Positions 1 through 40,302 of a DNA stretch of 40,302 nt are shown here, piece after piece. The number at the start of each line of letters is the position of its first letter. Positions within the stretch are counted from its first letter, which is position 1. Origin of the DNA: a virus (lineage: Duplodnaviria > Heunggongvirae > Uroviricota > Caudoviricetes); the IMG/VR virus record IMGVR_UViG_2654588006_000003; one strand, given 5' to 3'. The notes beneath the pieces are model-generated. The model was given only the letters and a program-made list of their open reading frames with translations. It had not been told where the DNA came from and did no database searches. The translations under genes and the position numbers were made by a program.

Positions 1-19
1 CTATTTGATAAATATTAAA

Positions 20-1315
20 TTAATTTTTCATTGCTTCGTTATGGGGCATGGTTGGGGCAAACTCGCTTAACTGTGTATTTAACAAAGCTACCTGTGCATT
101 ATTGTTTTCAGACATCCATTTTCCGTATACCTGAAATACCATTTGCGCATCTGCATGGCCCATCTGGTTTGCTATAAATGCCGGGTTAGCACCAGCTGTC
201 AGCGACCAGCAGGCATAAGTATGTCTCGACTGATATGATTTTCGATGGCGGAGTCCGGCACGTTTTATCGCTGCGTCCCACATCTGCCTTATTGAGTCAA
301 CGGTAAAATGGTCACCATAATTTTTTACTCTCGCTGACACTTCAGGTTGAAAAACAAAGGTGCATTTTTGTTTTTCTGTTCTGCCATACTCTCTGAGGTG
401 AACATCAATGATATGCTCTTTGCTCAGTCTCGTTAATGTCATCTGACTCCGGAGAGCGTCGATTGCTGGCTTAATAAGATGAATGACCCGATTGGTTCCC
501 GCCTGTGTTTTTGGTACCGTGAAACGGTCTTTTGCTAAATTTCTCCTGATCATCATTGTTCCATTTTTCAGATCTATGTCCTCCCATCCAAGTGCACACA
601 GCTCACCAGGGCGAACTCCAGTATAAACAGAAACACACCATAAATTTTTTGCTTGCTGATTTCTGCACGCATCGATAAGACGGATAAATTCTTCCCGCGA
701 AAGAGGATCCGGAATGGTTCTTGATTCCTTTAATGGCGAGATCCCCTTAAACGGATTATCTGCCAGGTAACCGTTATCAACACCAAACTGGAACACGGCG
801 TTAAGATTTGTCATGTAATTATTTACAGTTACAGCCGATCCCCCTGGTTGTGTAACAATATAGTTACTTTTGGGGATCTGGTATCCAGTCAGTAACTCTT
901 TACGAACCTCCAGTAATTTTTCTTTATTAATCGATGAGGCAAGATTTTTTTCACCGATTATGCTCAGGATATTTTTGATGACGGCACGGTATGTGTTGAG
1001 TGATGTTTTGGCGACTTCAGTTTCTTTCAGTGCCAGAAATTTTTCAGCCAGTTCTTTTATGGTTAAATCTTGTCGGGCCTCACCAAATTTTTCCAGATTG
1101 CGTGAGGAGGGAAACTGTTTTGCATAGTCGAAAACACCAGTTTTTATTGCGTAACAAACAGAGGAGCGTAGTTCACCTGCAACGCGCCTGTTTTTTGCTG
1201 TGTCAGGAACCCCCAGATTTTCCCTGACTCTTACGTCTTTATAAACAAACCAGATACGTAATTTCCCTCCATGGTTTTCCACGCCTGTCGGATATTTCAT
1301 TTCAACTTCTCTCAT
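20..1315 (-). CDS. intQ: Phage integrase, tyrosine recombinase (431 aa)
   Basis: ORF track; C-terminal catalytic region with SRHTYA (H-x-x-R) and VYGKW (Tyr) motifs typical of tyrosine recombinases; sits at prophage end next to an excisionase-like gene. Symbol by analogy to K-12 Qin. Confidence 0.9.
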   Translation of the reverse strand: MREVEMKYPTGVENHGGKLRIWFVYKDVRVRENLGVPDTAKNRRVAGELRSSVCYAIKTGVFDYAKQFPSSRNLEKFGEARQDLTIKELAEKFLALKETEVAKTSLNTYRAVIKNILSIIGEKNLASSINKEKLLEVRKELLTGYQIPKSNYIVTQPGGSAVTVNNYMTNLNAVFQFGVDNGYLADNPFKGISPLKESRTIPDPLSREEFIRLIDACRNQQAKNLWCVSVYTGVRPGELCALGWEDIDLKNGTMMIRRNLAKDRFTVPKTQAGTNRVIHLIKPAIDALRSQMTLTRLSKEHIIDVHLREYGRTEKQKCTFVFQPEVSARVKNYGDHFTVDSIRQMWDAAIKRAGLRHRKSYQSRHTYACWSLTAGANPAFIANQMGHADAQMVFQVYGKWMSENNNAQVALLNTQLSEFAPTMPHNEAMKN

Positions 1316-1334
1316 TAGTTAGTGTGGCTTTTAG

Positions 1335-1586
1335 TCAAGTAAGATGACGTCTTGGTCTCGCTGATGCCTGGCGCTCAATCCAGCGATCAATTTCTTCCAG
1401 GTTGTAAAAGCATGGACTGTTATCCCATGGCATACCGTCATGAGCGACATGCTTATATTCCCTTCCTTCCATAAACGATTTTTCCCGGGCCTTTTTTAAC
1501 GTACCTTTTTTTATTCCTTTCAGCGCAATTAACTGCTCTTCGGATACCCATTTGCCGGGAGAGACAATCATGATTACTTCGCTCAT
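1335..1586 (-). CDS. Excisionase-like small DNA-binding protein
   Basis: 83-aa ORF immediately upstream of the integrase on the same strand; size and position typical of Xis. True start may be an internal Met (MIVSPGK). Confidence 0.55.
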   Translation of the reverse strand: MSEVIMIVSPGKWVSEEQLIALKGIKKGTLKKAREKSFMEGREYKHVAHDGMPWDNSPCFYNLEEIDRWIERQASARPRRHLT

Positions 1587-1658
1587 CGATTTCTTTATCT
1601 CTTACATCAGACGAGCGCCGGTTGCAGAATACCAGTCACAACCGGCGACAGTTGAACA

Positions 1659-4130
1659 TTAAGAATCAGCCTGACTCGGGATCAGTTTTTGCCAGATAAC
1701 TGAAACGTATTTTGCCTGGTAACGGGCGTCATCAAGTGCATTATGGCGCTCACCTTCGAATGGAATAGCCGTTCTGGCATCGAAGTCTATGGCTTTCCCC
1801 AGCTCAACGATTGTGCGTACATCGCGATCGTTGTAGTAACGCCACGGGCAGGGGATCCCCTGCCGTTCGTATGAACGGCGCAAAATCGTGTTGTCGAAGT
1901 TGGCTCCATTTCCCCAAACCTGAACAAAAAATTCACCGGAGTTTTCGTCGATAAATTCTCGCAATTGTAACAGTGCATCATCTAACGGGATTTCATCGGT
2001 CATAATGGCAGATTGCGCTTCGCGTGATTGCTTAAGCCACCATTTAATGGTGTCCCGATCAATGACTCCGCCAGCAGTTTCCAGATCGATAGTCTTACTA
2101 AATTCCGGTCCCATATCTCCGGTTTGCGGATCGAAAAATATTGCACCTATTGAGATGATCGGGGCATCAGGATTTTTTCCCATGGTTTCAAGGTCGATCA
2201 TTAGATGGTCACACGTCCTGCTGGTGGATGTGATTTCGTGATGACCGTTCACCTTAATTGGGTGATCTGCCGTCTCGCCAGTTTCATTATCGCTATTGTG
2301 ATGCTGATTGCCGCCAGTGTTCTCCTTGTGTGGATGTTCAGCGCCTTCCATTTCCTCCGGATCATCTTCCTGAACTTCAACCTGATACTCTTCATCGAAT
2401 GTTTCTTGGTATGTTGCGTCGCCCATCACCGCGCCACAATCAGGGCAGTTGCCGCCGCCGGTCTGACCGCAGGCGGTGCAGACTTTTTCCACTTCCTGTT
2501 GCGCTACTGGTTCAGGCTGTTTCGTTTCTGGCTCGTTTTGTAACGCATTTGGACTGTTTTGTTCCGCTTTTTGGTAGTTCCGTTCCGATTCATGCTGGTT
2601 CTGGTTCACAGAATCGCGGGTCTGGAGCCCCTTAACCCATTTCGGATCATTCGGGTCACTAATCCCTTCAACAAATTCACCACGTGATGCAGCAAGCAAC
2701 TTATCGGCGTCAGGCTGGCTGATATTGGCTGCCTGCATAATTTTGTTTACTTCGTCAGCGGTAACTTTTATCGGCTCTGGTTGTTCTGAATCTTCAGCGG
2801 TATCTACATTTTGCGGTAAGCCCGTGTATGTGCCATTTTTTCGGGCAAAATATTCTTCTTTTGTGATTTCAGTGGCGCCAGCAGCCAGTGCCTTATCCAG
2901 ACCAGAGAGTTTGTTTGCGCGACCGTATTTTTCTCCGTCCTTATCTGCGAAGAGGAAATAGAACGGCCCCTCACGCTCTACAGATGGTTCAGCTTCCGGC
3001 GCGGTTTCATTTTTTGGGATATCAGATACCTCAGTTTCCACTGCATCAGTTTGTGTTTCTGATGACTGGAGAACATCAACAGTGCCCAGGTCTGTTTCTT
3101 CATTCTCAAACACGCCCTTTGTCGTCAGGTATTCGCAGATATATTTGTTCAGTGCTACGGGATCTTTGTGAATGTCGATCGGACGCTCACGGACAAGGCC
3201 AAAAATAGTTTGGCGGTCGTAGCGAAGGGCATCAGGCTGTTTGCGCATTGATGCCGAGATACGCTTCCAGTCTTCGCGGTCGTTGTCGATAACTTCTTTT
3301 TTTGCCCAGCGATGGATGCTGCCGTCAATGTTTCCGGCATCCACATCACTAGGCCAGAGAGCGTAGGCCAGTTCGTCATCCAGTGTTTTCCATGTCTGCT
3401 TGTATTCGCGATGAATGGCAGCAATGACCGGGCTGATTTTTCCTGTTGAATTTTCAGTGTACTGTTGATTGGCTCTGGCGCGGGCGAGATCAACAACAGA
3501 CGTGTATTTTCCGGTTTCCTTGCGTTCACCTTCGCGACGTTTTTTCCAGATGCGCATCTCTGCCTGAATTTCGGGCCATTTAGCACCAGGAATACATTTA
3601 TGCTTAACCCACCCAATGGCGTGCAACTTAAGCTCCGGATACATGGCGTTAACTTCTGGCATTTTCATCAACGCTTCAACGATATGTCCGTCGAATGTTG
3701 CCATGTCTTCCTGCAACAATTCCTGTGCGCTAATAACCATATCAACGGTGATGTTTTCACATGTGTCGAACTTAACCATGACAGCGTTCTGTACTTCAGG
3801 GGCCAGCTTGTCAAAAGTGACGTTCATCGGATCGGATTCAGTCTCAACCGGGACAAAAGAAGCAGACTCCTCATCCCAGCGGTTTTCCTGCATATATTCA
3901 GCATCCCATGAATCGAGGGCAGGGCGGGGTATGCCAGGTTTATCCTCGCAGACAATAAATTTATAAGCGCAGTCCTGAGCAGCCGGATAATGTTCCAGGA
4001 ATTGCCAGTGAAATTTTGCTCGAGCACGGCGTTCGTCGCCAGCTTCAATGGCTGTGGCTACAGCCACAGCGCCTTCTTCCCTTGTTGCCAGTTCGTCAGG
4101 AATAGCGGCGCAAATAAAGACTTTACTCAT
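1659..4130 (-). CDS. ydfE: Exonuclease family protein, full-length ydfE-like, with C-terminal DnaQ/DEDDh 3'-5' exonuclease domain
   Basis: ORF track 1659..4166; start placed at internal ATG 4130 (MSKVFICAAIP) with upstream GAGG. C-terminus carries Exo I (MIDLETMG), Exo II (VWGNGANFDNT) and Exo III (HNALDDARYQAKY) motifs; central CxxC...CPDC zinc ribbon. N-terminus matches K-12 YdfE as recalled. Confidence 0.8.
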   Translation of the reverse strand: MSKVFICAAIPDELATREEGAVAVATAIEAGDERRARAKFHWQFLEHYPAAQDCAYKFIVCEDKPGIPRPALDSWDAEYMQENRWDEESASFVPVETESDPMNVTFDKLAPEVQNAVMVKFDTCENITVDMVISAQELLQEDMATFDGHIVEALMKMPEVNAMYPELKLHAIGWVKHKCIPGAKWPEIQAEMRIWKKRREGERKETGKYTSVVDLARARANQQYTENSTGKISPVIAAIHREYKQTWKTLDDELAYALWPSDVDAGNIDGSIHRWAKKEVIDNDREDWKRISASMRKQPDALRYDRQTIFGLVRERPIDIHKDPVALNKYICEYLTTKGVFENEETDLGTVDVLQSSETQTDAVETEVSDIPKNETAPEAEPSVEREGPFYFLFADKDGEKYGRANKLSGLDKALAAGATEITKEEYFARKNGTYTGLPQNVDTAEDSEQPEPIKVTADEVNKIMQAANISQPDADKLLAASRGEFVEGISDPNDPKWVKGLQTRDSVNQNQHESERNYQKAEQNSPNALQNEPETKQPEPVAQQEVEKVCTACGQTGGGNCPDCGAVMGDATYQETFDEEYQVEVQEDDPEEMEGAEHPHKENTGGNQHHNSDNETGETADHPIKVNGHHEITSTSRTCDHLMIDLETMGKNPDAPIISIGAIFFDPQTGDMGPEFSKTIDLETAGGVIDRDTIKWWLKQSREAQSAIMTDEIPLDDALLQLREFIDENSGEFFVQVWGNGANFDNTILRRSYERQGIPCPWRYYNDRDVRTIVELGKAIDFDARTAIPFEGERHNALDDARYQAKYVSVIWQKLIPSQADS

Positions 4131-4222
4131 TTGTTTTAACCTCATGACAGATTTAAGGATGAACAAATCCCTGCCATTGCTGGCATATAAGAATGAAACC
4201 GGATATTTATTACGGAACTGTT

Positions 4223-4414
4223 TTAAAGACCTGCCGGGATTTCGATATTATCCTGGTGAATAACTTTATCGACCGGGTAACAGTTACCGGGAATTTTCTG
4301 TTCGGTTGCTGCAGTCATACACTCCTGCATTGTCCTGTGAACACTGACTGCAATATCAACTGGCTCTCCGGAAACAAGAAAAACTGTCAGAACAAGCACA
4401 AATGCTGAATTCAT
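4223..4414 (-). CDS. ydfD: YdfD-like small protein (63 aa) with N-terminal hydrophobic segment
   Basis: Internal ATG of ORF 4223..4468; start overlaps dicB stop in an ATGA arrangement (translational coupling); sequence MNSAFVLVLTVFLVSGEP... matches YdfD as recalled. Confidence 0.7.
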   Translation of the reverse strand: MNSAFVLVLTVFLVSGEPVDIAVSVHRTMQECMTAATEQKIPGNCYPVDKVIHQDNIEIPAGL

Positions 4415-4599
4415 TGTGCACATCCTTTTGGCATCAGACGTAAACGAGCCAGCATTGAAACAATGCATATTTTATTTAATAGCTCCCGTTCTTGTTTTCT
4501 CTTGTTAATGGCATCTTCAGTAAATACTGGGTTACTGATAGTGACACCAATTTCAAAACAACCTTCAGACGTATTAACGTTTGGTAATAACGTTTTCAT
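4411..4599 (-). CDS. dicB: Cell division inhibitor DicB (62 aa)
   Basis: Translation MKTLLPNVNTSEGCFEIGVTISNPVFTEDAINKRKQERELLNKICIVSMLARLRLMPKGCAQ from internal ATG of ORF 4411..4704; located downstream of dicF as in the dicB operon. Confidence 0.9.
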   Translation of the reverse strand: MKTLLPNVNTSEGCFEIGVTISNPVFTEDAINKRKQERELLNKICIVSMLARLRLMPKGCAQ

Positions 4600-4773
4600 T
4601 ATCGCGTCCTCAACAATGAATTTTGTGATGCAGTGCCTGGTGCCTCCAGGTGACGTTAACCAGTTAACAATTAACGCCGGATACAGAGAATCCACCCATA
4701 ACACTGTTTTTGGTTTTAACTGTTCCGCGTGCGCTCAGCCGCATTCACCACATCACAAAATTCACTTTAAAAA

Positions 4774-4826
4774 GGGCGGCAGAGCAGTCACGGAGTAAAA
4801 CTGATACCGCCAAACGTCACCAGAAA
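4774..4826 (-). ncRNA. dicF: DicF small regulatory RNA (ftsZ-targeting antisense sRNA) with intrinsic terminator
   Basis: Minus-strand sequence UUUCUGGUGACGUUUGGCGGUAUCAGUUUUACUCCGUGACUGCUCUGCCGCCC followed by a U-run (plus 4769..4773); lies between ydfC and dicB. Confidence 0.9.
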
Positions 4827-5166
4827 ATTGATAACAGAGGGCGTTGCAGCGGGGTTGTCACTTAAGCGTATGGTCAACCTGACAACCCGGTGTCCTCAAC
4901 GGGGAAGGAATAACCCCGCCATACTTACCGCCGCGCCATTTCGCGGGTTGCCACAACCGGAAGCGCACGGTCGACGAAAATTTAACGACAGGCTATCTAT
5001 GAACCAGCTACCTCGCCGTGCGCTTTCGCGTTATGGTCTGACTTTTCAGGGAAATATCCTTTCAGTAAACTGTCAGTTCCGGATGCGCACCCGTGTCCGG
5101 CGCACGCACTCCACCTCACCCGTGGAGAACTCCTTAATTACTAACCTTAGCTTTGTTGATTAGCTA

Positions 5167-5385
5167 CTAACGCGGGTATGTAATCATTCTGGCAATGCTT
5201 AATGCCGCTGCTTTTTCCAGATTGGTGATATCCTGCTCCAGAGCGGACAGATTTTCAGCCTGCTTAGCCCTGGCTTCATTAGCCCATTTCAGATCCTGCG
5301 CTGCATTAATTTTCTGGCGCATCCACTCATAAAGTTCATCATCGGTATAGTCTGGCGCGATGATGACGGGTTCTCGTTTCTGCAT
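5167..5385 (-). CDS. ydfC: YdfC-like protein (72 aa), dicB operon
   Basis: ORF track; sequence and position between ydfB and dicF. Confidence 0.8.
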   Translation of the reverse strand: MQKREPVIIAPDYTDDELYEWMRQKINAAQDLKWANEARAKQAENLSALEQDITNLEKAAALSIARMITYPR

Positions 5386-5414
5386 ACTGATTCCTCGCGG
5401 TGCTGTTTCGCTTA

Positions 5415-5543
5415 TCAGCCGTTAGATTTTGCCGAACTGGAAAGCGCCTGTTTAAACTCACTGAAGCTGAGAGCTTCTTCGCCTTCGGCAAGGCCTTCGA
5501 AGTATTCTTCGTAAGCCTTTTCCATGATTGTGTCGAAATCCAT
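5415..5543 (-). CDS. ydfB: YdfB-like small protein (42 aa)
   Basis: Hand translation of minus strand from ATG at 5543: MDFDTIMEKAYEEYFEGLAEGEEALSFSEFKQALSSSAKSNG; below the ORF-track size cut-off; start abuts ydfA stop (TGATATG). Confidence 0.75.
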   Translation of the reverse strand: MDFDTIMEKAYEEYFEGLAEGEEALSFSEFKQALSSSAKSNG

Positions 5544-5544
5544 A

Positions 5545-5700
5545 TCACTCACCTGAGTTTCTTTCCAGCCAGCGACGGGCACCATTTTCGGTTTTAAACG
5601 TTTTGCTTTTGGTATACGTCATTGCGGTGAACGTGCCGTCCTGGTTTGGAAACACGCCGTACACCAGAGATTCGTTGTTGCCAAGATCGATAGTATCCAT
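5545..5700 (-). CDS. ydfA: YdfA-like small protein (51 aa), first gene of dicB operon
   Basis: Internal ATG at 5700 of ORF 5545..5778 giving MDTIDLGNNESLVYGVFPNQDGTFTAMTYTKSKTFKTENGARRWLERNSGE. Confidence 0.75.
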   Translation of the reverse strand: MDTIDLGNNESLVYGVFPNQDGTFTAMTYTKSKTFKTENGARRWLERNSGE

Positions 5701-5866
5701 GCTGACCTCATTTCCCCTTAACGCTGGGGTAGCGGAACTGTTTGCTGAGAACACCGTGCGGTGTGTTGATGCAAACAAGATTAGCCATGACTAACATATC
5801 GGTCAAGTGATTTTGTATGCTATAGCTAACATAATTGATGTGGTAAAAGATAACTCATTGATGATG
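5701..5866 (-). promoter_or_regulatory. Putative dicB-operon promoter/operator region between dicA and ydfA
   Basis: Intergenic; contains tagctaac and atgactaaca motifs that recur in the dicA-dicC intergenic palindromes, consistent with DicA operator half-sites. No promoter boxes assigned. Confidence 0.4.
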
Positions 5867-6274
5867 TTATCTTTTATTTGTCCGCTGACGGGCTTTTAGT
5901 AATTCTTCAAAGAGTTTATTGAAGTTTTTTACTCGAGCTCGCATTTCGGCGAGCTGGGTATCCTGTTCTGATTCTGGCAGTGCATTAAACAGCTCAAGGA
6001 GCTCTAGTTCTTTGGGGGATAAGGCAACTGGCTTCTCAACAGGTGGTGTTGGTTGCTTGTCTTCATCGCCAAATAGAATCCATGTTGGTGAGCATTGCAA
6101 TACTTTGCTGAGGGCAAAAAGGTTCTTCCCTGTAGGTTCACTATCACCCCGTTCCCATTGTGATACAGACACATGGGAGATTTTCAGGGCTTTAGCAAGA
6201 GACCTTTGGGTGTGTTTGAGGTTTTTCCGACGATACCTGATGCGTTCGCCGATAGTTAAATTTTTTGTTTCCAT
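5867..6274 (-). CDS. dicA: DicA, cI-like HTH repressor of the dicB operon (135 aa)
   Basis: ORF track; N-terminal HTH (QRSLAKALKISHVSVSQWERG); divergent from dicC. Confidence 0.9.
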   Translation of the reverse strand: METKNLTIGERIRYRRKNLKHTQRSLAKALKISHVSVSQWERGDSEPTGKNLFALSKVLQCSPTWILFGDEDKQPTPPVEKPVALSPKELELLELFNALPESEQDTQLAEMRARVKNFNKLFEELLKARQRTNKR

Positions 6275-6357
6275 AGTTAGCTAATGCTAAATCGTATTGA
6301 CTATGTTTTTGTTAACATCTATCTTGTTAGTTATGACTAACAATAAAGGTGTTTTAA
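6275..6357. promoter_or_regulatory. Divergent dicA/dicC promoter-operator region
   Basis: 83-bp intergenic region with palindromes ttagctaa (6277..6284) and tgttagttatgactaaca (6325..6342). Confidence 0.55.
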
Positions 6358-6588
6358 ATGCTTAAAACTGACGCTCTTTTGTATTTCGGTTCAAAAACAA
6401 AACTTGCACAAGCAGCAGGTATTCGTTTGGCTTCGCTTTATAGCTGGAAAGGGGATTTAGTTCCCGAAGGTCGCGCGATGCGTCTACAGGAGGCATCTGG
6501 CGGGGAGCTTCAGTATGATCCCAAAGTTTATGATGAATATCGTAAGACGAAGCGGGCGGGGCGGTTGAACAATGAAAATCACTCCTGA
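6358..6588 (+). CDS. dicC: DicC, Cro-like regulator (76 aa)
   Basis: ORF track; divergent from dicA; sequence recognised as DicC. Confidence 0.9.
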   Translation: MLKTDALLYFGSKTKLAQAAGIRLASLYSWKGDLVPEGRAMRLQEASGGELQYDPKVYDEYRKTKRAGRLNNENHS

Positions 6589-7093
6589 ACAGGCTCGTGA
6601 GGCTCTGGATGCCTGGATATGTCGACCAGGAATGACACAGGAGCAGGCGACGATATTAATCACTGAAGCATTCTGGGCTTTGAAAGAGCGCCCGAACATC
6701 GATGTTCAGCGTGTCACATATGAAGGTGGCGCGATTGATCAGCGAGCGCTTGGCGTTAATCGAGTGAAGATATTTGAACGCTGGAAGGCTATCGACACCA
6801 GGGATAAGCGTGAAAAGTTCACGGCGCTAGTGCCTGCAATTATGGAGGCTATCCGGATTAATGATTTCAGGTTGTATCGTGAAATTACTGACGGAAAAAG
6901 CATCACGTGCATGATCGCCGGGTTAAACAAAGAATATGGCGATGTGGTGGAGTCCGGACTGCTTTTTGCTGATCCTGCCGTAGTGGATCGTGAAACTGAC
7001 GAACTTATAGAAAAAGCAATTGCTTTCAAACTTGCGTATCGACAGCAATACCAACAAAAAGCTGGATGGAATTATGAGCCTTCTTTTTGCTGA
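6572..7093 (+). CDS. YdaT-like protein (173 aa), probable regulator/toxin-family protein in CII-equivalent position
   Basis: ORF overlapping dicC stop by 17 nt; position downstream of the Cro-like gene mirrors ydaS-ydaT of Rac-type prophages. Family assignment from memory. Confidence 0.55.
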   Translation: MKITPEQAREALDAWICRPGMTQEQATILITEAFWALKERPNIDVQRVTYEGGAIDQRALGVNRVKIFERWKAIDTRDKREKFTALVPAIMEAIRINDFRLYREITDGKSITCMIAGLNKEYGDVVESGLLFADPAVVDRETDELIEKAIAFKLAYRQQYQQKAGWNYEPSFC

Positions 7094-8039
7094 ACGCCCA
7101 CTGGTTATAAACACGCAGCTGGCAATGAAAATTGGCTTAAACGAAGCCATTGTTTTGCAACAACTGCACTACTGGTTGAGAGATACCAACTCCGGCATGG
7201 AATGTGATGGTGTTCGCTGGATTTATAACACAACGGAACAATGGCTGGAACAGTTCCCATTCTGGTCAGAGTCAACGTTAAAGCGCGCGTTTGCAAGTCT
7301 GAAAACGCTGGGGCTTTTGCGTTGTGAAAAGCTCAATAAATCAAAGCGCGATATGACCAATTTCTACACGATCAACTATGGGAGCGAGCTTTTAGATGGT
7401 GGCAAATTGAGCGAATCCATCGGTTCAAAATGCGCCGCTCCATCAGGTCAAAATGACACGATGGAAGAGGTCAAAATGAAACGCTCCATTGGTTCAAAAC
7501 GACCCAATGTCATCGGGTCAAAATGGCCTGATGATCTTACAGAGAATACAACAGAGATTACTACAGAGAATAAAAACACTTTTCGTCCGGAAGCTTCGCA
7601 ACCGGACCCGCAGACGACTGAACAGGATTTTTTAACCCGGAACTCCGACGCGGTTGTGTTTAGTGCGAAAAAACGCCAGTGGGGTAGCAGGGAGGATTTG
7701 GCGTGTGCGCAGTGGATCTGGGGGCGGATCGTGGGTCTCTACGAACAGGCAGCCAGTGATGATGGCGAGATCATGCGACCAAAAGAGCCTAACTGGACTG
7801 CCTGGGCCAATGACGTGCGCACAATGCGGATGCTGGATGGCAGAAGCCACAGACAAATTTGCGAAATGTTTGGTCGGGTTCAGCGAGATCCATTCTGGGT
7901 AAAAAACATCATGAGCCCGTCAAAGCTCCGCGAAAAATGGGACGAACTGGTCATCCGCCTGGGACGTTCACCTGTACAGCGTTGTGTTAATCATATTTCT
8001 GAACCGGATACAGAAATTCCGCCTGGTTTCAGAGGATAA
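7074..8039 (+). CDS. Putative phage replication initiation protein (N-terminal wHTH, C-terminal DnaT-like region)
   Basis: ORF track 7020..8039; start placed at ATG 7074 (MSLLFAERPL) with upstream GGATGGA; contains embedded iteron-like repeats and an AT-rich tract, as in lambda O/ori. Confidence 0.6.
   Translation: MSLLFAERPLVINTQLAMKIGLNEAIVLQQLHYWLRDTNSGMECDGVRWIYNTTEQWLEQFPFWSESTLKRAFASLKTLGLLRCEKLNKSKRDMTNFYTINYGSELLDGGKLSESIGSKCAAPSGQNDTMEEVKMKRSIGSKRPNVIGSKWPDDLTENTTEITTENKNTFRPEASQPDPQTTEQDFLTRNSDAVVFSAKKRQWGSREDLACAQWIWGRIVGLYEQAASDDGEIMRPKEPNWTAWANDVRTMRMLDGRSHRQICEMFGRVQRDPFWVKNIMSPSKLREKWDELVIRLGRSPVQRCVNHISEPDTEIPPGFRG
7415..7600 (+). repeat. Iteron-like direct repeats plus AT-rich tract (candidate replication origin) inside the replication gene
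   Basis: Five copies of (a/c/t)ggt(t)caaaa(t/c)g at about 7421, 7445, 7468, 7490 and 7515 (23-24 bp spacing), then AT-rich repeats acagagaata/acagagatta (7540..7575). Confidence 0.5.
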
Positions 8040-8079
8040 GTGTTGATTTCAGGTCATGAGGTAATTTTAAGGGGGACTT

Positions 8080-8502
8080 GTGGCAAAAGTTTTTACACAA
8101 GAAGAGCGGGAAAAAATTAAATGGCAGGTGGTGGAACTCGTGCGCCAGAGCGGCCGTGAGACGTTACGGCAACTGGAAGCTAAAACAGGTGCGACTAGAT
8201 ATCTGATGAGCGTTCTTGCCAGAGAGCTGGTAGCCAGTGGCGATGTATACAACTCCGGCTACGGGTTATTCCCCTCTGAACAGGCGCGTAAGGACTGGCA
8301 AAACGCCCGCAAAAAACTCTCGAGGGCAAAGGTGAAGAAACCTGCTGTGGTTGATCCGGACCTTATCTGGTCATCACCTGACGGAGAAATACGTCGCTAC
8401 GACAGTCGCCTAAACATAATCTGTCGCGAGTGCCGGAAGAGCGAAGTTATGCAGCGCATACTGGCTTTCTATCAGGGTAATTTTCAGGACGTGGCGCAGT
8501 GA
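8080..8502 (+). CDS. Hypothetical protein (140 aa)
   Basis: GTG start preceded by AAGGGGGA; stop overlaps the GTG start of the downstream methyltransferase (GTGA); contains CRECRK motif. No family recognised. Confidence 0.5.
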   Translation: MAKVFTQEEREKIKWQVVELVRQSGRETLRQLEAKTGATRYLMSVLARELVASGDVYNSGYGLFPSEQARKDWQNARKKLSRAKVKKPAVVDPDLIWSSPDGEIRRYDSRLNIICRECRKSEVMQRILAFYQGNFQDVAQ

Positions 8503-8945
8503 GTGCACCGGCAACCATTCTTGATATGTGCTGTGGCAGCCGCATGTTCTGGTTCGATAAGTCTGACGAACGGGCGATATTCAGCGATATCAGAAAAGAA
8601 GGATACACATTACGCAATGGGAGACGCTTGATTATCAGCCCTGACATTATCGCAGATTTTCGTGCATTATCATTTGCAGACGCATCTTTTTCGATGGTTG
8701 TATTAGACCCTCCGCATCTTGAGAGTGTTGGTGATAACGCCTGGATGGGAAAGAAATATGGACGGCTGAATAAAGATGCCTGGCGTGATGATTCGCGACA
8801 GAGATTTAAAGAAGCCTTTCGGGTGTTGAGGCCGCACGGCGTTCTGATTTTTTAATGGAATGAAACGCAAATACCGGTAAGCCAGATTCTGGCACTGACA
8901 GACAGAAAACCTGTTATCTGTCAACGAACAGGGAAAAAACGATAA
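8499..8945 (+). pseudogene. DNA methyltransferase (amino-MTase motifs) interrupted by in-frame TAA at 8853..8855
   Basis: SAM-binding-like motif ILDMCCGS and catalytic-like VLDPPH in the 118-aa ORF 8499..8855; the same frame stays open for 29 more codons after the TAA (WNETQIPVSQILALTDRKPVICQRTGKKR) to 8945. Confidence 0.5.
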
Positions 8946-10007
8946 AACCCACTGGATTATTTTTATGAAAGAGGCATCCAGTGAGTAGATTCGTAAGGCT
9001 ACAGATACGTATATCTGAATAATTAAATTCAGTTCTGTAAATAAAATTTAATCCTTAACCGGATGGATTTCTGCACCCTCAGAACATCAGGAGGCCGCCC
9101 GAAAGGGCGGTAGTGAAATGCGAAAGTTCAAAATTATTATTGAAACGGGAATAGCTGGTGGAGATTTTGAGGATGTATTCGAAGTGGACGATGACGCAAC
9201 ACCTGAGGAAATTCATGACGGAGCATAAGAAATTTTCTTTAACTACTGCAATTACTCATACCACGAAATAAAAGACGATGAGGAAGAACAAAGTGGCTGA
9301 TTTTTGTTCAGCTAAATATAACATCAGTTTTGAAGAGCGGGATGAACTATTAATGGACTATGGTGAGTTACGCGGTGGAAGTGCTGCTGATGTCGAATCC
9401 TAGCGTGATGACTATGAAGCGGGAAAAACTCCGGTCGAAGCATATTGTGATGAGTGGGGCGATGAATGAGCGAGATTAATTATCAGGAAGGGCATGAAAC
9501 GGCGGGGCAAGCAAAACCAGTGGCATGGCGATATCGCTACGTGAAAAAAGGCGTTACGGACTTTCAGGGGAAGTAGTGGTCTGGTGACTGGAAATATGTA
9601 CCGAAAAAAGAGGATTGTAACGACAGGCCGAACTATCAAATTCAGGCCTTATTCACTGCCTCACCAGTCCCAGTTACATCAGAAGAACTGGTTAAAGCTG
9701 TGCACTTTTATGAACAACTAAAACGCGAAAATCCACCAACATCCGGCAACTAGATTAATGGATTAACTATGTCGGTTAAACGACCAGCCAACTGAAAAAG
9801 CGGAAACCTGATTACAGGTTGCCAGATAAGGCAATGAGCTACCTGGCGCGGAACGGACTGATAAGTATGGGGAATGTTTTACGATGAACCTTTAGACTAA
9901 AGAGTTTGTAACGCTATGTAAGTGATTTTTTCTGGTTTAGATATTTATATGTCCGGCCAAATTGAGGTGTGTTTAAATGTAATTGCACATTGATTGTAGG
10001 AGGAATA

Positions 10008-10187
10008 ATGAAAAACGCATTGCAGTTTTTGTTTGTTGCGTTCTGGTTGTTCGCATCATGTATGCCCATCATCTTCACAGCAAGGTATATGGAAAAAGTT
10101 GATGTTTTGATATTAATATTTGGATATATAAATGCCCTTTTTTTAGGGGTGTTCATGGCGGTCATGTGCATTGAATACTGGCGGTAA
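10008..10187 (+). CDS. Small hydrophobic (2-TM-like) protein, 59 aa
   Basis: Internal ATG of ORF 9969..10187 preceded by TAGGAGG; hydrophobic stretches FLFVAFWLFASCMPIIF and ILIFGYINALFLGVFMAVM; AT-rich context. Confidence 0.35.
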   Translation: MKNALQFLFVAFWLFASCMPIIFTARYMEKVDVLILIFGYINALFLGVFMAVMCIEYWR

Positions 10188-10521
10188 ATACAGCGAACTC
10201 CATTGGTTTAGTTGGATATTTACTGTGCTGGACAAAAACGGTTTGCGGGGAAATCTTAGTTAAGTAGAATGACTGCGGGTGCTTGAGGCTATCTGCCTCG
10301 GGCATGGACACCAACGGCAGATAGAGAAAAGCCCCAGTTAACATTACGCGTCCTGCAAGACGCTTAACATTAATCTGAGGCCAATTTCATGCTAGACACA
10401 TGTAGGTTAGCCTCTTACGTGCCGAAAGGCACGGAGAAGCAGGCTATTGTTAACACCAAGCTGTAATGTCCCCTTTGAACCATTCTAAAATGTCCCCAGA
10501 CAATTCTCTGGGGGATTTTTC

Positions 10522-11004
10522 ATGATCAAAGAGACTGTTACGATGAGTCATAAGGAACTCCACCGACTTCAGATTATTCAGGAACAAGCTGCGGCACGCA
10601 TTGGCATTTCTATTCGGCAGGTTAAACGTCTGGTGCAACGGTATAGAAATGAAGGGCCTTCTGGTCTGGTTTCCCACCGACGTGGAAAGCGTCCTAATAA
10701 TTCCTTTTCTACTGAATTCAGAGCAACAGTAATTTCACTCCTCAAAGGCCGTTACGCTGATTTTGGACCTACGTTTGCGTGCGAAAAATTGCGCGAGATA
10801 CACGGTTTATCTTTATCCGTTGAAACTCTCAGAAAGTGGATGATAGAAGAGGGGTTATGGCGTGAACGCCGTCGTAAAATTGCCCGTATATATCAACGCC
10901 GCATGCGACGACCATCTTACGGTGAACTGATCCAGATTGATGGCTCACCTCATGACTGGTTTGAAAATCGAGGCCCCCAGATGTACACTGATCGTTTTCA
11001 TTGA
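10522..11004 (+). CDS. Transposase N-terminal part (HTH domain), frame 1
   Basis: ORF track; HTH-like AARIGISIRQVKRLVQRY; ends shortly after IQIDGSPHDWFENRGP. Confidence 0.7.
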   Translation: MIKETVTMSHKELHRLQIIQEQAAARIGISIRQVKRLVQRYRNEGPSGLVSHRRGKRPNNSFSTEFRATVISLLKGRYADFGPTFACEKLREIHGLSLSVETLRKWMIEEGLWRERRRKIARIYQRRMRRPSYGELIQIDGSPHDWFENRGPQMYTDRFH

Positions 11005-11836
11005 TGATGCCACCAGTGCGTTGATGGCGTTGCGTTTTGTGCCTGCTGAAACAACCCGGGCTTACATGGAAACCCTCCGGGGTTACCTTAATGATCATGG
11101 CGTACCGCTCGCTCTCTACTCTGATAGACACAGTATATTCAGGGTAAATAACCCAGAGCGGGAAGGTGAGCTGACCCAGTTCACTCGTGCGATAAAGACA
11201 CTGGGCATCGAGCCAATCCATGCCAACAGCCCGCAGGCAAAAGGGCGGGTAGAGCGCGCCAATCAGACACTACAGGACAGGCTGGTCAAAGAAATGCGGC
11301 TTCAGAATATCAGTGATATTGAAACAGCAAATGCATGGTTGCCGACCTTTATTGAAGCCTATAACAACCGGTTCGCTACGTCGCCTCGTACTACTGATAA
11401 TGCTCATCTTGATGTGCACCATTCTGAAGAGGAACTGGGTTATATCTTCAGCCTACAGGCGAAGCGCGTTCTGTCTAAAAATCTCACTTTCCAGTACAAA
11501 AGCAGTGCGTTTCAGGTACGCAGTGAGGGCCGGGGATATCGACTTAGGCATTCGGTTGTTACTGTATGCGAGAACTTTGACGGTGAAATTAACGTTCTGT
11601 ATGACGGGAAAGCGCTGGGCTGGGAAAAGTATGTTGATGGCCCGGAGCCTATACCACTGGATGATGAAAAGAGTGTCCATGAACGAGTGGATAATGCCCG
11701 TATTGATTTACGCTCAAAATACTATGTTAAACCTAAAGCTGACCATCCCTGGCTTACGCGCCGAACGCAAAGTCATCAGCAAGTTAAGCCCCCGAAGTTA
11801 CCTAAAAAGAAGCCTGATCCCGATAAAAAAGATTGA
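10937..11836 (+). CDS. Transposase catalytic part (rve/DDE core and C-terminal domain), frame 2
   Basis: ORF track; motifs CTLIVFIDDATS, LYSDRHSIF and SPQAKGRVERANQTL typical of retroviral-integrase-like DDE transposases; continuity with the upstream ORF needs a 1-nt frame change in the C5 run at 10974..10978. Confidence 0.7.
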   Translation: MMAHLMTGLKIEAPRCTLIVFIDDATSALMALRFVPAETTRAYMETLRGYLNDHGVPLALYSDRHSIFRVNNPEREGELTQFTRAIKTLGIEPIHANSPQAKGRVERANQTLQDRLVKEMRLQNISDIETANAWLPTFIEAYNNRFATSPRTTDNAHLDVHHSEEELGYIFSLQAKRVLSKNLTFQYKSSAFQVRSEGRGYRLRHSVVTVCENFDGEINVLYDGKALGWEKYVDGPEPIPLDDEKSVHERVDNARIDLRSKYYVKPKADHPWLTRRTQSHQQVKPPKLPKKKPDPDKKD

Positions 11837-12272
11837 AACCAAGATCGATTCGGTTGAGTGCATATCCATTCATAGGGTAGATTCTTAAGTCGCGTTTCTG
11901 GTGTTCATTTTCGGGTGGTTTGTTACTTGTTTTACCGGGGATATGCCAGAAACGCGCTGAGTCAGTCTGGGCGGTGCGCGTAATGAGGCGTTATGGTAAA
12001 TAGCCTATGCTAATGTCCGCTAAGAGCAAGAAGCGGAAGTTGGCAGTTTTGTGGACTGTCCCCACAAAAGTGACTACAGAAATAGTTGCAATTCATAATT
12101 GATCATGGGTTGTCAGTTAAACTCGTGGCGATTTAAATAGACTAATTGGGAGTGCGTCCATTACTTATATCTTGTAATGTTAACTATCAGAAATGATACA
12201 AAGATAATATGTCTTTAAAGAAAAGGCTGATGGCGAAAAGTGGCCCGATGAGGGCCACAATACGGCTGTCAC

Positions 12273-12605
12273 TTAGACGTAAATATCAATGGTGCCAGCG
12301 GTATTTGTATCGTCTTTTTTCTCTTCTTTTTTATCAGGCTGAACTGTCGCGTCTTCATTCTTTTTCTCTGCCTGCTGCCTTAACAACTGCTCCAGTTGAG
12401 CCCAGAGGCTTTCAATTTGCTTCTGTACCAATGCAGCCATTTCTTTTTTCTGCTGTGTCGTCATCCCCTCTTCCGATGAGATTTTCCCAAGCTTTTCAGT
12501 CAGCACCTGAATTTGTCTTGTGATTTTGGCTATTTCTGATGTTCCTTCCGGGGCGGAGTTGTTTGAAATAACGGTTGAGGTATTTCCCTGAATTGTGACA
12601 GACAT
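12273..12605 (-). CDS. flxA: FlxA (110 aa), flagellar-regulon protein
   Basis: ORF track; sequence recognised; sigma-28-type promoter immediately upstream. Confidence 0.85.
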   Translation of the reverse strand: MSVTIQGNTSTVISNNSAPEGTSEIAKITRQIQVLTEKLGKISSEEGMTTQQKKEMAALVQKQIESLWAQLEQLLRQQAEKKNEDATVQPDKKEEKKDDTNTAGTIDIYV

Positions 12606-12627
12606 AGATTTCTCCTTTTAAAAAAGC

Positions 12628-12655
12628 ACTATCGGCATGCACAAAAAAATCTTTA
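12628..12655 (-). promoter_or_regulatory. Sigma-28 (FliA) type promoter for flxA
   Basis: Minus strand reads TAAAG - 15 nt - GCCGATAG about 20 nt upstream of the flxA start, matching the TAAA-N15-GCCGATAA consensus. Confidence 0.65.
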
Positions 12656-12807
12656 ATCGTATTTCTTGTGTCATTAATTGTTTGATGTTCAGATTGTTTT
12701 CCTCGCGGGCTGGCGCGCCTCAGAAAGTAAAGCTTGTTGACAGGGGTAAACGTTCGGCAATAATTTTCTGCCGCATGCGGGTGTTGCATAAAACGTGTTA
12801 CGTTCCT

Positions 12808-13113
12808 TTATCGACAGGTCAGGTCACCGCTCACCCGCCGACGAGAAAGCAACACTGACATGCTAAAGCAAAAAATAGATGAATAAGTTGAGTTGTGCAT
12901 ATGTAGCCTGACCGTCACAAAGTATATGGTGTCTGTACCAGTAAGATGATGGCCGGACTCTTTAAAAACGAGCTGACCTGCACAATACAGGATGGACTTA
13001 GCAATGGCTGCTCCTGGCACAAAGCGGACAGTGATCACCGTTCTTACGACTACTTTCTGACTTCCTTCGTGACTTGCCCTAAGCATGTTGTAGTGCGATA
13101 CTTGTAATGACAT
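12808..13113 (-). CDS. ydfV: YdfV-like hypothetical ORF (101 aa)
   Basis: ORF of matching size and position between flxA and relB; overlaps the relBE promoter region; possibly not a real gene. Confidence 0.3.
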   Translation of the reverse strand: MSLQVSHYNMLRASHEGSQKVVVRTVITVRFVPGAAIAKSILYCAGQLVFKESGHHLTGTDTIYFVTVRLHMHNSTYSSIFCFSMSVLLSRRRVSGDLTCR

Positions 13114-13126
13114 TTGTAATTACAAG
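13101..13126 (+). promoter_or_regulatory. relBE operator (palindromic repeats)
   Basis: cttgtaatgacatttgtaattacaag immediately upstream of relB; ttgtaat/attacaa inverted repeats. Confidence 0.6.
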
Positions 13127-13137
13127 AGGTGTAAGAC

Positions 13138-13377
13138 ATGGGTAGCATTAACCTGCGTATTGACGATGAACTTAAAGCGCGTTCTTACGCCGCGCTTGAA
13201 AAAATGGGTGTAACTCCTTCTGAAGCGCTTCGTCTCATGCTCGAGTATATCGCTGACAATGAACGCTTGCCGTTCAAACAGACACTCCTGAGTGATGAAG
13301 ATGCTGAACTTGTGGAGATAGTGAAAGAACGGCTTCGTAATCCTAAGCCAGTACGTGTGACGCTGGATGAACTCTGA
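13138..13377 (+). CDS. relB: RelB antitoxin (79 aa)
   Basis: ORF track; sequence MGSINLRIDDELKARSYA... recognised; stop overlaps relE start (TGATG). Confidence 0.95.
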   Translation: MGSINLRIDDELKARSYAALEKMGVTPSEALRLMLEYIADNERLPFKQTLLSDEDAELVEIVKERLRNPKPVRVTLDEL

Positions 13378-13664
13378 TGGCGTATTTTCTGGATTTTGAC
13401 GAGCGGGCACTAAAGGAATGGCGAAAGCTGGGCTCGACGGTACGTGAACAGTTGAAAAAGAAGCTGGTTGAAGTACTTGAGTCACCCCGGATTGAAGCAA
13501 ACAAGCTCCGTGGTATGCCTGATTGTTACAAGATTAAGCTCCGGTCTTCAGGCTATCGCCTTGTATACCAGGTTATAGACGAGAAAGTTGTCGTTTTCGT
13601 GATTTCTGTTGGGAAAAGAGAACGCTCGGAAGTATATAGCGAGGCGGTCAAACGCATTCTCTGA
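13377..13664 (+). CDS. relE: RelE mRNA interferase toxin (95 aa)
   Basis: ORF track; sequence recognised; coupled to relB. Confidence 0.95.
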   Translation: MAYFLDFDERALKEWRKLGSTVREQLKKKLVEVLESPRIEANKLRGMPDCYKIKLRSSGYRLVYQVIDEKVVVFVISVGKRERSEVYSEAVKRIL

Positions 13665-13735
13665 ACCAAAGCATGACATCTCTGTTTCGCACCGAAGGTG
13701 ACACTTCTGCTTTGCGTTGACAGGAGAAGCAGGCT

Positions 13736-13891
13736 ATGAAGCAGCAAAAGGCGATGTTAATCGCCCTGATCGTCATCTGTTTAACCGTCATAGTGACGGC
13801 ACTGGTAACGAGGAAAGACCTCTGCGAGGTACGAATCCGAACCGGCCAGACGGAGGTCGCTGTCTTCACAGCTTACGAACCTGAGGAGTAA
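13736..13891 (+). CDS. hokD: HokD (RelF) Hok-family membrane toxin (51 aa)
   Basis: Hand translation MKQQKAMLIALIVICLTVIVTALVTRKDLCEVRIRTGQTEVAVFTAYEPEE; below ORF-track cut-off. Confidence 0.85.
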   Translation: MKQQKAMLIALIVICLTVIVTALVTRKDLCEVRIRTGQTEVAVFTAYEPEE

Positions 13892-13959
13892 GAGACCCGG
13901 CGGGGGAGAAATCCCTCGCCACCTCTGATGTGGCAGGCATCCTCAACGCACCCGCACTT

Positions 13960-13986
13960 AACCCGCTTCGGCGGGTTTTTGTTTTT
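13960..13986 (+). terminator. Rho-independent terminator after relBE-hokD
   Basis: cccgc-ttcg-gcggg stem-loop followed by a T-run. Confidence 0.65.
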
Positions 13987-14107
13987 ATTTTCAACGCGTT
14001 TGAAGTTCTGGACGGTGCCGGAATAGAATCAAAAATACTTAAGTAGCGCGCAGGGATAAGAGGGATGGTCCCTTAAAGGGGAGAGCTAATTATCCGGAAG
14101 GATTCTG

Positions 14108-14359
14108 ATGATGAACATCGAAGAACTGCGTAAAATTTTTTGTGAAGATGGCCTCTATGCTGTGTGCGTTGAAAATGGAAATCTTGTTAGTCATTACCGC
14201 ATTATGTGTTTGCGAAAGAATGGGGCTGCGTTAATTAATTTTGTGGATGCTCGGGTCACGGACGGATTTATCTTGCGCGAAGGTGAGTTTGTCACTTCAT
14301 TACAGGCATTGAAAGAGATCGGAATAAAAGCTGGCTTTTCTGCTTTTTCAGGAGAATAA
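14108..14359 (+). CDS. rem: Rem (83 aa), unknown function
   Basis: ORF track; size and position between hokD and ydfU. Confidence 0.75.
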   Translation: MMNIEELRKIFCEDGLYAVCVENGNLVSHYRIMCLRKNGAALINFVDARVTDGFILREGEFVTSLQALKEIGIKAGFSAFSGE

Positions 14360-14425
14360 ACTCATCTACAATCTTGCGCGGGGCTGAACTCCCGCTGAGT
14401 AACACCGTGCCACCGGAGAAAACCG

Positions 14426-14704
14426 ATGGCACGCAACGCAAAATATTACAATTCTGATAATTCGCCCGTTCTTGCCTGCACGCACGGGCGGTATTCTCAC
14501 GCATTCAAGTCTGAATGGTTCCAGCACCCTCCATGCACTGCAGAACAGGCCGAATGGCTGATTCATTCTTACCGCAGGCGCGGGTTCGAGGTTAAGAAAG
14601 CTCTCAGTCTCGACTATCGGCACTGGATAATCTCTGTCAGGCTGCCTTATTCAGAACGCCCACCACGTGCGTCCCGCACTTTCCAGCAACGGATCTGGAG
14701 GTAA
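14426..14704 (+). CDS. Hypothetical protein (92 aa)
   Basis: ORF with GGAG 9 nt upstream of ATG; ends 1 nt before the proposed GTG start of ydfU; protein-like composition. Confidence 0.4.
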   Translation: MARNAKYYNSDNSPVLACTHGRYSHAFKSEWFQHPPCTAEQAEWLIHSYRRRGFEVKKALSLDYRHWIISVRLPYSERPPRASRTFQQRIWR

Positions 14705-14705
14705 C

Positions 14706-15755
14706 GTGCGGGTATTACTTAGACCTGTTCTGGTGCCTGAGCTTGGGCTGGTGGTCCTTAAGCCGGGCCGTGAATCCATACAGATATTTCATAATCCTCG
14801 AGTGCTGGTGGAACCGGAACCAAAAAGCATGCGTAATCTGCCATCCGGAGTCGTTCCTGCCGTTCGCCAGCCGCTGGCGGAAGACAAAACATTGCTGCCG
14901 TTTTTTAGTAACGAACGGGTGATTCGTGCTGCTGGCGGCGTTGGCGCATTGTCCGACTGGCTATTACGTCATGTTACATCCTGCCAGTGGCCTAATGGCG
15001 ATTACCATCACACTGAAACAGTCATTCACCGTTATGGTACCGGCGCAATGGTGTTGTGCTGGCACTGCGACAACCAACTGCGTGACCAGACATCGGAATC
15101 ACTGGAGCTGCTTGCTCAACAAAATCTGACAGCATGGGTGATTGACGTCATCCGTCACGCAATAAGCGGTACGCAGGAGCGGGAATTATCTTTGGCTGAA
15201 TTATCCTGGTGGGCGGTCTGCAATCAGGTGGTGGATGCACTACCTGAGGCTGTATCGCGTCGTTCGCTGGGATTACCAGCGGAAAAAATCTGCTCGGTGT
15301 ACCGCGAAAGCGACATCGTACCGGGAGAGCAGACCGCCACCAGCATATTGAAACAACGCACAAAAAATCTTGCACCGTTGCCTTACGCCCACCAGCAACA
15401 AAAATCACCACAGGAAAAGACGGTGGTAAGCATCACCGTTGATCCAGAGTCTCCGGAATCTTTCATGAAGCTGCCTAAACGTCGCCGCTGGGTTAAGGAG
15501 AAATACACACGTTGGGTTAAGACACAGCCGTGTGCTTGCTGCGGTATGCCAGCCGACGATCCGCATCATCTGATTGGTCACGGGCAGGGCGGAATGGGAA
15601 CAAAAGCACATGATCTCTTTGTGTTGCCTTTGTGCAGAAAGCATCACAACGAGCTGCATACGGATACAGTGGCATTTGAAGATAAGTATGGCTCCCAACT
15701 GGAGCTGATATTTCGTTTTATCGATCGCGCGCTGGCAATTGGCGTACTGGCGTAA
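14706..15755 (+). CDS. ydfU: YdfU-like DUF968 protein (349 aa)
   Basis: ORF track 14667..15755; in-frame GTG at 14706 gives the 349-aa length recalled for YdfU; C-terminal Cys/His-rich region (CACCGMPADDPHHLIGHG...CRKHHNELH). Confidence 0.7.
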   Translation: MRVLLRPVLVPELGLVVLKPGRESIQIFHNPRVLVEPEPKSMRNLPSGVVPAVRQPLAEDKTLLPFFSNERVIRAAGGVGALSDWLLRHVTSCQWPNGDYHHTETVIHRYGTGAMVLCWHCDNQLRDQTSESLELLAQQNLTAWVIDVIRHAISGTQERELSLAELSWWAVCNQVVDALPEAVSRRSLGLPAEKICSVYRESDIVPGEQTATSILKQRTKNLAPLPYAHQQQKSPQEKTVVSITVDPESPESFMKLPKRRRWVKEKYTRWVKTQPCACCGMPADDPHHLIGHGQGGMGTKAHDLFVLPLCRKHHNELHTDTVAFEDKYGSQLELIFRFIDRALAIGVLA

Positions 15756-15768
15756 GTGGAGAACGAGC

Positions 15769-16521
15769 ATGAACCTTGAAGCCTTACCAAAATATTACTC
15801 CCCAAAATCTCCAAAATTGAGCGATGACGCTCCAGCGACAGGCACCGGTTGTTTAACAATTACGGATGTAATGGCAGCGCAGGGGATGGTGCAGTCGAAA
15901 GCACCACTTGGGTTGGCCTTATTTCTGGCAAAAGTTGGTGTTCAGGACCCTCAGTTTGCGATTGAAGGCCTGCTAAATTACGCGATGGCACTGGATAACC
16001 CGACATTGAACAAATTGAGTGAAGAAATCCGGTTACAGATTATTCCTTACCTCGTGAGTTTTGCCTTTGCTGATTACTCCAGGTCTGCGGCAAGTAAGGC
16101 TCGCTGTGAGCATTGTTCAGGTACGGGATTTTATAATGTATTGCGCGAAGTGGTGAAACACTACAGACGCGGGGAATCTGTAATCAAGGAAGAATGGGTG
16201 AAGGAACTATGTCAGCATTGCCATGGTAAGGGCGAAGCCAGCACAGCGTGCAGAGGGTGTAAGGGTAAAGGGATTGTTCTGGATGAAAAAAGAACCCGGT
16301 TTCATGGCGTACCGGTATATAAGATTTGTGGGCGTTGTAATGGAAACCGGTTTAGTCGTTTACCGACCACGCTGGCACGACGTCATGTCCAGAAGCTGGT
16401 ACCAGACCTGACCGATTATCAGTGGTATAAGGGGTATGCGGACGTCATTGGTAAACTGGTAACAAAGTGCTGGCAGGAAGAAGCATACGCGGAAGCGCAA
16501 TTGAGGAAGGTGACGAGATAA
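15769..16521 (+). CDS. quuQ: Q-like late antiterminator (250 aa)
   Basis: ORF track 15739..16521; Met at codon 11 (MNLEALPKYY); Cys-rich zinc-binding motifs (CEHCSGTG, CQHCHGKG, CRGCKGKG, CGRCNG). Confidence 0.85.
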   Translation: MNLEALPKYYSPKSPKLSDDAPATGTGCLTITDVMAAQGMVQSKAPLGLALFLAKVGVQDPQFAIEGLLNYAMALDNPTLNKLSEEIRLQIIPYLVSFAFADYSRSAASKARCEHCSGTGFYNVLREVVKHYRRGESVIKEEWVKELCQHCHGKGEASTACRGCKGKGIVLDEKRTRFHGVPVYKICGRCNGNRFSRLPTTLARRHVQKLVPDLTDYQWYKGYADVIGKLVTKCWQEEAYAEAQLRKVTR

Positions 16522-16626
16522 ATGATTTTTGCTGAAGATGGCGACATGATGTTTGCATTTTTCAAAAAATATGGATAAAATTTTTTCAACGATGGGCTTT
16601 GTATACCCGACGTTAAGAAAAAGTAG

Positions 16627-16656
16627 AAAACCCGCTGATGAGCGGGTTTTGTGCTT
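16627..16656 (+). terminator. Rho-independent terminator downstream of quuQ
   Basis: cccgct-gatg-agcggg stem followed by tttt; T/A-rich on both sides so may act bidirectionally. Confidence 0.6.
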
Positions 16657-16942
16657 TAAATGGGGCAATGGTAATGTTGAATCTCATCCCGGGACTCATG
16701 TCTGTTAACTTATTATTTAGCTGGTGACTTGGTTATTTGCCTGATGTTTAAAATGTTTTCTTCCAGTACAATGTCCCTAAACACAATGAGTCTGCTTATT
16801 ATATTATTAGCAGAGCTATTACGGCCAAAGTACAGCATAAGCTTTTAAAGCCAATCAACCAGTCATCAAGACAGACGGGGTTATTCATAAAAACTCTCCA
16901 TGTGTGATCCGATGGGGCCTGAAATTAAAGCTTTAATATAGC

Positions 16943-17155
16943 TCATGAAAGGTAAACATTGGCAGCTGAAGGGCCACGCAGACCATTTATCCGGCAAAAT
17001 TCCACGCGTAATCCGGTGGTAATTTCTTCTGCATCGCGGAGATTGAGCGCTGAAACATGAAGCTGGACATCGATACGACCATCGGATGGGGTGATAAGAC
17101 CCTTGCCGCTTTTGCCGTCAAAGGTTTTGACAATTCCTGTCATTTTACGGGACAA
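16943..17155 (-). CDS. cspF: Cold-shock protein family member CspF (70 aa)
   Basis: ORF track; CSD fold signature; sequence recognised. Confidence 0.9.
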
Positions 17156-17455
17156 AAAAATTCCTTAATACTGATAACTTGGCGCACTATACACACGTTC
17201 CTGAAGAAAGCTATAGTTTTTTGATGGGGTTGAAGATGGCTGGATGTCTAAAATAAACATTGCTTCATATGTTCAACTATGCGTTAATGATTGCGTCGGT
17301 TTGAAGAACAGACGATATACGAAGTAGTTTACTAAAGCAGTTCTCATTTCAGGTGTTATTCACTTATTCCTTCTTTGAGTCTCTCCAATTAAGTACGAAG
17401 TCGTTTCTGTTATGCAAACCATTTATGCCGAAAGGCTCAAGTTAAGGAATGTAGA

Positions 17456-17671
17456 ATGTCAAATAAAATGACTGGTTTAGTAAAATGGTTTAACGCTGAT
17501 AAAGGTTTCGGCTTTATTTCTCCTGTTGATGGTAGTAAAGATGTGTTTGTGCATTTTTCTGCGATTCAGAATGATAATTATCGAACCTTATTTGAAGGTC
17601 AAAAGGTTACCTTCTCTATAGAGAGTGGTGCTAAAGGTCCTGCAGCAGCAAATGTCATCATTACTGATTAA
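17456..17671 (+). CDS. cspB: Cold-shock protein CspB (71 aa)
   Basis: ORF track; [21 protein letters not shown]... with RNP motifs; long AT-rich 5' leader. Confidence 0.9.
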
Positions 17672-17952
17672 AATTCATCGCTCGTCTGTATACGATAACG
17701 AAGAAGGCTGATGCCTGAGTAGAGATACGGACAGAGTAGTGAATATTGGATCTCTTTAATAAAAAGTAAGGAGGTCCAATACATGAAACAATGGCTAGCA
17801 TATTTGGCAAAATCTTAATCAGGAAAAGTATGCTAACCATTGTGGTGAAGTGCAGGTTTGCTGCATGAATAGTTTTACAGCAGAAGCTAACTGCTGGCAT
17901 GGCAAAACAAAGTGCGTAAGTGGATGACTCCCACAAAAAGCACCACAATCTC

Positions 17953-17977
17953 AAACCCGCTCAGGCGGGTTTTTTAT
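17953..17977 (+). terminator. Rho-independent terminator after cspB
   Basis: cccgc-tcag-gcggg stem plus T7 run. Confidence 0.7.
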
Positions 17978-18034
17978 TATCTGCTTTAAATATATTATTA
18001 AAATATAAAAAATACTTGTTACTAATAAAATCAA

Positions 18035-18205
18035 TCAGGCTACAGCTTTAAGATTTGTCTGGAATACTTTGTTGCAATGAGGGCAGATCAAAAGGGCACC
18101 TTTTTGTACTCTTGAAAAACTGTGTTCTGACTCTTGGGTGCAGTTTGGGCAGGAACATTTAACGAGATAATTACGGCGTGATTTTGAGTTTTTACGTTCT
18201 GACAT
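18035..18205 (-). CDS. Small zinc-ribbon protein (56 aa)
   Basis: Internal ATG (MSERKNSKSRRNYLVKCSCPNCTQ...CPHCNKVF) of ORF 18035..18256; two CxxC pairs. Confidence 0.5.
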   Translation of the reverse strand: MSERKNSKSRRNYLVKCSCPNCTQESEHSFSRVQKGALLICPHCNKVFQTNLKAVA

Positions 18206-18424
18206 AGGCTTTTCCTGTATAAATGGCCGTATACAGTACACTAAATATGAAAACATTTCTCGTATTATTATTTTATATATGACTTTCTTTCAAAATAATT
18301 ACCCACATTTTTAATGTGTATGTTTTTTTAGCGCCGTTGAGAACAACGTGTGCTGTCAAAACTACCCCGTAGACTCCGATCTTTTCAAACATATTGCACC
18401 ATCCGTGTACATCGGGGTGAGGAT

Positions 18425-18640
18425 ATGAAATCAATGGATAAGTTAACAACAGGTGTTGCCTATGGCACATCGGCGGGTAATGCTGGTTTCTGGGCATTGC
18501 AGTTACTCGATAAAGTAACTCCGTCACAGTGGGCTGCAATCGGTGTGCTGGGTAGCCTGGTTTTTGGCCTGCTGACGTATCTGACAAATCTTTATTTCAA
18601 GATTAAAGAAGACAGGCGTAAGGCTGCGAGAGGAGAGTAA
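18425..18640 (+). CDS. essQ: Class II holin / pinholin, S21-like (71 aa)
   Basis: [23 protein letters not shown]... from internal ATG of ORF 18350..18640; two Met codons (M1, M4) form a dual-start motif; precedes a SAR endolysin. Confidence 0.9.
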
Positions 18641-18644
18641 TCCA

Positions 18645-18952
18645 ATGACTCAAGACTATGAACTGGTTGTGAAAGGAGTCCGTAATTTTGAGAATAAAGT
18701 TACGGTAACTGTAGCCTTACAGGACAAAGAACGCTTTGACGGTGAAATTTTTGACCTGGATGTCGCCATGGACCGTGTTGAAGGAGCTGCGCTGGAGTTT
18801 TATGAGGCAGCAGCCAGAAGGAGCGTCCGGCAAGTCTTCCTGGAAGTAGCAGAAAAATTGTCAGAAAAAGTTGAGTCTTATCTGCAGCATCAGTACTCCT
18901 TTAAGATTGAAAATCCTGCCAATAAGCACGAGCGTCCTCATCATAAATATCT

Positions 18953-18956
<4 letters not shown>
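18645..18956 (+). CDS. ydfR: YdfR-like protein (103 aa), unknown function
   Basis: ORF track; sits between holin and endolysin. Confidence 0.75.
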
Positions 18957-19980
<1,024 letters not shown>

Positions 19981-20342
19981 GGTAATATTAAATCGGAACA
20001 TTTACATCGCGGAATGTAAAATTTAAATAAAAAGGACTCTTCCATGAGCCAAAATTCCTGAAATCTTAAGGGTAAGATAAAAGGTCTTAATCAGAATGAC
20101 ACGTTTTATTAATAAATAAAGCTATTCTTTCATTGCTGTGTTTTTCTTTACAAAAGTAATCCTTGCTATGGGTGGTTAATCATGCGTTAATGGTGTTCTG
20201 GTTTGTTACAAATTTATCTGAAGCAGTCATTGTTATAATTTTATTATTTGTACCTCTTGAGATTTCCTTGTTGGTTTTTCTCTCTGATATTTTTTTTCGG
20301 ACCATTCTGCCCAAGGGCTAATTTCTTCAAAAGGTAATAATT

Positions 20343-20555
20343 ATGTCTAACAAAATGACTGGTTTAGTGAAATGGTTTAACCCTGAAAAAGGTTTTGGTT
20401 TCATCACGCCGAAAGATGGCAGCAAAGATGTGTTTGTCCATTTCTCAGCAATTCAGAGCAACGATTTCAAAACATTAACTGAGAATCAGGAAGTTGAATT
20501 TGGTATTGAGAACGGACCTAAAGGTCCTGCCGCTGTTCATGTAGTGGCGCTTTGA
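20343..20555 (+). CDS. cspI: Cold-shock protein CspI (70 aa)
   Basis: ORF track; CSD signature [23 protein letters not shown]... Confidence 0.9.
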
Positions 20556-20589
20556 GGTAGACAATATTACAAACCATATTCACTTTAGA

Positions 20590-20752
20590 TGCCCGTGTTG
20601 TCATGGTTCCCAGTATAGAACATCATCTTTTGATGTTTCTGACATGAATCCTTTCGGGGCAAAATGTATCTTTTGTAAATCAATGATGATTACATTTGAT
20701 AATATTTCACAATACTTAAATGCCAGCCGTCTGTCGTTGGATTTAAAAAAGT
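20590..20752 (+). CDS. ynfN: YnfN-like small zinc-ribbon protein; start codon unclear
   Basis: Open frame ...RCPCCHGSQYRTSSFDVSDMNPFGAKCIFCKSMMITFDNISQYLNASRLSLDLKK ending TGA 20750..20752; no in-frame ATG before codon Met-21 (20644). Symbol from memory. Confidence 0.35.
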
Positions 20753-20759
20753 GAAAATG

Positions 20760-20783
20760 AAGGCTCCTTCGGGAGCTTTTTTG
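20760..20783 (+). terminator. Rho-independent terminator
   Basis: gctcc-ttcg-ggagc stem followed by a T6 run. Confidence 0.65.
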
Positions 20784-20864
20784 CTTGGTGTCTATTCGAT
20801 GGATACTCACATACTACGGTAACATCATGAAAAAAATCATAGTTTTTTTAACTCTGAACCAGCA

Positions 20865-21056
20865 GTGGTAGTGCCAGCGATGACTGGAGTTAACACCATC
20901 ATGCGTGAATATCCAAATGGCGAAAAAACACACCTTACTGTAATGGCCGCAGGGTTTCCATCTCTGACCGGAGATCATAAAGTCATTTATGTAGCCGCGG
21001 ATCGACATGTTACTTCAGAAGAAATTCTGGAAGCAGCAATAAGGCTCTTGAGTTGA
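20865..21056 (+). CDS. Hypothetical small protein (63 aa)
   Basis: ORF track only; protein-like composition but no recognised family and weak RBS. Confidence 0.25.
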   Translation: MVVPAMTGVNTIMREYPNGEKTHLTVMAAGFPSLTGDHKVIYVAADRHVTSEEILEAAIRLLS

Positions 21057-21225
21057 TTTGATGCTATTGCATTGATAATTCAGGAAAATTCTCTTTGTCT
21101 GTTTGTGTAAAATTTAGACTATCGTATGTTGATTATTGCGATGTTTCATCTTATCTTTTACACGTTTGCACCATATAATCGACTTACTGTGTAACTGGAA
21201 AGTCATAACAGACTAAAAGAGGAAA

Positions 21226-21401
21226 TGATGAATATTGAAAACTTAAAAACAAAAGCAGAAGCAGATATTTCTGAATATATAACAAAAAAAATTATTGAAC
21301 TTAAGAAAAAGACCGGGAAAGAAGTTACCAGTATTCAGTTTACCGCACGGGAAAAAATGACGGGTCTTGAAAGCTATGATGTCAAGATTAATTTAATCTG
21401 A
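21226..21401 (+). pseudogene. gnsB: gnsB-like gene with 5' frameshift
   Basis: ATGATGAATATTGAA (MMNIE) runs into TAA after 6 codons; the GnsB-like body (...LKTKAEADISEYITKKIIELKKKTGKEVTSIQFTAREKMTGLESYDVKINLI) continues in another frame to TGA 21399..21401. Confidence 0.5.
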
Positions 21402-21552
21402 TGTATTCAATAATAAAATTTATCCATAAACCTCGTTTTTACGGGGTTTTGTTATATTTGAATGGTTCCGAATATCTAAATCACAATTGTTGATGGTTTT
21501 TATTAAACCAATGCAGTCCGGCTCAGGAGTGAGAGAAGCCGGACGTTATGGT

Positions 21553-21963
21553 TTAGCGTGGTAAGATCTGTGTAGTTTTCTGGATGCTTTCAGTAAATAG
21601 TAATGAATTATCAAAGGTATAGTAATATCTTTTTTGTTCGTGGATATTTGTAACCCACCGAAAAACTCCTGCTTTAGCAAGGTTTCTTCTGTATTCCTGA
21701 AATGTGATCTCTCTGGATTTCAGCTTATTAGAGGTCGTTTCTATAAGATGCCTATCCTTTGAAAATTTGACAGACACAATGTTTTTTAGGCCCTTTAATA
21801 ACACTGTATTATCATTTTTTAATACAATATGAACATTCTCTGTGGCTAAATAGTAAATGTAATGTGAGACATTGTGACGTTTTAGCTCAGAATAAAACCA
21901 TTGATAGTTTAAATCGTTTCGAACTTTATCAAATATTTGTTTAAAAATGACTACCTGATCCAT
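21553..21963 (-). CDS. ydfO: YdfO-like DUF1398 protein (136 aa)
   Basis: Internal ATG ([14 protein letters not shown]...) of ORF 21553..21978; sequence recognised. Confidence 0.85.
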
Positions 21964-22020
21964 AGATAAACCTTCCATGTGATATGAGGGGGCGTAGTCT
22001 GCACGATTATCTAAATTGCT

Positions 22021-22254
22021 TCAATCTGGTCTGACCTGTTTTCTGAGCAATTCAGTAATGTCACTCTTTTCTTTGTTTGCTTCAGAAGAAACTCTTTTTT
22101 CTGAGCACAGTCTCCGGCGGCAGGCTTCAATGACCCAGGCTGAGAAATTCCCGGACCCTTTTTGCTCAAGAGCGATGTTAATTTGTTCAATCATTTGGTT
22201 AGGAAAGCGGATGTTGCGGGTTGTTGTTCTGCGGGTTCTGTTCTTCGTTGACAT
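22021..22254 (-). CDS. Small ribbon-helix-helix-like DNA-binding protein (77 aa)
   Basis: ORF track; basic N-terminus then beta-strand/helix pattern (TRNIRFPNQMIEQINIALEQKGSGNFSAWVIEACRRRL); lies just upstream of cos. Confidence 0.5.
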   Translation of the reverse strand: MSTKNRTRRTTTRNIRFPNQMIEQINIALEQKGSGNFSAWVIEACRRRLCSEKRVSSEANKEKSDITELLRKQVRPD

Positions 22255-22419
22255 GAGGTTGCCCCGTATTCAGTGTCGCTGATTTGTATTGTCTGAAGTT
22301 GTTTTTACGTTAAGTTGATGCAGATCAATTAATACGATACCTGCGTCATAATTGATTATTTGACGTGGTTTGATGGCCTCCACGCACGTTGTGATATGTA
22401 GATGATAATCATTATCACT

Positions 22420-22640
22420 TTACGGGTCCTTTCCGGTGATCCGACAGGTTACGGGGCGGCGACCTCGCGGGTTTTCGCTATTTATGAAAATTTTCCGGTT
22501 TAAGGCGTTCCGTTCTTCTTCGTCATAACTTAATGTTTTTATTTAAAATACCCCCTGAAAAGAAAGGAAACGACAGGTGCTGAAAACGAGCTTTTGGGCC
22601 TCTGTCGTTTCCTTTCTCTGTTTTTGGCCGTGGAATGAAC
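22420..22640 (+). other. Lambda-type cohesive end site (cosQ-cosN-cosB)
   Basis: Sequence ...ccgacaggttacg/GGGCGGCGACCT/cgcgggttttcgctatttatgaaaattttccgg... matches the joined lambda right and left ends; 12-nt cohesive end at 22454..22465; lies about 190 bp upstream of Nu1. Confidence 0.85.
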
Positions 22641-22641
22641 A

Positions 22642-23187
22642 ATGGAAGTCAACAAAAAGCAGCTGGCTGACATTTTCGGTGCGAGTATCCGTACCATTCA
22701 GAACTGGCAGGAACAGGGAATGCCCGTTCTGCGAGGCGGTGGCAAGGGTAATGAGGTGCTTTATGACTCTGCCGCCGTTATAAGATGGTATGCCGAAAGG
22801 GATGCTGAAATTGAGAACGAAAAGCTGCGCCGGGAAGTTGAAGAACTGCGGCAGGCCAGCGAGGCAGATCTCCAGCCAGGGACTATTGAGTACGAACGCC
22901 ATCGACTTACGCGTGCGCAGGCCGACGCACAGGAACTGAAGAATGCCAGAGACTCCGCTGAAGTGGTGGAAACCGCATTCTGTACTTTCGTGCTGTCGCG
23001 GATCGCAGGTGAAATTGCCAGTATTCTCGACGGGATCCCCCTGTCGGTGCAGCGGCGTTTTCCGGAACTGGAAAACCGACATGTTGATTTCCTGAAACGG
23101 GATATCATCAAAGCCATGAACAAAGCAGCCGCGCTGGATGAACTGATACCGGGGTTGCTGAGTGAATATATCGAACAGTCAGGTTAA
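22642..23187 (+). CDS. nohA: Terminase small subunit, lambda Nu1-type (181 aa)
   Basis: ORF track; MEVNKKQLADIFGASIRTIQNWQEQGMPVLRGGGKGNEVLYDSAAV... near-identical to lambda Nu1 as recalled; overlaps A by 26 nt as in lambda. Confidence 0.95.
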   Translation: MEVNKKQLADIFGASIRTIQNWQEQGMPVLRGGGKGNEVLYDSAAVIRWYAERDAEIENEKLRREVEELRQASEADLQPGTIEYERHRLTRAQADAQELKNARDSAEVVETAFCTFVLSRIAGEIASILDGIPLSVQRRFPELENRHVDFLKRDIIKAMNKAAALDELIPGLLSEYIEQSG

Positions 23188-25087
23188 CAGGCTGCGGCAT
23201 TTTGTCCGCGCCGGGCTTCGCTCACTGTTCCGGCCGGAGCCACAGACCGCCGTTGAATGGGCGGATGCCAATTACTATCTCCCGAAAGAATCCGCATACC
23301 AGGAAGGGCGCTGGGAAACACTGCCCTTTCAGCGGGCCATCATGAATGCGATGGGCAGTGACTACGTCCGCGAGGTGAATGTGGTGAAGTCTGCCCGTGT
23401 TGGTTATTCCAAAATGCTGCTGGGTGTTTATGCCTACTTCATAGAGCATAAGCAGCGCAACACCCTTATCTGGTTGCCGACGGATGGTGATGCCGAGAAC
23501 TTTATGAAAACCCACGTTGAGCCGACCATCCGCGATATTCCGTCGCTGCTGGCGCTGGCTCCGTGGTATGGCAAAAAGCACCGGGATAACACGCTCACCA
23601 TGAAGCGTTTTTCCAATGGTCGTGGCTTCTGGTGCCTGGGCGGTAAAGCGGCAAAAAACTACCGTGAAAAGTCGGTGGATGTGGCGGGTTATGATGAACT
23701 TGCTGCCTTTGATGAGGATATTGAACAGGAAGGCTCTCCGACGTTCCTGGGCGATAAGCGTATTGAAGGCTCGGTCTGGCCAAAGTCCATCCGTGGCTCC
23801 ACGCCCAAAGTGAGAGGCACCTGCCAGATTGAGCGTGCAGCCAGTGAATCCCCGCATTTTATGCGTTTTCATGTTGCCTGCCCGCACTGCGGGGAGGAGC
23901 AGTACCTTAAATTTGGCGATAAAGAGACGCCGTTTGGCCTCAAATGGACGCCGGATGACCCCTCCAGCGTGTTTTATCTCTGCGAGCATAACGCCTGCGT
24001 CATCCGTCAGCAGGAGCTGGACTTCACTGATGCCCGTTATATCTGCGAAAAGACCGGGATCTGGACCCGTGATGGCATTCTCTGGTTTTCGTCATCCGGT
24101 GAAGAGATTGAACCGCCTGACAGCGTGACCTTTCACATCTGGACGGCGTACAGCCCGTTCACCACCTGGGTGCAGATTGTCAAAGACTGGATGAAGACGA
24201 AAGGGGATACGGGAAAACGTAAAACCTTCGTGAACACCACGCTCGGTGAGACGTGGGAAGCGAAAATCGGTGAACGTCCGGATGCTGAAGTGATGGCAGA
24301 GCGGAAAGAGCATTATTCAGCGCCCGTTCCTGACCGTGTGGCTTACCTGACCGCCGGTATCGACTCCCAGCTGGATCGCTACGAAATGCGCGTTTGGGGA
24401 TGGGGGCCGGGTGAGGAAAGCTGGCTGATTGACCGGCAGATTATTATGGGCCGCCACGACGATGAACAGACGCTGCAGCGTGTGGATGAGGCCATCAATA
24501 AAACCTATACCCGCCGGAATGGTGCAGAAATGTCGGTATCCCGTATCTGCTGGGATACTGGCGGGATTGACCCTACCATTGTGTATGAACGCTCGAAAAA
24601 ACATGGGCTGTTCCGGGTGATCCCCATTAAAGGGGCATCCGTCTACGGTAAGCCGGTGGCCAGCATGCCACGTAAGCGAAACAAAAACGGGGTTTACCTT
24701 ACCGAAATCGGTACGGATACCGCGAAAGAGCAGATTTATAACCGCTTCACACTGACGCCGGAAGGGGATGAACCGCTTCCCGGTGCCGTTCACTTCCCGA
24801 ATAACCCGGATATTTTTGATCTGACCGAAGCGCAGCAGCTGACTGCTGAAGAGCAGGTCGAAAAATGGGTGGATGGCAGGAAAAAAATACTGTGGGACAG
24901 CAAAAAGCGACGCAATGAGGCGCTCGACTGCTTCGTTTATGCGCTGGCGGCGCTGCGCATCAGTATTTCCCGCTGGCAGCTGGATCTCAGTGCACTGCTG
25001 GCGAGCCTGCAGGAAGAGGATGGTGCAGCAACCAACAAGAAAACACTGGCAGATTACGCCCGTGCCTTATCCGGAGAGGATGAATGA
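23162..25087 (+). CDS. A: Terminase large subunit, lambda gpA-type (641 aa)
   Basis: ORF track; length and sequence ([43 protein letters not shown]...) match lambda A. Confidence 0.95.
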
Positions 25088-26448
25088 CGCGACAGGAAGA
25101 ACTTGCCGCTGCCCGTGCGGCACTGCATGACCTGATGACAGGTAAACGGGTGGCAACGGTACAGAAAGACGGGAAAATCCTGCAGGCAGATTACAACACG
25201 CTGATGGCGGCGGCGAAAAAGGACTATGAAGCGACGCTGAAAAAGCCGAAACAGTCCGGCGTGAAGGTGTCTGCGGGCGATCGTCAGGAAGACAGTGCTC
25301 ATGCTGCCCTGCTGACGCTTCAGGCTGAACTCCGGACGCTGGAGAAGCATGCCGGAGCAAATGAGAAAATCAGCCAGCAGCGCCGGGATTTGTGGAAGGC
25401 GGAGAGTCAGTTCGCGGTACTGGAGGAGGCGGCGCAACGTCGCCAGCTGTCTGCACAGGAGAAATCCCTGCTGGCGCATAAAGATGAGACGCTGGAGTAC
25501 AAACGCCAGCTGGCTGCACTTGGCGACAAGGTTACGTATCAGGAGCGCCTGAACGCGCTGGCGCAGCAGGCGGATAAATTCGCACAGCAGCAACGGGCAA
25601 AACGGGCCGCCATTGATGCGAAAAGCCGGGGGCTGACTGACCGGCAGGCAGAACGGGAAGCCACGGAACAGCGCCTGAAGGAACAGTATGGCGATAATCC
25701 GCTGGCGCTGAATAACGTCATGTCAGAGCAGAAAAAGACCTGGGCGGCTGAAGACCAGCTTCGCGGGAGCTGGATGGCAGGCCTGAAGTCCGGCTGGAGT
25801 GAGTGGGAAGAGAGCGCCACGGACAGTATGTCGCAGGTAAAAAGTGCAGCCACGCAGACCTTTGATGGTATTGCACAGAATATGGCGGCGATGCTGACCG
25901 GCAGTGAGCAGAACTGGCGCAGCTTCACCCGTTCCGTGCTGTCCATGATGACAGAAATTCTGCTTAAGCAGGCAATGGTGGGGATTGTCGGGAGTATCGG
26001 CAGCGCCATTGGCGGGGCTGTTGGTGGCGGCGCATTCGCGTCAGGCGGTACAGCCATTCAGGCCGCTGCGGCGAAATTCCATTTTGCAACCGGAGGATTC
26101 ACAGGAACCGGCGGCAAATATGAGCCAGCGGGGATTGTTCACCGTGGTGAATTTGTCTTCACGAAGGAGGCAACCAGCCGGATTGGCGTGGGGAATCTCT
26201 ACCGGCTGATGCGCGGCTATGCCACCGGTGGTTATGTCGGTACACCGGGCAGTCTGGCTGACAGCCGGTCGCAGGCGTCCGGGACGTTTGAGCAGAATAA
26301 CCATGTGGTGATTAACAACGACGGCACGAACGGGCAGATAGGTCCGGCTGCTCTGAAGGCGGTGTATGACATGGCCCGCAAGGGTGCCCGTGATGAAATT
26401 CAGACACAGATGCGTGATGGTGGCCTGTTCTCCGGAGGTGGACGATGA
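25084..26448 (+). CDS. In-frame fusion of head-tail joining protein W N-terminus (about 30 aa) to tape-measure protein H C-terminal part (about 424 aa)
   Basis: Starts [30 protein letters not shown] (lambda W start, overlapping A stop), then continues as a Gln/Ala-rich tape-measure-like sequence ending GGLFSGGGR with ATGA overlap to M, as at the lambda H/M junction. Confidence 0.8.
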
Positions 26449-26774
26449 AAACCTTCCGCTGGAAAGTGAAACCCGGTATGGATGTGGCTTCGGCCCCTTC
26501 TGTAAGAAAGGTGCGCTTTGGTGATGGCTATTCCCAGCGAGCGCCTGCCGGGCTGAATGCCAACCTGAAAACGTACAGCGTGACGCTTTCTGTCCCCCGT
26601 GAGGAGGCCACGGTACTGGAGTCGTTTCTGGAAGAGCACGGTGGCTGGAAATCCTTTCTGTGGACGCCGCCTTATGAGTGGCGGCAGATAAAGGTGACCT
26701 GCGCAAAATGGTCGTCGCGGGTCAGTATGCTGCGTGTTGAGTTCAGCGCAGAGTTTGAACAGGTGGTGAACTGA
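26445..26774 (+). CDS. M: Tail tip protein M (109 aa)
   Basis: ORF track; [16 protein letters not shown]... matches lambda M; overlaps the H-derived ORF stop. Confidence 0.95.
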
Positions 26775-27472
26775 TGCAGGATATCCGGCAGGAAACACTG
26801 AATGAATGCACCCGTGCGGAGCAGTCGGCCAGCGTGGTGCTCTGGGAAATCGACCTGACAGAGGTCGGTGGAGAACGTTATTTTTTCTGTAATGAGCAGA
26901 ACGATAAAGGTGAGCCGGTCACCTGGCAGGGGCGACAGTATCAGGCGTATCCCATTCAGGGGACGGGATTTGAACTGAACGGCAAAGGCAGTGCTGCCCG
27001 TCCGACACTGACGGTTTCTAACCTGCACGGCATGGTCACCGGGATGGCGGAAGATCTGCAGAGTCTGGTCGGCGGAACGGTGGTCCGGCGTAAGGTTTAC
27101 GCCCGTTTTCTGGATGCGGTGAACTTCGTCAACGGAAACAGTGACGCCGATCCGGAGCAGGAGGTGATCAGCCGCTGGCGCATTGAGCAGTGCAGCGAAC
27201 TGAGCGCGGTGAGTGCCTCTTTTGTACTGTCCACGCCGACGGAAACGGACGGCGCTGTTTTTCCGGGACGTATCATGCTGGCCAACACCTGCACCTGGAC
27301 CTATCGCGGCGATGAGTGCGGTTATCACGGTCCGGCGGTCGCGGATGAATATGACCAGCCAACGTTCGATATCACGAAGGATAAATGCAGCAAATGCCTG
27401 AGTGGCTGTAAGTTTCGCAATAACGTCGGCTCCCTTTTCGGGTTCCTTTCCCTTAAAAAGCTTTCCCAGTAA
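26774..27472 (+). CDS. L: Tail tip protein L (232 aa)
   Basis: ORF track; [42 protein letters not shown]... matches lambda L; C-terminal Cys cluster. Confidence 0.95.
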   Translation: MQDIRQETLNECTRAEQSASVVLWEIDLTEVGGERYFFCNEQNDKGEPVTWQGRQYQAYPIQGTGFELNGKGSAARPTLTVSNLHGMVTGMAEDLQSLVGGTVVRRKVYARFLDAVNFVNGNSDADPEQEVISRWRIEQCSELSAVSASFVLSTPTETDGAVFPGRIMLANTCTWTYRGDECGYHGPAVADEYDQPTFDITKDKCSKCLSGCKFRNNVGSLFGFLSLKKLSQ

Positions 27473-27476
27473 TCCC

Positions 27477-28220
27477 ATGACAGAGACAGAATCAGCGATT
27501 CTGGCGCACGCCCTGCGATGTGCGCCAGCGGAGTCGTGCGGCTTCGTGGTGAGAGCGCCGGAGGGGGAAAGATATTTTCCCTGCGTGAATATTTCCGGTG
27601 AGCCGGAGGATTATTTCCGGATGGCTCCGGAGGACTGGCTGCAGGCAGAGATGCAGGGTGAGATTGTGGCGCTGGTCCACAGCCACCCCGGTGGTCTGCC
27701 CTGGCTGAGTGAGGCCGACCGGCGGCTGCAGGTGCAGAGTGATTTGCCGTGGTGGCTGGTCTGCCGTGGGGAGATTCATAAATTCCGCTGTGTGCCGTAT
27801 CTCACCGGGCGGCGCTTTGAGCACGGGGTGACGGACTGTTACACGCTGTTCCGGGATGCTTACCATCTGGCGGGGATTGAGATGCCGGATTTTCATCGCG
27901 AGGATGACTGGTGGCGTCACGGTCAGAATCTCTATCTGGATAATCTGGAGGCCACAGGGCTGTATCAGGTGCCGTTGTCAGCGGCGCAGCCGGGCGATGT
28001 GCTGCTGTGCTGTTTTGGTTCATCGGTGCCGAATCATGCCGCCATTTACTGCGGCGACGGCGAGCTGCTGCACCATATTCCTGAACAACTGAGCAAACGA
28101 GAGAGGTATACCGACAAATGGCAGCGACGCACACACTCCCTCTGGCGTCACCGGGCATGGCACGCATCTGCCTTTACGGGGATTTACAACGATTTGGCCG
28201 CCGCATCGACCTTCGTGTGA
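27477..28220 (+). CDS. K: Tail tip assembly protein K (MPN/JAB plus NlpC/P60-like domains)
   Basis: ORF 27402..28220 with ATG at 27477 (MTETESAIL); HSHPGG JAB motif and Cys/His peptidase-like motif; an alternative internal start at about 27618 (MAPEDW) would give the 199-aa form. Confidence 0.9.
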   Translation: MTETESAILAHALRCAPAESCGFVVRAPEGERYFPCVNISGEPEDYFRMAPEDWLQAEMQGEIVALVHSHPGGLPWLSEADRRLQVQSDLPWWLVCRGEIHKFRCVPYLTGRRFEHGVTDCYTLFRDAYHLAGIEMPDFHREDDWWRHGQNLYLDNLEATGLYQVPLSAAQPGDVLLCCFGSSVPNHAAIYCGDGELLHHIPEQLSKRERYTDKWQRRTHSLWRHRAWHASAFTGIYNDLAAASTFV

Positions 28221-28787
28221 AAACGGGGGCCGAAGCCATCCGGGCGCTGGCCACGCAGCTTCCGTCGTTTCGTCAGAAACTGAGCGACGGCTGGTATCAG
28301 GTACGCATTGCCGGGCGTGATACAGGTGAAACGGAATATCAGCCCGTCTTATGAACCGCTGGCAAATGGTGCTGTGATCCATATCGTGCCGGGTCTGGCA
28401 GGAGCCAAAAGTGGCGGTGTATTCCAGATTGTCCTGGGAGCAGCCTTTCAGGCGGGCTCAGTCGTGACGGCCGGAGCCGCCGTTGCAGCATGGGGGGCAG
28501 CCATTGGGGCCGGTGGTATGTCATGCATCATGTTTTCTCTGGGTGCCAGTATGGTACTTGGTGGTGTGGCGCAGATGCTGGCACCGAAAGCCAGAACTCC
28601 CAGTACACAGACAACGGATAACGGCAAGCAGAACACGTATTTCTCCTCACTGGATAACATGGTTGCCCAGGGCAATGTTCTGCCCGTTCTGTACGGTGAA
28701 ATGCGCGTGGGGTCGCGGGTGGTATCTCAGGAAATCAGCACGGCAGACGAAGGGGACGGTGGTCAGGTTGTGGTGATTGGTCGCTGA
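28118..28787 (+). pseudogene. I: Tail tip assembly protein I, split by a frameshift
   Basis: N-terminal 68 residues in ORF 28118..28354 (MAATHTLPLASPGMARICLYGDLQRFGRRIDLRVKTGAEAIRALATQLP...), C-terminal about 139 residues in a different frame in ORF 28308..28787 (...GAVIHIVPGLAGAKSGGVFQIVLGAA...VVVIGR); total span 670 nt, not a multiple of 3. Confidence 0.8.
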
Positions 28788-28847
28788 TGCAAAACATTTT
28801 ATGTGAAACCGCCTGCGGGCGGTTTTGTCGTTTATGGAGCGTGAGGA

Positions 28848-31800
28848 ATGGGTAAAGGCAGCAGTAAGGGGCATACCCCGCGCGAAGCGAAGGACAACCT
28901 GAAGTCCACGCAGTTGCTGAGTGTGATCGATGCCATCAGCGAAGGGCCGGTTGAAGGTCCGGTGGATGGATTAAAAAGCGTGCTGCTGAACAGTACGCCG
29001 GTGCTGGACAGTGAGGGGAATACCAATATCTCCGGTGTCACGGTGGTGTTCCGGGCCGGTGAGCAGGAGCAGACTCCGCCGGAGGGATTTGAATCCTCCG
29101 GCTCCGAGACGGTGCTGGGTACGGAAGTGAAATACGACACGCCGATCACCCGCGCCATCACGTCGGCAAACATCGACCGACTGCGCTTTACCTTCGGTGT
29201 GCAGGCACTGGTGGAAACCACCTCAAAGGGGGACCGGAATCCGTCGGAAGTTCGCCTGCTGGTTCAGATACAGCGTAATGGTGGCTGGGTGACGGAAAAA
29301 GACATCACCATTAAGGGCAAAACCACCTCGCAGTATCTGGCCTCGGTGGTGGTGGATAACCTGCCGCCGCGCCCGTTTAATATCCGGATGCGCAGAATGA
29401 CGCCGGACAGCACCACAGACCAGCTGCAGAACAAAACGCTCTGGTCGTCATACACCGAAATCATCGATGTGAAACAGTGCTACCCGAACACGGTACTGGT
29501 CGGCGTACAGGTGGATTCGGAGCAGTTCGGCAGCCAGCAGGTGAGCCGTAATTATCATCTGCGCGGGCGTATTCTGCAGGTGCCGTCGAATTATAACCCG
29601 CAGACGCGGCAATACAGCGGTATCTGGGACGGAACGTTTAAACCGGCATACAGCAACAACATGGCCTGGTGTCTGTGGGATATGCTGACCCACCCGCGCT
29701 ACGGCATGGGGAAACGTCTTGGTGCGGCAGATGTGGATAAATGGGCGCTGTATGTCATCGGCCAGTACTGCGACCAGTCGGTGCCGGACGGCTTTGGCAG
29801 CACGGAGCCGCGCATCACCTGTAATGCCTGGCTGACCACACAGCGCAAGGCGTGGGATGTGCTCAGTGATTTCTGCTCGGCGATGCGCTGTATGCCGGTA
29901 TGGAACGGGCAGACGCTGACGTTCGTGCAGGACCGACCGTCGGATAAGGTGTGGACCTATAACCGCAGTAATGTGGTGATGCCGGATGATGGCGCGCCGT
30001 TCCGCTACAGCTTCAGCGCCCTGAAGGACCGCCATAATGCCGTTGAGGTGAACTGGATTGACCCGGATAACGGCTGGGAGACGGCGACAGAGCTTGTGGA
30101 GGACACGCAGGCCATTGCCCGTTACGGTCGTAATGTCACGAAGATGGATGCCTTTGGCTGTACCAGCCGGGGGCAGGCACACCGAGCCGGGCTGTGGCTG
30201 ATTAAAACGGAGCTGCTGGAAACGCAGACCGTGGATTTCAGCGTCGGCGCAGAAGGGCTTCGCCATGTACCGGGCGATGTTATTGAAATCTGTGATGATG
30301 ACTATGCCGGTATCAGCACCGGTGGTCGTGTGCTGGCGGTGAACAGCCTGACCCGGACGCTGACGCTTGACCGTGAAATCACGCTGCCATCCTCCGGTAC
30401 CACGCTGATAAGCCTGGTTGACGGAAGTGGCAATCCGGTCAGCGTGGAGGTTCAGTCCGTCACCGACGGCGTGAAGGTGAAAGTGAGCCGTGTTCCTGAC
30501 GGTGTTGCTGAATACAGCGTATGGGGGCTGAAGCTGCCGAGGCTGCGCCAGCGACTGTTCCGCTGCGTGAGTATCCGTGAGAACGACGACGGCACGTATG
30601 CCATCACCGCCGTGCAGCATGTGCCGGAAAAAGAGGTCATCGTGGATAACGGGGCGCACTTTGACGGCGAACAGAGTGGCACGGTGAATGGTGTCACGCC
30701 GCCAGCGGTGCAGCACCTGACCGCAGAAGTCACTGCAGACAGCGGGGAATACCAGGTGCTGGCCCGCTGGGACACGCCGAAGGTGGTGAAGGGCGTGAGC
30801 TTCCTGCTTCGCCTGACCGTGGCAGCGGATGACGGCAGTGAGCGGCTGGTCAGCACGGCCCGGACGACGGAAACCACTTACCGCTTCACACAACTGGCGC
30901 TGGGGAACTACAGGCTGACAGTCCGGGCGGTAAATGCGTGGGGGCAGCAGGGCGATCCGGCGTCGGTATCGTTCCGGATTGCCGCACCGGCAGCGCCGTC
31001 GCGGATTGAGCTGACGCCGGGCTATTTTCAGATAACCGCCACGCCGCATCTTGCGGTTTATGATCCGACGGTACAGTTTGAGTTCTGGTTCTCGGAAAAG
31101 CGGATTGCGGATATCAGGCAGGTTGAAACCACAGCACGCTATCTTGGCACGGCGCTGTACTGGATAGCCGCCAGTATCAATATCAGGCCGGGCCATAATT
31201 ATTATTTTTACGTTCGCAGTGTGAACACCGTTGGCAAATCGGCATTCGTGGAGGCTGTTGGTCAGCCGAGTGATGACGCATCCGGCTATCTGGATTTTTT
31301 CAAAGGCGAGATAGGGAAAACCCATCTGGCTCAGGAGCTGTGGACGCAGATTGATAACGGTCAGCTTGCGCCTGACCTGGCTGAAATCAGGACATCCATT
31401 ACGGATGTCAGCAATGAAATCACACAGACCGTCAATAAGAAACTGGAAGACCAGAGTGCAGCGATCCAGCAGATACAGAAGGTTCAGGTTGATACAAATA
31501 ATAATCTGAACAGCATGTGGGCTGTGAAGCTGCAGCAGATGCAGGACGGACGCCTTTATATTGCGGGTATCGGTGCCGGTATTGAGAACACCCCCGACGG
31601 CATGCAGAGTCAGGTGCTGCTGGCGGCAGACAGGATTGCGATGATTAATCCTGCAAATGGCAACACAAAACCGATGTTTGTTGGTCAGGGTGATCAGATA
31701 TTCATGAATGAAGTGTTCCTGAAATATCTGACGGCTCCCACCATTACCAGCGGCGGTAATCCTCCTGCATTTTCCCTGACACCGGACGGAAAGCTGACCG

Positions 31801-32327
31801 CTAAAAATGCAGATATCAGTGGCAGTGTGAATGCGAACGCCGGGACGCTCAACAACGTTACGATAAATGAAAACTGTCAGATTAAAGGGAAACTGTCAGC
31901 CAACCAGATTGAAGGCGATATTGTCAAAACAGTGGGTAAGGCTTTCCCGCGGGACTCCCGGGCACCGGAGCGGTGGCCATCAGGGACCATTACCGTCAGG
32001 ATTTATGACGATCAGCCGTTTGACCGGCAGATTGTTATTCCGGCGGTGGCATTCAGCGGTGCTAAACATGAGCGGGAGAATAACGATATTTACTCCTCAT
32101 GCCGCCTGATAGTGAAGAAAAATGGTGCTGAAATTTATAACCGTACCGCGCTGGATAATACGCTGATTTACAGTGGTGTTATTGATATGCCAGCTGGTCA
32201 CGGCCACATGACGCTGGAGTTTTCGGTGTCAGCATGGCTGGTAAATGACTGGTATCCCACAGCAAGTATCAGCGATTTGCTGGTTGTGGTGATGAAGAAA
32301 GCCACCGCAGGCATCAGTATCAGCTGA
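28848..32327 (+). CDS. J: Central tail fibre / host specificity protein J (1159 aa)
   Basis: ORF track; N-terminal and central regions match lambda J as recalled ([34 protein letters not shown]...); fibronectin-like repeats; C-terminal part appears divergent. Confidence 0.95.
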
Positions 32328-32394
32328 ATTTTATAACCCATATACGGGCGCCAGAAATGGCGCCTTTTTTATTGCAGAAAAGCGAGAGGTAATT

Positions 32395-32994
32395 ATGCGT
32401 AAAGTTTGTGCAGCCATTTTGTCCACAGCCATCTGTCTGGCCGTATCCGGTGCGCCTGCATGGGCGTCTGAGCAGCAGGCCACACTGAGCGCAGGGTATC
32501 TTCATGCCCGTACGAACGCTCCCGGCAGCGATAATCTGAACGGGATTAACGTGAAATACCGTTATGAGTTTACGGACACGCTGGGGCTGATTACGTCATT
32601 CAGTTATGCCAACGCTGAAGATGAGCAAAAAACGCATTACAGCGATACCCGCTGGCATGAAGATTCCGTGCGTAACCGCTGGTTCAGCGTAATGGCGGGG
32701 CCGTCTGTGCGCGTGAATGAATGGTTCAGCGTGTATGCGATGGCGGGTGTGGCTTACAGCCGTGTGTCGACTTTCTTCGGGGATTATCTCCGCGTAACTG
32801 ACAACAAGGGGAAAACGCACGATGTGCTGACCGGAAGTGATGACGGTCGCCACAGCAACACGTCTCTGGCGTGGGGGGCTGGCGTGCAGTTTAACCCGAC
32901 CGAATCCGTGGCCATTGATATTGCTTATGAAGGCTCCGGCAGTGGTGACTGGCGCACTGACGGTTTCATCGTGGGTGTCGGTTATAAATTCTGA
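32395..32994 (+). CDS. lom: Lom-like outer membrane beta-barrel protein (Ail/Lom family), 199 aa
   Basis: ORF track; signal peptide [24 protein letters not shown] and C-terminal ...GVGYKF beta-barrel terminus; position after J as in lambda. Confidence 0.9.
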
Positions 32995-33019
32995 TTAGCC
33001 AGGTAACACAGTGTTATGA

Positions 33020-33049
33020 CAGCCCGCCGGCTCAGGCGGGCTTTTTTGT
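33020..33049 (+). terminator. Rho-independent terminator after lom
   Basis: agcccgcc-ggctca-ggcgggct stem followed by a T6 run. Confidence 0.7.
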
Positions 33050-33058
33050 GGGGTGAAT

Positions 33059-36000
33059 ATGGCAGTAAAGATTTCAGGTGTACTGAAAGACGGCACAGGA
33101 AAACCGGTACAGAACTGCACAATCCAGCTGAAAGCAAAACGTAACAGCACCAGGGTGGTGGTGAACACGCTGGCCTCAGAAAATCCGGATGAAGCCGGGC
33201 GTTACAGCATGGACGTTGAGTACGGTCAGTACAGCGTTATTCTGTTGGTGGAGGGATTCCCGCCGTCACATGCCGGGACCATCACCGTGTATGAAGATTC
33301 TCAACCCGGTACGCTGAATGATTTTCTCGGTGCCATGACGGAGGATGATGCCCGTCCGGAGGCACTGCGCCGTTTTGAACTGATGGTGGAAGAGGTGGCG
33401 CGTAACGCGTCCGCGGTGGCACAGAACACGGCAGCCGCGAAGAAGTCAGCCAGCGATGCCGGCACATCAGCCCGTGAGGCGGCAACCCATGCGACTGATG
33501 CTGCAGGCTCAGCACGTGCAGCCAGCACATCAGCCGGGCAGGCCGCGACGTCGGCTCAGTCAGCGTCTTCCAGCGCAGGAACGGCATCAACAAAGGCTAC
33601 TGAAGCATCAAAAAGTGCTGCCGCTGCAGAGTCCTCAAAAAGCGCGGCGGCTACCAGTGCCGGTGCGGCGAAAAAGTCAGAAACGAATGCCGCAGCGTCA
33701 CAACAATCAGCAGCCACTTCTGCATCCACCGCGACTACGAAAGCGTCAGAAGCTGCCACCTCAGCCCGGGATGCGGCGGCCTCAAAAGAAGCAGCGAAAT
33801 CATCAGAAACGAACGCATCCTCGAGCGTCAGTAGCGCAGCTTCCTCGGCAACGGCGGCAGCAAATTCCGCGAAGGCGGCAAAAACGTCCGAGACGAACGC
33901 CAGGTCTTCTGAGACGGCAGCGGGACAGAGCGCCTCAGCTGCGGCAGGCTCAAAAACAGCGGCTGCGTCGTCTGCCAGTACCGCGTCAACAAGTGCCGGG
34001 CAGGCCTCAGCCAGTGCCACCGCCGCCGGAAAATCGGCAGAAAGTGCCGCATCGTCTGCTTCAACAGCCACAACGAAGGCTGGCGAAGCCACTGAACAGG
34101 CCAACGCAGCAGCGAGGTCAGCTTCCGCAGCGAAGACATCCGAAACGAACGCGAAAGCGTCGGAAACCAGCGCAGAATCCTCAAAAACGGCTGCCGCATC
34201 GTCCGCCAGTTCGGCGGCGTCATCGGCCTCATCGGCGTCTGCTTCAAAAGATGAGGCGACCAGACAGGCATCAGCAGCGAAAGGCAGCGCCACGACGGCA
34301 TCCACGAAGGCAACAGAGGCTGCTGGCAGTGCGACGGCGGCAGCACAGAGCAAGAATACGGCAGAATCCGCAGCAACGCGCGCCGAGACAGCAGCTAAAC
34401 GGGCAGAGGATATTGCATCCGCCGTGGCGCTTGAGGATGCGAGCACGACGAAAAAGGGGATAGTACAGCTCAGCAGTGCGACCAACAGTACGTCTGAAAC
34501 GCTGGCGGCAACGCCAAAGGCAGTAAAATCAGCCTATGACAATGCAGAGAAACGTCTGCAGAAAGACCAGAACGGCGCTGATATACCCGATAAGGGACGC
34601 TTCCTGAACAACATTAACGCGGTCAGTAAAACAGACTTTGCTGATAAGCGTGGTATGCGTTATGTGCGGGTTAACGCTCCTGCAGGTGCAACATCTGGAA
34701 AATATTACCCTGTTGTTGTTATGCGTTCTGCTGGCTCAGTAAGCGAACTGGCATCAAGGGTCATTATCACCACGGCAACGCGAACCGCAGGCGATCCGAT
34801 GAATAACTGCGAGTTTAACGGATTTGTTATGCCTGGTGGCTGGACTGACAGGGGGCGTTATGCTTATGGAATGTTCTGGCAATATCAAAACAATGAACGA
34901 GCCATCCACTCAATAATGATGAGTAATAAGGGCGATGATTTGCGCTCTGTGTTCTATGTTGATGGCGCTGCTTTCCCTGTTTTTGCGTTTATCGAAGATG
35001 GCCTGTCAATATCCGCACCTGGTGCTGATCTCGTTGTTAATGATACGACCTATAAGTTTGGGGCAACAAATCCAGCGACTGAATGTATCGCGGCGGACGT
35101 TATCCTTGATTTTAAGAGTGGGCGTGGTTTTTATGAGTCTCATTCGTTAATCGTTAACGATAATTTGTCGTGCAAAAAACTTTTTGCCACAGACGAAATT
35201 GTAGCGCGTGGTGGTAATCAGATTCGAATGATAGGTGGGGAGTATGGTGCATTATGGCGTAATGATGGCGCTAAAACTTACCTGCTGCTTACCAATCAAG
35301 GTGATGTTTATGGTGGCTGGAATACATTAAGACCGTTTGCTATTGATAACGCAACCGGCGAACTGGTTATTGGAACCAAACTGTCCGCAAGTCTGAACGG
35401 TAATGCATTAACAGCAACAAAGCTGCAAACGCCAAGACTGGTTTCTGGTGTTGAGTTTGATGGTTCCAGAGATATTACTTTAACCGCCGCGCATGTGGCT
35501 GCTTTTGCCAGAAGGGCAACGGATACATATGCCGATGCGGATGGTGGCGTTCCCTGGAATGCCGAATCAGGTGCTTACAATGTCACCCGCTCTGGCGACA
35601 GCTATATTCTGGTTAACTTCTATACCGGAGTCGGAAGTTGCCGGACCTTGCAGATGAAGGCGCATTACAGAAATGGTGGTCTGTTCTACCGTTCTTCAAG
35701 AGACGGTTATGGTTTTGAGGAAGACTGGGCAGAAGTTTATACCTCGAAAAATCTTCCACCAGAAAGCTACCCAGTCGGCGCACCAATCCCGTGGCCATCA
35801 GATACCGTTCCGTCTGGTTATGCCCTGATGCAGGGGCAGGCTTTTGACAAATCTGCTTACCCGAAACTTGCAGCCGCTTATCCGTCAGGCGTGATCCCTG
35901 ATATGCGTGGCTGGACGATTAAGGGCAAACCTGCCAGTGGTCGGGCCGTATTGTCTCAGGAACAGGACGGCATTAAATCTCATACCCACAGCGCCAGCGC

Positions 36001-36421
36001 ATCCAGTACAGATTTGGGGACGAAAACCACATCGTCGTTTGATTACGGCACTAAATCCACGAATAACACCGGGGCACATACACACAGTGTGAGCGGCTCT
36101 ACAAACTCGGCTGGAGCACACACACACTCACTAGCCAACGTGAACACGGCTAGTGCTAACTCCGGTGCTGGTAGTGCATCAACAAGATTGTCTGTTGTGC
36201 ATAATCAAAACTATGCAACATCATCTGCTGGCGCACATACCCACTCACTGTCCGGCACTGCTGCAAGCGCAGGTGCACACGCGCATACTGTCGGTATTGG
36301 TGCTCATACGCACTCCGTTGCGATTGGTTCACATGGACACACCATCACCGTTAACGCTGCTGGTAACGCGGAAAACACCGTCAAAAACATCGCATTTAAC
36401 TATATTGTGAGGCTTGCATAA
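33059..36421 (+). CDS. stfQ: Side tail fibre protein Stf (about 1120 aa)
   Basis: ORF track 33053..36421 with ATG at 33059; long Ala/Ser/Thr-rich fibrous repeat region; C-terminal His-rich GAHTHS repeats; followed by tfa. Confidence 0.9.
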
Positions 36422-36996
36422 TGGCATTCAGAATGAGTGAACAACCACGGACCATAAAAATTTATAATCTGCTGGCCGGAACTAATGAATTTATTGGTGA
36501 AGGTGATGCATATATTCCGCCTCATACAGGTCTGCCAGCAAACAGTACCGATATTGCACCGCCAGATATTCCGGCTGGCTTCGTGGCTGTTTTCAACAGT
36601 GATGAGTCATCGTGGCATCTCGTTGAAGATCATCGGGGTAAAACGGTTTATGACGTGGCTTCCGGCAACGCGTTATTTATTTCTGAACTCGGTCCGTTAC
36701 CGGAAAATGTTACCTGGTTATCGCCGGAAGGGGAGTTTCAGAAGTGGAACGGCACAGCCTGGGTGAAGGATACGGAAGCAGAAAAACTGTTCCGGATCCG
36801 GGAGGCGGAAGAAACAAAAAACAACCTGATGCAGGTAGCCAGTGAGCATATTGCGCCGCTTCAGGATGCTGCAGATCTGGAAATTGCAACGGAGGAAGAA
36901 ATCTCGTTGCTGGAAGCATGGAAAAAGTATCGGGTATTGCTGAACCGTGTTGATACGTCAACTGCACAGGATATTGAATGGCCAGCACTGCCGTAG
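36421..36996 (+). CDS. tfaQ: Tail fibre assembly protein Tfa (191 aa)
   Basis: ORF track; start overlaps stf stop; sequence recognised as the TfaR/TfaQ family. Confidence 0.9.
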
Positions 36997-37093
36997 GGTA
37001 AAACATATAAATTCTATAATTAGATGTATCTTTCCATTTACGGCAAGGAAGGGGGCTTGGAAGACGTAAAGCATCTCACACCGAGATTATTTT

Positions 37094-37684
37094 TTATATG
37101 TCAGGTGTCTGAAGTTTTGCTTTGGCTCTTAAAATGGTTTGCCGCGAGGTTTTGAATTCCCGGGCAATGGCACTTATACTTACACCTGACTTAATTCGTT
37201 CGAATACCACCTGTTTCTGTTCTTCATTTAACACAGGTGGTCGACCAAAACGTTTCCCTGCGCCGCGGGCTCTTACTATCCCGGAATGAGTGCGTTCAAG
37301 TAAAAGGTCTCGTTCAAATTCAGCGACTGCTGAAATTACTTGCATCATCATTTTTCCTGTTGGACTGGTCAGGTCAATGCCACCCAATGCTAAGCAATGC
37401 ACTCTGATACCTGTTTCGGTCAGTTGTTCCACTGTTTTCCTGATATCCATTGCATTACAACCAAGGCGATCCAGTTTTGTCACAATCAATTGATCACCAC
37501 ATTTCAGGCGAGCAAGCAACCGGTTAAAACCAGGACGCTCACTGGTTGCTGCTGAGCCGCTAATGTGTTCTTCGATTATTTGCTGAGGTTTGATTTTAAA
37601 ACCTGCACTTTCGATTTCCCGGCGTTGATTTTCGGTGGTCTGATCCAGCGTTGATATCCGACAGTAAGCAAAAATTCGAGACAT
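37094..37684 (-). CDS. pinQ: Pin-family serine DNA invertase (196 aa)
   Basis: ORF track; N-terminal catalytic Ser motif (YCRISTLDQ) and C-terminal HTH; convergent with tfa. Confidence 0.9.
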
Positions 37685-38000
37685 AGTGAGACTCTATACG
37701 AAATTGGTGTTCATATCATAATGCATCTCAGAAAATAATTATGATTATTTTTGTGCATATTTGTATGTACACGTTCGAAAATAAACGAATGCGTATGCAA
37801 CCCCGTAATTTTGGTGAGACCCAAAATCGATTTTGTGAAAAATGGCTTTAACTCGGTTTGTTTTTCGAGTTCCGGGCGGACTCAAGGAAGAAGAATAGTG
37901 TTGCGTGTTATTTTAACCAGATTTCAAGTTGTTTGGTCGTGGAAAAGTGGAGCAAAATGTTGTTAAAGTGGAAAAATGATAAAAAAGTAAGTTTATTATA

Positions 38001-38234
38001 TTACATTTTACCATTTAAATTTTGGTTGTCTTTAAGAACTGATATCGCTGTTTGTAATAATTCTTTGTTATCCAGCCATGATTTTTTCTTTATGTTTCCT
38101 TCAATGTAATCAAGCAATGTTCTGGTATTGATAGGTCTTCCCTGTTTTGCTACTTCCACTACAGCATCCCCTAGGATAATTCTTACTTCAGGAAGCTGCG
38201 CAGGGAACCACTTTAGGGTGTCTTTTGATTTCAT
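38001..38234 (-). CDS. ydfK: YdfK/YnaE-family small protein (77 aa)
   Basis: Internal ATG (MKSKDTLKWFPAQLPEVRIILGD...) of ORF 38001..38267; sequence recognised. Confidence 0.75.
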   Translation of the reverse strand: MKSKDTLKWFPAQLPEVRIILGDAVVEVAKQGRPINTRTLLDYIEGNIKKKSWLDNKELLQTAISVLKDNQNLNGKM

Positions 38235-39018
38235 GAAGATATTCCTTAAAATATTATTGATTTTCATTGCGATATTGTATGTCTGATTCAGGATATGTTG
38301 ACTTATACATCGGTTTTGTCTGGGTTATTGGATATGCCAATCCCTAATTTTATTAGGGCATGACTAAAAATGCTGAATATGATAAGGAGAGAAGTGATTA
38401 TCAGTATGCTGTTCATATAGCCTCGAATTAGTAATGTGTTATATATGATATAGTTGACAATTTTTATCTTGGGTGTTCTTAAAGTTCGTAGATAAACATT
38501 GTCGTTTCAGGTATACAGGAATGCTAACAGGTGGCGGCAAAAATCAGGCGGTTTATGGCGCAATCTGAAGTGGCAACTGCAAACTATCTTATGCAGAGAC
38601 TCTACACGGATTGGGTTTAAAAGTATACATAGATAACAATTTTTATCTGAAGAAGAAAAATATCAAGGTGATATAGCCTATATGCCTTTGATGCGGAGGA
38701 ATGAATGTGATGGGAGTGATGTATCTGAATAGTTGAAAAACCGCAGACACGCCTTATGCAAGAACGTGCTGCGGTTGGCTGGTAAATTTTTCGATAGTGC
38801 GAGTATTGAATGATTTCCAGCCGTTATTGATTTTACGCGTAAATCCATGAAAAAACTACTTATCTGTTGGGGAGTTTTTTGGGGCATATATGGGACAGAA
38901 ATAGGCCCCAGATAGACACTGAGATCGAACTTAGGATGCTTTTAAAAAAATGCAACTATCTGAAAAAACCTAGAAAACGCCAAGGAAACCACAGGATGGG
39001 AAAAAACACCTGTGAATT

Positions 39019-40302
39019 ATGGATTTCCAGTTATATTCGCTCGACGCAGCGTTGGTGTTTCATGAAATATTTTTTCCTGAATCATCAACGGCAATGGCGT
39101 TAATTTTGGCAATGGGAACCTACGGTGCAGGTTATGTGGCGCGTATTGTCGGAGCATTTATTTTCGGCAAAATGGGCGACAGAATAGGGCGTAAAAAAGT
39201 GCTCTTTATTACCATCACCATGATGGGGATCTGTACCACCTTAATTGGTGTGTTACCGACCTATGCACAGATTGGTGTTTTTGCCCCCATCTTGCTGGTG
39301 ACGCTGCGTATTATTCAGGGGTTGGGTGCAGGTGCGGAAATTTCCGGTGCCGGTACGATGCTGGCGGAATATGCACCAAAAGGTAAGCGCGGAATTATCT
39401 CCTCATTTGTAGCTATGGGAACTAACTGCGGAAGCTTGAGCGCAACGGCAATCTGGGCCTTTATGTTCTTCATTCTCAGTAAAGAGGAACTGCTGGCGTG
39501 GGGATGGCGTATACCGTTCCTGGCGAGCGTTGTCGTGATGGTCTTTGCTATCTGGTTACGTATGAATCTGAAAGAAAGCCCGGTCTTTGAGAAGGTTAAT
39601 GACAGCAACCAACCCACAGCAAAACCTGCACCTGCTGGTAGCATGTTCCAGAGCAAATCCTTCTGGCTGGCAACAGGGCTGCGTTTTGGTCAGGCGGGTA
39701 ACTCCGGGTTAATTCAGACTTTCCTTGCAGGCTATTTAGTGCAGACGTTATTGTTTAACAAAGCAATTCCAACAGATGCATTGATGATTAGTTCGATTCT
39801 CGGCTTTATGACCATTCCGTTCCTTGGTTGGTTATCCGATAAAATTGGTCGCCGGATCCCGTATATTATTATGAATACCTCCGCGATTGTGCTGGCATGG
39901 CCAATGCTTTCTATCATTGTAGATAAAAGCTATGCCCCGAGCACCATTATGGTTGCACTGATTGTGATTCATAACTGTGCGGTGCTGGGATTATTTGCTC
40001 TGGAAAACATTACCATGGCAGAAATGTTCGGCTGTAAAAACCGCTTTACCCGGATGGCTATTTCTAAAGAAATTGGTGGTCTTATCGCTTCCGGTTTTGG
40101 TCCTATCCTGGCGGGTATTTTCTGCACCATGACGGAATCCTGGTATCCGATCGCCATTATGATCATGGCATATTCAGTAATTGGTTTAATCTCTGCGCTG
40201 AAAATGCCAGAGGTGAAAGACCGTGATTTAAGTGCGCTGGAAGACGCTGCGGAAGATCAACCGCGTGTTGTAAGAGCTGCGCAACCTTCCAGAAGTCTGT
40301 AA
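39019..40302 (+). CDS. ydfJ: MFS metabolite:H+ symporter family transporter, N-terminally truncated (host gene at prophage junction)
   Basis: ORF track, 427 aa; multiple TM segments and MFS motif GKMGDRIGRKK; by alignment logic to ProP-like transporters it starts inside TM1, with an in-frame stop directly upstream (39013..39015). Confidence 0.85.
   Translation: MDFQLYSLDAALVFHEIFFPESSTAMALILAMGTYGAGYVARIVGAFIFGKMGDRIGRKKVLFITITMMGICTTLIGVLPTYAQIGVFAPILLVTLRIIQGLGAGAEISGAGTMLAEYAPKGKRGIISSFVAMGTNCGSLSATAIWAFMFFILSKEELLAWGWRIPFLASVVVMVFAIWLRMNLKESPVFEKVNDSNQPTAKPAPAGSMFQSKSFWLATGLRFGQAGNSGLIQTFLAGYLVQTLLFNKAIPTDALMISSILGFMTIPFLGWLSDKIGRRIPYIIMNTSAIVLAWPMLSIIVDKSYAPSTIMVALIVIHNCAVLGLFALENITMAEMFGCKNRFTRMAISKEIGGLIASGFGPILAGIFCTMTESWYPIAIMIMAYSVIGLISALKMPEVKDRDLSALEDAAEDQPRVVRAAQPSRSL

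Follow-up and report, generated by a model that had tools for sequence, protein, structure and literature searches.

A 40,302-nucleotide stretch of viral DNA (IMG/VR record IMGVR_UViG_2654588006_000003; "the window" denotes this whole stretch) holds a cell-division control module at positions 4223–6588, flanked by an exonuclease and an integrase gene that both look intact. This raises the question of whether the locus is a less decayed form of the Qin prophage of Escherichia coli K-12, perhaps one that could still excise. Our best explanation is that the window is a Qin-type lambdoid prophage in ydfJ, adjoining rspB, with element and site matching those of K-12 Qin; we put its probability at about 0.8, a figure that covers identity, regulation, excision and the state of this copy jointly. 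The form seen here is the ordinary, widespread E. coli form of Qin, and K-12 is the damaged exception. The finding is already known, and the size diversity of Qin among strains has been published previously.

The division-control module is that of K-12 Qin

The region 4223–6588 is the prophage immunity region together with the beginning of the leftward early operon. The leftward dicBF operon, on the minus strand throughout, opens with ydfA (5545–5700; Pfam DUF1391), ydfB (5415–5543) and ydfC (5167–5385), which together span 5167–5700 and are so annotated in identical relatives. The dicF small RNA (4774–4825) lies downstream of these, followed by dicB (4411–4599), encoding a cell-division inhibitor (Pfam DicB, E = 1.9e-40), and ydfD (4223–4414), encoding a small lysis protein (Pfam DUF1482). 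DicF matches Rfam RF00039 over the full model (1–52) and scores 76.7 bits, where the gathering score is 48; its terminator, a GGCGG...CCGCC stem with a T run after it, appears as the terminal hairpin in the computed fold. Upstream of the operon, dicA (5867–6274, minus strand) encodes a CI-like repressor of 135 aa with Pfam HTH_3 as its only domain, and dicC (6358–6588), the sole plus-strand gene of the module and divergent from dicA, encodes a Cro-like regulator (Pfam P22_Cro).

Alignment of window positions 3364–6851 with Qin of K-12 MG1655 gave 2 mismatches in 3488 nt, one at 5018 in the non-coding interval between dicF and ydfC and the other, synonymous, at 6107 in dicA. All 7 module proteins (DicA, DicC, YdfA, YdfB, YdfC, DicB and YdfD) are completely identical to their K-12 counterparts, as is the DicF RNA. 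The sequence features of a Qin-type dicBF locus were all found: DicF, the gene set on one strand, and the dicA/dicC pair with its operators. The sequence-only reading had described a complete dicA/dicC–ydfABC–dicF–dicB–ydfD module, and every element is where it had been placed, with Pfam, Rfam and K-12 identity in agreement. More broadly, K-12 Qin (b1544–b1579) occupies the same site between ydfJ and rspB with identical att core sequences; the two elements have their flanks in common and are 99.9% identical in every shared segment. K-12 Qin lacks window positions 6852–11651 (replication/nin-like genes) and most of 23171–36217 (terminase large subunit and tail genes).

A predicted DicA-controlled early operon

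The dicBp promoter region (5777–5832, minus strand) is identical to that of K-12 and contains DicA operator-like palindromes as well as TTGACC and GCTAAT hexamers recognised by eye; the dicA–dicC intergenic control region (6277–6340) contains two TTAG-N6-CTAA palindromes. This pattern occurs only 3 times in the 40 kb (at 5781, 6277 and 6327), always flanking dicA, with the dicBp site at 5781–5794. Beyond the module but part of its control circuit is rem (14108–14359, plus strand), encoding an antirepressor of DicA identical to K-12 Rem. In K-12, dicBp is repressed by DicA, Rem is the DicA antirepressor, and cells filament upon DicA loss or Rem expression (bioRxiv 10.1101/2023.04.14.536235). 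From the sequence identity to K-12 we infer the same regulatory circuit here, and filamentation on DicA loss or Rem expression would be expected likewise. The earlier placement of the module under a DicA/DicC switch holds, the control region being identical to that of K-12.

We propose that DicA would bind the palindromic operators on either side of dicA and hold dicBp and dicC off, with DicC acting in a Cro-like manner and Rem antagonising DicA. Relief of DicA, which has been shown in K-12, would allow dicBp to drive ydfA–ydfB–ydfC–dicF–dicB–ydfD, whereupon DicB with MinC would block division and YdfD would be lytic. Transcription may continue past ydfD on the same strand into the exonuclease gene, xis and int, as in the lambda pL operon. 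We saw no convincing terminator before these genes, so derepression would supply Xis and Int as well; a crude consensus scan of the minus strand from ydfD to int returned no strong terminator-like site, which is weak evidence for terminator absence because the scan also overlooked dicBp and the dicF terminator. To reach int, transcripts from dicBp would have to cross the dicF terminator.

The layout is like that of the lambda pL operon (N ... exo/bet/gam, kil, xis, int, with CI/Cro), a comparison based on the gene arrangement here and on established knowledge of lambda. In both, two operator regions flank the repressor gene, the Cro-like gene is divergent, and the leftward early operon includes an inhibitor of host division and a nuclease and ends with xis and int. 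Unlike the lambda repressor, DicA is 135 aa long and has no S24 peptidase domain, so relief would come via the antirepressor Rem and not through RecA-stimulated self-cleavage. The nuclease here is also of the DEDD type, not lambda Exo or RecE-type, and no N-like antiterminator or N homologue was identified.

The unbroken integration arm is the common state

Downstream of ydfD lie three genes on the minus strand. The exonuclease gene (1659–4130; 823 aa) corresponds, in unbroken form, to the ydfE pseudogene of K-12; its product has a C-terminal 3'-5' exonuclease domain of the DEDD type (Pfam Rv2179c-like, profile 2–177 of 177, E = 2.5e-67), and the protein is identical to that annotated in L001 and PhiR42_1. 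The excisionase gene xis (1335–1586; 83 aa; DUF1233 family, PF06806, E = 1.6e-31), not mentioned in the sequence-only reading, encodes a protein identical to those of EcE.CRE.COL and PhiR42_1. The IntQ-type tyrosine integrase (20–1300) has 426 aa, the length of the annotated proteins in relatives, and Pfam Arm-DNA-bind_2 and Phage_integrase domains, the former covering residues 9–72 of the 431-aa ORF. Its catalytic residues R230, K264, R359, H382 and Y392 agree with the consensus across 93 diverse homologues, and position 356 is Tyr, the subfamily consensus (71 of 94 sequences); the catalytic set, the Tyr nucleophile, the arm-binding domain and the full length expected of a tyrosine recombinase are therefore all there. 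Both flanking genes had been called full length, and open reading frames, complete domains and the catalytic residues bear this out; int and xis are both intact.

In K-12 the same arm is broken, as the sequence-only reading had stated for ydfE and the integrase: the annotation gives ydfE as a pseudogene, a 706-bp IS2E remnant and intQ as a pseudogene, and blastn agrees, showing that K-12 lacks window positions 1180–3363 and has the IS2 remnant in their place. This single lesion cost 568 exonuclease codons, so that ydfE retains only the first 255, as well as the whole of xis and the first 40 int codons. K-12 Qin fails to excise, for which the authors blame the inactive intQ (PMC3105296). Of 5426 complete E. 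coli genomes, 2285 have a contiguous int–xis–exonuclease arm and 342 have the K-12 lesion; the intact arm, also present in the viable phage Tritos, is thus nothing special. The left arm here is the ancestral, common and unbroken state, and that of K-12 is a derived, IS2-associated deletion.

Attachment sites and the integrase substitution R154G

At the boundary between prophage and ydfJ the window contains an 11-bp attR core, TTATGGATTTC (39017–39027). The attL core that pairs with it falls outside the window, 18 bp to the left of position 1, and was seen only in relatives that differ by no more than a few bases from window positions 1–12000. The core was defined by comparing attL (from L001), attR (from the window), attP (from the Tritos and PhiR42_1 records) and attB, all four of which have it in common; the attB site, which is the restored ydfJ junction, contains GAATTTATGGATTTCCAGTTATATTCG, and the attP junction contains GTGAATTATGGATTTCAAGAGTCATGCG. 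The host gene ydfJ is represented by its 3' part (39019–40302, plus strand), the 5' end having been split off by the prophage (PMC6379469), and 2007 of 5426 genomes have the attB site unoccupied and ydfJ intact. Recombination at the 11-bp core would rebuild an intact ydfJ. We considered the attP-type junction of PhiR42_1 as proof of excision and rejected it: the ends of that record repeat at 99.6%, not 100%, and the junction may therefore stem from a tandem prophage array.

The sequence-only reading had allowed for integrase changes not obvious by eye, and one is present although the catalytic residues are intact: a C replaces T at nt 841, which gives R154G. The exact 71-mer around nt 841 was found in 2 of 2978 genomes, residue 154 being Arg in ~2976 of the 2978 E. 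coli copies; the two nearest subfamilies likewise have Arg, within a GRS or GRA motif. Arg154 is kept in Int of K-12, of phage PhiR42_1, of the ydfJ prophages of strains EH41 and EcE.CRE.COL, and of Tritos; residue 154 is the sole difference from Int of EcE.CRE.COL and PhiR42_1, and Tritos Int has four further substitutions. R154G could impair binding to core DNA. The near-uniqueness of the change and the conservation of Arg154 among close relatives thus raise the prospect that the element is grounded, with R154G disabling the integrase, or with int and xis never expressed, so that this copy is no more mobile than K-12 Qin and its intact look is cosmetic; because the head genes have already been lost, selection on Int would also be relaxed. 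However, position 154 is non-catalytic and varies across the wider family (L, I, R, V, C, Y), and the catalytic residues, the arm-binding domain and Xis are all intact. We consider such grounding unlikely, though a serious contender, and in our preferred explanation, a Qin-type prophage with an unbroken arm, excision by this copy is plausible.

Strain 600029 has the 71-mer around nt 841, but in a different, more degraded Qin variant. The idea that R154 compensates for a missing Lys at family position 157 was dropped, since the association is weak (8/22 versus 14/72).

A more speculative proposal is that the element acts as an excisable, non-transmissible switch, in which derepression from DicA (by Rem, urea or heat) would both block division and excise the element, or else that R154G is a lineage-specific grounding mutation marking early domestication; we hold this to be improbable. 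Were the switch real, excision would restore the MFS transporter gene ydfJ. A switch of this kind would resemble the 'active lysogeny' described at other loci. The proposal draws on the retention of int, xis and attR and on an operon that apparently couples DicB and DicF to Xis and Int.

Loss of head and tail genes

Comparison by blastn with EH41, PhiR42_1 and EcE.CRE.COL, all of which retain the region, located the junction of a ~9.1-kb deletion at 25154–25172. The deletion runs from the portal gene into most of the tape-measure gene and leaves gpW codon 30 joined in frame with the tape-measure C-terminal part (fusion ORF 25084–26448). Missing are the genes for portal, protease/scaffold, decoration protein, major capsid protein, FI, FII, Z, U, V, G and T, together with the tape-measure N-terminal part. 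In EcE.CRE.COL the tape-measure region carries an IS3. The replication/nin (early right) region of the window contains an ISNCY transposase remnant and two pseudogenes, which are common to relatives, and no intact hok gene was found near a sok-type RNA match at 10277–10448. The description of this copy as less decayed is therefore apt for the left arm, which is unbroken, and fails for the element as a whole, with its private ~9.1-kb deletion, ISNCY remnant and pseudogenes. The strain-specific points are limited to the head/tail deletion and Int R154G.

Might the element even so work fully as a temperate phage that can be induced and makes virions, like Tritos or Ev081? Viable phages do have the same int–xis–exo–ydfD–dicB–dicF–ydfCBA arm, and this copy retains lysis, terminase, tail tip and fibre genes. 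Yet the complete head and tail gene set of a virion-forming lambdoid phage was not found: ~9.1 kb is absent relative to EH41, PhiR42_1 and EcE.CRE.COL, leaving the in-frame gpW::H fusion, and the remnant and pseudogenes of the early right region also speak against it. Judged by gene content, virion production by this copy is excluded because these head and tail genes are deleted, and the sequence would refute a functional phage unless the deletion were an assembly error; we give the idea almost no credence. Such an error would be an assembly collapse, the true prophage being complete like EH41 or PhiR42_1, and the absence of the junction from all 5426 complete E. coli genomes and the merely short microhomology at the breakpoints could be taken in its favour. 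Against this, the ~8 bp common to the flanks are too little for repeat-driven collapse, and a clean, in-frame junction is what a genuine deletion by illegitimate recombination would leave; a collapse thus appears very unlikely. We therefore retain the explanation of a Qin-type prophage from which head and tail genes have been lost.

Discussion

PhiR42_1 (PV340562, host ECOR13) is 99.75% identical over window positions 1–25172, with only 3 mismatches in 1–9000, and has the same DicA/DicC immunity region, ISNCY remnant and pseudogenes; searching the literature for PhiR42 and ECOR13 turned up no paper describing this phage. Tritos, prophage 3 of the AIEC strain LF82 (OV696610) and a relative of Ev081 (mEp460_ev081), has the int–xis–exonuclease–ydfD–dicB–dicF–ydfC–ydfB–ydfA arm and the attP region at 98.9% identity (window 1–5738 and 36885–39027), and it produces virions and plaques (PMC9928086). 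Its immunity region differs, with another CI/Cro pair and a Rha-family gene, and it has the complete head and tail module that is absent here.

A 2016 paper reported no matches to DicB or DicF in ~2,000 phage genomes (PMC5069750), whereas the phage collection searched here contains dozens. These results give useful background to studies of DicB and DicF and have little significance otherwise. The Qin prophage of the textbooks, that of K-12, is a derived, IS2-damaged copy, and the normal seat of the dicBF module is a pL-like operon in a widespread lambdoid family that integrates in ydfJ and has some viable members.

The division-control module is complete and nearly identical to that of K-12

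We called the module genes from the ORF list, an Rfam scan and the gene annotation of genomes that match the window exactly here, and all of these agreed that the Qin-type prophage carries the complete dicA/dicC-ydfABC-dicF-dicB-ydfD module at 4223–6588, exactly where the sequence-only reading had placed it. The minus strand holds the ORFs ydfD (4223–4414, Pfam DUF1482), dicB (4411–4599, Pfam DicB), ydfC (5167–5385), ydfB (5415–5543), ydfA (5545–5700, Pfam DUF1391) and dicA (5867–6274, 135 aa, Pfam HTH_3 only), together with dicF (4774–4825; Rfam RF00039, 76.7 bits against a gathering score of 48), whose terminator hairpin is seen in both the sequence and the fold; dicC (6358–6588, Pfam P22_Cro) is an ORF on the plus strand. 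By blastn, window 3364–6851 differs from the Qin prophage of K-12 MG1655 at 2 of 3488 bases, one non-coding between dicF and ydfC and the other a synonymous change in dicA, and all seven module proteins and dicF have the K-12 sequences. The 40-kb window has exactly three copies of the operator-like palindrome TTAG-N6-CTAA, each adjoining dicA.

The exonuclease-xis-int arm is open where K-12 is lesioned

Downstream of the module, on the same minus strand, lie an open 823-aa exonuclease gene (1659–4130) whose product has a complete Rv2179c-like DEDD 3'-5' exonuclease domain at its C terminus, an open 83-aa excisionase gene (xis, 1335–1586, DUF1233) and an open 426-aa tyrosine integrase gene with an arm-binding domain (int, 20–1300). 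In the K-12 record, ydfE and intQ are pseudogenes on either side of a 706-bp IS2E remnant, and blastn shows that K-12 lacks window 1180–3363, so that it has lost 568 exonuclease codons out of 823, the whole of xis and int codons 1–40. The IS2 damage to K-12 ydfE and integrase described in the sequence-only reading was borne out; the loss of xis, which had gone unmentioned, matters as much as that of int. Excision of K-12 Qin was not detected by Wang et al., who blamed the inactive intQ (PMC3105296). Several phage records name the exonuclease exodeoxyribonuclease VIII or RecE; its catalytic domain is that of a DEDD-type Rv2179c-like 3'-5' exoribonuclease, and DNA likeness to recE is confined to the middle of the gene, at about 2264–2711.

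We aligned the integrase with a solved tyrosine recombinase and 93 diverse homologues obtained by searching 1.84 billion representative proteins. Its reading frame contains no stops or frameshifts, and it retains R230, K264, R359, H382 and Y392, the nucleophile; residue 356 is Tyr, the subfamily consensus. This otherwise standard IntQ-type integrase has one less obvious difference, a private missense change: nt 841 is C in the window and T in K-12, EcE.CRE.COL, PhiR42_1 and Tritos, giving R154G. Residues L, I, R, V, C and Y all occur in column 154 across the wider family, and Arg154 is retained in the nearest subfamilies within a GRS or GRA motif. Among 2978 E. coli genomes having int, just 2 contain the exact 71-mer around this position. 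R154G is thus a rare, non-conservative substitution in the core-binding domain. The 71-mer carrier that was examined, strain 600029, has a different, heavily degraded Qin variant.

The intact arm is a common and already known form

Of 5426 complete E. coli genomes, 2285 have a contiguous int-xis-exonuclease arm, more than 2100 of them at an identity of at least 99%, and 342 have the K-12-type ydfE-IS2E-intQ junction; the two junction carriers listed are strains of laboratory type. The best genomes match window 1–12000 over its full length nearly base for base (coverage of at least 80% in 298), and a search of the phage collection gave 78 matching records. PhiR42_1 (PV340562) has 3 mismatches over window 1–9000 and the same DicA/DicC immunity region; Tritos, whose record annotates dicB and dicF, has the arm from int to ydfA in its entirety, at 98.9% identity. 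Related modules are present in HannyBb, mEp460_ev081 and many PPompW and Stx phages. Tritos, prophage 3 of LF82, forms plaques on MG1655 hsdR- and virions that electron microscopy has shown, and the infant-gut phage Ev081 is described as close to it (PMC9928086). Ramisetty and Sudhakari reported Qin at the ydfJ site in 48% of 638 strains, at 11 to 97 kb (PMC6379469), and Balasubramanian et al. found dicBF in many prophage contexts (PMC5069750). Given this spread and these published phages and surveys, the "less decayed" form is the normal one, and the finding is already known.

Head and tail genes are missing from this copy

About 9.1 kb present in EH41, PhiR42_1 and EcE.CRE.COL is missing from the window by blastn, from gpW codon 30 to the C-terminal part of the tape-measure gene (junction 25154–25172), leaving an in-frame gpW::tape-measure fusion ORF (25084–26448) at a short microhomology. 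The deleted genes are those for portal, protease/scaffold, decoration protein, major capsid protein, FI, FII, Z, U, V, G and T, and the prophage as it stands in the window cannot make particles. The junction was found in none of the 5426 complete E. coli genomes; a private deletion and an error of assembly are the two possible origins of the gap. The early right region contains two pseudogenes and, between the replication genes and ydfW, a frameshifted, C-terminally truncated ISNCY-family transposase remnant (10522–11836), all common to relatives; the remnant recurs in PhiR42_1, EH41 and EcE.CRE.COL, and the window has one additional C at 10974 relative to EcE.CRE.COL. The sequence-only interpretation is partly supported: its comparison with K-12 was right and excision is plausible, but the element is neither special nor generally less decayed.

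Directly upstream of the ISNCY remnant is a sok/CssrC Rfam match (10277–10448, plus strand, 104 bits); no intact hok ORF was found beside it, and it looks like an orphaned hok/sok piece separate from hokD (13736–13891). ydfU (14667–15755) is open in the window and K-12 and has an internal stop in the near-identical EcE.CRE.COL, where nt 15183 differs. Two cspA-type thermoregulator leaders (17295–17687 and 20197–20582, ahead of cspB and cspI), as well as an IS009 RNA-family match within tfaQ (36764–36962), fall in segments alignable to K-12 Qin. Segments 31889–32289 (the end of tail-tip J) and 34540–35768 (within the side tail fibre) are unaligned to EcE.CRE.COL and PhiR42_1 by megablast and are probably host-range variable regions adjoining the PinQ invertase.

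Attachment sites and proposed regulation

We compared the int-proximal attL of identical relatives, the ydfJ-proximal attR of the window, the attP-type junctions of Tritos and PhiR42_1 and the attB of uninterrupted ydfJ; all have a common 11-bp core, TTATGGATTTC. The attR core lies at 39017–39027, whereas the attL core, 18 bp left of window position 1, is not visible in the window and is known from the identical relatives. The ends of the PhiR42_1 record (1–783 versus 47888–48668) repeat at 99.6% rather than 100%, so its attP-type junction may come from tandem prophages instead of a circular assembly. The splitting of ydfJ by Qin is already published (PMC6379469). Of the 5426 complete genomes, 2007 contain the reconstructed attB uninterrupted and have ydfJ annotated as intact, which argues that precise excision would restore ydfJ. 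Judged from sequence, excision of the window's prophage is plausible.

In K-12, dicBp is repressed by DicA, DicA and DicC form a bistable switch, Rem is an antirepressor, and DicB and DicF block division (bioRxiv 10.1101/2023.04.14.536235). Because the sequences are identical, including that of Rem (14108–14359), we carry these steps over to the window. Gaps of 92, 72 and 34 nt lead from the operon into the exonuclease, xis and int, and a terminator scan, a weak test, found no convincing terminator between the operon and int. This layout suggests that the operon may continue through the exonuclease, xis and int, in which case derepression would, if transcription passes the dicF terminator, also supply Xis and Int, in the manner of the lambda pL operon.

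Follow-up and report, generated by a model that had tools for sequence, protein, structure and literature searches.

A candidate ori-lambda-like replication origin with iterons and conserved 12-bp repeats inside the initiator gene of a Qin/mEp460-like lambdoid prophage

The layout of the replication origin of phage lambda has been described (PMC6022878, PMC7466680), and the annotation of NC_001416 places dyad repeats at ~23 bp, a low-GC tract and an inverted repeat, in this order, centrally within the initiator gene O, between the parts encoding the origin-specific N-domain and the C-domain. Lambda O can also bind the AT-rich region of its origin in single-stranded form (PMC7466680). Gene 18 of P22 and phage L and other lambdoid initiators carry their own distinct intragenic iterons, for which the origin has been assigned by sequence inspection (PMC8022706). 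A related organisation is found in RepA_N plasmids of the pSK41 type, in which a winged-helix N-domain binds Rep boxes located centrally in the rep gene, the origin DNA encodes a central linker that is dispensable as protein, and the C-domain contacts host replication proteins (PMC5703833). For the repeats of unwinding regions, such as the oriC 13-mers, the DnaA-trios and the RK2 oriV 13-mers, which initiators (e.g., RepE and TrfA) bind as ssDNA, the sequence matters and not the AT content alone (PMC10797057).

Here, we have analysed a 40,302-nucleotide stretch of viral DNA (IMG/VR record IMGVR_UViG_2654588006_000003), referred to in its full length as the window, which derives from a Qin/mEp460-like lambdoid E. 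coli prophage. As judged from sequence comparison, the segment 7394-7607 is very probably the vegetative replication origin of this prophage, organised like ori-lambda and located inside its own initiator gene, which is an expected arrangement of a known kind. The repeats in this segment are non-random and constrained at the DNA level; their position is conserved within a broad family of initiators, and their sequence tracks the initiator. A first-pass annotation had proposed a candidate cis-acting origin at 7415-7600; the conserved arrays, whose sequence follows the predicted recognition helix, support this reading, and the element is indeed found there but is slightly longer, extending from ~7394 to 7607 (Table 1).

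Table 1. Features of the initiator gene, its candidate origin and the upstream promoter (window coordinates).
Feature	Position	Strand	Sequence, basis or remark
pR-like sigma-70 promoter	6297..6325	+	TTGACT-17-TATCTT; consensus scan, 9/12 matches; upstream of cro-cII-O
O-like replication initiator gene, 321 aa	7074..8039	+	ATG at 7074; mechanical ORF from TTG 7020
N-terminal winged-helix domain, aa 1-104	7074..7385	+	AF2 model; presumed iteron-binding module
Iteron 0, degenerate	7394..7416	+	GGTGGCAAATTGAGCG; in register with iteron 1; dyad matches 6/12
Iteron 1	7417..7439	+	CCATCGGTTCAAAATGCGCCGCT; repeat finder and pattern count; dyad matches 6/12
Iteron 2	7440..7462	+	CCATCAGGTCAAAATGACACGAT; repeat finder and pattern count; dyad matches 9/12
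Iteron 3	7463..7485	+	GGAAGAGGTCAAAATGAAACGCT; repeat finder and pattern count; dyad matches 6/12
Iteron 4	7486..7509	+	CCATTGGTTCAAAACGACCCAATG; repeat finder and pattern count; dyad matches 8/12
Iteron 5	7510..7534	+	TCATCGGGTCAAAATGGCCTGATGA; adjoins 12-mer tract; repeat finder and pattern count; dyad matches 9/12
Region homologous to lambda O aa 135-270 (linker and C-terminal domain)	7512..7955	+	BLASTP
Low-GC tract, three 12-bp repeats	7536..7579	+	ACAGAGAATACA / ACAGAGATTACT / ACAGAGAATAAA; presumed DNA-unwinding element
Inverted repeat	7585..7607		GTCCGG-AAGCTTCGCAA-CCGGAC; right of the 12-mers
C-terminal tail	7974..8036	+	VQRCVNHISEPDTEIPPGFRG; near-identical to last 21 residues of E. 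coli DnaT

The gene order is cI(-)/cro/cII/O. All repeats lie inside the initiator ORF (7020/7074-8039), in the linker between the end of the N-domain (~aa 104) and the lambda-like C-domain (from aa 147), just as the first-pass annotation had placed them. The gene matches PHROG 391 (phrog_391, 'replication initiation O-like', 1.3e-91) and has been annotated as 'DNA replication protein O' in PhiR42_1; Pfam returned no family for it at E<=0.01 nor at E<=1, and NCBIfam none for the whole protein. The AF2 model of the N-domain (pLDDT 70) shows the topology H-H-b-H-H-b-b with aa 66-78 (ESTLKRAFASLKT) as the predicted recognition helix. Its best PDB fold matches are the DNA-bound RepA_N plasmid initiators 5kbj, 4pql and 4pt7, which are weak (Foldseek E 0.01, TM 0.58), and a Pfam match to RepA_N (PF06970) has not been obtained for the N-domain, which is consequently not assigned to that family. 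Similarity to the N-domain of lambda O was not detectable by BLASTP or Pfam. Only aa 147-294 align to lambda O (BLASTP, 34% identity over 148 aa, E 1e-26), and this C-terminal region is presumed to be the helicase-recruitment module. Regarding membership of the lambda O family, homology is thus seen for the C-domain but not for the N-domain, and an adjacent loader or helicase gene is missing. The tail of the protein corresponds to positions 160-179 of 179 in the NCBIfam DnaT family and matches the PDB chains 2ru8, 6aep and 9zbt_D (phmmer, E 0.013-0.044); C-domains of other types likewise end in IP(A/P)GFRG.

The core GKTCAAAAYG occurs exactly at 7423, 7446, 7469, 7492 and 7516 on the + strand with a spacing of 23/23/23/24 bp, and only one further match exists elsewhere in the window. 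Shuffled versions of the window contained 0.80 matches on average and reached six in 0/100 cases. A repeat finder independently returned the same 23/23/23/24 family, so the check suggested in the first-pass annotation came out as predicted; the five near-identical copies at 23-24 bp described there are present, but the consensus GGTYCAAAAYG fits only three of them, copies 2 and 3 being without the extra T. With one mismatch allowed, this latter pattern gave 5 matches against 3.5 expected window-wide and was rejected as not significant, because it is mis-specified and GKTCAAAAYG covers all five copies. A sixth, degenerate core (CAAATTG, 7403-7409) is found in register exactly 23 bp upstream of iteron 1, at a position where relatives carry a good iteron (GGTCAAAGTGA) and show 6-copy chains. 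At least four direct repeats with dyad symmetry are therefore present, namely five exact cores and one degenerate core at 23/23/23/23/24 bp; the symmetry is poor in iterons 0, 1 and 3 (6/12), which counts against the origin reading. The A-tract AAAA is central in iterons 1-5 and phased at 23-24 bp, and iteron 0 has AAATT at this place; by analogy, these tracts presumably cause intrinsic bending. An iteron plasmid system of the Rep_3/RepE/TrfA type was considered and rejected, as the iterons are intragenic here and DnaA boxes (TTWTNCACA) are absent between 7000 and 8090, the nearest being located at 8091.

As the repeats are translated, they might represent a protein feature, i.e., a repetitive low-complexity linker (IGSK..., TENTTEITTEN) kept by selection on the peptide with no role of the DNA in cis. 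The (I)GSK motif is encoded by three of the five iterons (1, 4 and 5), the 12-mers, being in frame, are translated into T-E-x-T repeats, and no part of the protein is less conserved than the linker. With the 23-bp period, however, the iterons are distributed over the three reading frames, and iterons 2 and 3, read in the other two frames, encode SGQN and EVKM; the SIGSK...IGSK repeat initially ascribed to the whole array thus holds for iterons 1, 4 and 5 only. Among 11 homologues, third-codon-position identity amounts to 0.43-0.6 in the N-domain and rises to 0.7-0.98 across 7386-7600 (0.88-0.98 across the 12-mer tract), while amino-acid identity is lower across 7386-7600, leaving synonymous positions conserved above the amino acids. 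In T-E-x-T repeats, which were defined by protein sequence and not by DNA pattern, the Thr codon is ACA in 100/100 cases (background 145/680) and the Glu codon GAG in 93/93 (background 405/896), whatever the codon usage of the host. Since the iterons lie in three frames, third positions are conserved and codons are frozen, the constraint on 7386-7600 acts on the DNA and not on the peptide. The peptide explanation, already contradicted by third-position identity and frozen codons, also leaves aside that the iteron sequence follows the DNA-binding helix, and we regard it as extremely improbable.

Absence or lack of conservation of the repeats in homologous initiator genes had been named in the first-pass annotation as speaking against an origin, and neither is observed: besides the conserved synonymous sites, arrays are in place at distant loci. 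For this survey, loci were found via the N-domain protein, and the longest 20-26-bp periodic chain was determined for each ~6.5-kb locus. Of 80 distant homologous loci, 49 have their best ~23-bp periodic array at the equivalent position, with the longest chain exclusively at +250 to +560 of the gene (~5% of the locus), and 38 of these 49 positioned chains comprise at least 4 copies. The array sequence varies among loci, tracking one residue of the predicted recognition helix. Across 83 loci, whose counts come from related sequences and not from independent events, the iteron half-site varies with residue 3 of the heptad that follows FPFW: GGTCA..TGACC is found with xxS-T helices, GGGCA..TGC(A/C)C with xxD-T helices and GG(A/T)CA..TGTCC with xxK-T helices. 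The helix SKNTIIR is paired with ACCCA..TGGGT in one Moraxella and one Bacillus locus. This covariation of recognition helix and half-site, together with the winged-helix model, indirectly supports the presumed binding of the iterons by the N-domain. When the N-domains were clustered by single linkage at E<1e-3, nearly all of them fell into one group; therefore, the N-domain subfamilies are probably remote homologues rather than unrelated folds.

Directly downstream of the last iteron lies a low-stability tract, less extreme than that of lambda, in which ACAGAGAWTA occurs at 7539, 7551 and 7563 (through 7572) with 12-bp spacing (0.07 expected; 4 reached in 0/100 shuffles). With a GC content of 0.32, compared with 0.48 for the window, it is the lowest-GC 44-mer of the gene (7536-7579) and the least stable part of it, and it belongs to the least stable 2% of all 40-mers in the window. 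The AT-rich acagagaata repeats noted at first are thus present as three copies at 7539-7572, but their AT-richness is only moderate, and they are better described as a conserved 12-mer array; one other 40-mer in 5801-8900 is less stable, and this modest AT-richness counts against the origin reading. Of 83 homologous loci, 60 have at least two 12-mers, among them loci from Firmicutes, and such repeats also occur in no fewer than 120 viral contigs as well as in 102 phage records. It is kept at the DNA level from Proteobacteria to Firmicutes and is common to at least three N-domain subfamilies (E<1e-10) and several C-domain types. A description of such a cross-phylum conserved 12-mer tract has not been found in the literature searched. 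Tentatively, one may postulate that the ACAGAGAnTACn repeats are a sequence-specific origin element common to a large phage and prophage initiator superfamily, with hosts from Enterobacterales, Acinetobacter and Moraxella to Bacillus, Staphylococcus, Lactobacillaceae and Clostridia, beyond simple AT-richness, although we consider this somewhat doubtful. The element may be recognised once it is opened or single-stranded, and the recognising protein may be the initiator, through its DnaD/DnaT-like C-terminal module, or a conserved helicase or primase of the host; if the postulate is true, it would act as a universal site of unwinding or loading, comparable to DnaA-trios and to the 13-mers of RK2 and oriC. 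Primase start sites (CTG in the bottom strand, TTA/CTA in the top strand) were considered as well, but a link of the 12-mers to them is pure speculation.

Megablast breakpoints in E. coli genomes fall at nt 553/554 of the O gene, i.e., at 7572/7573, the exact end of the 12-mers, and these 12-mers are found between N- and C-domains of many different kinds; on this basis the tract can be described as a mosaic junction between N- and C-terminal modules. The array could then consist of mere protein-binding sites or of a recombination 'linker' at the module junction instead of a replication start site, and autoregulation of O, copy control or handcuffing, or a hotspot for the exchange of N- and C-terminal modules are possible roles of this kind. 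Lambda, too, has annotated recombination junctions within ori, but this also means that the roles of origin and junction are not exclusive, as both are true there. A junction alone leaves unexplained why five to six phased dyad sites stand beside the least stable DNA of the gene, and why iterons, low-GC tract and inverted repeat follow in the order known from a proven origin. We therefore judge an explanation without replication start as very unlikely.

The inverted repeat to the right of the 12-mers sits where lambda has the inverted repeat TTCGTCAGAGAATTCTGGCGAA. Its stem is paired in 87.5% of cells across 24 homologues, compared with 17-38% when the partner columns are slid, and one stem pair covaries (GC 17, UA 4, CG 3, unpaired 0) with amino acids altered on both sides. 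The window's own stem is weaker, having two A.A mismatches, -6.8 kcal/mol and a z of -1.7. Rfam gave no match in 7000-8100, and the structured-RNA reading has therefore been dropped.

A third explanation concerns the activity of the element, which could be an origin by descent that is inactive here, as the prophage may be a decaying Qin-like element. The initiator gene is followed by DUF977/LygF (8080-8502) and a methyltransferase, without a P, DnaC or DnaB gene, and a relative with 88% identity has a DnaC-like gene, which counts against the origin reading here. Moreover, the downstream region contains an IS element with transposase genes, a short ORF for a methyltransferase and apparently truncated genes, and natural iteron-deletion alleles of the gene exist in E. 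coli (P0030). On the other hand, iterons, 12-mers and the O reading frame are all intact, and 5800-8900 is 99.9% identical to PhiR42_1, which has been deposited as a complete phage genome and has no loader annotated between O and Q. The loader-less arrangement is also found in mEp460-type phages and HannyBb; mEp460_ev081 and HannyBb, both deposited as phage genomes, are 96-97% identical in DNA to the initiator region of the window, and HannyBb has the 12-mer tract and inverted repeat unchanged. An inactive origin hence seems very unlikely. Searches of the literature for the element sequences, mEp460, PhiR42 and HannyBb returned nothing relevant, and experiments on the element or any close relative were not found in the literature searched.

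For an active origin, the following course may be proposed. O-like dimers would bind the five or six dyad-symmetric iterons (nnnCA-AAA-TGnnn, 23-bp period) via the N-terminal winged helix, and the resulting bent or wrapped nucleoprotein complex would melt the low-GC tract of three 12-bp ACAGAGAnTACn repeats, a step modelled on lambda. Transcription from pR probably helps. The pR-like promoter is likely the source of transcription through the origin, and by analogy with lambda this promoter would contribute to origin activation; within the origin itself, the scan for promoters gave no hit. The lambda-O-like C-terminal domain and the DnaT-like tail would then bring the replicative helicase. Since homologues of P, DnaC and DnaB are missing from the prophage, host DnaB must serve, probably as DnaB-DnaC and possibly via restart-primosome contacts. 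The DnaT-like IPxGFRG tail, which many of these initiators carry, may let loader-less phages plug directly into the DnaT-/PriA-dependent or DnaB-DnaC loading machinery of the host; a 2026 paper on the DnaT preprimosome does not state a partner of the extreme C-terminal tail of DnaT.

The module is widespread, with matches in 2796 of 5426 complete E. coli genomes (about half) and most of the gene in 1748. Our analysis thus provides a candidate cis-acting origin for a prophage module carried by about half of these genomes and intact here. It further suggests a recognition code for a large initiator family without a Pfam model, relating one helix residue to the base beside the CA core, singles out the 12-mers as a precise candidate for an unwinding element that is sequence-specific and shared between phyla, and points to the DnaT-like tail as a possible means by which lambdoid phages that lack P, DnaC and DnaB recruit the helicase of their host. 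Possible uses are the prediction of phage replicon incompatibility, origin-decoy defences and minimal phage-derived replicons.

Compared with known systems, the locus mirrors ori-lambda in gene O, as proposed at first: the order of elements is the same as in NC_001416, the position in the gene is equivalent, the C-terminal domains are homologous, the origin doubles as a recombination junction, and the initiator gene follows cro and cII within the pR operon. The origins of lambda and of lambdoid and Stx phages likewise have 4-6 repeats of ~19-25 bp, 20-24 bp apart, each a hyphenated dyad with TCAAAA(C/T)G as the A-tract centre; the iteron spacing in lambda is 20/24/23 (NC_001416) versus 23/23/23/24 here. 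In contrast to lambda, the iteron arms are CATCnGG...CCnGATG instead of TCCCTC...GAGGGA, five or six iterons are present instead of four, the low-GC tract is built from ordered conserved 12-mers instead of an A-run, the initiator ends in a DnaT-like tail, and a P gene following the initiator is absent. The type represented by gene 18 of P22 and phage L is alike in that divergent initiators each have their own iterons in the coding region, but these phages encode a DnaB-type helicase (gp12) beside the initiator gene, which is not the case here. The RepA_N theta systems are plasmids with antisense-RNA copy control, whereas the present element belongs to a phage. With the unwinding repeats of the oriC, RK2 and RepE/TrfA type, finally, the 12-mers share the arrangement as short ordered repeats beside the double-strand sites of the initiator. 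Unlike these known unwinding elements, whose repeats differ between replicons, the 12-bp repeat described here is purine-rich on the coding strand, translated, and conserved across phyla and initiator subfamilies.

Within the gene of the O-like initiator, GKTCAAAAYG has been found exactly at 7423, 7446, 7469, 7492 and 7516, with one other match in the 40.3 kb; shuffled sequence has given a mean of 0.8 matches, and no shuffle has reached 6. A repeat finder has recovered the same family with a spacing of 23/23/23/24 bp, bearing out the iteron array at 23-24 bp spacing that the first-pass annotation had proposed. A sixth core, CAAATTG at 7403, lies in register 23 bp upstream of iteron 1, and relatives carry a good iteron at the place of this degenerate copy (iteron 0). 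The iterons display a hyphenated dyad symmetry centred on their A-tract, which matches at 9, 8 and 9 of 12 positions for iterons 2, 4 and 5 and at only 6 of 12 for iterons 0, 1 and 3. The AT-rich acagagaata repeats reported after the iterons are likewise present: three copies of ACAGAGAWTA (7539, 7551, 7563; 0.07 expected) follow directly 3' at 12-bp spacing. Their tract (7536-7579) is the lowest-GC stretch of the initiator gene (0.32 vs 0.48 window-wide) and falls in the least stable 2% of all 40-mers in the window; the iterons lie next to this part of the gene, which is its least stable.

Three independent results show that the constraint on these repeats acts on the DNA and not on the peptide. 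A period of 23 bp allows no peptide period, and the earlier suggestion that the iterons encode GSK-type repeats has held for iterons 1, 4 and 5 and failed for iterons 2 and 3, which encode SGQN and EVKM. In a codon alignment of 11 homologous genes, third-position identity is 0.43-0.6 in the N-terminal domain against an amino-acid identity of 0.75-1.0; at 7386-7600 it rises to 0.7-0.98, and amino-acid identity there falls to 0.6-0.8. When T-E-x-T repeats were located on the protein level in 74 loci picked by protein similarity, every one of 100 Thr codons was ACA (background 145/680) and every one of 93 Glu codons was GAG (background 405/896). The codon alignment and these counts exclude the reading of the repeats as a peptide-level feature only; the repeats are non-random, phased, dyad-symmetric and constrained as DNA.

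An N-domain scan with one genome per species has yielded 80 loci from Enterobacterales, Pseudomonadales, Burkholderiales, Bacillales, Lactobacillales and Clostridia, and each locus of ~6.5 kb has been searched in full for its longest chain of 10-mers with a period of 20-26 bp. In 49 of the 80, this chain is confined to the interval from +250 to +560 relative to the gene start, ~5% of the locus, and it comprises at least 4 copies in 38 of these; 18 loci gave ties and 13 placed it outside the interval. With the synonymous-site conservation in the 11 genes, these same-place arrays indicate that the repeats are kept in homologues. Across the loci, the period of ~23 bp and the core nnnCA-WWW-TGnnn are constant and the arms variable, tracking the third residue of the heptad after a conserved FPFW motif, which in an AlphaFold model (pLDDT 70) begins the third helix of a winged-helix domain. 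Among 83 loci, xxS-T helices pair with GGTCA..TGACC, xxD-T with GGGCA..TGC(A/C)C and xxK-T with GG(A/T)CA..TGTCC, while SKNTIIR pairs with ACCCA..TGGGT in one Moraxella and one Bacillus locus; as the sequences share kinship, these pairings are not independent events. At the level of sequence comparison, positional conservation across a broad family and protein-site covariation are thus established, and the pattern is what one would predict for iterons read by the N-domain. The best PDB matches of the N-domain model are RepA_N plasmid initiators on their Rep boxes, weak at E 0.01 and TM 0.58. Five E. coli proteins of 290 aa (P0030-P0034), natural alleles seen as protein sequences, have lost 31 aa in frame; this loss of 93 nt, or four iteron periods, corresponds to window 7423-7515 and would fuse iteron 1 to iteron 5. 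Selected in-frame deletions of the lambda origin look similar, and the alleles probably mark replication-dead prophages.

The unexpected part of the result is that the 12-mers are nearly invariant whereas the iterons vary. Two or more copies of ACAGAGAnTACn stand after the iterons in 60 of 83 homologous loci (61/84 with the window), Firmicutes included, and the exact pattern occurs in at least 120 viral contigs; in nearly all matches listed it lies mid-gene (~aa 135-200) in a 250-370-aa protein, and in 95 of 120 among those listed a periodic chain of at least 3 copies stands just upstream. Blastn with the 87-nt tract has returned 102 phage records (Bacillus, Staphylococcus, Geobacillus, Acinetobacter, Klebsiella, Erwinia, Stx phages), nearly all under replication-protein CDSs. 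The 12-mer-bearing proteins form at least 3 N-domain subfamilies at E<1e-10, merging only at 1e-3, and carry several C-domain types, including lambda-O-like, PF09524 and DnaD-like DnaB_2. Locus L086 (1054-1995, E. coli A34) has its own iterons, the same 12-mers and an N-domain without BLAST similarity to the window's, its initiator gene being followed by DnaC-like and DnaB-like genes. Viral loci such as L087, L092, L130 and L135 combine different iterons with the same ACAGAGAnTAC 12-mers at an equivalent point in the gene; BLAST detects no similarity between their N-domains and that of the window, and no Pfam model matches these or that of L086. The literature searched, whose coverage leaves out most older work, has yielded no description of the motif. 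The initiators DnaA, RctB, TrfA and RepE are established to recognise the repeats of unwinding elements in a sequence-specific way (PMC10797057), which makes a comparable recognition of the 12-mers plausible.

For the inverted repeat further downstream, ten pairs are proposed, and across 24 homologues 87.5% of cells pair, against 17-38% with partner columns slid. One pair covaries (GC 17, UA 4, CG 3, none unpaired), through changes that are non-synonymous on either side (A..Q, S..K, P..E). The stem of the window is weakened by two A.A mismatches (-6.8 kcal/mol, z -1.7), and we assign the repeat to the origin with lower confidence. In L037 (3001-3523, Shigella flexneri SFBU0723), an apparent frameshift lies at the iteron/12-mer boundary (CCTGATAAAATCTACAGAG vs CCTGATGATCTTACAGAG); because its inverted repeat is in a frame unlike that of all other loci, the gene is a probable pseudogene keeping origin DNA.

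Features of the initiator region (window coordinates)
Feature	Position	Remark
cI-like repressor	5867-6274	(-) strand
pR-like promoter	6297-6325	
Cro/DicC	6358-6588	
cII/YdaT-like ORF	6572-7093	
O-like initiator	7074-8039	PHROG 391, 1.3e-91
Inverted repeat GTCCGG-N11-CCGGAC	7585-7607	downstream of 12-mer tract
DUF977/LygF	8080-8502	
Methyltransferase ORF, short	8499-8855	

The flanking genes (dicC/cro, ydfA-D, relBE, flxA, rem, ydfU, Q) identify the window as a lambdoid E. coli prophage that is related to the defective Qin but intact. Its 7020-8039 is 100% identical to the ATCC 8739 chromosome, and 2796 of 5426 complete E. coli genomes match the initiator gene. The origin could possibly be intact in sequence yet idle in this prophage, against which speaks the 99.9% identity of 5800-8900 to a deposited phage genome, PhiR42_1 from ECOR13; the phages HannyBb and mEp460_ev081 match part of this query at 96-97%. 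The initiator ATG starts 20 nt inside the 3' end of the cII/YdaT-like ORF (overlap 7074-7093), which suggests translational coupling. The methyltransferase ORF (118 aa) aligns with a PHROG profile of 229 positions at 52-165 only and seems to have lost both ends; a few kb downstream, PhiR42_1 has IS transposase genes.

By analogy with lambda, O dimers would occupy the iterons, bending or wrapping the DNA; transcription that starts at the pR-like promoter may assist, the 12-mer tract would melt and the C-domain would recruit the helicase. Helicase recruitment is the weakest step of this scheme, since the prophage has no P, DnaC or DnaB gene. After the initiator, none has been found in window 8040-8900, nor any loader or helicase gene in mEp460-type phages, mEp460_4F5 among them, or in a Klebsiella-type relative. 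In E. coli 07_3636, an initiator gene 88% identical to that of the window is followed by a DnaC-like 'ATP-binding protein', so that loader-less and loader-containing versions coexist among the regions compared (window 8040-8900, L002 2525-3265, L003, L004). The last 21 aa of the initiator, VQRCVNHISEPDTEIPPGFRG (7974-8036), differ little from the C-terminal end of E. coli DnaT, and the IP(A/P)GFRG ending also occurs on homologues with quite different C-domains (PF09524, others); judged from these likenesses, the tail looks like a short linear motif common to phage initiators and the host restart protein. In DnaT itself, the C-domain assembles into filaments along single-stranded DNA and also docks on PriA, and the protein is presumed to recruit DnaB-DnaC; the role of the extreme tail is not stated there (PMC13377028).

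The lambda origin, taken directly from the annotated lambda record, has four iterons TCCCTCAAAACGAGGGA at 20/24/23-bp spacing mid gene O, then an A-rich tract and an inverted repeat TTCGTCAGAGAATTCTGGCGAA. Element order, spacing, the central TCAAAAYG and the place between protein domains are common to both, and the proposed mirroring of ori-lambda has thus been upheld. Homology to residues 135-270 of lambda O spans residues 147-294 of the window protein (34% identity, E 1e-26), whereas the N-domains show no detectable similarity. Classical lambdoid initiators join an origin-specific N-module to a partner-specific C-module with the origin at the junction, a picture that the window fits. Megablast matches in E. 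coli genomes span either O-gene nt 124-553 or nt 554-1020, one covering only the 12-mer tract (nt 514-550); given these limits, the end of the tract (nt 553/554, window 7572/7573) is the recombination joint of the two modules, and the lambda record has recombination junctions annotated at the equivalent place. In Edwardsiella (L017) and Scandinavium (L044), N-domain, iterons and 12-mers are all window-type and a lambda-type inverted repeat, TCGTCGCGGAATTCTGGCGAATCC, stands instead ~40 nt after the 12-mers, another sign of an origin assembled from exchangeable left and right halves. The element might possibly be a recombination linker or regulatory site without initiation, which would leave the full lambda-like anatomy unexplained; in lambda, moreover, recombination-joint and origin roles coexist. 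The claim of a candidate cis-acting prophage origin is supported by the lambda-like layout, the DNA-level constraint and the helix-iteron covariation, and the conserved 12-mer tract, the helix-to-iteron code and the DnaT-like tail go beyond the first-pass annotation. For lambda, the origin layout, in-frame origin deletions and binding of O to single-stranded AT-rich DNA have been published, as has a varying iteron number in Stx phages (PMC6022878, PMC7466680), and the origins of P22 and L are routinely inferred from repeats within gene 18 (PMC8022706). Sequence comparison supports an element of this ordinary kind, a lambdoid origin that sits within the gene of its initiator, here an uncharacterised member of the family.

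Follow-up and report, generated by a model that had tools for sequence, protein, structure and literature searches.

In the 40,302 nucleotides of the viral record IMGVR_UViG_2654588006_000003 analysed here (hereafter the window), a methyltransferase-like reading frame runs into an ochre codon and then stays open for a further 29 codons, raising the question of whether a working gene was struck recently, whether the gene has long been dead, or whether its remnant is still put to use. The window is 99.7% identical to Escherichia coli ATCC 8739 across 12.9 kb and 99.9% identical to Escherichia phage PhiR42_1 (from ECOR13) across 8.9 kb. In the RefSeq annotation, the matching 40 kb of ATCC 8739 is a nearly complete lambdoid prophage, which we refer to as Qin-type because the marker genes int, xis, dicB, DicF, dicA, dicC, relBE and hokD are annotated in it. 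Its gene order begins with integrase, excisionase, exonuclease, ydfD, dicB, ydfC/B/A, dicA, dicC, a YdaT-like gene and an O-like replication gene, continues 3' of the latter with a DUF977 gene and the methyltransferase remnant, and ends with flxA, relBE, hokD, csp genes, lysis genes, and head and tail genes. The two genes studied very probably close the early-right (replication) operon of this Qin-type E. coli prophage. A promoter and terminator scan gave consensus-level matches only and left this picture unchanged, and our literature searches on DUF977/LygF/YdaW, on methyltransferase pseudogenes of Qin or ATCC 8739, and on PhiR42/ECOR13 found nothing specific.

The layout given in a preliminary description of this DNA (a 140-aa ORF, a GTGA overlap, a DPPH motif, the ochre codon and the 29 open codons behind it) proved correct in every sequence statement. 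From the GTG at 8499, which has a Shine-Dalgarno-like AGGA 9 nt on its 5' side, the methyltransferase frame comprises 118 codons, TAA at 8853..8855, 29 sense codons and TAA at 8943..8945, and the 118-codon part translates as MSAPATILDMCCGS...LDPPH...GVLIF. After repair of the frame, the protein gave a significant full-length profile match to PHROG 954 (E 6.7e-80, residues 5-161), and both DxCCGS (motif I) and DPPH (motif IV) of this family are present in the window copy. Since the repaired frame matches PHROG 954 and the codons after the stop match an intact orthologue, the frame is not a product of chance. PHROG 954 spans phages of Proteobacteria, Firmicutes and Actinobacteria with more than 2,000 clusters at 50% identity, and identities of 55-60% are retained among its members from E. 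coli, Acinetobacter, Gordonia and Staphylococcus phages. A phmmer search returned 6,694 homologues, most of them 155-170 aa long and some reaching about 248 aa, and an exhaustive search returned 2,030 clusters at 50% identity, where most full-length matches among those listed align up to query position ~157-160. Many enterobacterial members (P0009, P0015, P0017 and others) are about 248 aa long; P0009, the one sequence read, has about 90 aa appended C-terminally to the 160-aa core. The features of the locus and its surroundings are collected in Table 1.

Table 1. Coordinates of the methyltransferase locus, of related copies and of neighbouring features (positions in the window unless another sequence is named).
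Feature	Position	Strand	Basis or remark
DicF sRNA	4774..4825	-	Rfam; as expected for Qin
DUF977 (YdaW/LygF-type) gene, intact, 140 aa, GTG start	8080..8502	+	Pfam, PHROG, RefSeq
Predicted methyltransferase pseudogene, full ancestral extent, 162 codons, GTG 8499 to ancestral TAG 8986..8988	8499..8988	+	DNA alignments with intact orthologues
Truncated, still translatable ORF, 118 codons	8499..8855	+	RefSeq 'class I SAM-dependent methyltransferase' WP_001310834.1
Motif I-like SAM-binding segment ILDMCCGS, residues 7-14	8517..8540	+	D9, C11, C12 and G13 invariant in 113 members
DPPH, motif IV, amino-methyltransferase type, residues 70-73	8706..8717	+	Invariant in alignments A2 and A4
Lesion 1, TAA for AAA (Lys119), A-to-T at 8853, context TAAT	8853..8855	+	Intact orthologues all AAA
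Lesion 2, one extra G, +1 insertion, frame shifted	8931..8933	+	Gap column in alignment with orthologues
Out-of-frame TAA ending the 29-codon stretch	8943..8945	+	Consequence of lesion 2, not the natural gene end
DUF7167 gene, internal stop	~9118..9300		36-codon first piece, 9118..9228, in window ORF list
Hypothetical gene, frameshifted	~9466..9887		ATCC 8739 annotation
sok antitoxin RNA (RF01794), full-length, in unannotated gap 5' of ISNCY fragment	10277..10448	+	Rfam, 104 bits against gathering score 59
ISNCY transposase, truncated	~10543..11565		ATCC 8739 annotation
cspA-type thermoregulator leaders, two, 5' of cspB and cspI	17295..17687, 20197..20582	+	Rfam; expected for Qin
Phage tail protein gene	~30451..31027	+	Annotated 'frameshifted' in ATCC 8739 at matching position
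IS009 (RF02111), full length, in tail-gene block near minor tail L / C40 peptidase genes	36764..36962	+	Rfam, 221 bits
O157:H7-type methyltransferase copies, W95 TAG and late TAG at codon 158	L003 3003..3476, L007 2503..2976		
Methyltransferase of E. coli B (ATCC 11303) / phage HannyBb, cut after ~62 codons, followed by QueH-like gene	L004 2920..3105, L005 2947..3153		

Alignment with intact orthologues, namely the copy of an Stx2c phage, that of a Klebsiella phage, and protein P0001 encoded on sequences L011 and L012, revealed two disabling lesions. At the position of the first, all intact relatives carry Lys (AAA) and continue to about 160 aa, showing that homologues do not naturally end there, and the stretch behind the stop (WNETQIPVSQILALTDRKPVICQRTGKKR) is conserved, with 24 of its 29 codons identical to the nearest intact orthologue, P0001. 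The second lesion, overlooked in the preliminary description, lies 78 nt 3' of the first, where the window reads ACAGGGAAAAAAC and O157-type copies read ACAGGAAAAAAC (GGG against GG), the relatives having one base fewer. Beyond it, translation in the +1 frame gives GKNDKTHWIIFMKEASSE up to TAG 8986..8988, which is the conserved family C-terminus; the ancestral C-terminus NDKTHWIIFMKEASSE is found in this +1 frame, into which the last 16 codons have been displaced. The TAA at 8943 stands in frame because of the inserted G. The 147-aa concatenation proposed earlier does not represent the ancestral product, which had 162 aa, and finishes in two out-of-frame residues and an out-of-frame stop. The uninterrupted ORF of about 155-165 codons with a conserved C-terminal third (KW...P...KTHW) is absent in the window copy.

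The damage extends into the remaining coding sequence. Four missense changes (C39R, D40N, F69L and G102R) fall at the 37 positions that are invariant in alignment A4, whose members (n=113) are the best-scoring profile matches, somewhat inflating the number of columns counted as invariant; together with K119stop, 5 of the 37 are affected. When the 113 members were themselves subjected to a leave-one-out test on invariant columns, 106 broke none and 7 broke one. K119, W120, P138 and W152, from the stop position onwards, are invariant in these 113 diverse members. The intact E. coli member P0001 (162 aa) is the nearest intact protein among 5.8 billion sequences, and it shares with the window copy 88% identity after repair, its length, the DxCCGS and DPPH motifs, and a place directly 3' of DUF977 with an identical 4-bp overlap, whereas the window copy departs from the intact members by the TAA at codon 119, the +1 G at codon ~145 and the four replaced invariant residues. 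On the strength of these alignments the gene is to be regarded as a pseudogene of PHROG 954 and not as a functional member, which bears out the earlier suggestion that an in-frame ochre codon has put a gene of a methyltransferase family out of action.

The preliminary description had also offered a recent nonsense mutation, which would be strain-specific and would have hit an otherwise functional gene. The TAA is indeed one base from the ancestral AAA, and the 24 matching codons downstream are what such a mutation would leave, but the distribution of the allele speaks against it. Complete E. coli genomes with the allele number 484, and 472 of them, from many hosts and countries, contain the exact TAA-bearing 61-mer, whereas the AAA-restored 61-mer had no exact full-length match in 5,426 genomes, the best full-length matches being TAA copies at 60/61 bases. 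Since, moreover, the TAA is accompanied by a second disabling lesion and four changes at invariant residues, and the closest intact protein shares no more than 88% identity, a recent mutation is extremely unlikely. A sequencing or assembly error that mimics stop and frameshift in a truly intact gene could be suspected from the position of the frameshift beside the homopolymer GGGAAAAAA, a classic site of such errors. Both lesions were nevertheless seen in the independent complete assemblies of ATCC 8739, F95 and JKHS016 and in phage PhiR42_1, with hundreds more by exact 61-mer, and the TAA is a substitution and not a change in homopolymer length, so that an error is next to impossible. Counting the window, both lesions occur in five of the five Qin-type sequences examined; the universality of the second rests on these five and on 375 exact 61-mer matches, with a frameshift probe that by itself cannot separate all Qin-type from O157-type copies.

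Two further explanations would grant the interrupted gene a function. Programmed recoding, with readthrough of the TAA followed by a +1 slip on the A-run at 8934..8939, would yield low levels of a full-length enzyme (...TGKNDKTHW), and a +1 shift of tRNA-Lys on AAAAAA would in fact regenerate the exact ancestral reading. Against this, the intact orthologues have neither stop nor shift signal (AAA, no extra G), meaning that recoding is not conserved; the stop stands in the context TAAT, and in E. coli no terminator context is more efficient than UAA with a U behind it. Recoding would also take two independent events, each of low efficiency, and their product would still bear four substitutions at invariant sites, making this explanation exceedingly improbable. 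Alternatively, the 118-aa N-terminal fragment may have been kept for a new role (e.g., SAM binding) or as a translated spacer aiding DUF977 expression, given that its ORF, start and AGGA are preserved in about 470 genomes and that PGAP calls a CDS. Common ancestry of copies that have hardly diverged (99-100% identity) accounts for this preservation, all four replaced residues fall inside the 118-aa part, and the fragment would, according to the structural model described below, lack two core strands of the sheet. Nor is any particular fragment conserved, as about 62 codons remain in E. coli B/HannyBb and the stop is at W95 in O157:H7. Retention of the fragment is therefore very unlikely, if slightly less so than the preceding explanations.

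We conclude that the methyltransferase gene is very probably a fixed, vertically inherited pseudogene whose lesions, as judged from their distribution among genomes, are old. The corresponding locus of E. coli F95 (R8904_RS11605) has the same allele with both lesions in the same Qin-type context and differs from the window at six single positions over 490 bp; the two non-synonymous differences (R76 and L98 in F95, S76 and S98 in the window) are both departures of the window from the family consensus, which F95 retains. RefSeq marks the F95 copy as 'SAM-dependent methyltransferase; frameshifted; internal stop', and the locus is in this sense already recognised as a pseudogene in public annotation, while in ATCC 8739 and most other genomes PGAP calls the 118-codon remnant as a CDS (WP_001310834.1). 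One metagenome scaffold (L013, 398..799) has GAA (Glu) at the stop position, yet the same +1 G insertion. This GAA would represent an intermediate or else a change that the pseudogene acquired secondarily, and because it occurs together with the extra G, either of the two lesions may have come first. The allele was also found in NZ_CP026085.1, a 4.83-Mb genome labelled 'E. coli DH5alpha'; this is considerably larger than a K-12 derivative, and the strain label looks doubtful.

In this pseudogene the Lys119 codon AAA has become TAA, the single G inserted 78 nt downstream shifts the frame, and four family-invariant residues have been replaced, leaving a remnant from which at most a 118-aa fragment can be translated; relaxed selection in the defective prophage would be the underlying cause. 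A shallow alignment (38 sequences, at least 71% identity) initially gave a model with a pLDDT of 57, which was discarded. With an alignment built from a diverse profile, the AlphaFold (AF2) model of the intact orthologue reached a pLDDT of 91, and in it a helix (127-131) and two strands (140-144 and 150-156) fall after the stop. In the 118-aa fragment, the Rossmann sheet would thus miss its final two strands and the conserved C-terminal third would be absent, and since part of the Rossmann core is missing, methyltransferase activity is not expected. The fragment itself may persist stably, since PGAP calls it as a CDS in most genomes.

The gene has been lost elsewhere as well. O157:H7 copies, located in another prophage, carry TAG in place of W95, an independent inactivation, and the truncation in E. 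coli B/HannyBb is a third independent route of gene loss. The copy in the Stx2c phage (L009) is intact.

The upstream gene, described earlier as encoding an unknown protein, could be assigned to a family. Its 140-aa product matched Pfam PF06163 (DUF977) over the complete profile (positions 1-134 of 134) with 101.5 bits against a cut-off of 22.1, and PHROG 142, labelled 'Ren-like exclusion protein', with an E of 1.6e-47; phage records name the DUF977 protein LygF, and the protein at the matching position in ATCC 8739 is WP_001151262.1. The Rac prophage gene ydaW belongs to the DUF977 family. Like its YdaW and LygF relatives, the window gene encodes a full-length PF06163 protein and lies 3' of an O-like replication gene in a lambdoid prophage, with no notable difference from them. 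An NCBIfam search gave no specific model for either the DUF977 protein or the methyltransferase. The sequence AAGGGGGA precedes the GTG start of the DUF977 gene, which ends at TGA 8500..8502, its stop and the methyltransferase start (GTG at 8499) being interlocked as GTGA; the start/stop overlap from which translational coupling had been proposed is present as described.

This overlap could suggest that the two genes form a functional pair, and L011 and L012, where DUF977 adjoins an intact methyltransferase, show it too. However, the upstream neighbour differs from phage to phage, and we rejected such a pair. The same 4-bp overlap recurs with the unrelated upstream genes PHROG 614 in O157 prophages, PHROG 492 in a Klebsiella phage, and PHROG 5217 or 16477 in Acinetobacter, which leaves the methyltransferase without a conserved partner; in Staphylococcus the upstream gene is a dUTPase and is separated by a gap. 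The overlap with DUF977 is, as gene order indicates, ordinary operon packing and not the mark of a two-protein enzyme. Among 5,426 complete E. coli genomes, 4,062 match part of a 921-base query, the partial ones among the matches listed covering mostly DUF977, and in only 485 does the match extend over 80% or more of the query, placing the methyltransferase next to DUF977.

As to what the parent family modifies, PHROG 954 carries the label 'DNA methyltransferase' as an annotation, and the window gene had likewise been described as a DNA methyltransferase. The repaired protein remained below threshold for Methyltransf_11 (20.5, cut-off 21.2) and for N6_N4_Mtase (PF01555; 13.7 bits, cut-off 26.7), and 6 of 34 family members gave a weak N6_N4_Mtase match (best E 0.0012). 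A fold search returned generic class I and RNA amino-methyltransferases, none of the 60 matches listed being described as a DNA methyltransferase, and hundreds of class I enzymes could not be told apart by their scores. Sequence searches of the PDB with the single protein and with a profile gave generic or marginal matches only (best E 1e-4, to PH0226), and a limited literature search on the family found no methylome or enzymology for any PHROG 954 member. The earlier designation can therefore be kept as far as membership of a methyltransferase family (PHROG 954) is concerned, while the attribution to DNA is at most putative in view of the sub-threshold N6_N4_Mtase scores and the generic or RNA-related fold matches. 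DPPH is a (D/N/S)PP(Y/F/W/H) motif, presumably directing N-methylation of an exocyclic amino group. From motifs and length, PHROG 954 is predicted to be a family of small class I SAM methyltransferases, in which a length of about 160 aa would leave no space for a separate target-recognition domain. It shares only 13-24% identity with the RNA amino-methyltransferases Trm11, TrmN, RsmC and Trm14 and with generic class I enzymes such as PH0226, and has no THUMP or other RNA-binding domain.

A possible parallel is the Stx-prophage system M.EcoPA8orf6770P-PNB-2, a two-subunit MT-A70 methyltransferase with a DPPW motif that, together with the winged-helix protein PNB-2, acts on 16S rRNA (PMC10810198). 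Both systems combine a small prophage methyltransferase without its own specificity domain with a predicted winged-helix protein upstream, and the Stx-prophage pair is co-transcribed (PMC10810198), but the window copy is of the class I/DPPH type with a variable upstream neighbour, and the resemblance is an analogy only. The window methyltransferase gave no MT-A70 match in Pfam and has DPPH instead of DPPW; the Stx-phage rRNA methyltransferase, belonging to the MT-A70 family, was rejected as a lead. By extension of the analogy, PHROG 954 might, instead of DNA methyltransferases, comprise minimal RNA or non-specific nucleic-acid amino-methyltransferases that carry no recognition domain and might, in enterobacterial lambdoids, borrow their specificity from the overlapped DUF977 winged-helix protein, in which case the window would hold the fossil of such a pair; we consider this a long shot.

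The biological weight of the case is small, as it is an ordinary decayed gene in a defective prophage already known to decay. Its practical consequence lies in annotation, where RefSeq is inconsistent, with the dead allele listed in most genomes as WP_001310834.1, a 118-aa 'class I SAM-dependent methyltransferase', but elsewhere as a pseudogene, and surveys of methylomes or defence systems that count the remnant as a methyltransferase will overcount. The parent family is very widespread and strikingly conserved, and an intact member, not the window copy, would be worth studying, above all for its substrate.

Decay also marks the immediate downstream neighbours (Table 1), since in the RefSeq record of ATCC 8739, 99.7% identical to the window, a DUF7167 gene, a hypothetical gene and an ISNCY transposase are annotated there as defective; much further on, in that record, a phage tail protein gene is affected as well. 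The IS009 match of Rfam falls among the tail genes. The sok antitoxin RNA upstream of the ISNCY fragment lies about 3.3 kb from the annotated hokD, and may represent a second, unannotated locus of the hok/sok type or a remnant of one.

Follow-up and report, generated by a model that had tools for sequence, protein, structure and literature searches.

Evidence that a relBE-bearing transposon of the ISEsa1 lineage splits a hokD-type toxin-antitoxin locus

The window, by which we mean the whole stretch of viral DNA that was analysed (40,302 nucleotides; Caudoviricetes, IMG/VR record IMGVR_UViG_2654588006_000003), contains the remnant of a hok promoter, a hok-type mRNA leader, the left end of a transposon with an inactivated transposase gene, the passenger genes flxA, ydfV, relB and relE, a transposon right end, and the hokD reading frame with its 3' region (Table 1). 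A preliminary description, made from the letters alone, had singled out the interval 10260-10520 as one cluster of hairpins and repeated motifs upstream of the transposase gene.

Table 1. Features of the split hok locus and of the inserted element, with positions in the window.
Feature	Position	Strand	Remarks and basis
hok promoter remnant	10242..10270	+	-35 TTTGCG (10242-10247), 17-nt spacer, -10 TAGAAT (10265-10270)
hokD-type hok mRNA 5' leader	10277..10447	+	RF01794, leader identity, fold
tac element	10277-10288		in hok leader
9-bp stem	10289-10297 / 10316-10324		in hok leader
AAAGCCCC block			in hok leader, listed after the 9-bp stem
Putative antisense sok gene	10322..10432	-	position of Sok in R1 (general knowledge) and sequence reading
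Stem	10337-10374		in hok leader
mok-type SD (GAGG) and ATG	10377-10380; ATG 10389		in hok leader
Truncated mok-type ORF	10389..10466	+	25 codons, MLDTCRLASYVPKGTEKQAIVNTKL and stop; stops inside the transposon end; translation
GAAA-loop hairpin, then hok SD (GGAG)	10418-10433; SD 10433-10436		in hok leader
Left target-duplication copy	10433..10447		GGAGAAGCAGGCTAT, hok SD through AT of the start codon; repeat search and empty-site alignment
Left inverted repeat (IRL) and leader of transposon	10448..10521	+	starts TGT
Two AATGTCCCC boxes	10465-10473 and 10489-10497		in IRL, inside 19-nt direct repeats, 24 nt apart
Terminator-like hairpin	10493-10514		directly before the transposase ATG
DDE transposase gene, ISEsa1 family (IS1202 family), inactivated	10522..11836	+	NF033594, annotation
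Non-coding tail of the ISEsa1 'core'	11837..12041	+	homology with ISEsa1 copies carrying other cargo stops at 12041
flxA, passenger	12273..12605	-	Pfam PF14282, annotation
ydfV, passenger	12808..13113	-	annotation
relB and relE, type II toxin-antitoxin pair	13138-13377 and 13377-13664	+	100% amino acid identity to K-12 RelB and RelE
Right inverted repeat (IRR)	13673..13722	-	ends ...CTTCTGCTTTGCGTTGACA
Right target-duplication copy	13723..13737		gives hokD its SD and the AT of ATG; repeat search and empty-site alignment
3' half of split hok locus	13736..13977	+	annotation; collinear with uninterrupted allele
hokD ORF	13736-13891	+	
fbi element	13941-13955		CCTCAACGCACCCGC; complementary to leader 5' end
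Terminator after hokD	13960-13977		

Judged by its sequence and predicted folding, the segment 10277-10447 is the leader of a hok mRNA, including the antisense sok region. An Rfam scan matched 10277-10448 on the plus strand to the full RF01794 'sok' model (model positions 1-157; 104.1 bits, gathering score 59, E = 7.5e-24). Despite the name 'sok', model and match are in the hok-mRNA sense, since the RF01794 consensus opens with GGGUGCUUGAGG and closes in the SD and AUG; Sok RNA proper would come from the opposite strand within 10277-10447. Two other Rfam matches, to the ceN48 snoRNA (23 bits) and to 'sok' on the minus strand (19 bits), fell far under their gathering scores and were dismissed. 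The minimum free energy (MFE) fold of 10275-10450 had -64.7 kcal/mol (z = -3.67), and none of 200 shuffled sequences was as stable. The successive stem-loops of the leader are the hairpins that had been noticed beforehand: the 9-bp stem (CTATCTGCC at 10289, GGCAGATAG at 10316), the direct repeat TTAACATTA (10338 and 10364) around a stem of GCGTC (10348) and GACGC (10359), here with positions at most one base off, and the GAAA-loop hairpin CGTGCCGAAAGGCACG (10418-10433). The fold prediction and the Rfam search, both proposed in the preliminary description, thus went far beyond chance for the hairpin cluster, and its suggestion of a structured RNA was correct for 10277-10447 only.

A consensus promoter scan of 10150-10600 found none on either strand, so the hok and Sok promoters were assigned by homology and by eye only. 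The hok promoter of the uninterrupted allele in E. coli NC22 reads TTGGCG-17-TAGAAT (9/12); that of the window lies below the scan threshold because its -35 is weaker.

BLAST searches of 5,426 complete E. coli genomes revealed leaders 92-98% identical to 10270-10450 that run straight into an annotated hokD CDS. In the alignment with the uninterrupted NC22 allele, window 10170-10447 is joined to window 13723-14120. The 15-bp sequence GGAGAAGCAGGCTAT occurs once in NC22 and twice in the window, in copies that are 100% identical and 3,290 bp apart. Since NC22 is without 10448-13722 and has a single GGAGAAGCAGGCTAT, these 3,275 bp are one insertion with a 15-bp target duplication, situated after the hairpin that precedes the hok SD and before the hokD start codon. 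The Hok/Gef-family ORF, directly downstream of the leader in uninterrupted alleles, lies 3,275 bp from it here, and the window therefore holds a disrupted hok member. We conclude with high confidence that at 10260-10520 a hokD type I toxin-antitoxin locus, split by the insertion, meets the left end of a 3,275-bp transposon of the ISEsa1 lineage (IS1202 family). The hairpins first noticed are real; as a single unit the interval does not survive the NC22 alignment, which makes it the junction of two unrelated things.

Between tac (GCGGGTGCTTGAGG, 10275-10288) and its fbi partner (CCTCAACGCACCCGC), 3.6 kb distant in the window, a duplex of -38.7 kcal/mol was predicted (shuffles -22.5 +/- 3.6), and when the hok RNA was rejoined in silico its MFE fold paired nt 1-12 with nt 375-387. 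Such a tac/fbi fold-back is a mark of full-length hok mRNAs (PMC9841398). The mok-type frame, truncated in the window, continues into hokD in the uninterrupted allele (19 + 51 = 70 codons). This agrees with an ancestral hokD ORF of ~70 codons, cut to 51 by relBE integration, as attributed to Ramisetty & Santhosh 2016 in PMC6379469; going by that citing paper, the split was already known in outline. With hok/sok of plasmid R1 and the chromosomal hokA-E (RF01794) the window shares the tac, the series of stem-loops, the mok-type SD/ATG, the SD-proximal hairpin, the Hok/Gef ORF, and a 3' fbi pairing with the 5' end. Disruption by mobile elements, as here, has reportedly befallen hokA, hokC and hokE of K-12. 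The window differs from the hok loci in that the disrupting element sits exactly between leader and ORF and regenerates the SD and start codon. Its upstream ORF shares the frame of hokD (70 codons), unlike mok of R1, which overlaps hok out of frame.

K-12 hokD, in contrast to that of the window, has no leader. MG1655 agrees with the window at 99.9%, except that 4.8 kb (window 6852-11651) have been deleted and, with them, the leader, the left repeat and the greater part of the transposase gene; ydfW and the fusion ORF ydfX are what the deletion left behind. The leader is absent from the K-12 picture of hokD because of this deletion. Among the 5,426 complete E. coli genomes, 686 contained the left junction, 1,164 the right junction, and 4,035 at least one uninterrupted hokD-type locus.

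The termini of the insertion read TGTTAACACCAAGCTGTAATGTCCCC... and ...GGTGACACTTCTGCTTTGCGTTGACA. TGT occupies positions 1-3 of each inverted end, the unit as read on the plus strand closing in ACA, and TGTC occupies positions 20-23; the reverse complement of the IRR repeats TGTC at positions 45-48. In an ungapped comparison IRR and IRL were identical at 22/30 positions, the best non-self match among ~80,600 window positions; the repeat search missed them for want of an exact 7-nt seed. In all other copies of the element, whose contexts are unrelated, the first base is the equivalent of 10448, and the IRR 25-mer closes the element in 17 other loci. The AATGTCCCC boxes are conserved at both ends of insertion sequences (IS) from Hahella and a Rhabdochlamydiaceae genome; the terminal ...TTGACA is common to both of these, and the longer ...TTTGCGTTGACA is shared with the Rhabdochlamydiaceae IS only. 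The preliminary description had considered, as one of three options, an element terminus with transposase-binding sites. For 10448-10520, the left inverted repeat with its conserved AATGTCCCC boxes, this was borne out; the hairpins of 10277-10447 lie outside the transposon, as seen in the NC22 alignment and in the other copies, which start at 10448.

NCBIfam NF033594 matched both transposase fragments (173.9 and 270.2 bits; profile positions 7-147 and 143-365), which are 93.8% and 99.7% identical to an intact ISEsa1-family protein; 'ydfW' is the C-terminal piece. Compared with intact copies, the window gene lacks 27 bp, in frame, after 10577 and has gained 1 bp near 10974. With its transposase inactive, nothing moves here now. 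The gene is intact, encoding 446 aa, in the Salmonella plasmid and Shigella copies; intact homologues (94-100% transposase identity) are named 'IS1202-like element ISEsa1 family transposase' by NCBI. Among the passengers, relBE reads outward to the right end, and a terminator scan between relE and hokD found none. Co-transcription of relBEF has been reported in the literature. The first 20-39 codons of ydfV are kept beside relB in related elements with other cargo. At 3,275 bp and with four passenger genes, the unit is a transposon or 'transporter IS' on an ISEsa1 core, and not a plain IS.

Motifs shared by the two flanks of the transposase gene had initially been read as a possible partial duplicated end. 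The 8-mers do recur in the same orientation, TAATGTCC at 10464 and 12011 and TGTCCCCA at 10491 and 12057, and the 40-kb window contains no third copy of either. The recurrence was no better than in shuffles: when 12000-12200 was aligned locally with the left end, the top score was 17, which 138/500 shuffles reached, and the score of its alignment with the right end was reached by 158/500. The first far-flank motif (12009-12018) lies inside the tail 11837-12041; the motif at 12057 lies outside the conserved core, in which homology stops at 12041. With both alignments in the range of shuffled sequences, the motifs were rejected as a second or duplicated end. The true right end is at 13722, which gives the element an extent of 3.3 kb including relBE, and not one of ~1.6 kb. 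In ncr-type copies the end of the core can be aligned, if loosely, with authentic right repeats, a hint of a vestigial inner right end or a decayed head-to-tail tandem; the window sequence is not significantly similar.

These comparisons leave hardly any credence for a reading in which the whole 10260-10520 cluster belongs to the IS, its hairpins being transposase-binding or regulatory structures, and the element ends near 12060. Such a reading draws on the position of the cluster next to the transposase gene and on the two rare 8-mers, which recur in the same order, but their recurrence does not rise above shuffles and one of them falls outside the core. Moreover, other copies are without 10277-10447 unless they lie in a hok locus, this segment is contiguous with hokD in 4,035/5,426 E. 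coli genomes, and a target duplication and an authentic right repeat are found at 13722-13737. The empty-site alignment refutes it.

Further copies place the junction between leader and transposon in a wider context. A Salmonella IncI-gamma/K1 plasmid carries the same 3,275-bp unit, with 4 substitutions, in a different, pnd-like hok locus, where it is flanked by its own 15-bp duplication (TGGAGGGGCTATGAT), whose last letters are the AT of the start codon annotated for hok. The same left end occurs in a third hok leader on a K. pneumoniae IncHI1B plasmid, with 12.8 kb containing ncr, chr and other genes, and with relBE, the same right repeat and then a fourth hok ORF on the right side. A scan of species-representative genomes with the intact transposase yielded 67 loci, and in the enterobacterial ones the left end and an exact or near-exact 25-nt right repeat were 2.4-9 kb apart. 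The enterobacterial elements, 2.4-12.8 kb long, have common left and right repeats, and most have relBE beside the right repeat (~60 bp inside it in most copies with the right end captured); the exceptions are two Scandinavium copies (L024, L038) with a variant right repeat and no relBE. Duplications of 13-16 bp were recognised in 14 other enterobacterial loci. The cargo of the related elements is mostly metal/ion resistance and included cation-efflux and cytochrome b561 genes, YdcZ and LysR, ClC and arsenic resistance, and ncr and chr. Tandem insertions into one target were seen at L022, L027 and L145. The flanks of a plasmid copy, L006, do not match; they derive from two different hok loci, a sign that copies have recombined.

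Relatives in the form of a plain 1.45-kb IS were found in Hahella (62% transposase identity) and in a Rhabdochlamydiaceae genome (50%). IS copies from Hahella, Chromatiales and Rhabdochlamydiaceae genomes (n = 21) had 15-17-bp duplications, and in 15/20 plain-relative copies (Hahella, Rhabdochlamydiaceae) CAA or ACA stood directly 5' of the duplication.

In the IS1202 family the ends open with TGT, a conserved block lies at about position 20, and one class makes 15-17-bp duplications (PMC10132070). The window element agrees in its TGT ends, in the block at about position 20 and in a duplication of the 15-17-bp class. A single intact ORF of 400-500 aa and a compact IS of ~1.3-2 kb without passengers, features of the family and of ISEsa1, are lacking in the window copy, the unit being 3,275 bp. 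ISEsa1, which was placed in a separate subgroup and not in the ISTde1 subgroup (Harmer & Hall 2023, PMC10132070), is listed as 1,609 bp with inverted repeats of 15/22 and no duplication in multiple copies (Harmer & Hall 2023, PMC10132070; bioRxiv 10.1101/2022.12.17.520857). The duplication-bearing units described here, in contrast, measure 2.4-12.8 kb and end after relBE in most enterobacterial copies; wherever a duplication was recognised in the enterobacterial data here, the copy extended to the distal repeat beyond relBE. The homology stop at 12041 is about where a 1.6-kb IS would end. On the basis of the published table, the listed right end of ISEsa1 was probably placed too early and the functional right end is probably the distal one, which would be why no duplication was published.

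In the species genomes, 12-13 of ~23 distinct sites were at the SD/ATG of hok. Metagenome contigs were scanned for exact matches to the 26-nt left end, and 29/38 distinct left junctions were hok leaders or hok-type duplications, in several registers, and 9/38 were non-hok; some of these 'distinct' junctions may be SNP or assembly variants of a single event. The left end pointed towards the leader in 29/29 metagenome hok junctions and in 41/42 hok sites overall, L021 having the opposite orientation. With about half of the genome sites and 9/38 metagenome junctions non-hok, the preference is strong and not absolute. The sites duplicate their own locus-specific 13-16 bp, in registers shifted by 1 to ~10 nt (GGAGAAGCAGGCTAT, TGGAGGGGCTATGAT, GGAGAAGAAGCCATG, GATATGCTGACAAA and others), and the hok leaders at genome insertion sites are only 54% identical to each other. 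The hok site, with the insertion point between ...GGCAA and GGAG..., and several non-hok enterobacterial sites (insertion directly after GGCAA or GGCAT) fit the CAA/ACA pattern.

Could the association with hok have arisen with no choice by the transposase, through one ancestral insertion spread by homologous recombination or through selection for hok inactivation? We regard this as very improbable. Neither recombination nor selection alone can give shifted-register, locus-specific duplications at one spot and in one orientation, even though hok loci occur repeatedly, both in cells and on plasmids, and L006 has its flanks from two of them. The divergence of the leaders also opposes a spread from one event. 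Selection for inactivation would allow insertions over the whole ~400-bp locus and either way round, whereas the sites fall within ~10 bp and nearly all share one orientation. Finally, CAA/ACA directly 5' of the duplication is seen at non-hok sites and in distant relatives as well. Target choice by the element appears, from these comparisons, to be the better explanation.

Site preference has a precedent in the IS1202 family, of which the ISAjo2/ISAba32 subgroup inserts in a fixed orientation at a distance of 5 bp from XerC/D (dif, pdif) sites (PMC10132070). The window element resembles this subgroup in strong site and orientation specificity beside a short, partly palindromic sequence; it differs in its target (the hok SD/start after ...GGCAA, not Xer sites), in its duplication (~15 bp, not 5-6 bp) and in having a toxin-antitoxin pair at one end. 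A single transposase and passengers between terminal repeats are found, as in the window element, in 'transporter IS' such as ISKpn21. Tn3-family transposons with built-in type II toxin-antitoxin pairs have been reported, which recalls relBE here. The window lineage differs from ISKpn21 and the Tn3 family in its variable cargo and in relBE near the right end of most copies, reading out into the target gene. A literature search found no description of this transposon, its duplication or hok targeting, with Ramisetty & Santhosh 2016 known via the citing paper, and no paper linking ISEsa1/ISNCY with relBE and hok.

In our estimate there is about an even chance that the ISEsa1-lineage elements are site- and orientation-specific 'hok-seeking' transposons armed with relBE, and that the relBE(-hokD/relF) operon familiar from K-12 textbooks represents the right end of one of them. 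If this is true, each landing gains a second toxin, or disarms a plasmid or prophage addiction system. It would also explain the reported lack of an ISEsa1 duplication, the right end having been drawn before the cargo.

In the mechanism that we propose, the DDE transposase would bind the paired AATGTCCCC-type boxes of both ends, and integration with a ~15-bp stagger would occur directly 3' of the ...GGCAA that closes the hairpin before the hok SD. With this stagger the duplication would regenerate the SD and the AT(G) in front of hok. Since relBE reads out across the right end with no terminator, hok would become the third cistron of the relBE operon, as in the relBEF arrangement that is already known. 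Left stranded upstream would be the hok promoter with tac, the mok start and the Sok target, as well as the antisense sok gene, and transcripts from the hok promoter would probably end at the left-repeat hairpin (10493-10514). Within the segment that we take to be the sok gene (10322..10432, minus strand), from the position of Sok in hok/sok of plasmid R1, a Sok promoter was predicted by eye, with -35 GTGCCT (10432-10427), a 17-nt spacer and -10 TAACCT (10409-10404). The predicted Sok transcript runs from ~10397 to ~10322 and closes in a hairpin and CUUUUCUCU, a U-rich tail. In the uninterrupted allele the Sok -35 is TTGCCT, the window having an A-to-C change.

The stranded half may be silent, with both its Sok and its hok promoter below the consensus scan. 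We consider it unlikely, at perhaps a fifth of the weight, that the stranded leader still works, as an orphan antitoxin and not debris: Sok-type antisense RNA, or maybe a truncated leader RNA, would then act in trans on the hokD-type mRNAs of other prophages. The whole sok region is kept, including the -10 and the 17-nt spacing, although its -35 departs from that of uninterrupted alleles and no promoter passes the consensus scan. The left junction is retained in 686 genomes, and most genomes also have uninterrupted hokD-type loci (median 2 places per genome) on which such an RNA could act; ~480 genomes including K-12, however, are without the stranded half, and its loss has no consequence that is known. 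Many strains share a leader that is 100% conserved, but this may merely reflect a recent insertion, and chromosomal Sok RNAs did not silence R1 hok (PMC9841398).

Taken by itself, the flagged interval is an ordinary junction of two known kinds of sequence. As far as we searched, the relBE-bearing, cargo-carrying transposon of the ISEsa1 lineage, with ~15-bp duplications and a strong, oriented preference for the hok start, appears to be undescribed. It provides a concrete origin for relBE-hokD of K-12, namely the insertion of a transposon whose ends are defined and whose target duplication measures 15 bp, and the 'missing' regulatory half of hokD, deleted in K-12, is now located. The data suggest that ISEsa1 has been mis-delimited, and a mobile unit that ends after relBE and makes ~15-bp duplications resolves the published anomaly. 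They also point to a second, distinct target specificity in the IS1202 family, for the hok translation-start region. On clinical plasmids the same vehicle is loaded with nickel, chromate, arsenic and cation-efflux genes. Since hok loci are present on most large enterobacterial plasmids and on lambdoid prophages, the preference bears on the spread of resistance genes and on the rewiring of addiction systems.

Apart from a 4.8-kb deletion corresponding to window positions 6852-11651, the E. coli K-12 MG1655 locus matched the window at 99.9%. Lost with it were genes of the phage replication region, the hokD leader, the left end of the transposon, and the bulk of the transposase gene. In K-12, ydfX bridges the deletion breakpoint, and ydfW corresponds to the C-terminus of the transposase. 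The window transposase itself has lost 27 bp in frame in its N-terminal (HTH) region (window 10570-10585 vs. 3123-3160 of L004, a copy with an intact transposase). Because this deletion is bracketed by the near-identical 11-nt repeats ATTATTCAGGA and ATTACTCAGGA, an origin by slippage or short-homology deletion is suggested.

Directly 5' of the target duplication, window position 10432 is a C (GGCAC), as it is in 21 metagenome contigs, and an A (GGCAA) in uninterrupted hokD alleles and in four contigs with the same insertion. This base plays a double role: it closes the putative target motif and also falls within the -35 box inferred for Sok, the antisense RNA of the leader. Three of the compared loci (L022, L027, and L145) carried head-to-tail tandem insertions, in which the right repeat is followed by a short duplication, after which another, related element begins with its left repeat. 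Elements of the ISEsa1 type tend to re-insert beside their own right end, in keeping with the preference for CAA/ACA 5' of the duplication.

Several plasmid hok leaders with an ISEsa1-type insertion displayed a second interruption farther upstream, 3' of the AAAGCCCC block and 5' of the mok SD. The inserted sequence (in L006, L008, L016, and L022) ends in ...TGTCCAACTTTTTGGGGTCAGTAC, which we read as the terminus of an IS150-like element (IS3 family). This position would represent a second site of recurrent IS insertion within hok leaders. The hokD leader stranded by the transposon was also split again among E. coli genomes (hits H7-H13 and H56), by the IS3-like element ISSen4 in E. coli C, NCTC122, and WG5, and by IS3 or IS1 in other strains. 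This split lies at about window 10313/10314, and homology with the window restarts at 10314.

Other Rfam matches, counted when they scored above the gathering score within the window, are included in the table below; each is of a kind that a Qin-like prophage would be expected to carry.

Coordinates of other RNA matches, tandem junctions, and second leader interruptions
Feature	Sequence	Position	Strand	Basis
IS009	window	36764-36962	+	Rfam, 221 bits
cspA thermoregulator leader	window	17295-17687	+	Rfam; the two cspA leaders score 159 and 113 bits
cspA thermoregulator leader	window	20197-20582	+	Rfam; see preceding row
DicF	window	4774-4825	-	Rfam, 77 bits
Tandem junction	L022	11554-11570		
Tandem junction	L027	11377-11395		
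Tandem junction	L145			
Second leader interruption	L006	about 600-660		alignment A3 of hok leaders, columns about 110-140
Second leader interruption	L008, L016, L022	immediately 5' of the transposon's left end		alignment A3, columns about 110-140

Related elements (L006, on a K. pneumoniae IncHI1B plasmid, L008/L010/L018, L019, and L025) differ in the cargo that separates the transposase gene from relBE, most of which is for metal or ion resistance. Among the cargo genes we found ncrABCY with chrBA, a cation-diffusion-facilitator pump with cytochrome b561, ClC with arsR/arsB/arsC/arsH-like genes, and YdcZ exporters with a LysR regulator; some copies contained nested insertions of the IS110- or IS30-like type. 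In the Scandinavium element (L019, 12792-12986), the cargo includes a 65-aa piece of a second transposase C-terminus, 60% identical, a hint that the composite units derived from two adjacent IS copies.

What the first reader, a model, noticed from the sequence alone, without database searches (positions are those of the whole stretch)
10522..11836. Transposase gene needs a frame change at a C5 homopolymer
The HTH part and the DDE/rve part of the transposase are in different frames. Removing one C from the run ggccccc (10974..10978) would give a continuous protein reading ...HDWFENRGP-RCTLIVFIDDATS.... This is either an inactivating insertion, a sequencing artefact at a homopolymer, or a slippery site controlling transposase level.
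Basis: seen in the sequence. Interest (0 to 1): 0.35.

Follow-up and report, generated by a model that had tools for sequence, protein, structure and literature searches.

The report
Broken transposase gene, one extra C
The transposase gene of a known mobile element in an E. coli prophage is split by one extra C that no other sequenced copy has, so it is a private inactivating mutation or a sequencing error, not a regulatory frameshift; the gene turns out to sit inside a 3.3-kb transposon that carries the relBE toxin-antitoxin genes and inserts at the start codon of hok toxin genes.

Summary
ORF1 (10522-11004, HTH) and ORF2 (10937-11836, DDE) are two halves of one ISEsa1-type (IS1202-family) transposase. 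They are separated by a run of five C at 10974-10978, and removing one C gives a 437-aa protein.

The "slippery site" reading is not supported:
- All 801 places in 790 complete E. coli genomes differ from a 61-bp probe around the run by one base. All 25 copies fetched have C4.
- No GTDB species representative has the C5 string.
- Intact copies encode a single 446-aa ORF.
- The shift needed is +1, and it falls between catalytic D149 and D210/E253, so neither ORF is functional alone.

The extra C is therefore a private inactivating insertion or an assembly error. Only reads or resequencing can separate the two.

The copy was already damaged. Like many E. coli Qin copies, it lacks 27 bp that encode the first helix of HTH1.

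The gene lies in a 3,275-bp transposon (10448-13722) with:
- TGT...ACA ends and 19/26 inverted repeats;
- passenger genes flxA, ydfV and relBE;
- a perfect 15-bp target duplication at the hokD start codon.

Independent insertions in other hok-family genes and syntenic empty sites confirm this structure. I found no description of it in the papers searched.

The parts
10277..10448 (+). hok/sok-type leader (sok/mok region). It is the 5' part of the hokD locus, cut off from hokD by the insertion.
   Evidence: Rfam RF01794 sok, 104.1 bits (gathering score 59), E=1e-23, full model 1-157. The model's final AUG aligns to window 10446-10448, which reads ATT.
10433..10447 (+). Left copy of the 15-bp target-site duplication, GGAGAAGCAGGCTAT.
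   Evidence: Identical to 13723-13737. The sequence is present once in the empty sites of E. coli C and B/BL21.
10448..10473 (+). Left terminal inverted repeat, TGTTAACACCAAGCTGTAATGTCCCC (starts 5'-TGT).
   Evidence: 19/26 match to the reverse complement of 13697-13722. Identity among copies in different contexts jumps from about 75% to about 100% at this point.
10479..10497 (+). Subterminal repeat of the inner part of IRL (ACCATTCTAAAATGTCCCC), 24 bp after the first copy at 10455-10473. Probably a second transposase-binding site.
   Evidence: Direct repeat family D3. The right end has a comparable second copy in mirror position. The IS1202 family is described as having such sites (PMC10132070).
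10522..11004 (+). Transposase ORF1: HTH1 (damaged), HTH2 and the first catalytic Asp (IQIDGS). It ends after 9 out-of-frame codons (QMYTDRFH*).
10577..10578 (+). Site of a 27-bp in-frame deletion (9 codons, QESINRHIT) relative to intact copies, flanked by a TCAGGA direct repeat.
   Evidence: Alignment with L003 and L004. In the intact protein HTH_28 covers profile positions 1-52 (46.8 bits); in the deleted form it covers only 16-52 (32.4 bits). 14 of 25 fetched copies lack the 27 bp.
10974..10978 (+). C5 run. It is C4 in every other copy examined. The extra C shifts the frame by +1.
10979..11836 (+). Rest of the transposase in frame 2 (the mechanical ORF begins at 10937): D210, E253, Q260, beta-barrel and C-terminal parts.
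   Evidence: NCBIfam NF033594 profile positions 143-365. Motif positions.
11687..11836 (+). The stretch annotated as 'ydfW' in E. coli K-12 and RefSeq. It is the last 49 codons of the transposase gene, in the same frame.
   Evidence: Annotations. The ORF is continuous over 437 aa in C4 copies. In K-12 a deletion from ydfX into tnp leaves only this tail.
12273..12605 (-). flxA, a passenger gene.
   Evidence: ORF. Annotation of syntenic loci. Carried with the element on plasmids.
12808..13113 (-). ydfV, a passenger gene.
   Evidence: ORF. Annotations.
13138..13664 (+). relB (13138-13377) and relE (13377-13664), a type II toxin-antitoxin pair carried as passengers and reading towards hokD.
   Evidence: ORFs. 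Annotations.
13697..13722 (-). Right terminal inverted repeat (+ strand GGTGACACTTCTGCTTTGCGTTGACA, ends ACA-3').
   Evidence: Identity with the plasmid copies L015 and L016 stops exactly after ...GTTGACA. 19/26 match to IRL. In 19 GTDB species representatives it mostly abuts a hok Shine-Dalgarno sequence and ATG.
13723..13737 (+). Right copy of the 15-bp target-site duplication. It supplies the hokD Shine-Dalgarno sequence and the 'AT' of its ATG.
13736..13891 (+). hokD (relF), the target gene. It is left intact with its own SD and ATG, but is now downstream of relBE instead of its sok/mok leader.
   Evidence: ORF. Annotations. Empty-site comparison.

Best explanation
The two ORFs are one transposase gene of an ISEsa1-type element (IS1202 family, formerly ISNCY) that carries one extra C in a run that is C4 everywhere else.

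**If the base is real.** It is a private, non-programmed +1-bp insertion. It truncates the protein after 160 residues and separates the first catalytic Asp (D149, intact numbering) from D210 and E253, so no active transposase is made.

**Earlier damage.** The copy had already lost 27 bp (9 codons) that encode the first helix of the N-terminal HTH. This lesion is shared with many E. coli Qin-prophage copies. The C5 change is therefore a second hit in a decaying copy, with no expected effect on the host.

**The element.** The gene belongs to a 3,275-bp transposon (10448-13722) that carries flxA, ydfV and relBE. It is inserted, with a 15-bp duplication, at the start codon of hokD in the Qin prophage.

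**Shown:**
- the split of one gene into two frames;
- the uniqueness of C5;
- the single ORF in intact copies;
- the positions of the DDE residues;
- the 27-bp deletion;
- the element's ends, target duplication and empty site.

**Inferred:**
- that the base is real rather than an assembly error;
- that the 27-bp deletion already impaired function.
For: - **One gene, two frames.** NF033594 profile positions 7-147 and 143-365 fall on the two ORFs. Pfam gives HTH domains for ORF1 and rve_3 for ORF2.
- **Where the indel is.** The only indel against strain 7/2 and against plasmid copies lies in the C run.
- **C5 is unique.** A 61-bp probe finds 791 records and 801 places, all at 60/61 identity and none exact. 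All 25 fetched copies are C4. There is no exact C5 string in the 185,579 GTDB species representatives. No C5-specific product is on record in the gene index, tried with four start variants.
- **Intact copies have one ORF.** They encode a single 446-aa ORF annotated as WP_004196353.1.
- **Catalytic residues.** D149, D210, E253 and Q260 (= E+7) are spaced as in ISAjo2 (D142, D203, E247; PMC10132070). The frameshift comes after P161.
- **Assembly quality.** The window is not generally error-prone at homopolymers. Against six closest genomes over 25 kb it has only three 1-bp indels. One of them (T7 at 20842-20848) is a real allele shared with K-12. The lineage also has SNPs not seen in any fetched relative.
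- **27-bp deletion.**
Against: - No reads are available, so a consensus error at GGCCCCC cannot be excluded.
- C5 and a second 1-bp indel (TT instead of TTT at 22507-22509, absent from 3,980 records) are both private. An indel-rich private spectrum (2 indels against about 6 SNPs in 25 kb) is what an indel-prone sequencing chemistry would also give.
- The C5-specific proteins are on record nowhere. This fits an artefact, or a single unsampled strain, equally well.
Confidence: 0.55

Rival explanations
1. Sequencing or assembly artefact: the strain really has C4 and a continuous 437-aa ORF, and the extra C is a consensus error in a G+C homopolymer.
For: - C5 is found in no other sequence in any collection searched.
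- A second private 1-bp homopolymer-length difference lies in the same 25 kb (22507-22509).
Against: - Longer runs in the window (T7/T8, A8) agree with relatives or with K-12, so there is no general homopolymer problem.
- The window also carries SNPs absent from every fetched relative, so private differences are expected in this lineage.
- The gene is already decaying, so a real second lesion would be unremarkable.
Confidence: 0.38
2. Programmed +1 ribosomal frameshift (or transcriptional slippage) at CCC-C that sets the ratio of a short HTH protein to full-length transposase.
For: - From general knowledge: CCC-C read by tRNA-Pro is a known +1-prone sequence in enterobacteria.
- From general knowledge: many IS families (IS1, IS3) use frameshifting between an HTH ORF and a catalytic ORF.
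Against: - The site is not conserved. Every other copy is C4 with one ORF, including potentially active plasmid copies with both ends and target duplications.
- The IS1202-family survey describes a predicted transposase of 394-507 aa for each IS, and the word 'frameshift' does not occur in its text (PMC10132070).
- The direction is +1, not the -1 shift of IS1/IS3.
- The 0-frame A-site codon is the common CAG and the +1 codon is the rare AGA, so there is no pause element.
- From general knowledge: C5 is too short for efficient transcriptional slippage.
- The split falls inside the catalytic domain, between D149 and D210, not at a domain boundary.
Confidence: 0.02
3. Two separately functional products: ORF1, a DNA-binding fragment, acts as a trans-inhibitor at the element's ends, and ORF2 is inert or has another role.
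For: - ORF1 keeps HTH2 and most of HTH1.
- From general knowledge: truncated transposases can inhibit transposition in other IS families.
Against: - There is no conservation of the split.
- ORF1 lacks the first helix of HTH1 because of the 27-bp deletion.
- ORF2 has no Shine-Dalgarno sequence or ATG at a conserved position, and it lacks the first catalytic Asp.
Confidence: 0.05

Closest known systems
ISEsa1 (ISfinder; IS1202 family, formerly ISNCY/IS1202 group)
   Same: - PGAP names the intact 446-aa protein 'IS1202-like element ISEsa1 family transposase'.
- The size fits the 439 aa listed for ISEsa1 if translation starts at Met8 (PMC10132070).
- The window gene is 100% identical in protein to the common Qin variant once one C is removed.
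   Different: - The window copy has C5 and lacks 27 bp.
- ISEsa1 is listed as 1,609 bp with 15/22 inverted repeats and no target duplication. Here, copies that have two good ends (19/26) and a perfect 15-bp duplication are about 3.3 kb and include flxA, ydfV and relBE.
- A short form is seen only with an ncrY right flank and without a duplication.
- I could not read the ISfinder entry itself.
ISAjo2 group of the IS1202 family (targets dif/pdif sites)
   Same: - TnsB-like DDE transposase with two N-terminal HTH domains.
- D-61-D-43/44-E spacing, and Q seven residues after E.
- 5'-TGT...ACA-3' ends and an extra internal binding-site repeat near each end.
- Orientation-specific insertion next to one kind of site (PMC10132070).
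   Different: - The target is the translation-initiation region of hok-family genes, not a Xer site.
- The duplication is 15 bp, not 5 bp.
- The element carries four passenger genes.
Programmed frameshifting in IS1 and IS3 family transposase genes
   Same: An upstream HTH ORF and a downstream catalytic ORF in different frames. An IS3 copy with an annotated programmed frameshift lies next to the same element in strain E2865.
   Different: In IS1 and IS3 the shift is -1 at a conserved A-rich heptamer with a downstream structure, present in all copies. Here the shift is +1 at a run found in this window only, and it falls inside the catalytic domain.
relBE-hokD (relBEF) operon and ydfW of E. coli K-12 Qin prophage
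   Same: Same locus and same gene order. K-12 ydfW is the last 49 codons of this transposase gene.
   Different: K-12 has lost the hok leader, the left end and most of tnp through a deletion from ydfX into tnp. The window keeps the whole element.

Membership tests
IS1202 family (ISEsa1 subgroup) | Large single-ORF DDE transposase (394-507 aa) with N-terminal HTH domains and an RNase H fold. | tested here: not met
   The window copy is split by the extra C into 160-aa and 299-aa ORFs. NF033594 matches both halves. So this is a disrupted member by descent, not a functional one.
IS1202 family (ISEsa1 subgroup) | DDE triad with family spacing and Q at the seventh position after E. | tested here: met
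   D149, D210, E253 and Q260 in intact numbering. ISAjo2 has D142, D203 and E247, and the Q rule comes from PMC10132070. In the window the triad is spread over two frames.
IS1202 family (ISEsa1 subgroup) | Outer ends 5'-TGT and ACA-3' with imperfect terminal inverted repeats of about 22-29 bp. | tested here: met
   TGT at 10448-10450 and ACA at 13720-13722, with 19/26 matching. This holds for the 3.3-kb unit. A brute-force search for 22-nt inverted ends about 1.6 kb apart gave at most 14/22.
IS1202 family (ISEsa1 subgroup) | A second, internal transposase-binding repeat near each end. | tested here: met
   Left: 10455-10473 and 10479-10497, 24 bp apart. Right: GTGTCACC and GATGTCATG in mirror position. 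This is sequence evidence only; binding was not tested.
IS1202 family (ISEsa1 subgroup) | Target-site duplication of a characteristic length (3-5/6, 16-17 or 27-28 bp; none reported for ISEsa1). | tested here: inconclusive
   A perfect 15-bp duplication occurs in four independent insertions. This is one base shorter than the 16-17-bp class and contradicts 'none detected' for ISEsa1.
Programmed-frameshift transposase genes (IS1/IS3 type, or prfB-type +1) | The shift site and two-ORF layout are conserved among copies and relatives. | tested here: not met
   None of the 801 E. coli places matches the C5 probe exactly, all 25 fetched copies are C4, and no GTDB species representative has the C5 string.
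Programmed-frameshift transposase genes (IS1/IS3 type, or prfB-type +1) | A slippery motif with a pause element (rare or stop codon in the A site, or a downstream structure or upstream SD). | tested here: not met
   The sequence read directly is GGC CCC CAG A. CAG is a common codon, there is no stop, and the +1 codon is the rare AGA. A downstream RNA structure was not examined.
Programmed-frameshift transposase genes (IS1/IS3 type, or prfB-type +1) | Full-length fusion protein produced from the shifted gene. | not testable with these tools
   This needs a reporter assay or a western blot.

The most novel reading that the evidence does not exclude
The broken gene is the transposase of a mobile element that has not been correctly delimited before. 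It is an IS1202-family 'transporter' transposon of about 3.3 kb carrying flxA-ydfV-relBE.

The element inserts in one orientation, with a 15-bp duplication, exactly at the Shine-Dalgarno/start-codon region of hok-family toxin genes (hokD, pndA, F/R1-type hok and hokE-like).

Insertion cuts hok off from its sok/mok control region and places it behind relBE. That would explain how the K-12 relBE-hokD operon arose, and why ISEsa1 was recorded with poor inverted repeats and no target duplication.

The structure itself is well supported. The uncertain part is whether it is undescribed, and whether the element is still active.
Probability: 0.55. Interest if true: 0.55.

Novelty: already known. Interest (0 to 1): 0.22.

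Why it matters
The frameshift itself matters little. It is one more lesion, or a base-calling error, in a decaying copy of a known insertion-sequence transposase, and it should simply be annotated as a pseudogene.

The work has practical value in three ways:
- It removes a candidate recoding site.
- It shows that 'ydfW' is the tail of this transposase gene. RefSeq's 'missing C-terminus' label on the C4 copies coincides with the separate annotation of ydfW rather than with any lesion.
- It reveals the surrounding unit: a site-specific transposon that moves a type II toxin-antitoxin pair into type I (hok) toxin loci on prophages and on IncF and IncI plasmids.

If the third point holds up, it gives the IS1202 family a second defined target besides dif sites, and an experimentally tractable one. 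It also gives an origin for the classic relBEF operon.

Tried and rejected
- **Short-form ends.** A brute-force search for 22-nt inverted ends about 1.6 kb apart, to recover the ISfinder 1,609-bp ISEsa1 ends, gave at most 14/22 and no convincing pair. The generic repeat finder on 10200-12300 also gave no terminal repeats.
- **Artefact test.** I compared 25 kb with the six closest genomes. Of the three 1-bp indels, the T7 run at 20842 is a real K-12-type allele. A 62-bp probe for that site returned nothing, probably because of the low-complexity filter. The TT at 22507 is private. The test is inconclusive.
- **Finding the source strain or other C5 carriers.** The exact C5 string is absent from GTDB species representatives. 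Four start variants of the C5-specific products are not on record. A look-up with a neighbouring protein returned thousands of genomes, because the private SNP there does not change the protein.
- **hok remnant at the right junction.** I considered that the sequence right of 12041 might be a hok remnant. Translation by eye shows no Hok-like peptide, so I rejected this.
- **hok leader as part of the element.** I considered that the conserved hok-like sequence left of the element belongs to the element. I rejected this because identity among contexts is about 75% there and about 100% from 10448 onward, and because empty sites exist.
- **Literature.** Searches for ISEsa1, IS1202, hokD/relBE/transposon and flxA/ydfV found no description of the 3.3-kb unit or of hok targeting. 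The library lacks most subscription journals, including the 1999 paper on chromosomal hok genes.

Full report
**1. The observation**

The window reads ...TTT GAA AAT CGA GGC CCC CAG ATG TAC..., with five C at 10974-10978. Mechanical ORF listing gives 10522-11004 (160 aa, frame 1) and 10937-11836 (299 aa from a TTG, frame 2).

ORF1 matches Pfam HTH_32, HTH_29, HTH_28 and HTH_23. ORF2 matches rve_3. Both match the same NCBIfam model, NF033594 'ISNCY family transposase', at adjoining profile positions: 7-147 and 143-365 of 368.

Removing one C gives a continuous 437-aa protein with the junction ...ENRGP-RCTLIVFIDDATS....

**2. How the site looks in other copies**

The window is an E. coli Qin-type lambdoid prophage: int/xis, dicB, dicA/dicC, then the element, then rem, ydfU, cspB/F/I, the lysis genes, and head and tail genes.

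A 1,551-bp query around the gene finds 788 complete E. coli genomes with a full-length copy. The best hits differ from the window by a single gap. Alignment puts that gap in the C run, C5 against C4.

Evidence that C5 is unique:
- A 61-bp probe centred on the run finds 791 records and 801 places. Every one is at 60/61 identity and none is exact.
- All 25 copies I fetched have C4. They come from E. coli chromosomes, an E. coli 'plasmid', Salmonella, Enterobacter and Phytobacter plasmids, and Shigella.
- The exact 35-nt C5 string is absent from one genome for each of 185,579 species.
- The four possible C5-specific gene products are not in the 153-billion-gene index.

The run is therefore not a conserved feature. 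It is private to this sequence.

**3. What the intact gene looks like**

Plasmid copies encode one 446-aa ORF (WP_004196353.1, 'IS1202-like element ISEsa1 family transposase'). Two motifs define the catalytic residues:
- IQID(149)GS, LYSD(210)RH and GRVE(253)RANQTLQ(260) reproduce the spacing of ISAjo2 (D142, D203, E247).
- They also show the family-specific Q at E+7 described for the IS1202 family (PMC10132070).

The frameshift follows P161. ORF1 therefore carries the HTH domains and the first Asp, while ORF2 carries the other two catalytic residues. Neither can be a transposase alone.

The survey of the family describes a predicted transposase of 394-507 aa for each IS and does not mention frameshifting.

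A programmed event here would have to be +1. The 0-frame codon after CCC is the common CAG and the +1 codon is the rare AGA, so there is no pause signal. From general knowledge, five C is too short for efficient transcriptional slippage. I therefore reject the slippery-site reading.

**4. An earlier lesion**

The window, and 14 of the 25 fetched copies, lack 27 bp after 10577. The missing segment is TCAGGAGTCAATTAATCGACATATTAC, flanked by a TCAGGA repeat.

This removes residues QESINRHIT. In the intact protein HTH_28 is matched over profile positions 1-52 (46.8 bits). In the deleted form only 16-52 is matched (32.4 bits), and HTH_23 falls just below its cut-off. So the first helix of HTH1 is gone, and the Qin copy was probably impaired before the extra C arose.

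RefSeq marks these C4 copies as pseudogenes 'missing C-terminus' and annotates 'ydfW' separately. The ORF is in fact continuous, and ydfW (11687-11836) is simply its last 49 codons. In K-12 a deletion from ydfX into tnp leaves only that tail.

**5. Real mutation or artefact?**

Over 25 kb, against the six closest genomes, the window has six SNPs that none of the six shares and three 1-bp indels. All three indels are in homopolymers.
- T7 at 20842-20848 is a genuine allele shared with K-12.
- TT at 22507-22509 is absent from 3,980 records.
- C5 is absent everywhere.

Long runs are otherwise concordant, so the assembly is not generally homopolymer-poor. But two private indels against about six SNPs is also what an indel-prone chemistry would leave.

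I cannot decide this without reads. I put a real mutation at about 0.55 and an artefact at about 0.38.

**6. What the gene belongs to**

*Left junction.* I compared the left junction in five contexts: the window, E. coli E2865, F-type plasmids, a Phytobacter plasmid and a Salmonella IncI plasmid. Copies are about 100% identical from TGTTAACACC... (10448) rightwards. Immediately to the left they are only about 75% identical, and in every case that flank is a hok-type leader ending in its Shine-Dalgarno sequence and 'AT'. Rfam confirms this: the sok model matches 10277-10448 at 104 bits, and its final AUG falls on 10446-10448.

*Right junction.* Identity with the Salmonella and Enterobacter plasmid copies continues through flxA, ydfV, relB and relE. 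It stops exactly after ...GCGTTGACA (13722). After that point each context has its own hok-family gene: hokD, pndA or an R1/F-type hok.

*Target duplications.* Each insertion is flanked by its own perfect 15-bp duplication:
- GGAGAAGCAGGCTAT in the window;
- TGGAGGGGCTATGAT in the Salmonella IncI plasmid;
- GGAGAAGAAGGCCAT in the Enterobacter asburiae plasmid;
- GGAGAAGAAGGCCAT again, next to a different hok, in L018 and L031.

*Ends.* The ends are 5'-TGT...ACA-3', match 19/26, and each has a second inner repeat in mirror position; the two left copies start 24 bp apart. These are the hallmarks listed for the IS1202 family.

*Other species.* In 19 species representatives the right end mostly abuts a hok SD-ATG, including a hokE-like gene.

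*Empty sites.* The leader and hokD are contiguous, with one copy of the 15-mer, in E. coli C and B/BL21. In BL21 this is at the syntenic position DUF977-hokD-rem.

The unit in the window is therefore 3,275 bp (10448-13722). Intact relatives are 3,301-3,307 bp.

*Effect on hok.* Because the duplication contains the SD and 'AT', hokD keeps its own initiation region. It is, however, cut off from sok/mok and placed behind relBE.

*The ISfinder entry.* ISEsa1 is listed as 1,609 bp with 15/22 inverted repeats and no duplication. A short form ending near window 12041 occurs only next to ncrY and without a duplication. It may be a deletion derivative, but I did not resolve this.

*Literature.* I found no description of the 3.3-kb unit or of hok targeting in the papers available. 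The library lacks most subscription journals.

**7. Verdict**

The finding as stated is ordinary. It is a private extra base, either a mutation or an error, in an already damaged copy of a known transposase gene, with no sign of recoding.

The surroundings are more interesting than the frameshift, and I report them as a lead. They form a site-specific IS1202-family transposon that carries relBE and targets hok start codons.

Noticed in passing
window 10448-13722 (with 15-bp repeats at 10433-10447 and 13723-13737): The transposase gene is the left part of a 3,275-bp transposon carrying flxA, ydfV, relB and relE. It is inserted at the hokD start codon with a perfect 15-bp duplication. Independent insertions in pndA and other hok genes each have their own duplication, and syntenic empty sites exist in E. 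coli C and B/BL21.
   Followed up: yes
window 10577/10578: A 27-bp in-frame deletion (9 codons, flanked by a TCAGGA repeat) relative to intact ISEsa1-type copies. It is shared by 14 of 25 fetched copies and removes the first helix of HTH1 according to Pfam coverage.
   Followed up: yes
window 11687-11836 (and the RefSeq annotations of L001, L006-L011): 'ydfW' is the last 49 codons of the transposase ORF. PGAP labels the upstream part 'pseudo, missing C-terminus' even where the 437-aa ORF is continuous.
   Followed up: yes
window about 12041; L004, L013, L014 right junctions: A short form of the element diverges from the long form after window 12041 and ends in ...GTTTGGTTGACG next to ncrY, without a target duplication. 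That end resembles the tip of the true right end (TTTGCGTTGACA). It may correspond to the 1,609-bp ISfinder ISEsa1 and may be a deletion derivative.
   Followed up: partly
window 20842-20848: A T7 run where the six closest genomes have T8. T8 gives a 76-aa YnfN, while T7 (as in K-12) shifts the frame near the start, leaving the shorter K-12-type product. It is a natural polymorphism, not an error.
   Followed up: partly
window 22507-22509: TT where 3,980 E. coli records have TTT, in the ynfO-nohA intergenic region. This is the window's only other private indel and is relevant to assembly quality.
   Followed up: partly
L026 (Citrobacter portucalensis) near 2540-2600; L030 (Kluyvera cryocrescens) near 3097-3160: In L026 the right end abuts an inverted hok leader, which suggests an inversion or head-to-head arrangement. 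In L030 it abuts a hokE-like ORF (MLTKYALVAIIV...).
   Followed up: no
L018 and L031: Copies of the element that are 6,093 bp long between the same ends and a 15-bp duplication. They evidently carry an extra insertion of about 2.8 kb, whose content was not examined.
   Followed up: no
window 10487-10520: A near-perfect hairpin (AAAATGTCCCCAGACAA / TTCTCTGGGGGATTTTT) immediately upstream of the transposase ATG, overlapping the inner transposase-site repeat. It is possibly a read-through terminator or a regulatory site.
   Followed up: no
window 13900-13981: A weak isrK-like Rfam hit (25 bits, below the gathering score of 50) just downstream of hokD. It is probably only the hok mRNA 3' stem-loop and terminator.
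   Followed up: no
window about 9119-9888 (from the annotation of L007-L011): In the closest relatives two short genes upstream of the element are annotated as pseudogenes (a DUF7167 gene with an internal stop, and a hypothetical gene with a frameshift and a stop). The region between the prophage replication genes and the hok leader is decaying in general.
   Followed up: no

Follow-up and report, generated by a model that had tools for sequence, protein, structure and literature searches.

A lambda-type cos site and full-length terminase genes beside a head and tail gene deletion in a Qin-type Escherichia coli prophage

Results

The window analysed here, a stretch of 40,302 bp (IMG/VR record IMGVR_UViG_2654588006_000003), carries a Qin-type lambdoid prophage inserted in ydfJ, and very probably derives from E. 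coli O78:H19 strain 789. The prophage is flanked by rspB beside int at one end and by ydfJ' at the other, its gene order is collinear with that of annotated relatives, and the Qin markers dicA, dicC, dicB, DicF, relBE, hokD, cspB/F/I, nohA and pinQ are present, with DicF and cspA elements also found by an Rfam search. The attL copy of the att core lies about 28 bp to the left of window position 1, and the inferred att-to-att unit is approximately 39,045 bp long; in phage PhiR42_1 the same core occurs once, as attP, at 1017. The features on which the following analysis relies are:

22424..22430, + strand: cosQ (GGGTCCT), packaging-termination element; corresponds to lambda 48473-48479, with the upstream 300 bp lambda-identical
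22452..22467, + strand: cosN CGGGGCGGCGACCTCG, flanking nick sites included; lambda-identical and the sole copy in the window
22466..22502, + strand: I2, spacer between cosN and cosB; identical to lambda bp 13-49
22503..22517, + strand: R3, terminase small-subunit binding site, AGGCGTTCCGTTCTT; 1-bp deletion relative to lambda bp 50-65, AGGCGTTTCCGTTCTT
22531..22543, - strand: I1, IHF-type site AATAAAAACATTA in the R3-R2 interval; one mismatch to WATCAANNNNTTR, within a lambda-identical stretch
22561..22576, - strand: R2, exact 16-mer CTGTCGTTTCCTTTCT; same 16-mer at lambda 109-124
22602..22617, + strand: R1, exact 16-mer CTGTCGTTTCCTTTCT; same 16-mer at lambda 151-166
22642..23187, + strand: Nu1 (nohA-type), terminase small subunit, 181 aa; 98.9% identical to lambda Nu1, Pfam Phage_Nu1 E=5.6e-101
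23162..25087, + strand: A, terminase large subunit, 641 aa, GTG start as in lambda; 99.2% identical to lambda gpA, Pfam GpA_ATPase and GpA_nuclease
25084..26448, + strand: W'-'H in-frame fusion ORF, 454 aa; gpW 1-30 joined to gpH ~431-853, Pfam gpW (1-31) and Tape_meas_lam_C
25164..25172, + strand: deletion junction, 9-bp microhomology GAAAGACGG; W codon 30 fused in frame to H codon ~431
39017..39027, + strand: attR core TTATGGATTTC at the truncated start of ydfJ; 11-mer repeated at both prophage ends in the relative L003

The 12-nt cohesive end GGGCGGCGACCT occupies 22454..22465 on the + strand, as the first-pass annotation had placed it, and occurs once in the whole window within lambda-identical surroundings. 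Identity to the joined ends of lambda (NC_001416) extends over 354 bases, made up of the 300 bp upstream of GGGCGGCGACCT and the first 54 bp counted from its start, a stretch that spans cosQ, cosN and I2. We take the 7-mer GGGTCCT at 22424..22430 to be cosQ. A conserved 7-bp cosQ has been described (PMC4669245). Subsite order and orientation (cosQ-cosN-I2-R3-I1-R2-R1) are those of lambda, and cosQ, cosN, I2, I1, R2 and R1 each match either lambda or the deposited phage PhiR42_1. Against the consensus core CGTTTCC, R2 (inverted) and R1 retain exact 16-mers and the R3 core reads CGTTCC. The distance from R1 to cosN is 2 bp shorter than in lambda and 1 bp shorter than in PhiR42_1, and cosB differs from lambda at five more positions (bp 102, 134, 138, 145 and 175), all of which are common to PhiR42_1. 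The site had been described as intact; alignment to lambda bears this out for cosQ, cosN, I2, I1, R2 and R1, but not for R3.

In R3, lambda bp 55-57 TTT are reduced to TT at window 22507/22508. The first-pass annotation had named disruption of the R sites bound by Nu1 among the findings that would tell against a working packaging module, and the R3 deletion is formally a lesion of this kind. It is private to the window: the variant is absent from the relatives compared (L003, L004 and L005), and no 100% match was recovered among 5,487 E. coli cos sites (0/5,487) or 74 phage cos sites (0/74). The deletion, contained in the R3 30-mer CCGGTTTAAGGCGTTCCGTTCTTCTTCGTC, had 0 matches in IMG/VR and JGI metagenomes, while the wild-type R3 pattern returned at least 120 IMG/VR matches.

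Both terminase genes had been described as full length beside the structural deletion, and both are, with neither a stop nor a frameshift. They share the lengths and the overlapping arrangement of the lambda genes; Nu1 differs from lambda at two residues (K48R, L132I) and A at five, all conservative. Pfam PF07471, PF05876 and PF20454 match at full length, describing a complete TerS with its N-terminal winged-HTH domain and a complete TerL with ATPase and nuclease domains. Nu1 and A are common natural alleles, each exact protein sequence being present on at least 1000 public contigs, and on this basis we rejected Nu1 K48R and A L439Q as candidate damaging private changes.

Immediately downstream, the window departs from lambda, in which W and B to T follow the terminase genes: W is truncated and B to T are missing. 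Lambda carries the repeat GAAAGACGG within W (2713-2721) and again within H (11816-11824), which means that 9,103 lambda bp are missing from the window, and in the EH41 and RM10042 prophages the two junction flanks are separated by 9,103-9,104 bp. EH41 carries only the W-side copy of the repeat, whereas lambda has both. Twelve genes are gone with this segment of approximately 9.1 kb (B, C, Nu3, D, E, FI, FII, Z, U, V, G and T), none of which has a tblastn match anywhere in the window; W has also lost its 3' part and H its 5' half (residues 1-~430). Tail gene I is frameshifted, and the tail-tip genes M, L, K, J, lom, stf and tfa are still present. The window thus falls short of a complete, viable lambdoid phage, which needs portal, protease/scaffold, major capsid and head completion genes as well as those for the tail tube, terminator, chaperones and an entire tape measure, and the element is no longer able to make heads or tails. 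The first-pass annotation was right that no head gene is left and that the deletion is real in the sequence; its description of a prophage lacking head genes understates the loss, as most tail genes have gone too.

The junction is spanned in 0 of 5,426 complete E. coli genomes, a 41-mer across it (GGTGGCAACGGTACAGAAAGACGGGAAAATCCTGCAGGCAG) has no match in genome_contigs or metagenome_contigs, and the exact W'-'H fusion protein is found on one contig only (AJE55969.1, AC789_1c17150). An independent internal deletion, leaving a cos-nohD-A-W-portal'-'tape measure remnant, was observed in CFSAN004176 and five other genomes.

To the left of the junction, positions 1..25172 are 99.885% identical to the prophage of O55:H7 USDA5905 and 99.75% identical to PhiR42_1 (PV340562.1), both of which have a complete lambda-like head/tail module. 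All 30 PhiR42_1 CDS checked in this part map to the window, 28 of them intact with at most 2 aa differences; the two exceptions are A, with 3 aa differences, and ynfN, which is frameshifted. Genes required at other stages of the phage cycle, namely int, xis, the repressor/cro pair (dicA/dicC), an O-like gene, Q, holin and lysozyme, are intact and identical or nearly identical to those of PhiR42_1. Phage PhiR42_1 and full-length Qin-site prophages such as those of USDA5905 and EH41 use the same ydfJ site and the same att core, are 99.75-99.9% identical to the window over the left 25 kb, and have the same regulatory, early-region, lysis and terminase genes; the window differs from them in lacking 9.1 kb of head/tail genes, in its frameshifted I and ynfN, in the 1-bp deletion in R3, and in carrying a different (mosaic) allele of H'-M-L-K. 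The viability of PhiR42_1 is taken from its GenBank record, which lists a ‘complete genome’ with ECOR13 as host and the attP configuration; a literature search found no paper on it or on sister phages.

The 3.3 kb to the right of the junction (25173..28438) are only 94.6-96.5% identical to complete E. coli genomes, against 98.7-99.9% for the flanks. A search of complete E. coli genomes for a close parent of 25173..28560 gave a best full-length identity of only 96.5%, so that neither the exact parental H allele nor, with it, the true parent's H-side copy of the 9-bp repeat was recovered. The history of the element may be more complex than a single deletion, for example involving recombination with a second lambdoid prophage.

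Discussion

We consider it likely that the window prophage arose recently, by a deletion specific to its strain, from a PhiR42_1-like temperate phage, and that its cos site and terminase genes have been kept through youth rather than for a new role. Under this explanation, a single illegitimate recombination or slippage event between the 9-bp repeats GAAAGACGG in W and H would have removed the roughly 9.1 kb between them, sparing cos, Nu1 and A, which lie just upstream of the breakpoint and would persist since the event is young. That the deletion was a real illegitimate one is indicated by the junction itself, which joins non-homologous genes at a 9-bp microhomology with the reading frame kept. 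Because no second genome is known to carry the deletion, we attribute retention of the packaging module to a lack of time to decay; this recency is read from absence elsewhere, in searches that covered complete E. coli genomes, genome_contigs and metagenome_contigs. Decay, or at least private change, is beginning to show in the 1-bp deletion in R3, the ynfN frameshift and the frameshift in gene I.

The packaging module could already be dead, the R3 deletion abolishing ordered terminase assembly at cosB such that neither the prophage's own terminase nor that of a helper could cut accurately, leaving cos-Nu1-A as a pure fossil. Among the R sites, mutation has its strongest phenotype in R3, packaging is affected by changes at bp 56, 58 and 59, the TerS contact segment is bp 55-63 of R3, and deletion of cosB makes nicking both reduced and inaccurate (PMC9026076); the absence of the variant from some 5,500 natural sites is also what would be expected of a deleterious change tolerable only in a defective prophage. 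However, if the site is aligned from its right-hand side, bp 56-65 are kept, bp 55 alone is altered (T to G), and R3 simply moves 1 bp nearer cosN. Lambda tolerates shifts of one or two bp in the cosN-R3 distance (PMC4669245), which Higgins and Becker, in the form in which they are cited, give as ‘47 +/- 2 bp’. In addition, bp 54, adjoining the lesion, varies in nature (G54A in PhiR42_1), and R2, R1 and I1 are intact. If the register does shift in this way, bp 56-65 are preserved with a spacing change of a size tolerated in lambda; terminase could then still cut the cos site of the window, probably at reduced efficiency, and we hold complete inactivation to be a serious but less probable reading.

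A second possibility, which we think rather improbable, is that the prophage is a defective phage transducible with a helper: on induction it would excise and replicate, its own Q would turn on the late genes, its own or a helper's terminase would cut cos, and 39-kb units would be packaged in helper capsids and tails. Most sequence-level prerequisites for this are present, and to that extent the first-pass reading is supported. The six subsites other than R3 are intact, the terminase is an intact common allele, and the integration, regulatory, early-region and lysis genes (int, xis, dicA/dicC, the O-like gene, Q, holin and lysozyme) are identical or nearly identical to those of PhiR42_1, whose record represents an excised form (attP). 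The unit of approximately 39,045 bp falls within the 38-52 kb that lambda heads accept (PMC9764419). Potential helpers are common, given that lambda-type cos/terminase/tail DNA occurs in 4,976 of 5,426 E. coli genomes, at a median of 3 places in each; in strain 789, one or more further putative prophages are present, including one that carries iss (PMC4313913). Packaging of passive lambda prophages by a helper is experimentally established (PMC4669245).

What weighs on the other side is the private lesion in the most critical R site, within the TerS contact segment, the lone cos, and the restriction of the deletion junction to one genome with no sign of selection. A lone integrated cos is not packaged to completion: lambda-type packaging requires a second, downstream cos, as supplied by tandem prophages or concatemers (PMC4669245). 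The window has a single cos where two in the same orientation, 38-52 kb apart, are needed, and the 39.0-kb unit would fit if excised and replicated; as a lone chromosomal cos is no packaging substrate, the element would therefore first need induction, excision and replication. Its repressor is DicA-like and consists of an HTH domain only, so in the absence of a LexA-type peptidase domain SOS induction is not expected, and a heteroimmune helper would presumably fail to derepress it. The W'-'H tape measure and the partial tail-tip set might moreover hinder assembly of helper tails. Helper-dependent packaging is possible in principle.

The W-H junction, the R3 deletion or both could instead be assembly errors, arising from a chimeric clone, a misjoin between lambdoid prophages or a miscalled base. 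Compared with the closest relative, the window has three 1-bp indels, all of which sit in homopolymer runs, both private indels, including that in R3, lie in T runs, and 2 private indels against 4 private substitutions in 5.9 kb is a high ratio. The assembly was built from about 55,000 Sanger shotgun reads (PMC4313913), E. coli genomes contain several near-identical lambdoid prophages, and the segment that follows the junction on the right does not share the lineage of its flanks. Nevertheless, a 9-bp microhomology with a conserved reading frame is the signature of illegitimate deletion rather than of repeat-driven misassembly, and PCR and primer walking were used to close the chromosome as published (PMC4313913). 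A 454-type homopolymer error in R3 is less likely because the source paper reports Sanger shotgun sequencing (PMC4313913), a chemistry that is not systematically prone to error where three Ts follow one another. We regard an artefact as improbable overall, although the R3 change taken singly may be either a real mutation or a base-calling error, the sequence fitting both.

Least probable of all, and in our view quite unlikely, is that the element is a naturally arisen headless lambdoid phage in active use, still inducible and replicating, with its own terminase, that would travel in the capsids and tails of a co-resident lambda-like phage, whose yield W'-'H may lower.

These readings can be set against known systems. 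As a member of the Qin family (nohA, dicA/B/F, relBE, pinQ), the window prophage resembles the cryptic prophages Qin and DLP12 of K-12 (cos plus the Nu1 homologues nohA/nohD), which likewise keep cos and a Nu1-type gene with their morphogenetic genes deleted. In K-12 Qin the loss covers A through J and extends well beyond; the decay seen here is at an earlier stage, with A complete and M, L, K, J, lom, stf and tfa remaining. Lambda-type cosN sites in defective prophages are a familiar nuisance for lambda workers, and lambda dgal-type lysates and the passive-prophage assay of the Feiss laboratory both provide cos-bearing genomes without morphogenetic genes that are packaged by a co-resident lambda-type phage (PMC4669245), which is the mechanism put forward in the first-pass annotation. 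Those systems, however, start from genomes that have excised and replicate, or from prophages in tandem that supply two cos sites, whereas the window has one chromosomal cos.

Phage-inducible chromosomal islands (PICIs) are small elements. Those of the cos type resemble the window in having a chromosomal lambda-like cosQ/cosN, and need helper capsids; they differ in lacking terminase genes and in using Rpp to redirect the helper TerS to an unrelated equivalent of cosB (PMC9026076). We rejected classification of the window as a cos-type PICI or satellite on account of its 39 kb length, phage cosB, own Nu1/A and PhiR42_1 gene content.

A recent deletion derivative of a PhiR42_1-like phage remains our preferred explanation of the locus, which is an ordinary lambda-family prophage remnant of a known kind, of little import beyond annotation. 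The W-H junction and the R3 variant are both unique among the sequences searched; nothing suggests selection for a packaging role. Were helper packaging to occur, the element and its cargo (relBE, hokD, cold-shock genes and lom) could move, as a classical case of a defective lambda with its helper that would introduce no new principle, and if the element were a headless phage in active use it would exemplify, in a wild strain, the beginning of a transition from phage to satellite. The natural R3 variant is usable as a test substrate for recognition of cosB by terminase. Within the Qin family, the locus captures an early stage of the decay that produced K-12 Qin, in the form of one microhomology-mediated deletion in an otherwise phage-identical genome.

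A Qin-family prophage that has lost its head genes

The flanks of the element (rspB and int on the left, a truncated ydfJ on the right) and its gene content (dicA, dicC, dicB, DicF, relBE, hokD, cspB/F/I and a Q-type antiterminator, as well as essD, rrrQ, nohA, stf, tfa and pinQ) place it in the Qin family of lambdoid prophages. Up to the deletion junction, window 1..25172 is 99.885% identical to a prophage of E. coli O55:H7 USDA5905 and 99.75% identical to Escherichia phage PhiR42_1 (PV340562.1, 48,668 bp, host ECOR13), both of which carry a complete lambda-like head and tail module. The PhiR42_1 record contains a single copy of the 11-bp att core, TTATGGATTTC, which joins the sequences of the prophage right and left ends, indicating that the record is the excised (attP) form; the position of attR in the window, with attL ~28 bp beyond the left end of the window, gives a unit length of ~39,045 bp. 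To the left of the junction, 30 PhiR42_1 coding sequences were compared with the window: 28 of them are intact with 0-2 amino-acid differences, including int, xis, exonuclease VIII, the repressor/cro pair, an O-like protein, Q, holin and lysozyme. The terminase gene A has three differences, and the sole broken gene is ynfN (20827..21056), in which a T run shortened from T8 to T7 at 20843, a private change relative to PhiR42_1 and two close-relative prophage loci (L003 and L004), shifts the reading frame.

Other features of the element
4774..4825, minus strand: DicF sRNA (Rfam gathering score)
5867..6274, minus strand: DicA-like repressor, 135 aa, HTH domain only, no LexA/S24 peptidase domain
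9900..11836: early region with ISNCY-family transposase remnant and pseudogenes, also in PhiR42_1
10277..10448: sok-type antisense RNA (Rfam) in the early region, also in PhiR42_1
10974: C5/C4 length difference between the window and both L003 and PhiR42_1
17295..17687 and 20197..20582, plus strand: cspA-type thermoregulator leaders of cspB and cspI (Rfam gathering score)
36764..36962, plus strand: IS009 inside the tail-fibre assembly gene (Rfam gathering score)
39017..39027: attR core

The window matches lambda (NC_001416) over bp 1-2721 and then from bp 11813 onward, the two alignments overlapping in a 9-bp repeat, GAAAGACGG (window 25164..25172; lambda 2713-2721 in W and 11816-11824 in H). 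In this way 9,103 lambda bp are missing and W' and 'H are joined in frame. In E. coli EH41 and RM10042, the same flanks are separated by 9,103-9,104 bp with the head genes between. The absence of head genes reported in the first-pass annotation was confirmed by tblastn of all lambda morphogenetic proteins against the whole window, in which B, C, Nu3, D, E, FI, FII, Z, U, V, G and T are absent; the loss thus extends to tail genes, taking the tail tube, terminator, chaperones and half of the tape measure.

The W'-'H fusion (25084..26448, 454 aa; Pfam gpW and Tape_meas_lam_C) consists of gpW over residues 1-30 and of gpH from ~431 thereafter. Because it retains the ATGA start/stop overlap with A, its translation along with the rest of the late operon is expected. 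We speculate that a tape measure truncated in this way, without the N-terminal half, might disturb tail assembly in a co-resident lambda-like phage.

Immediately to the right of the junction, a 3.3-kb segment ('H-M-L-K, 25173..28438) is a mosaic allele: its identity is 94.6% to EH41 and no higher than 96.5% to any complete E. coli genome, against 98.7-99.4% for the sequence further right and 98.7-99.9% for the match of the flanks to relatives. Given this low identity to all complete genomes, the exact parent is not in hand: either the deletion parent or a later recombination partner is absent from collections. The tail assembly gene I (28118..28787) is divided over two frames near 28314..28336, coinciding with a drop in lambda similarity from ~97% to ~80%, which may mark the site of a recombination by which the frame was lost.

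Distribution of the deletion

The exact W'-'H protein is known once, as AJE55969.1 (AC789_1c17150) of E. coli strain 789. None of the 5,426 complete RefSeq E. coli genomes has a place that spans the junction, and its 41-mer was not found in GTDB representative genomes or JGI metagenomes; together with the presence of head genes in EH41 and RM10042, this indicates a strain- or lineage-specific deletion, presumably a recent one. Internal deletions that spare cos and terminase recur, with CFSAN004176 and five further genomes (H27-H31) showing the order cos-nohD-A-W-portal'-'tape measure. The arrangement is that of an independent defective prophage at another site (L002, NZ_CP014583.1 5007989-5024706, locus 6344..10963), in which cos-nohD-A-W is followed by a truncated portal fused to what is left of the tape measure (191 aa).

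Terminase and the cos site

Features of the cos-terminase region
22424..22430: cosQ, GGGTCCT
22454..22465, plus strand: cohesive-end 12-mer GGGCGGCGACCT, single occurrence within the window
22503..22517: R3, with a 1-bp deletion
22531..22543: I1, IHF-type site, same as lambda I1
22561..22576, minus strand: R2, exact copy of the lambda 16-mer
22602..22617: R1, exact copy of the lambda 16-mer
22642..23187: Nu1, 181 aa
23162..25087: A, 641 aa, GTG start

Both terminase genes are full-length, as had been claimed. Nu1 (Pfam Phage_Nu1) has two substitutions relative to lambda (K48R, L132I), while A (GpA_ATPase and GpA_nuclease), which overlaps Nu1 as in lambda, has five conservative ones. Each exact protein is found on at least 1000 public contigs, marking them as common natural alleles rather than damaged private variants.

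When 560 bp around GGGCGGCGACCT were aligned to lambda with its right and left ends joined, every base was the same over 300 bp upstream and over the first 54 bp on the downstream side. This stretch takes in cosQ, the 16-bp cosN and the I2 spacer, and its identity reflects homology rather than chance. PhiR42_1 (23499..23730 of its locus, L005) differs 18 bp ahead of the cohesive end, where T is replaced by C between cosQ and cosN (GGTGATCC to GGCGATCC). Within cosB six positions differ from lambda. Five of them (lambda bp 102, 134, 138, 145 and 175) fall between the R sites or beyond R1, and PhiR42_1 has them too, making them natural polymorphisms. The sixth is the loss of one T from the run at lambda bp 55-57, which changes the R3 core from CGTTTCC to CGTTCC. 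The first-pass description of an intact cos therefore holds for cosQ, cosN, I2, I1, R2 and R1, but fails at R3.

The R3 deletion is absent from L003, L004 and PhiR42_1. A 61-bp query centred on it matched 5,487 places spread over 3,960 E. coli genomes, plus 74 in phage records, none at 100%; among the matches listed, the best (98.4%) span 62 bases, the extra base being present. A variant R3 30-mer and its degenerate version had no match in IMG/VR or JGI metagenomes, where the wild-type pattern matched at least 120 IMG/VR contigs. Taken together, these searches identify the change as private. It may be a base-calling error, as the second private indel of the window is likewise in a T run and private indels stand to private substitutions as 2:4 within 5.9 kb; however, the genome of strain 789 (avian pathogenic E. 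coli O78:H19 ST88, CP010315) was obtained by Sanger shotgun (PMC4313913), a chemistry without a systematic problem at a run of three T.

R3 spans bp 50-65, with the TerS contact segment at bp 55-63; packaging suffers from changes at bp 56, 58 and 59, and R3 mutants have the strongest phenotype among the R sites (Murialdo and Feiss, PMC9026076). In the right-aligned register, the sole base change is at bp 55 (T to G), and R3, I1, R2 and R1 all lie 1 bp nearer cosN. Lambda tolerates one- or two-bp shifts (PMC4669245; also Higgins and Becker, as cited elsewhere). On this basis we would expect, at low confidence, that function is reduced rather than abolished. PhiR42_1 naturally carries A in place of G at lambda bp 54, where R3 has its left edge (within the same L005 interval), indicating that some variation beside the R3 core is tolerated in nature.

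Probable passive retention and possible helper packaging

The best-supported reading is passive retention of cos and terminase: a viable PhiR42_1-like phage would have been made defective by one microhomology-mediated deletion, and cos, Nu1 and A would have survived owing to their position immediately left of the breakpoint and the short time since then. This reading also fits the CFSAN004176-type deletions, as well as defective prophages elsewhere. K-12 Qin and DLP12 keep cos with nohA/nohD. Similarly, E. coli C serves lambda workers as indicator because other strains have defective-prophage cosN-lambda (PMC4669245).

The helper-dependent packaging previously suggested for this element is possible but unsupported by signs of selection. 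Its genes for excision, regulation, antitermination and lysis are intact, as are those of the early region, the O-like gene among them; its 39.0-kb unit falls within the 38-52 kb taken by lambda heads (PMC9764419), and 4,976/5,426 E. coli genomes contain packaging and tail DNA of the lambda type. However, one integrated cos is no substrate: a helper can package a repressed prophage only if another cos lies downstream, the situation found in tandem lysogens (PMC4669245), and the element would therefore need induction, excision and replication. Since its DicA-type repressor is without a LexA-like peptidase domain, neither SOS induction nor derepression by a heteroimmune helper would be expected. 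The R3 lesion weakens the case further, and population evidence of maintenance, or other sign of selection, is lacking. The element differs from cos-type PICIs, which are without terminase genes and whose Rpp redirects helper TerS (PMC9026076). If packaging does occur, it would be a classical case of defective lambda plus helper, with no new mechanism. The element is a further instance of a well-known kind, the decaying lambdoid prophage that keeps cos and terminase.

Follow-up and report, generated by a model that had tools for sequence, protein, structure and literature searches.

Qin is a lambdoid prophage that integrates at the 5' end of the Escherichia coli gene ydfJ, and its length varies from 11 to 97 kb across 189 strains, in a general picture of prophage degradation (PMC6379469). 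The annotation of K-12 likewise places the Qin site at ydfJ, and the Qin of K-12 MG1655 (b1543-b1579) is itself a deletion derivative with a fusion-type junction: nohA runs into a truncated stfQ, 21.1 kb are missing in comparison with the Qin of strain ATCC 8739, and the junction has a microhomology of 2 bp. Deletions between direct repeats by short-homology (illegitimate, RecA-independent) recombination are known in E. coli; two ancestral repeats are reduced to one, with no signature of an IS or of site-specific recombination. In phage lambda, the head-tail adaptor gpW (PF02831; PDB 1HYW) has two helices (residues 4-22 and 37-54), a beta-hairpin (23-36) and a portal-binding C-arm (55-68), and the tape measure protein gpH (PDB 8IYK chain H) ends in a C-terminal helix (H 818-842) resting on the gpI trimer of the tail tip (PMC10721106).

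The Qin prophage of isolate 789 and its relatives

We have analysed a stretch of 40,302 nucleotides (the window) that contains the lambdoid prophage Qin, located in ydfJ, of isolate 789 (CP010315), an E. coli of the chicken-pathogenic group APEC with type O78:H19 ST88. A Qin-like identity had been proposed in the original prediction and was borne out by the ydfJ site, the gene set and the collinearity with the Qin prophages of A12 and ATCC 8739. The truncated ydfJ left at the right end of the prophage (Table 1) is what integration at the 5' end of this gene leaves behind, and the region (39019-40302) aligns at 99.4% to the ydfJ region of A12 and also to the truncated ydfJ of ATCC 8739, located downstream of pinQ-ydfK-ynfT. 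The A12 segment bears the characteristic Qin genes (dicA/dicC, relBE, hokD, cspB/F/I, ydfT (Q-like), essD/rrrQ/rzpQ, nohA and pinQ). Identity to A12 is 99.89% in the 19.2 kb that precede the junction described below (window 5999-25172) and 99.6% in the 500 bp that follow it, so that both flanks of the junction are Qin DNA.

Left of the junction, Qin prophages in which the late module is intact (ATCC 8739, A12 and about 335 complete genomes) have 99.4-99.9% identity with the window; to the right they are collinear with it, and their L-K-I alleles are 94-97% identical to those of the window. The K-12 Qin occupies the same ydfJ site and shares dicA/C, relBE, hokD, cspB/F/I, nohA and pinQ, but the deletion in isolate 789 is independent and smaller (9.1 kb, from W to H), has a microhomology of 9 bp and, unlike that of K-12, has left terminase A, M, L, K, J, lom, a full-length stf, tfa and an intact integrase ORF. 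The best matches to the right flank, OY754453 and A25, were discarded as models of the ancestor because they are prophages at other sites, and the Qin of ATCC 8739 was used instead. Phage satellites of the PICI type are islands of about 10-15 kb that have their own int/alpA/primase-replication module and packaging-redirection genes and are not collinear with a full prophage. Such an identity, considered in view of the cos and terminase kept without capsid genes, was rejected for the present element, which measures about 39 kb and, apart from the 9.1-kb gap, is collinear with a full Qin at identities of at least 99% over most of its length.

Structure of the fusion gene and the missing interval

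Pairwise alignments agree with the original prediction that the ORF following terminase A is an in-frame fusion, in which some 30 residues of W are followed by the C-terminal part of H. The 454 aa correspond to lambda W residues 1-27, a K-D-G common to both proteins and lambda H residues 430-853. Residues 1-30 of the chimera are identical to those of lambda W, and residues 31-454 differ from lambda H 430-853 by four substitutions. At the nucleotide level, the W-derived segment differs from lambda W by a single base (this variant, a G, is also present in the W of ATCC 8739), and the H-derived segment is 99.3% identical to the H of the ATCC 8739 Qin and 98.9% to that of lambda. The translational signals have been preserved at both ends. 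The ATG overlaps the stop codon of terminase A (GGATGAATGACG), an ATGA-coupled start that comes together with the Shine-Dalgarno sequence of W, and the stop codon overlaps the start of M (CGATGAAA), the ATGA overlap that had also been predicted, with the coupling to M kept as well.

Table 1. Features of the late region and right end of the prophage, in coordinates of the window
Feature	Position	Strand	Remarks
cos region	22454..22641	+	cosN GGGCGGCGACCT at 22454-22465, plus cosB; collinear with lambda from position 1
nohA / Nu1, terminase small subunit	22642..23187	+	intact; 181/181 aa aligned, 98.9% identical to lambda Nu1
Terminase large subunit A	23162..25087	+	intact; 641 aa, 99.2% identical to lambda A
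W'-'H chimeric ORF	25084..26448	+	454 aa; GenBank AJE55969.1, "hypothetical protein AC789_1c17150"
W-derived segment	25084..25163	+	W codons 1-27 up to the second base of codon 27; the repeat starts with the third
Deletion junction	25164..25172	+	single kept copy of the direct repeat GAAAGACGG; exact 9-bp microhomology
H-derived segment	25173..26448	+	tape measure residues 430-853; Tape_meas_lam_C domain and C-terminal tip-docking helix
M, tail tip protein	26445..26774	+	intact; 109 aa, 99.1% identical to lambda M
L, tail tip protein	26774..27472	+	intact ORF, divergent allele; 232 aa, 93.1% identical to lambda L
K (C40 peptidase family)	27477..28220	+	intact ORF; length equals that of K annotated in A12
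I, tail tip assembly/plug protein	28118..28787	+	frameshifted, with 1-bp deletions at two places (near 28328 and 28343); frame open for 78 codons before a stop
J, central tail fibre / host specificity protein	28848..32327	+	intact ORF; 1159 aa
lom-like, stf, tfa (side tail fibre module)	32395..36996	+	ORFs; collinear with A12 annotation
Truncated ydfJ, host gene at Qin right end	39019..40302	+	integration-site marker; N-terminus missing

At the domain level, the chimera is a complete member of neither the gpW nor the gpH family. A Pfam search with the chimera matched gpW at profile positions 1-30 of 66 and Tape_meas_lam_C (PF09718) at aa 228-302, and gave no match to the N-terminal TMP_2 domain of H (PF06791). 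The complete gpW fold (two-helix bundle, beta-hairpin and C-arm) is not reached, as H sequence takes over from residue 31 on, and helix 2 and the C-arm are missing together with the second strand of the hairpin. On the H side, the match to PDB 8iyk_H covers residues 425-853; the full lambda-type architecture is likewise not there, H 430-853 alone being present, without TMP_2 and about half of the ruler length.

Between the same flanks, the intact Qin copies of ATCC 8739 and A12 hold the full module, W-B-C-D-E-FI-FII-Z-U-V-G-T-H. Measured on lambda, the missing interval is 9,106 bp long; the Qin prophages of ATCC 8739 and A12 give 9,101 bp and about 9,121 bp, respectively. These values are in line with the predicted loss of some 9 kb comprising all portal, capsid and tail-shaft genes. 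When the whole 40.3-kb window was searched by tblastn, none of the lambda proteins B, C, D, E, FI, FII, Z, U, V, G and T had a match, leaving no head or tail-shaft genes elsewhere in the element. The annotation of the Qin of APEC isolate 789 should describe it as defective in the making of heads and tail tubes.

The junction and its microhomology

In a three-way alignment, the window is of the W type up to a 9-mer, GAAAGACGG, and of the H type beyond it. The original prediction had placed the junction near 25173 and proposed a search for microhomology there. The 9-mer exists in both parental genes, at positions 2713 (W) and 11819 (H) of lambda and at 10944 (W) and 20045 (H) of the ATCC 8739 Qin (L005), with identical codon phase in either pair. 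The repeat is located in W codons 27-30 and H codons 426-429, and at the junction its first base closes the preceding codon, the codons for K and D follow, and it ends two bases into the codon for G. The two 60-nt flanks of the ATCC 8739 Qin show one mismatch each to the window, and removing the 9,101-bp interval between its two 9-mers recreates the window. Lambda and the ATCC 8739 Qin have the repeat at both ends of the interval and the window retains exactly one copy, the arrangement that a microhomology deletion leaves. At the junction the flanks are unbroken W and H sequence, and neither a mobile element nor an att site nor any long stretch of homology was found there.

Since a homology-independent random join would have a junctional identity of at least 9 bp with a probability of about 3e-5, the microhomology is not a chance feature. 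The reading frame is another matter. Its conservation had been considered notable, but an in-frame outcome has a prior of about 1 in 3, and here the fusion is in frame because both W and H read the repeat in one and the same phase, as K-D-G. In A12 and in another relative (L003) the H copy reads GAAGGACGG rather than GAAAGACGG; if the ancestor had an H allele of this type, the exact homology at the crossover would have been just 5 bp (8/9 overall). The longest string common to W and H is an 11-mer, CAGGAAGAACT, that encodes RQEEL in both; it was dismissed as a sign of W-H homology, as about 0.12 such 11-mers are expected by chance.

Distribution of the junction

The exact protein was found in one genome, that of isolate 789, and the junction was absent from the 5,426 complete E. 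coli genomes of the RefSeq collection searched, of which CP010315 is not part. A 34-base junction pattern had no matches in contigs of species-representative genomes and none in metagenome contigs (GCAACGGTACAGAAAGACGGGAAAATCCTGC is an example of a k-mer spanning the junction), and it could be used as a lineage marker for the ST88 clone. The 2.3-kb region appeared in one piece in no phage record and in no complete E. coli genome, ruling out that the ORF is a single native protein. Both flanks were found in one place in 335 of the 5,426 complete genomes, the best-ranked with a span about 9.1 kb longer than the query, and the reconstructed pre-deletion H allele was 100% identical in 550 complete-genome records.

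Origin and function of the fusion

The best explanation is a strain-specific, microhomology-mediated deletion of about 9.1 kb in Qin, the product of which is probably a functionless remnant; we give this reading a probability of roughly 0.87. The ancestor would have been a Qin with the whole late module of the lambda type (Nu1-A-W-B-C/Nu3-D-E-FI-FII-Z-U-V-G-T-H-M-L-K-I-J). One intramolecular event of illegitimate recombination, probably by replication slippage or short-homology annealing, would have joined the W copy and the H copy of the 9-mer, taking out the interval and leaving one copy of the repeat, and the in-frame join would have given the W(1-30)-H(430-853) protein, with the coupled start of W and the coupled stop of H. 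We detected no mechanistic difference from the known direct-repeat deletions of E. coli. The W-H deletion is ordinary prophage decay, in agreement with the published picture for these elements (PMC6379469), and provides a clean example of how a cryptic prophage originates, in a single deletion between short repeats that an intact relative allows to be retraced exactly. Against this explanation speak the presence of the junction in a single genome, the differing H copy of A12 and L003, and mosaic patches near the junction.

The mosaic patches found right of the junction (25700-26450, 26950-27950 and 28200-28700) show that the region has also swapped DNA with other lambdoid phages and may have had a more complex history. 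The junction itself could have come from a cross between Qin and another lambdoid prophage or an infecting lambda-like phage, the left side joined illegitimately at the 9-mer and the right side by homologous recombination further along in the tail genes. Similarity to A12 indeed falls to 77.6-96% in 25700-26450 and to 90-93% in 26950-27700, the best database matches of the H'-M-L stretch are prophages located elsewhere (next to bio and at torT), and isolate 789 contains seven phage-related regions (PMC4313913). A closer Qin relative was also sought through the divergent L-K-I patch, and none of the 5,426 genomes exceeded 94.1% identity over its full length. We nevertheless consider such a cross unlikely. 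Mosaic patches in tail genes are ubiquitous and need not be tied to the deletion, the DNA immediately right of the junction hardly differs from that of the A12 Qin, the H' segment as a whole is as close to the ATCC 8739 Qin H as stated above and has the same junction allele, and the gene order is that of Qin on both sides, out to ydfJ.

As for the product, the chimera is most likely a functionless gene remnant, judging by what it has lost: the second helix and the portal-binding C-arm of W and the N-terminal TMP_2 half of H are missing, in a prophage without tube, chaperone, terminator, portal or capsid genes. A protein kept for a function might dock into tail-tip complexes (those of its own M-L-K-J or of other lambdoid phages) and poison their assembly or act as a shortened tape measure. 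The intact ORF, the translational signals of W and the coupling to M would suit such a role, as would the Tape_meas_lam_C domain and the C-terminal helix that in lambda contacts the gpI trimer, but it seems very unlikely for a singleton fusion with no conservation, in which the partner gene I is frameshifted, the N-terminal domain of H and the G/GT chaperone genes are lost, and the open frame is what a third of such deletions would have anyway. Even harder to credit is action in trans, by which the chimera would be expressed from the Qin late operon and the C-terminal half of gpH would enter tip initiator complexes, so that tails would abort or come out shorter; the chimera would in that case be an assembly poison encoded by the prophage (a form of superinfection interference) against co-resident or superinfecting lambda-like phages, born of a single deletion. 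With the chimera taken as a remnant, AJE55969.1 should be annotated as a W/H fusion pseudogene instead of a hypothetical protein, and the significance beyond annotation is small, becoming wider only in the unlikely case of interference with other lambdoid phages.

An artefact of assembly or cloning in CP010315, the real chromosome having an intact module, would fit the single occurrence, the position of this genome outside the RefSeq collection and the several similar lambdoid prophages of the assembly, which could confuse PHRAP, but it is hardly credible for a Sanger shotgun with 1.5-4 kb inserts and manual Gap4 finishing (PMC4313913), in which a clone of at most 4 kb cannot give rise to a 9.1-kb deletion, for a 9-bp repeat far too short for assembly collapse and for a junction with precisely one copy of the microhomology, as is characteristic of biological deletions.

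Neighbouring genes and further lesions

The original prediction had the prophage keeping cos, terminase and the tail-tip and fibre genes. This held for the terminase, the A gene of which has two nucleotide differences from the A12 Qin copy, but not for gene I, which is frameshifted, nor entirely for cos, where R3 of cosB has lost one base. R3, R2 and R1 of cosB are the binding sites of TerS (PMC4669245). In the window the R3 copy reads CGTTCCGTTCT in place of CGTTTCCGTTCT, which motif comparison places as a 1-bp deletion at about 22508, and comparison with A12 and with ATCC 8739 shows the indel in either case. In gene I, lambda I aa 1-69 and aa 58-223 match the window in two different frames, and the frameshift also shows in the alignment with A12, lambda and L003. 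A further lesion, the loss of one base, affects ynfN. The J gene has a nucleotide identity of 99.5% to the J of the A12 Qin. An Rfam scan of both strands of 22000-29000 gave no match, and antisense ORFs over the region were dismissed, being without counterpart in any annotated relative. The divergence of L and K was considered as decay or sequencing error, and both were rejected: the substitutions favour the third codon position, with a rough dN/dS of 0.15-0.2.

Structure of the chimeric ORF

The ORF that follows the terminase large subunit gene in this Qin prophage is a real W-H fusion, built as the original prediction had described it. Alignment to lambda (NC_001416) showed that residues 1-30 are those of gpW 1-30, without differences, and that residues 31-454 correspond to gpH 430-853 with four substitutions. 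Within this single product Pfam detected parts of two families, Tape_meas_lam_C and gpW (profile positions 1-30 of 66), with no match to TMP_2 (the N-terminal domain of H), and the sequence matches in the PDB were the lambda tape measure (8iyk_H, residues 425-853) and gpW (1hyw). The ATG shares bases with the stop codon of the gene for the 641-aa terminase large subunit (GGATGAATGACG), and the TGA overlaps the start codon of M (CGATGAAA).

Coordinates of the features in the window
Feature	Position	Strand	Description
Exonuclease ORF	1659-4166	-	835 aa, beside int/xis/ydfD at the Qin left end
Homopolymer change	10974		C4 to C5 vs relatives, within region A12 annotates as partial ISNCY transposase
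ynfN indel	20843 (20836-20850)		T8 to T7
First repeat after cosN	22506-22516		one T lost
W-H chimeric ORF	25084..26448	+	454 aa, ORF listing
11-mer common to W and H	25093-25103		CAGGAAGAACT
9-bp repeat at junction	25164-25172		GAAAGACGG
M start codon	26445
L-K-I stretch	26900-28900		flanks 99-100% identical to A12 Qin
Tail-tip gene I	28118-28787		pseudogene; lambda I aa 1-69 matched in one frame, aa 58-223 in another
Homopolymer change	38875		T8 to T6 vs relatives, intergenic DNA upstream of 'ydfJ (host gene with its 5' part cut off by Qin)

Microhomology at the junction had been suggested as a check, and the crossover indeed lies inside a 9-bp exact repeat, as seen from the sequences of lambda W (...GTACAGAAAGACGGACGA...), lambda H (...GCACTGAAAGACGGGAAAATC...) and the window (...GTACAGAAAGACGGGAAAATC...). 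The repeat (lambda 2713-2721 and 11819-11827) covers K28-D29-G30 of W and K427-D428-G429 of H. Its codon phase is identical in both genes, which is the whole reason why the fusion is in frame, an outcome with a prior of about 1 in 3. Since junctional identity of at least 9 bp is computed for only ~3e-5 of homology-independent joins, the microhomology is meaningful. Short repeats are plentiful substrates, with 2,029 direct 9-mer pairs in lambda 1-19000. Another in-phase string, an 11-mer (lambda 2642-2652 and 11796-11806) encoding (R)QEEL in both W and H, precedes the KDG 9-mer in each gene. With ~0.12 such W/H 11-mers expected from chance alone, this match is probably a coincidence; recombination between its two copies would have given another in-frame deletion.

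State before the deletion

Many E. coli genomes match the left end of the window (integrase, excisionase, ydfD and exonuclease) at 100% identity. The exonuclease gene is split by an IS66-family element in some genomes (cS76a, WS0115A). A 24-kb query across the junction found both flanks in one place in 335 complete genomes, the best-ranked of which span ~33.1 kb, that is, ~9.1 kb over the query. The annotated order in A12, one of the full-module relatives, is dicA-dicC...relBE-hokD...ydfT-cspF-cspB-essD-rrrQ-rzpQ-cspI...nohA-terminase, and after the terminase W-portal-protease-D-E-FI-FII-Z-U-V-G-T-H-M-L-K-I-J-lom-stf-tfa-pinQ-ydfK-ynfT-'ydfJ. This region is the Qin prophage at its known insertion site, the 5' end of ydfJ (PMC6379469; K-12 annotation). 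Identity to A12 is 99.89% over window 5999-25172 and 99.6% over the 500 bp right of the junction.

In A12, the 9-bp repeat has one mismatch in its H copy (GAAGGACGG). A reconstructed pre-deletion H allele (the exact 9-mer plus the right flank of the window) was present at 100% identity in 550 complete-genome records, including the Qin of ATCC 8739, which is also in ydfJ, has the full module and carries both 9-mers, 9,101 bp apart. The 60 nt on either side of these 9-mers differ from the window by one mismatch each, and therefore removing the interval between them from this intact Qin-like prophage, the kind of comparison proposed at the outset, reproduces the window. The deletion amounts to 9,106 bp in lambda coordinates and ~9,121 bp in those of A12. 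The Z homologue of the full-module ATCC 8739 Qin is annotated as frameshifted (16205-16781 in that region), and apparently complete Qin copies may be defective too.

When every lambda late protein was searched against the window by tblastn, Nu1, A, W (1-31), H (427-853), M, L, K, I, J and lom were found, and B, C, D, E, FI, FII, Z, U, V, G and T left no trace anywhere in the 40.3 kb. The predicted loss of the portal, capsid and tail-shaft genes is thus borne out: no head or tail-shaft genes were found elsewhere in the element, and none of the phage records or complete E. coli genomes searched has the ORF as a single native gene.

Origin of the junction

The junction was most likely created when the two 9-bp direct repeats recombined illegitimately in a single intramolecular event, through either replication slippage or post-break annealing. 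Alternatively, Qin may have been joined illegitimately to a different lambdoid phage and have undergone homologous recombination to the right of that join. This would fit the mosaic patches at 25700-26450, 26950-27950 and 28200-28700, the best database matches of H'-M-L (H' being the H-derived part of the chimera), which are in prophages at other loci, and the L-K-I stretch, for which no full-length match in 5,426 complete E. coli genomes exceeds 94.1% identity. However, the DNA directly flanking the junction is Qin-type on both sides, and the differences in L and K fall preferentially at third codon positions. Lambdoid tail genes are normally mosaic, and the mosaicism near the junction need not be tied to the deletion. 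Because of the third-position bias, L and K represent a foreign but selected allele, the product of neither decay nor error, and the L-K-I stretch is a functional allele that has so far escaped sampling and was acquired through mosaic exchange.

The genome of APEC O78:H19 ST88 isolate 789 (O78-9; CP010315) was obtained by Sanger shotgun of 1.5-4 kb plasmid inserts, PHRAP assembly and Gap4 finishing (PMC4313913). An assembly or cloning artefact is unlikely, given that a 9.1-kb deletion cannot form inside a clone of at most 4 kb, that a 9-bp repeat cannot collapse an assembly and that a precise junction with one copy of the microhomology left is the mark of a biological event.

The exact 454-aa sequence appears once in the protein collection (AJE55969.1, 'hypothetical protein AC789_1c17150'). 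The junction as a continuous piece was not found in 50,697 phage records or 5,426 complete E. coli genomes, nor was its 34-nt pattern in the species-representative genome or metagenome collections. Because it is missing from all of these, the junction is a strain- or clone-specific allele.

Qin lengths of 11 to 97 kb have been recorded across 189 strains (PMC6379469). The reference K-12 Qin is likewise a deletion derivative, in which, compared with that of ATCC 8739, the 21.1 kb between the start of A and the interior of stf are missing; at its junction, where nohA reads into a truncated stfQ, the microhomology is only 2 bp (TA) (1,635,8xx in K-12 MG1655 vs 8950 and 30062 in the ATCC 8739 region). 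Compared with it, the W-H deletion is smaller; it arose independently by the same process and is unusually clean, another case of the known decay of Qin by deletion and no new kind.

Consequences for the prophage and further lesions

The prophage cannot make the portal, scaffold/protease, decoration or major capsid and head-completion proteins, nor the tail tube, terminator or activator and the G/GT chaperones. The chimera retains the ribosome-binding context of W and its coupling to A, and therefore would be translated if late transcription occurred. Its gpW part comprises only helix 1 and one hairpin strand; in the virion structure, ring formation and portal binding by gpW need helix 37-54 and the C-arm 55-68 (PMC10721106). 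The gpH part is the distal half only; it still has the C-terminal coiled coil (818-842), which rests on the gpI trimer within the tip lumen (PMC10721106). We rate the chimera as a probable functionless remnant. That it acts in trans as an 'assembly poison' is conceivable but unsupported, the allele being a singleton and its partner gene I being broken.

The original interpretation is supported overall, with minor qualifications. It had considered cos and the tail-tip genes to be kept; the cos site and M, L, K and J (the genes by tblastn) are present, but gene I is frameshifted and the R3 site of cosB lacks 1 bp. Gene I has lost one base at each of two sites 16 bp apart (AATTATC to AATATC near 28328, CTTAATG to CTTATG near 28343), a net change of -2 that shifts the frame and brings in a stop once 78 codons have been read. 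Of the three CGTTTCC(G/T)TTCT repeats that follow cosN, the first (CGTTTCCGTTCT repeat; the R3 site of cosB, bound by TerS, PMC4669245) has TT where lambda, A12 and ATCC 8739 have TTT, a loss that may impair cos recognition. The 5' end of ynfN (MKKIIVFF...) is also frameshifted in comparison with A12 and the ATCC 8739 Qin. Given the Sanger data, the gene I, R3 and ynfN changes, seen in this one genome only, are probably real.

What the first reader, a model, noticed from the sequence alone, without database searches (positions are those of the whole stretch)
28118..28787. Frameshift splits tail tip assembly gene I
The N-terminal third and the C-terminal two thirds of gpI lie in different reading frames, switching between about 28320 and 28354 (TGA at 28352..28354 ends the first frame). 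The start-to-stop span is 670 nt, 2 nt short of the 672 nt expected for an intact 223-codon gene. This is either a second inactivating lesion in the tail module or a sequencing error.
Basis: seen in the sequence. Interest (0 to 1): 0.45.

Follow-up and report, generated by a model that had tools for sequence, protein, structure and literature searches.

The report
Broken tail gene in dead prophage
The lambda-type tail-tip gene I in this sequence is broken by two missing single bases 14 nt apart, but it lies in a prophage that has already lost its head and tail-shaft genes, so this is ordinary gene decay or a local sequencing error.

Summary
Gene I (28118..28787, 670 nt) is split. Codons 1-73 read in one frame and run into a TGA at 28352..28354. 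Codons 80-223 read in the +1 frame from 28353 to 28787.

Aligned to the closest intact allele, the lesion is two separate 1-nt deletions, not one 2-nt deletion. They are TT->T after 28337 and AA->A after 28351, with no other mismatch between them. Putting both bases back gives a 672-nt, 223-codon gene with a complete Lambda_tail_I domain. That product matches the solved lambda gpI structure end to end.

All 68 other public copies of this exact motif carry both bases. No sister prophage was found, so inheritance of the lesion could not be tested.

The element is a Qin-like E. coli prophage that is already dead: a 9.1-kb in-frame W'-'H deletion removes the portal through most of the tape measure.

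No signal for programmed frameshifting was found. I cannot tell a real mutation (about 0.5) from a local sequencing or assembly error (about 0.4) without reads. Either way the finding is ordinary and low in interest.

The parts
28118..28336 (+). Gene I codons 1-73 in the original frame (N-terminal, ubiquitin-like Lambda_tail_I domain, truncated)
   Evidence: Pfam PF06805 E 9e-18, covering profile positions 2-58 of 83.
28337..28338 (+). Deletion site 1: GAATTATC in intact alleles reads GAATATC here (TT->T)
   Evidence: All 68 other copies of the motif keep the base.
28338..28351 (+). 14-nt stretch between the two deletions, carrying the former codons 74-79 (Leu-Ser-Ala-Arg-Leu-Asn; the first and last each lack one base). 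The four complete codons now read only in the third frame
   Evidence: Frame 2 shows ...ISARLMN...
28351..28352 (+). Deletion site 2: CTTAATGA in intact alleles reads CTTATGA here (AA->A)
   Evidence: All 68 other copies of the motif keep the base.
28352..28354 (+). Premature TGA that ends the N-terminal reading frame after 78 codons
28353..28787 (+). Gene I codons 80-223 plus stop, in the +1 frame. Includes hydrophobic helices H1/H2, the plug and the beta-strands. The mechanical ORF starts at TTG 28308
   Evidence: 89% identity to lambda gpI 80-223, E 2e-79. Domain roles come from PMC11101478.
27477..28220 (+). Gene K (247 codons, JAB + NlpC/P60), intact. Overlaps the start of I by 103 nt as in lambda
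28848..32327 (+). Gene J (1159 codons), intact
25084..26448 (+). In-frame gpW'(residues 1-31)-'gpH(C-terminus) fusion. This is the earlier 9103-bp deletion that removed the portal through most of the tape measure
   Evidence: The junction sits at the 9-nt microhomology GAAAGACGG, within the 25158..25172 overlap of the two alignments.

Best explanation
Gene I is a pseudogene in a defective Qin-like lambdoid prophage of E. coli.

**Shown.** Two single-base deletions, after 28337 and after 28351, shift the frame twice. Translation from the I start codon ends at TGA 28352..28354 after 78 codons. The product would be a truncated N-terminal domain. Residues 80-223 would not be made. Those residues include the part of gpI that sits as a trimer inside the lambda tail tip and plugs the tube.

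**Inferred.** The prophage had already lost the portal, capsid, tail tube and most of the tape measure through a 9.1-kb deletion. Gene I was therefore under no selection, and its loss changes nothing for the cell. The two deletions are so close together that they probably arose in one local event rather than independently.
For: - **Lesion defined.** Alignment to intact alleles shows no other mismatch across the lesion. Repair restores 223 codons and the full Pfam domain.
- **Match to lambda gpI.** The repaired product matches PDB 8IYK chain I over residues 1-223 (E 1.8e-123).
- **Each deletion is inactivating.** Either one alone already truncates the protein.
- **The prophage is already dead.** There is a gpW'-'gpH fusion and a 9103-bp deletion relative to the intact O55:H7 Qin.
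- **The sequence is otherwise clean.** Positions 1..25172 are 99.885% identical to O55:H7 strain USDA5905, with three single-base indels.
- **Error-prone runs are intact.** The G6 and T4 runs of gene I, which are miscounted in other public assemblies, are intact here. The missing bases lie in 2-nt runs, which is not a typical homopolymer-error site.
- **Role of gpI.** Three copies sit in the tail tip and form the plug (PMC11101478).
Against: - **Clustering.** Two independent neutral indels landing within 14 nt is improbable: about 0.003 over the 9.7-kb late region, and 0.04 even within gene I alone.
- **Uniqueness.** Both deletions are unique to this sequence. None of the 68 other copies of the motif has either one, and no E. 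coli complete genome does.
- **No wider decay.** M, L, K, J, lom, stf and tfa are all intact.
- **Other private indels.** The window has two more single-base indels in highly conserved DNA: +C at 10973, absent from 790 genomes, and -T at 22507. That fits some consensus error.
- **Inheritance untested.** No sister genome carries the same W'-'H junction.
Confidence: 0.5

Rival explanations
1. Sequencing or assembly artefact. The true gene is intact, and the two bases were lost locally in the consensus. Possible causes are low coverage, or polishing with reads mis-mapped from a paralogous lambdoid prophage.
For: - **Clustering and uniqueness.** The two deletions are clustered and absent from every other copy.
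- **Paralogues are common.** E. coli genomes that carry I-like sequence have a median of 2 and up to 12 copies, so mis-mapping is plausible.
- **The lesion sits in a mosaic block.** It lies about 20-35 nt inside a block where the allele switches type.
- **Other private indels.** The window has two further private homopolymer indels in conserved DNA.
- **Precedent.** Other public assemblies show the same kind of paired single-base loss in gene I (L085: G6->G5 plus T4->T3).
- **Neighbours are intact.** All neighbouring tail genes are whole.
Against: - The lost bases are in 2-nt runs, while the longer G6 and T4 runs in the same gene are correct.
- The first 25 kb differs from a close relative by only three single-base indels, and one of these is shared with strain JP538. 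The assembly is therefore not generally error-ridden.
- A dead prophage is exactly where real frameshifts are expected.
Confidence: 0.4
2. Split gene still partly used. The downstream ORF would be translated on its own from TTG 28308, GTG 28317 or GTG 28326, giving the membrane/plug part of gpI without its N-terminal domain.
For: The downstream ORF (159 codons) contains everything resolved in the virion structure, residues 101-223.
Against: - By eye, I saw no clear ribosome-binding site before those start codons in the sequence.
- The ATG that overlaps the stop (28351..28353) is in the wrong frame.
- The prophage cannot build a tail, because tube, chaperones and most of the tape measure are deleted.
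- All 68 relatives with this motif keep a single frame here.
Confidence: 0.04
3. Programmed +1 ribosomal frameshift at UUA UGA A (28349..28355). This would give a 222-residue gpI that differs from the intact protein only at residues 74-79.
For: A +1 slip at the stop codon does restore the C-terminal frame exactly. A stop in the A site is the arrangement used by prfB; that comparison is from my own knowledge.
Against: - It is not conserved: all 68 relatives with this motif are in frame.
- There is no Shine-Dalgarno-like stimulator just upstream.
- The downstream RNA folds no better than shuffled controls (z -0.87), and there is no Rfam match.
- UUA to UAU re-pairing is poor.
Confidence: 0.01

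Closest known systems
Bacteriophage lambda gpI (tail tip assembly protein I; Pfam PF06805; PDB 8IYK, 8IYL, 8XCG chain I)
   Same: - Same position in M-L-K-I-J, with the same 103-nt overlap with K.
- 87.7% nucleotide identity over the gene.
- The repaired product aligns to residues 1-223 (E 1.8e-123).
- The C-terminal 144 residues are 89% identical.
   Different: - The frame is broken by two 1-nt deletions.
- The stretch 28318..28420 comes from a different allele family (UMNK88/606R7 type).
- The hydrophobic H1/H2 block (28446..28530) is a variant with no exact match in IMG/VR, and the best protein match to the repaired product is 89%.
Intact gene I of the E. coli UMNK88 prophage (NC_017641, 1396413..1396955) and phage vB_EcoM-606R7
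   Same: Across window 28318..28420 I count one substitution (G for C at 28394) apart from the two missing bases. Over the longer stretch 28290..28455 the identity is 91.7%.
   Different: These genes are in frame. They carry a shorter hydrophobic region, 30 nt less, and a different 3' third.
Qin cryptic prophage of E. coli (full-length form in O55:H7 USDA5905 and strain JP538)
   Same: Window 1..25172 is 99.885% identical to USDA5905. The gene order from int to nohA/terminase is the same.
   Different: The window lacks 9103 bp, from W to within H. It carries a diverged tail module (94-98% identical) and a broken gene I. Both comparison strains have gene I intact.
Split gene I in other public assemblies (L085 = GCA_046575585.1; L081 = GCA_045583715.1)
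   Same: Gene I is broken by single-base deletions. L085 also has two of them, for a net -2.
   Different: Those deletions lie in the G6 and T4 runs, about 150-190 nt further downstream (gene positions 377 and 418, against 220 and 234 here). Those runs are intact in the window.

Membership tests
Lambda gpI / Lambda_tail_I (PF06805) tail tip assembly protein | N-terminal Lambda_tail_I domain above Pfam's gathering score | tested here: met
   The N-terminal fragment scores 64.9 bits against a cutoff of 23.8 but covers only profile positions 2-58 of 83. The repaired product scores 83.1 bits and covers 2-83 of 83.
Lambda gpI / Lambda_tail_I (PF06805) tail tip assembly protein | Located between K and J in the M-L-K-I-J tail-tip cluster, with its start overlapping K | tested here: met
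   M 26445..26774, L 26774..27472, K 27477..28220, I 28118.., J 28848... The overlap is 103 nt, as in lambda.
Lambda gpI / Lambda_tail_I (PF06805) tail tip assembly protein | C-terminal hydrophobic helices, plug and beta-strand region homologous to the part seen in the virion | tested here: met
   144 residues align to lambda gpI 80-223 at 89% identity (E 2e-79). They also match PDB 9E7M and 8IYK chains.
Lambda gpI / Lambda_tail_I (PF06805) tail tip assembly protein | One uninterrupted reading frame of about 200-225 codons (a functional gene) | tested here: not met
   The gene is split into 78-codon and 159-codon ORFs in different frames. Each deletion alone gives a premature stop. It is therefore a gpI homologue by descent but not an intact gene.
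Programmed ribosomal frameshift site | The two-frame arrangement is conserved in homologues | tested here: not met
   All 68 copies of the motif in GTDB representatives, IMG/VR and metagenomes carry both bases and are in frame. All listed phage and E. coli matches span 672 nt.
Programmed ribosomal frameshift site | A shift-prone codon with a stimulator (upstream Shine-Dalgarno-like element or downstream structure) | tested here: not met
   By eye, no SD-like element lies within about 10 nt upstream. The downstream fold has z -0.87 against shuffles. There is no Rfam match.
Pseudogene in a defective prophage | The element carries other lesions that already abolish particle production | tested here: met
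   There is a 9103-bp deletion from W to H and a gpW'-'gpH fusion.
Pseudogene in a defective prophage | The lesion is present in the DNA itself (supported by reads, or shared by sister genomes) | not testable with these tools
   No reads are available. No sister prophage was found: the junction is absent from 5426 E. coli genomes and from IMG/VR. The exact products of W'-'H, L, K, J and the N-terminal piece of I are not on record.

The most novel reading that the evidence does not exclude
The break might not be inactivating. Either a +1 ribosomal slip at UUA UGA A (28349..28355) would yield a 222-residue gpI that differs only at residues 74-79. Or the C-terminal membrane/plug part would be made separately and serve some host function in a prophage that can no longer form particles.
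Probability: 0.02. Interest if true: 0.45.

Novelty: already known. Interest (0 to 1): 0.07.

Why it matters
It matters little biologically. The prophage cannot make particles with or without gene I.

The practical value is for annotation:
- 28118..28787 should be labelled as a frameshifted gene I pseudogene, not as two hypothetical proteins.
- The exact positions to check in the reads are 28337/28338 and 28351/28352.

A pair of clustered deletions found nowhere else is also a useful flag for local consensus quality in this assembly.

Tried and rejected
- **Sister genomes.** I looked for sister genomes that would show whether the lesion is inherited. Exact-product look-ups for the 78-residue fragment, J, L, the W'-'H fusion and K found nothing. 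M is too common to help. The W'-'H junction is absent from E. coli complete genomes and from IMG/VR.
- **The mutated motif elsewhere.** It was not found in IMG/VR or metagenomes.
- **An intact twin of this mosaic allele.** The best protein match is 89%. The unusual hydrophobic block has no exact match in IMG/VR.
- **Programmed frameshifting.** Rejected: no conservation, no stimulator, no RNA structure and no Rfam hit.
- **A single 2-nt deletion.** Rejected: only two separate 1-nt gaps align without mismatches.
- **The 1-nt difference after 27472 (L-K spacer).** I considered it as a further lesion. It is a common natural variant, seen in 17 other loci.
- **Private indel versus substitution load as a test for sequencing error.** There are 2 private indels against at most 5 private substitutions in 22.5 kb. 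These numbers are too small to decide.

Full report
**What is there.** The region 28118..28787 is the homologue of lambda tail gene I. It follows M (26445..26774), L (26774..27472) and K (27477..28220), and it precedes J (28848..32327, 1159 codons). Its start overlaps K by 103 nt, as in lambda. The ORF list shows two pieces in different frames: 28118..28354 (78 codons) and 28308..28787 (159 codons). The second is +1 relative to the first. TGA at 28352..28354 ends the first frame. The whole span is 670 nt, against 672 nt in lambda and in every listed phage or E. coli match.

**The exact lesion.** The gene is a mosaic. Its 5' and 3' parts are lambda-like, and 28318..28420 belongs to another allele family. 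Against intact members of that family (E. coli UMNK88, phage 606R7), the window matches base for base across the break except for two single-base gaps. GAATTATC reads GAATATC (a T is lost after 28337), and CTTAATGA reads CTTATGA (an A is lost after 28351). The gaps are 14 nt apart. Codons 1-73 are in the original frame. The four complete codons between the gaps (Ser-Ala-Arg-Leu) read only in the third frame. Codons 80-223 are in the +1 frame.

Re-inserting both bases gives a 223-codon protein containing ...RDTGETELSARLNEPLANG..., a motif seen in intact proteins P0005 and P0012. The repaired protein has a complete Lambda_tail_I domain and an end-to-end match to the solved lambda gpI (8IYK chain I, E 1.8e-123). 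Either deletion alone already produces a premature stop.

**How unusual it is.** I scanned for the 38-40-nt motif with both bases made optional. It was found 2 times in GTDB species representatives, 37 times in IMG/VR and 29 times in metagenomes. All 68 copies carry both bases. The mutated form occurs nowhere in IMG/VR or metagenomes, and no E. coli complete genome or phage record matches the window across the break. The lesion is private to this sequence.

**Context.** The window is a Qin-type prophage.
- Positions 1..25172 are 99.885% identical to the full-length Qin of E. coli O55:H7 USDA5905.
- The ORF 25084..26448 fuses the first 31 residues of gpW to the C-terminus of the tape measure gpH.
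- Against the intact relative this is a 9103-bp deletion at the 9-nt microhomology GAAAGACGG. It removes the portal, protease, capsid, head-tail connectors, tail tube, chaperones and most of H.
- The other late genes (Nu1, A, M, L, K, J, lom, stf, tfa) are intact.

**Consequence.** In lambda, three gpI copies sit inside the tail tip. Residues 101 onward form two hydrophobic helices, a plug (159-175) that closes the tube, and strands threaded through gpJ. The N-terminal domain is not resolved (PMC11101478). Translation from the I start here would give only 73 authentic residues plus five wrong ones, with a truncated N-terminal domain and none of the structural part.

**Alternatives tested.** A +1 slip at UUA UGA A would restore the frame exactly. 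However, the arrangement is not conserved in any relative, there is no upstream Shine-Dalgarno-like element, the downstream RNA is no more stable than shuffles (z -0.87), and there is no Rfam match. Independent translation of the downstream ORF lacks an obvious ribosome-binding site by my reading of the sequence, and the ATG overlapping the stop is in the wrong frame.

**Real mutation or artefact.** This cannot be settled here.

*For a real lesion:*
- Gene I is unselected in a dead prophage.
- The lost bases are in 2-nt runs. The G6 and T4 runs of the same gene are miscounted in other public assemblies (L085, L081) but are correct here.
- The first 25 kb shows only three single-base indels against a close relative, one of them shared with strain JP538.

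*For an artefact:*
- Two indels within 14 nt are unlikely to be independent (about 0.003 over the late region).
- Nothing else in the tail module has decayed.
- The break lies just inside a mosaic block in a gene family present in several copies per genome (median 2, up to 12).
- The window carries two other private single-base indels in strongly conserved DNA. C4->C5 at 10973 is absent from 790 genomes, and TTT->TT at 22507 is absent from every full-length match among about 4000 genomes.

No sister prophage exists in the collections to test inheritance. I put a real lesion at about 0.5 and an artefact at about 0.4.

**Verdict.** This is a correctly spotted but ordinary feature: a frameshifted gene I in an already defective Qin-like prophage, or a local consensus error. 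It belongs to a known kind and is of low interest. Its main use is as an annotation note and as a pointer to check reads at 28337/28338 and 28351/28352.

Noticed in passing
window 25084..26448 (junction within 25158..25172): In-frame fusion of gpW residues 1-31 to the C-terminus of tape measure gpH. It marks a 9103-bp deletion at the 9-nt microhomology GAAAGACGG that removes the portal through most of H. The junction is absent from 5426 E. coli complete genomes and from IMG/VR.
   Followed up: yes
window 10973: A private extra C (C4->C5) splits the ISNCY-transposase remnant into ORFs 10522..11004 and 10937..11836. All 790 E. coli genomes that carry this region have C4.
   Followed up: yes
window 22507: A private loss of one T (TTT->TT) in the intergenic region upstream of nohA/Nu1. 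Every full-length match among about 4000 E. coli genomes has TTT.
   Followed up: yes
window 20842: The T-run in ynfN is one base shorter (T7) than the T8 in O55:H7 USDA5905. The same state occurs in strain JP538, where ynfN is annotated as frameshifted, so this one is an inherited variant.
   Followed up: partly
window 28446..28530: The hydrophobic H1/H2 block of gene I is an unusual in-frame variant (AAFQAGSVVTAGAAV...MSCIM). It has no exact match in IMG/VR, and the best protein match to the repaired gpI is 89%. This part of gpI is hypervariable among alleles.
   Followed up: partly
L085 7675..8346 and L081 7673..8343: Other public E. coli assemblies also have gene I split by single-base deletions, but in the G6 run (both) and the T4 run (L085, net -2). 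These are probably homopolymer consensus errors.
   Followed up: partly
window 27472/27473: The L-K spacer is 1 nt shorter than in the three closest relatives. The same short form occurs in 17 other fetched loci, so it is a common polymorphism and not a lesion.
   Followed up: yes
window 37094..37684 (-) and 33053..36996: A Pin-type serine invertase (pinQ-like) lies next to the side tail fibre and fibre-assembly genes. Whether an invertible segment is present was not examined.
   Followed up: no
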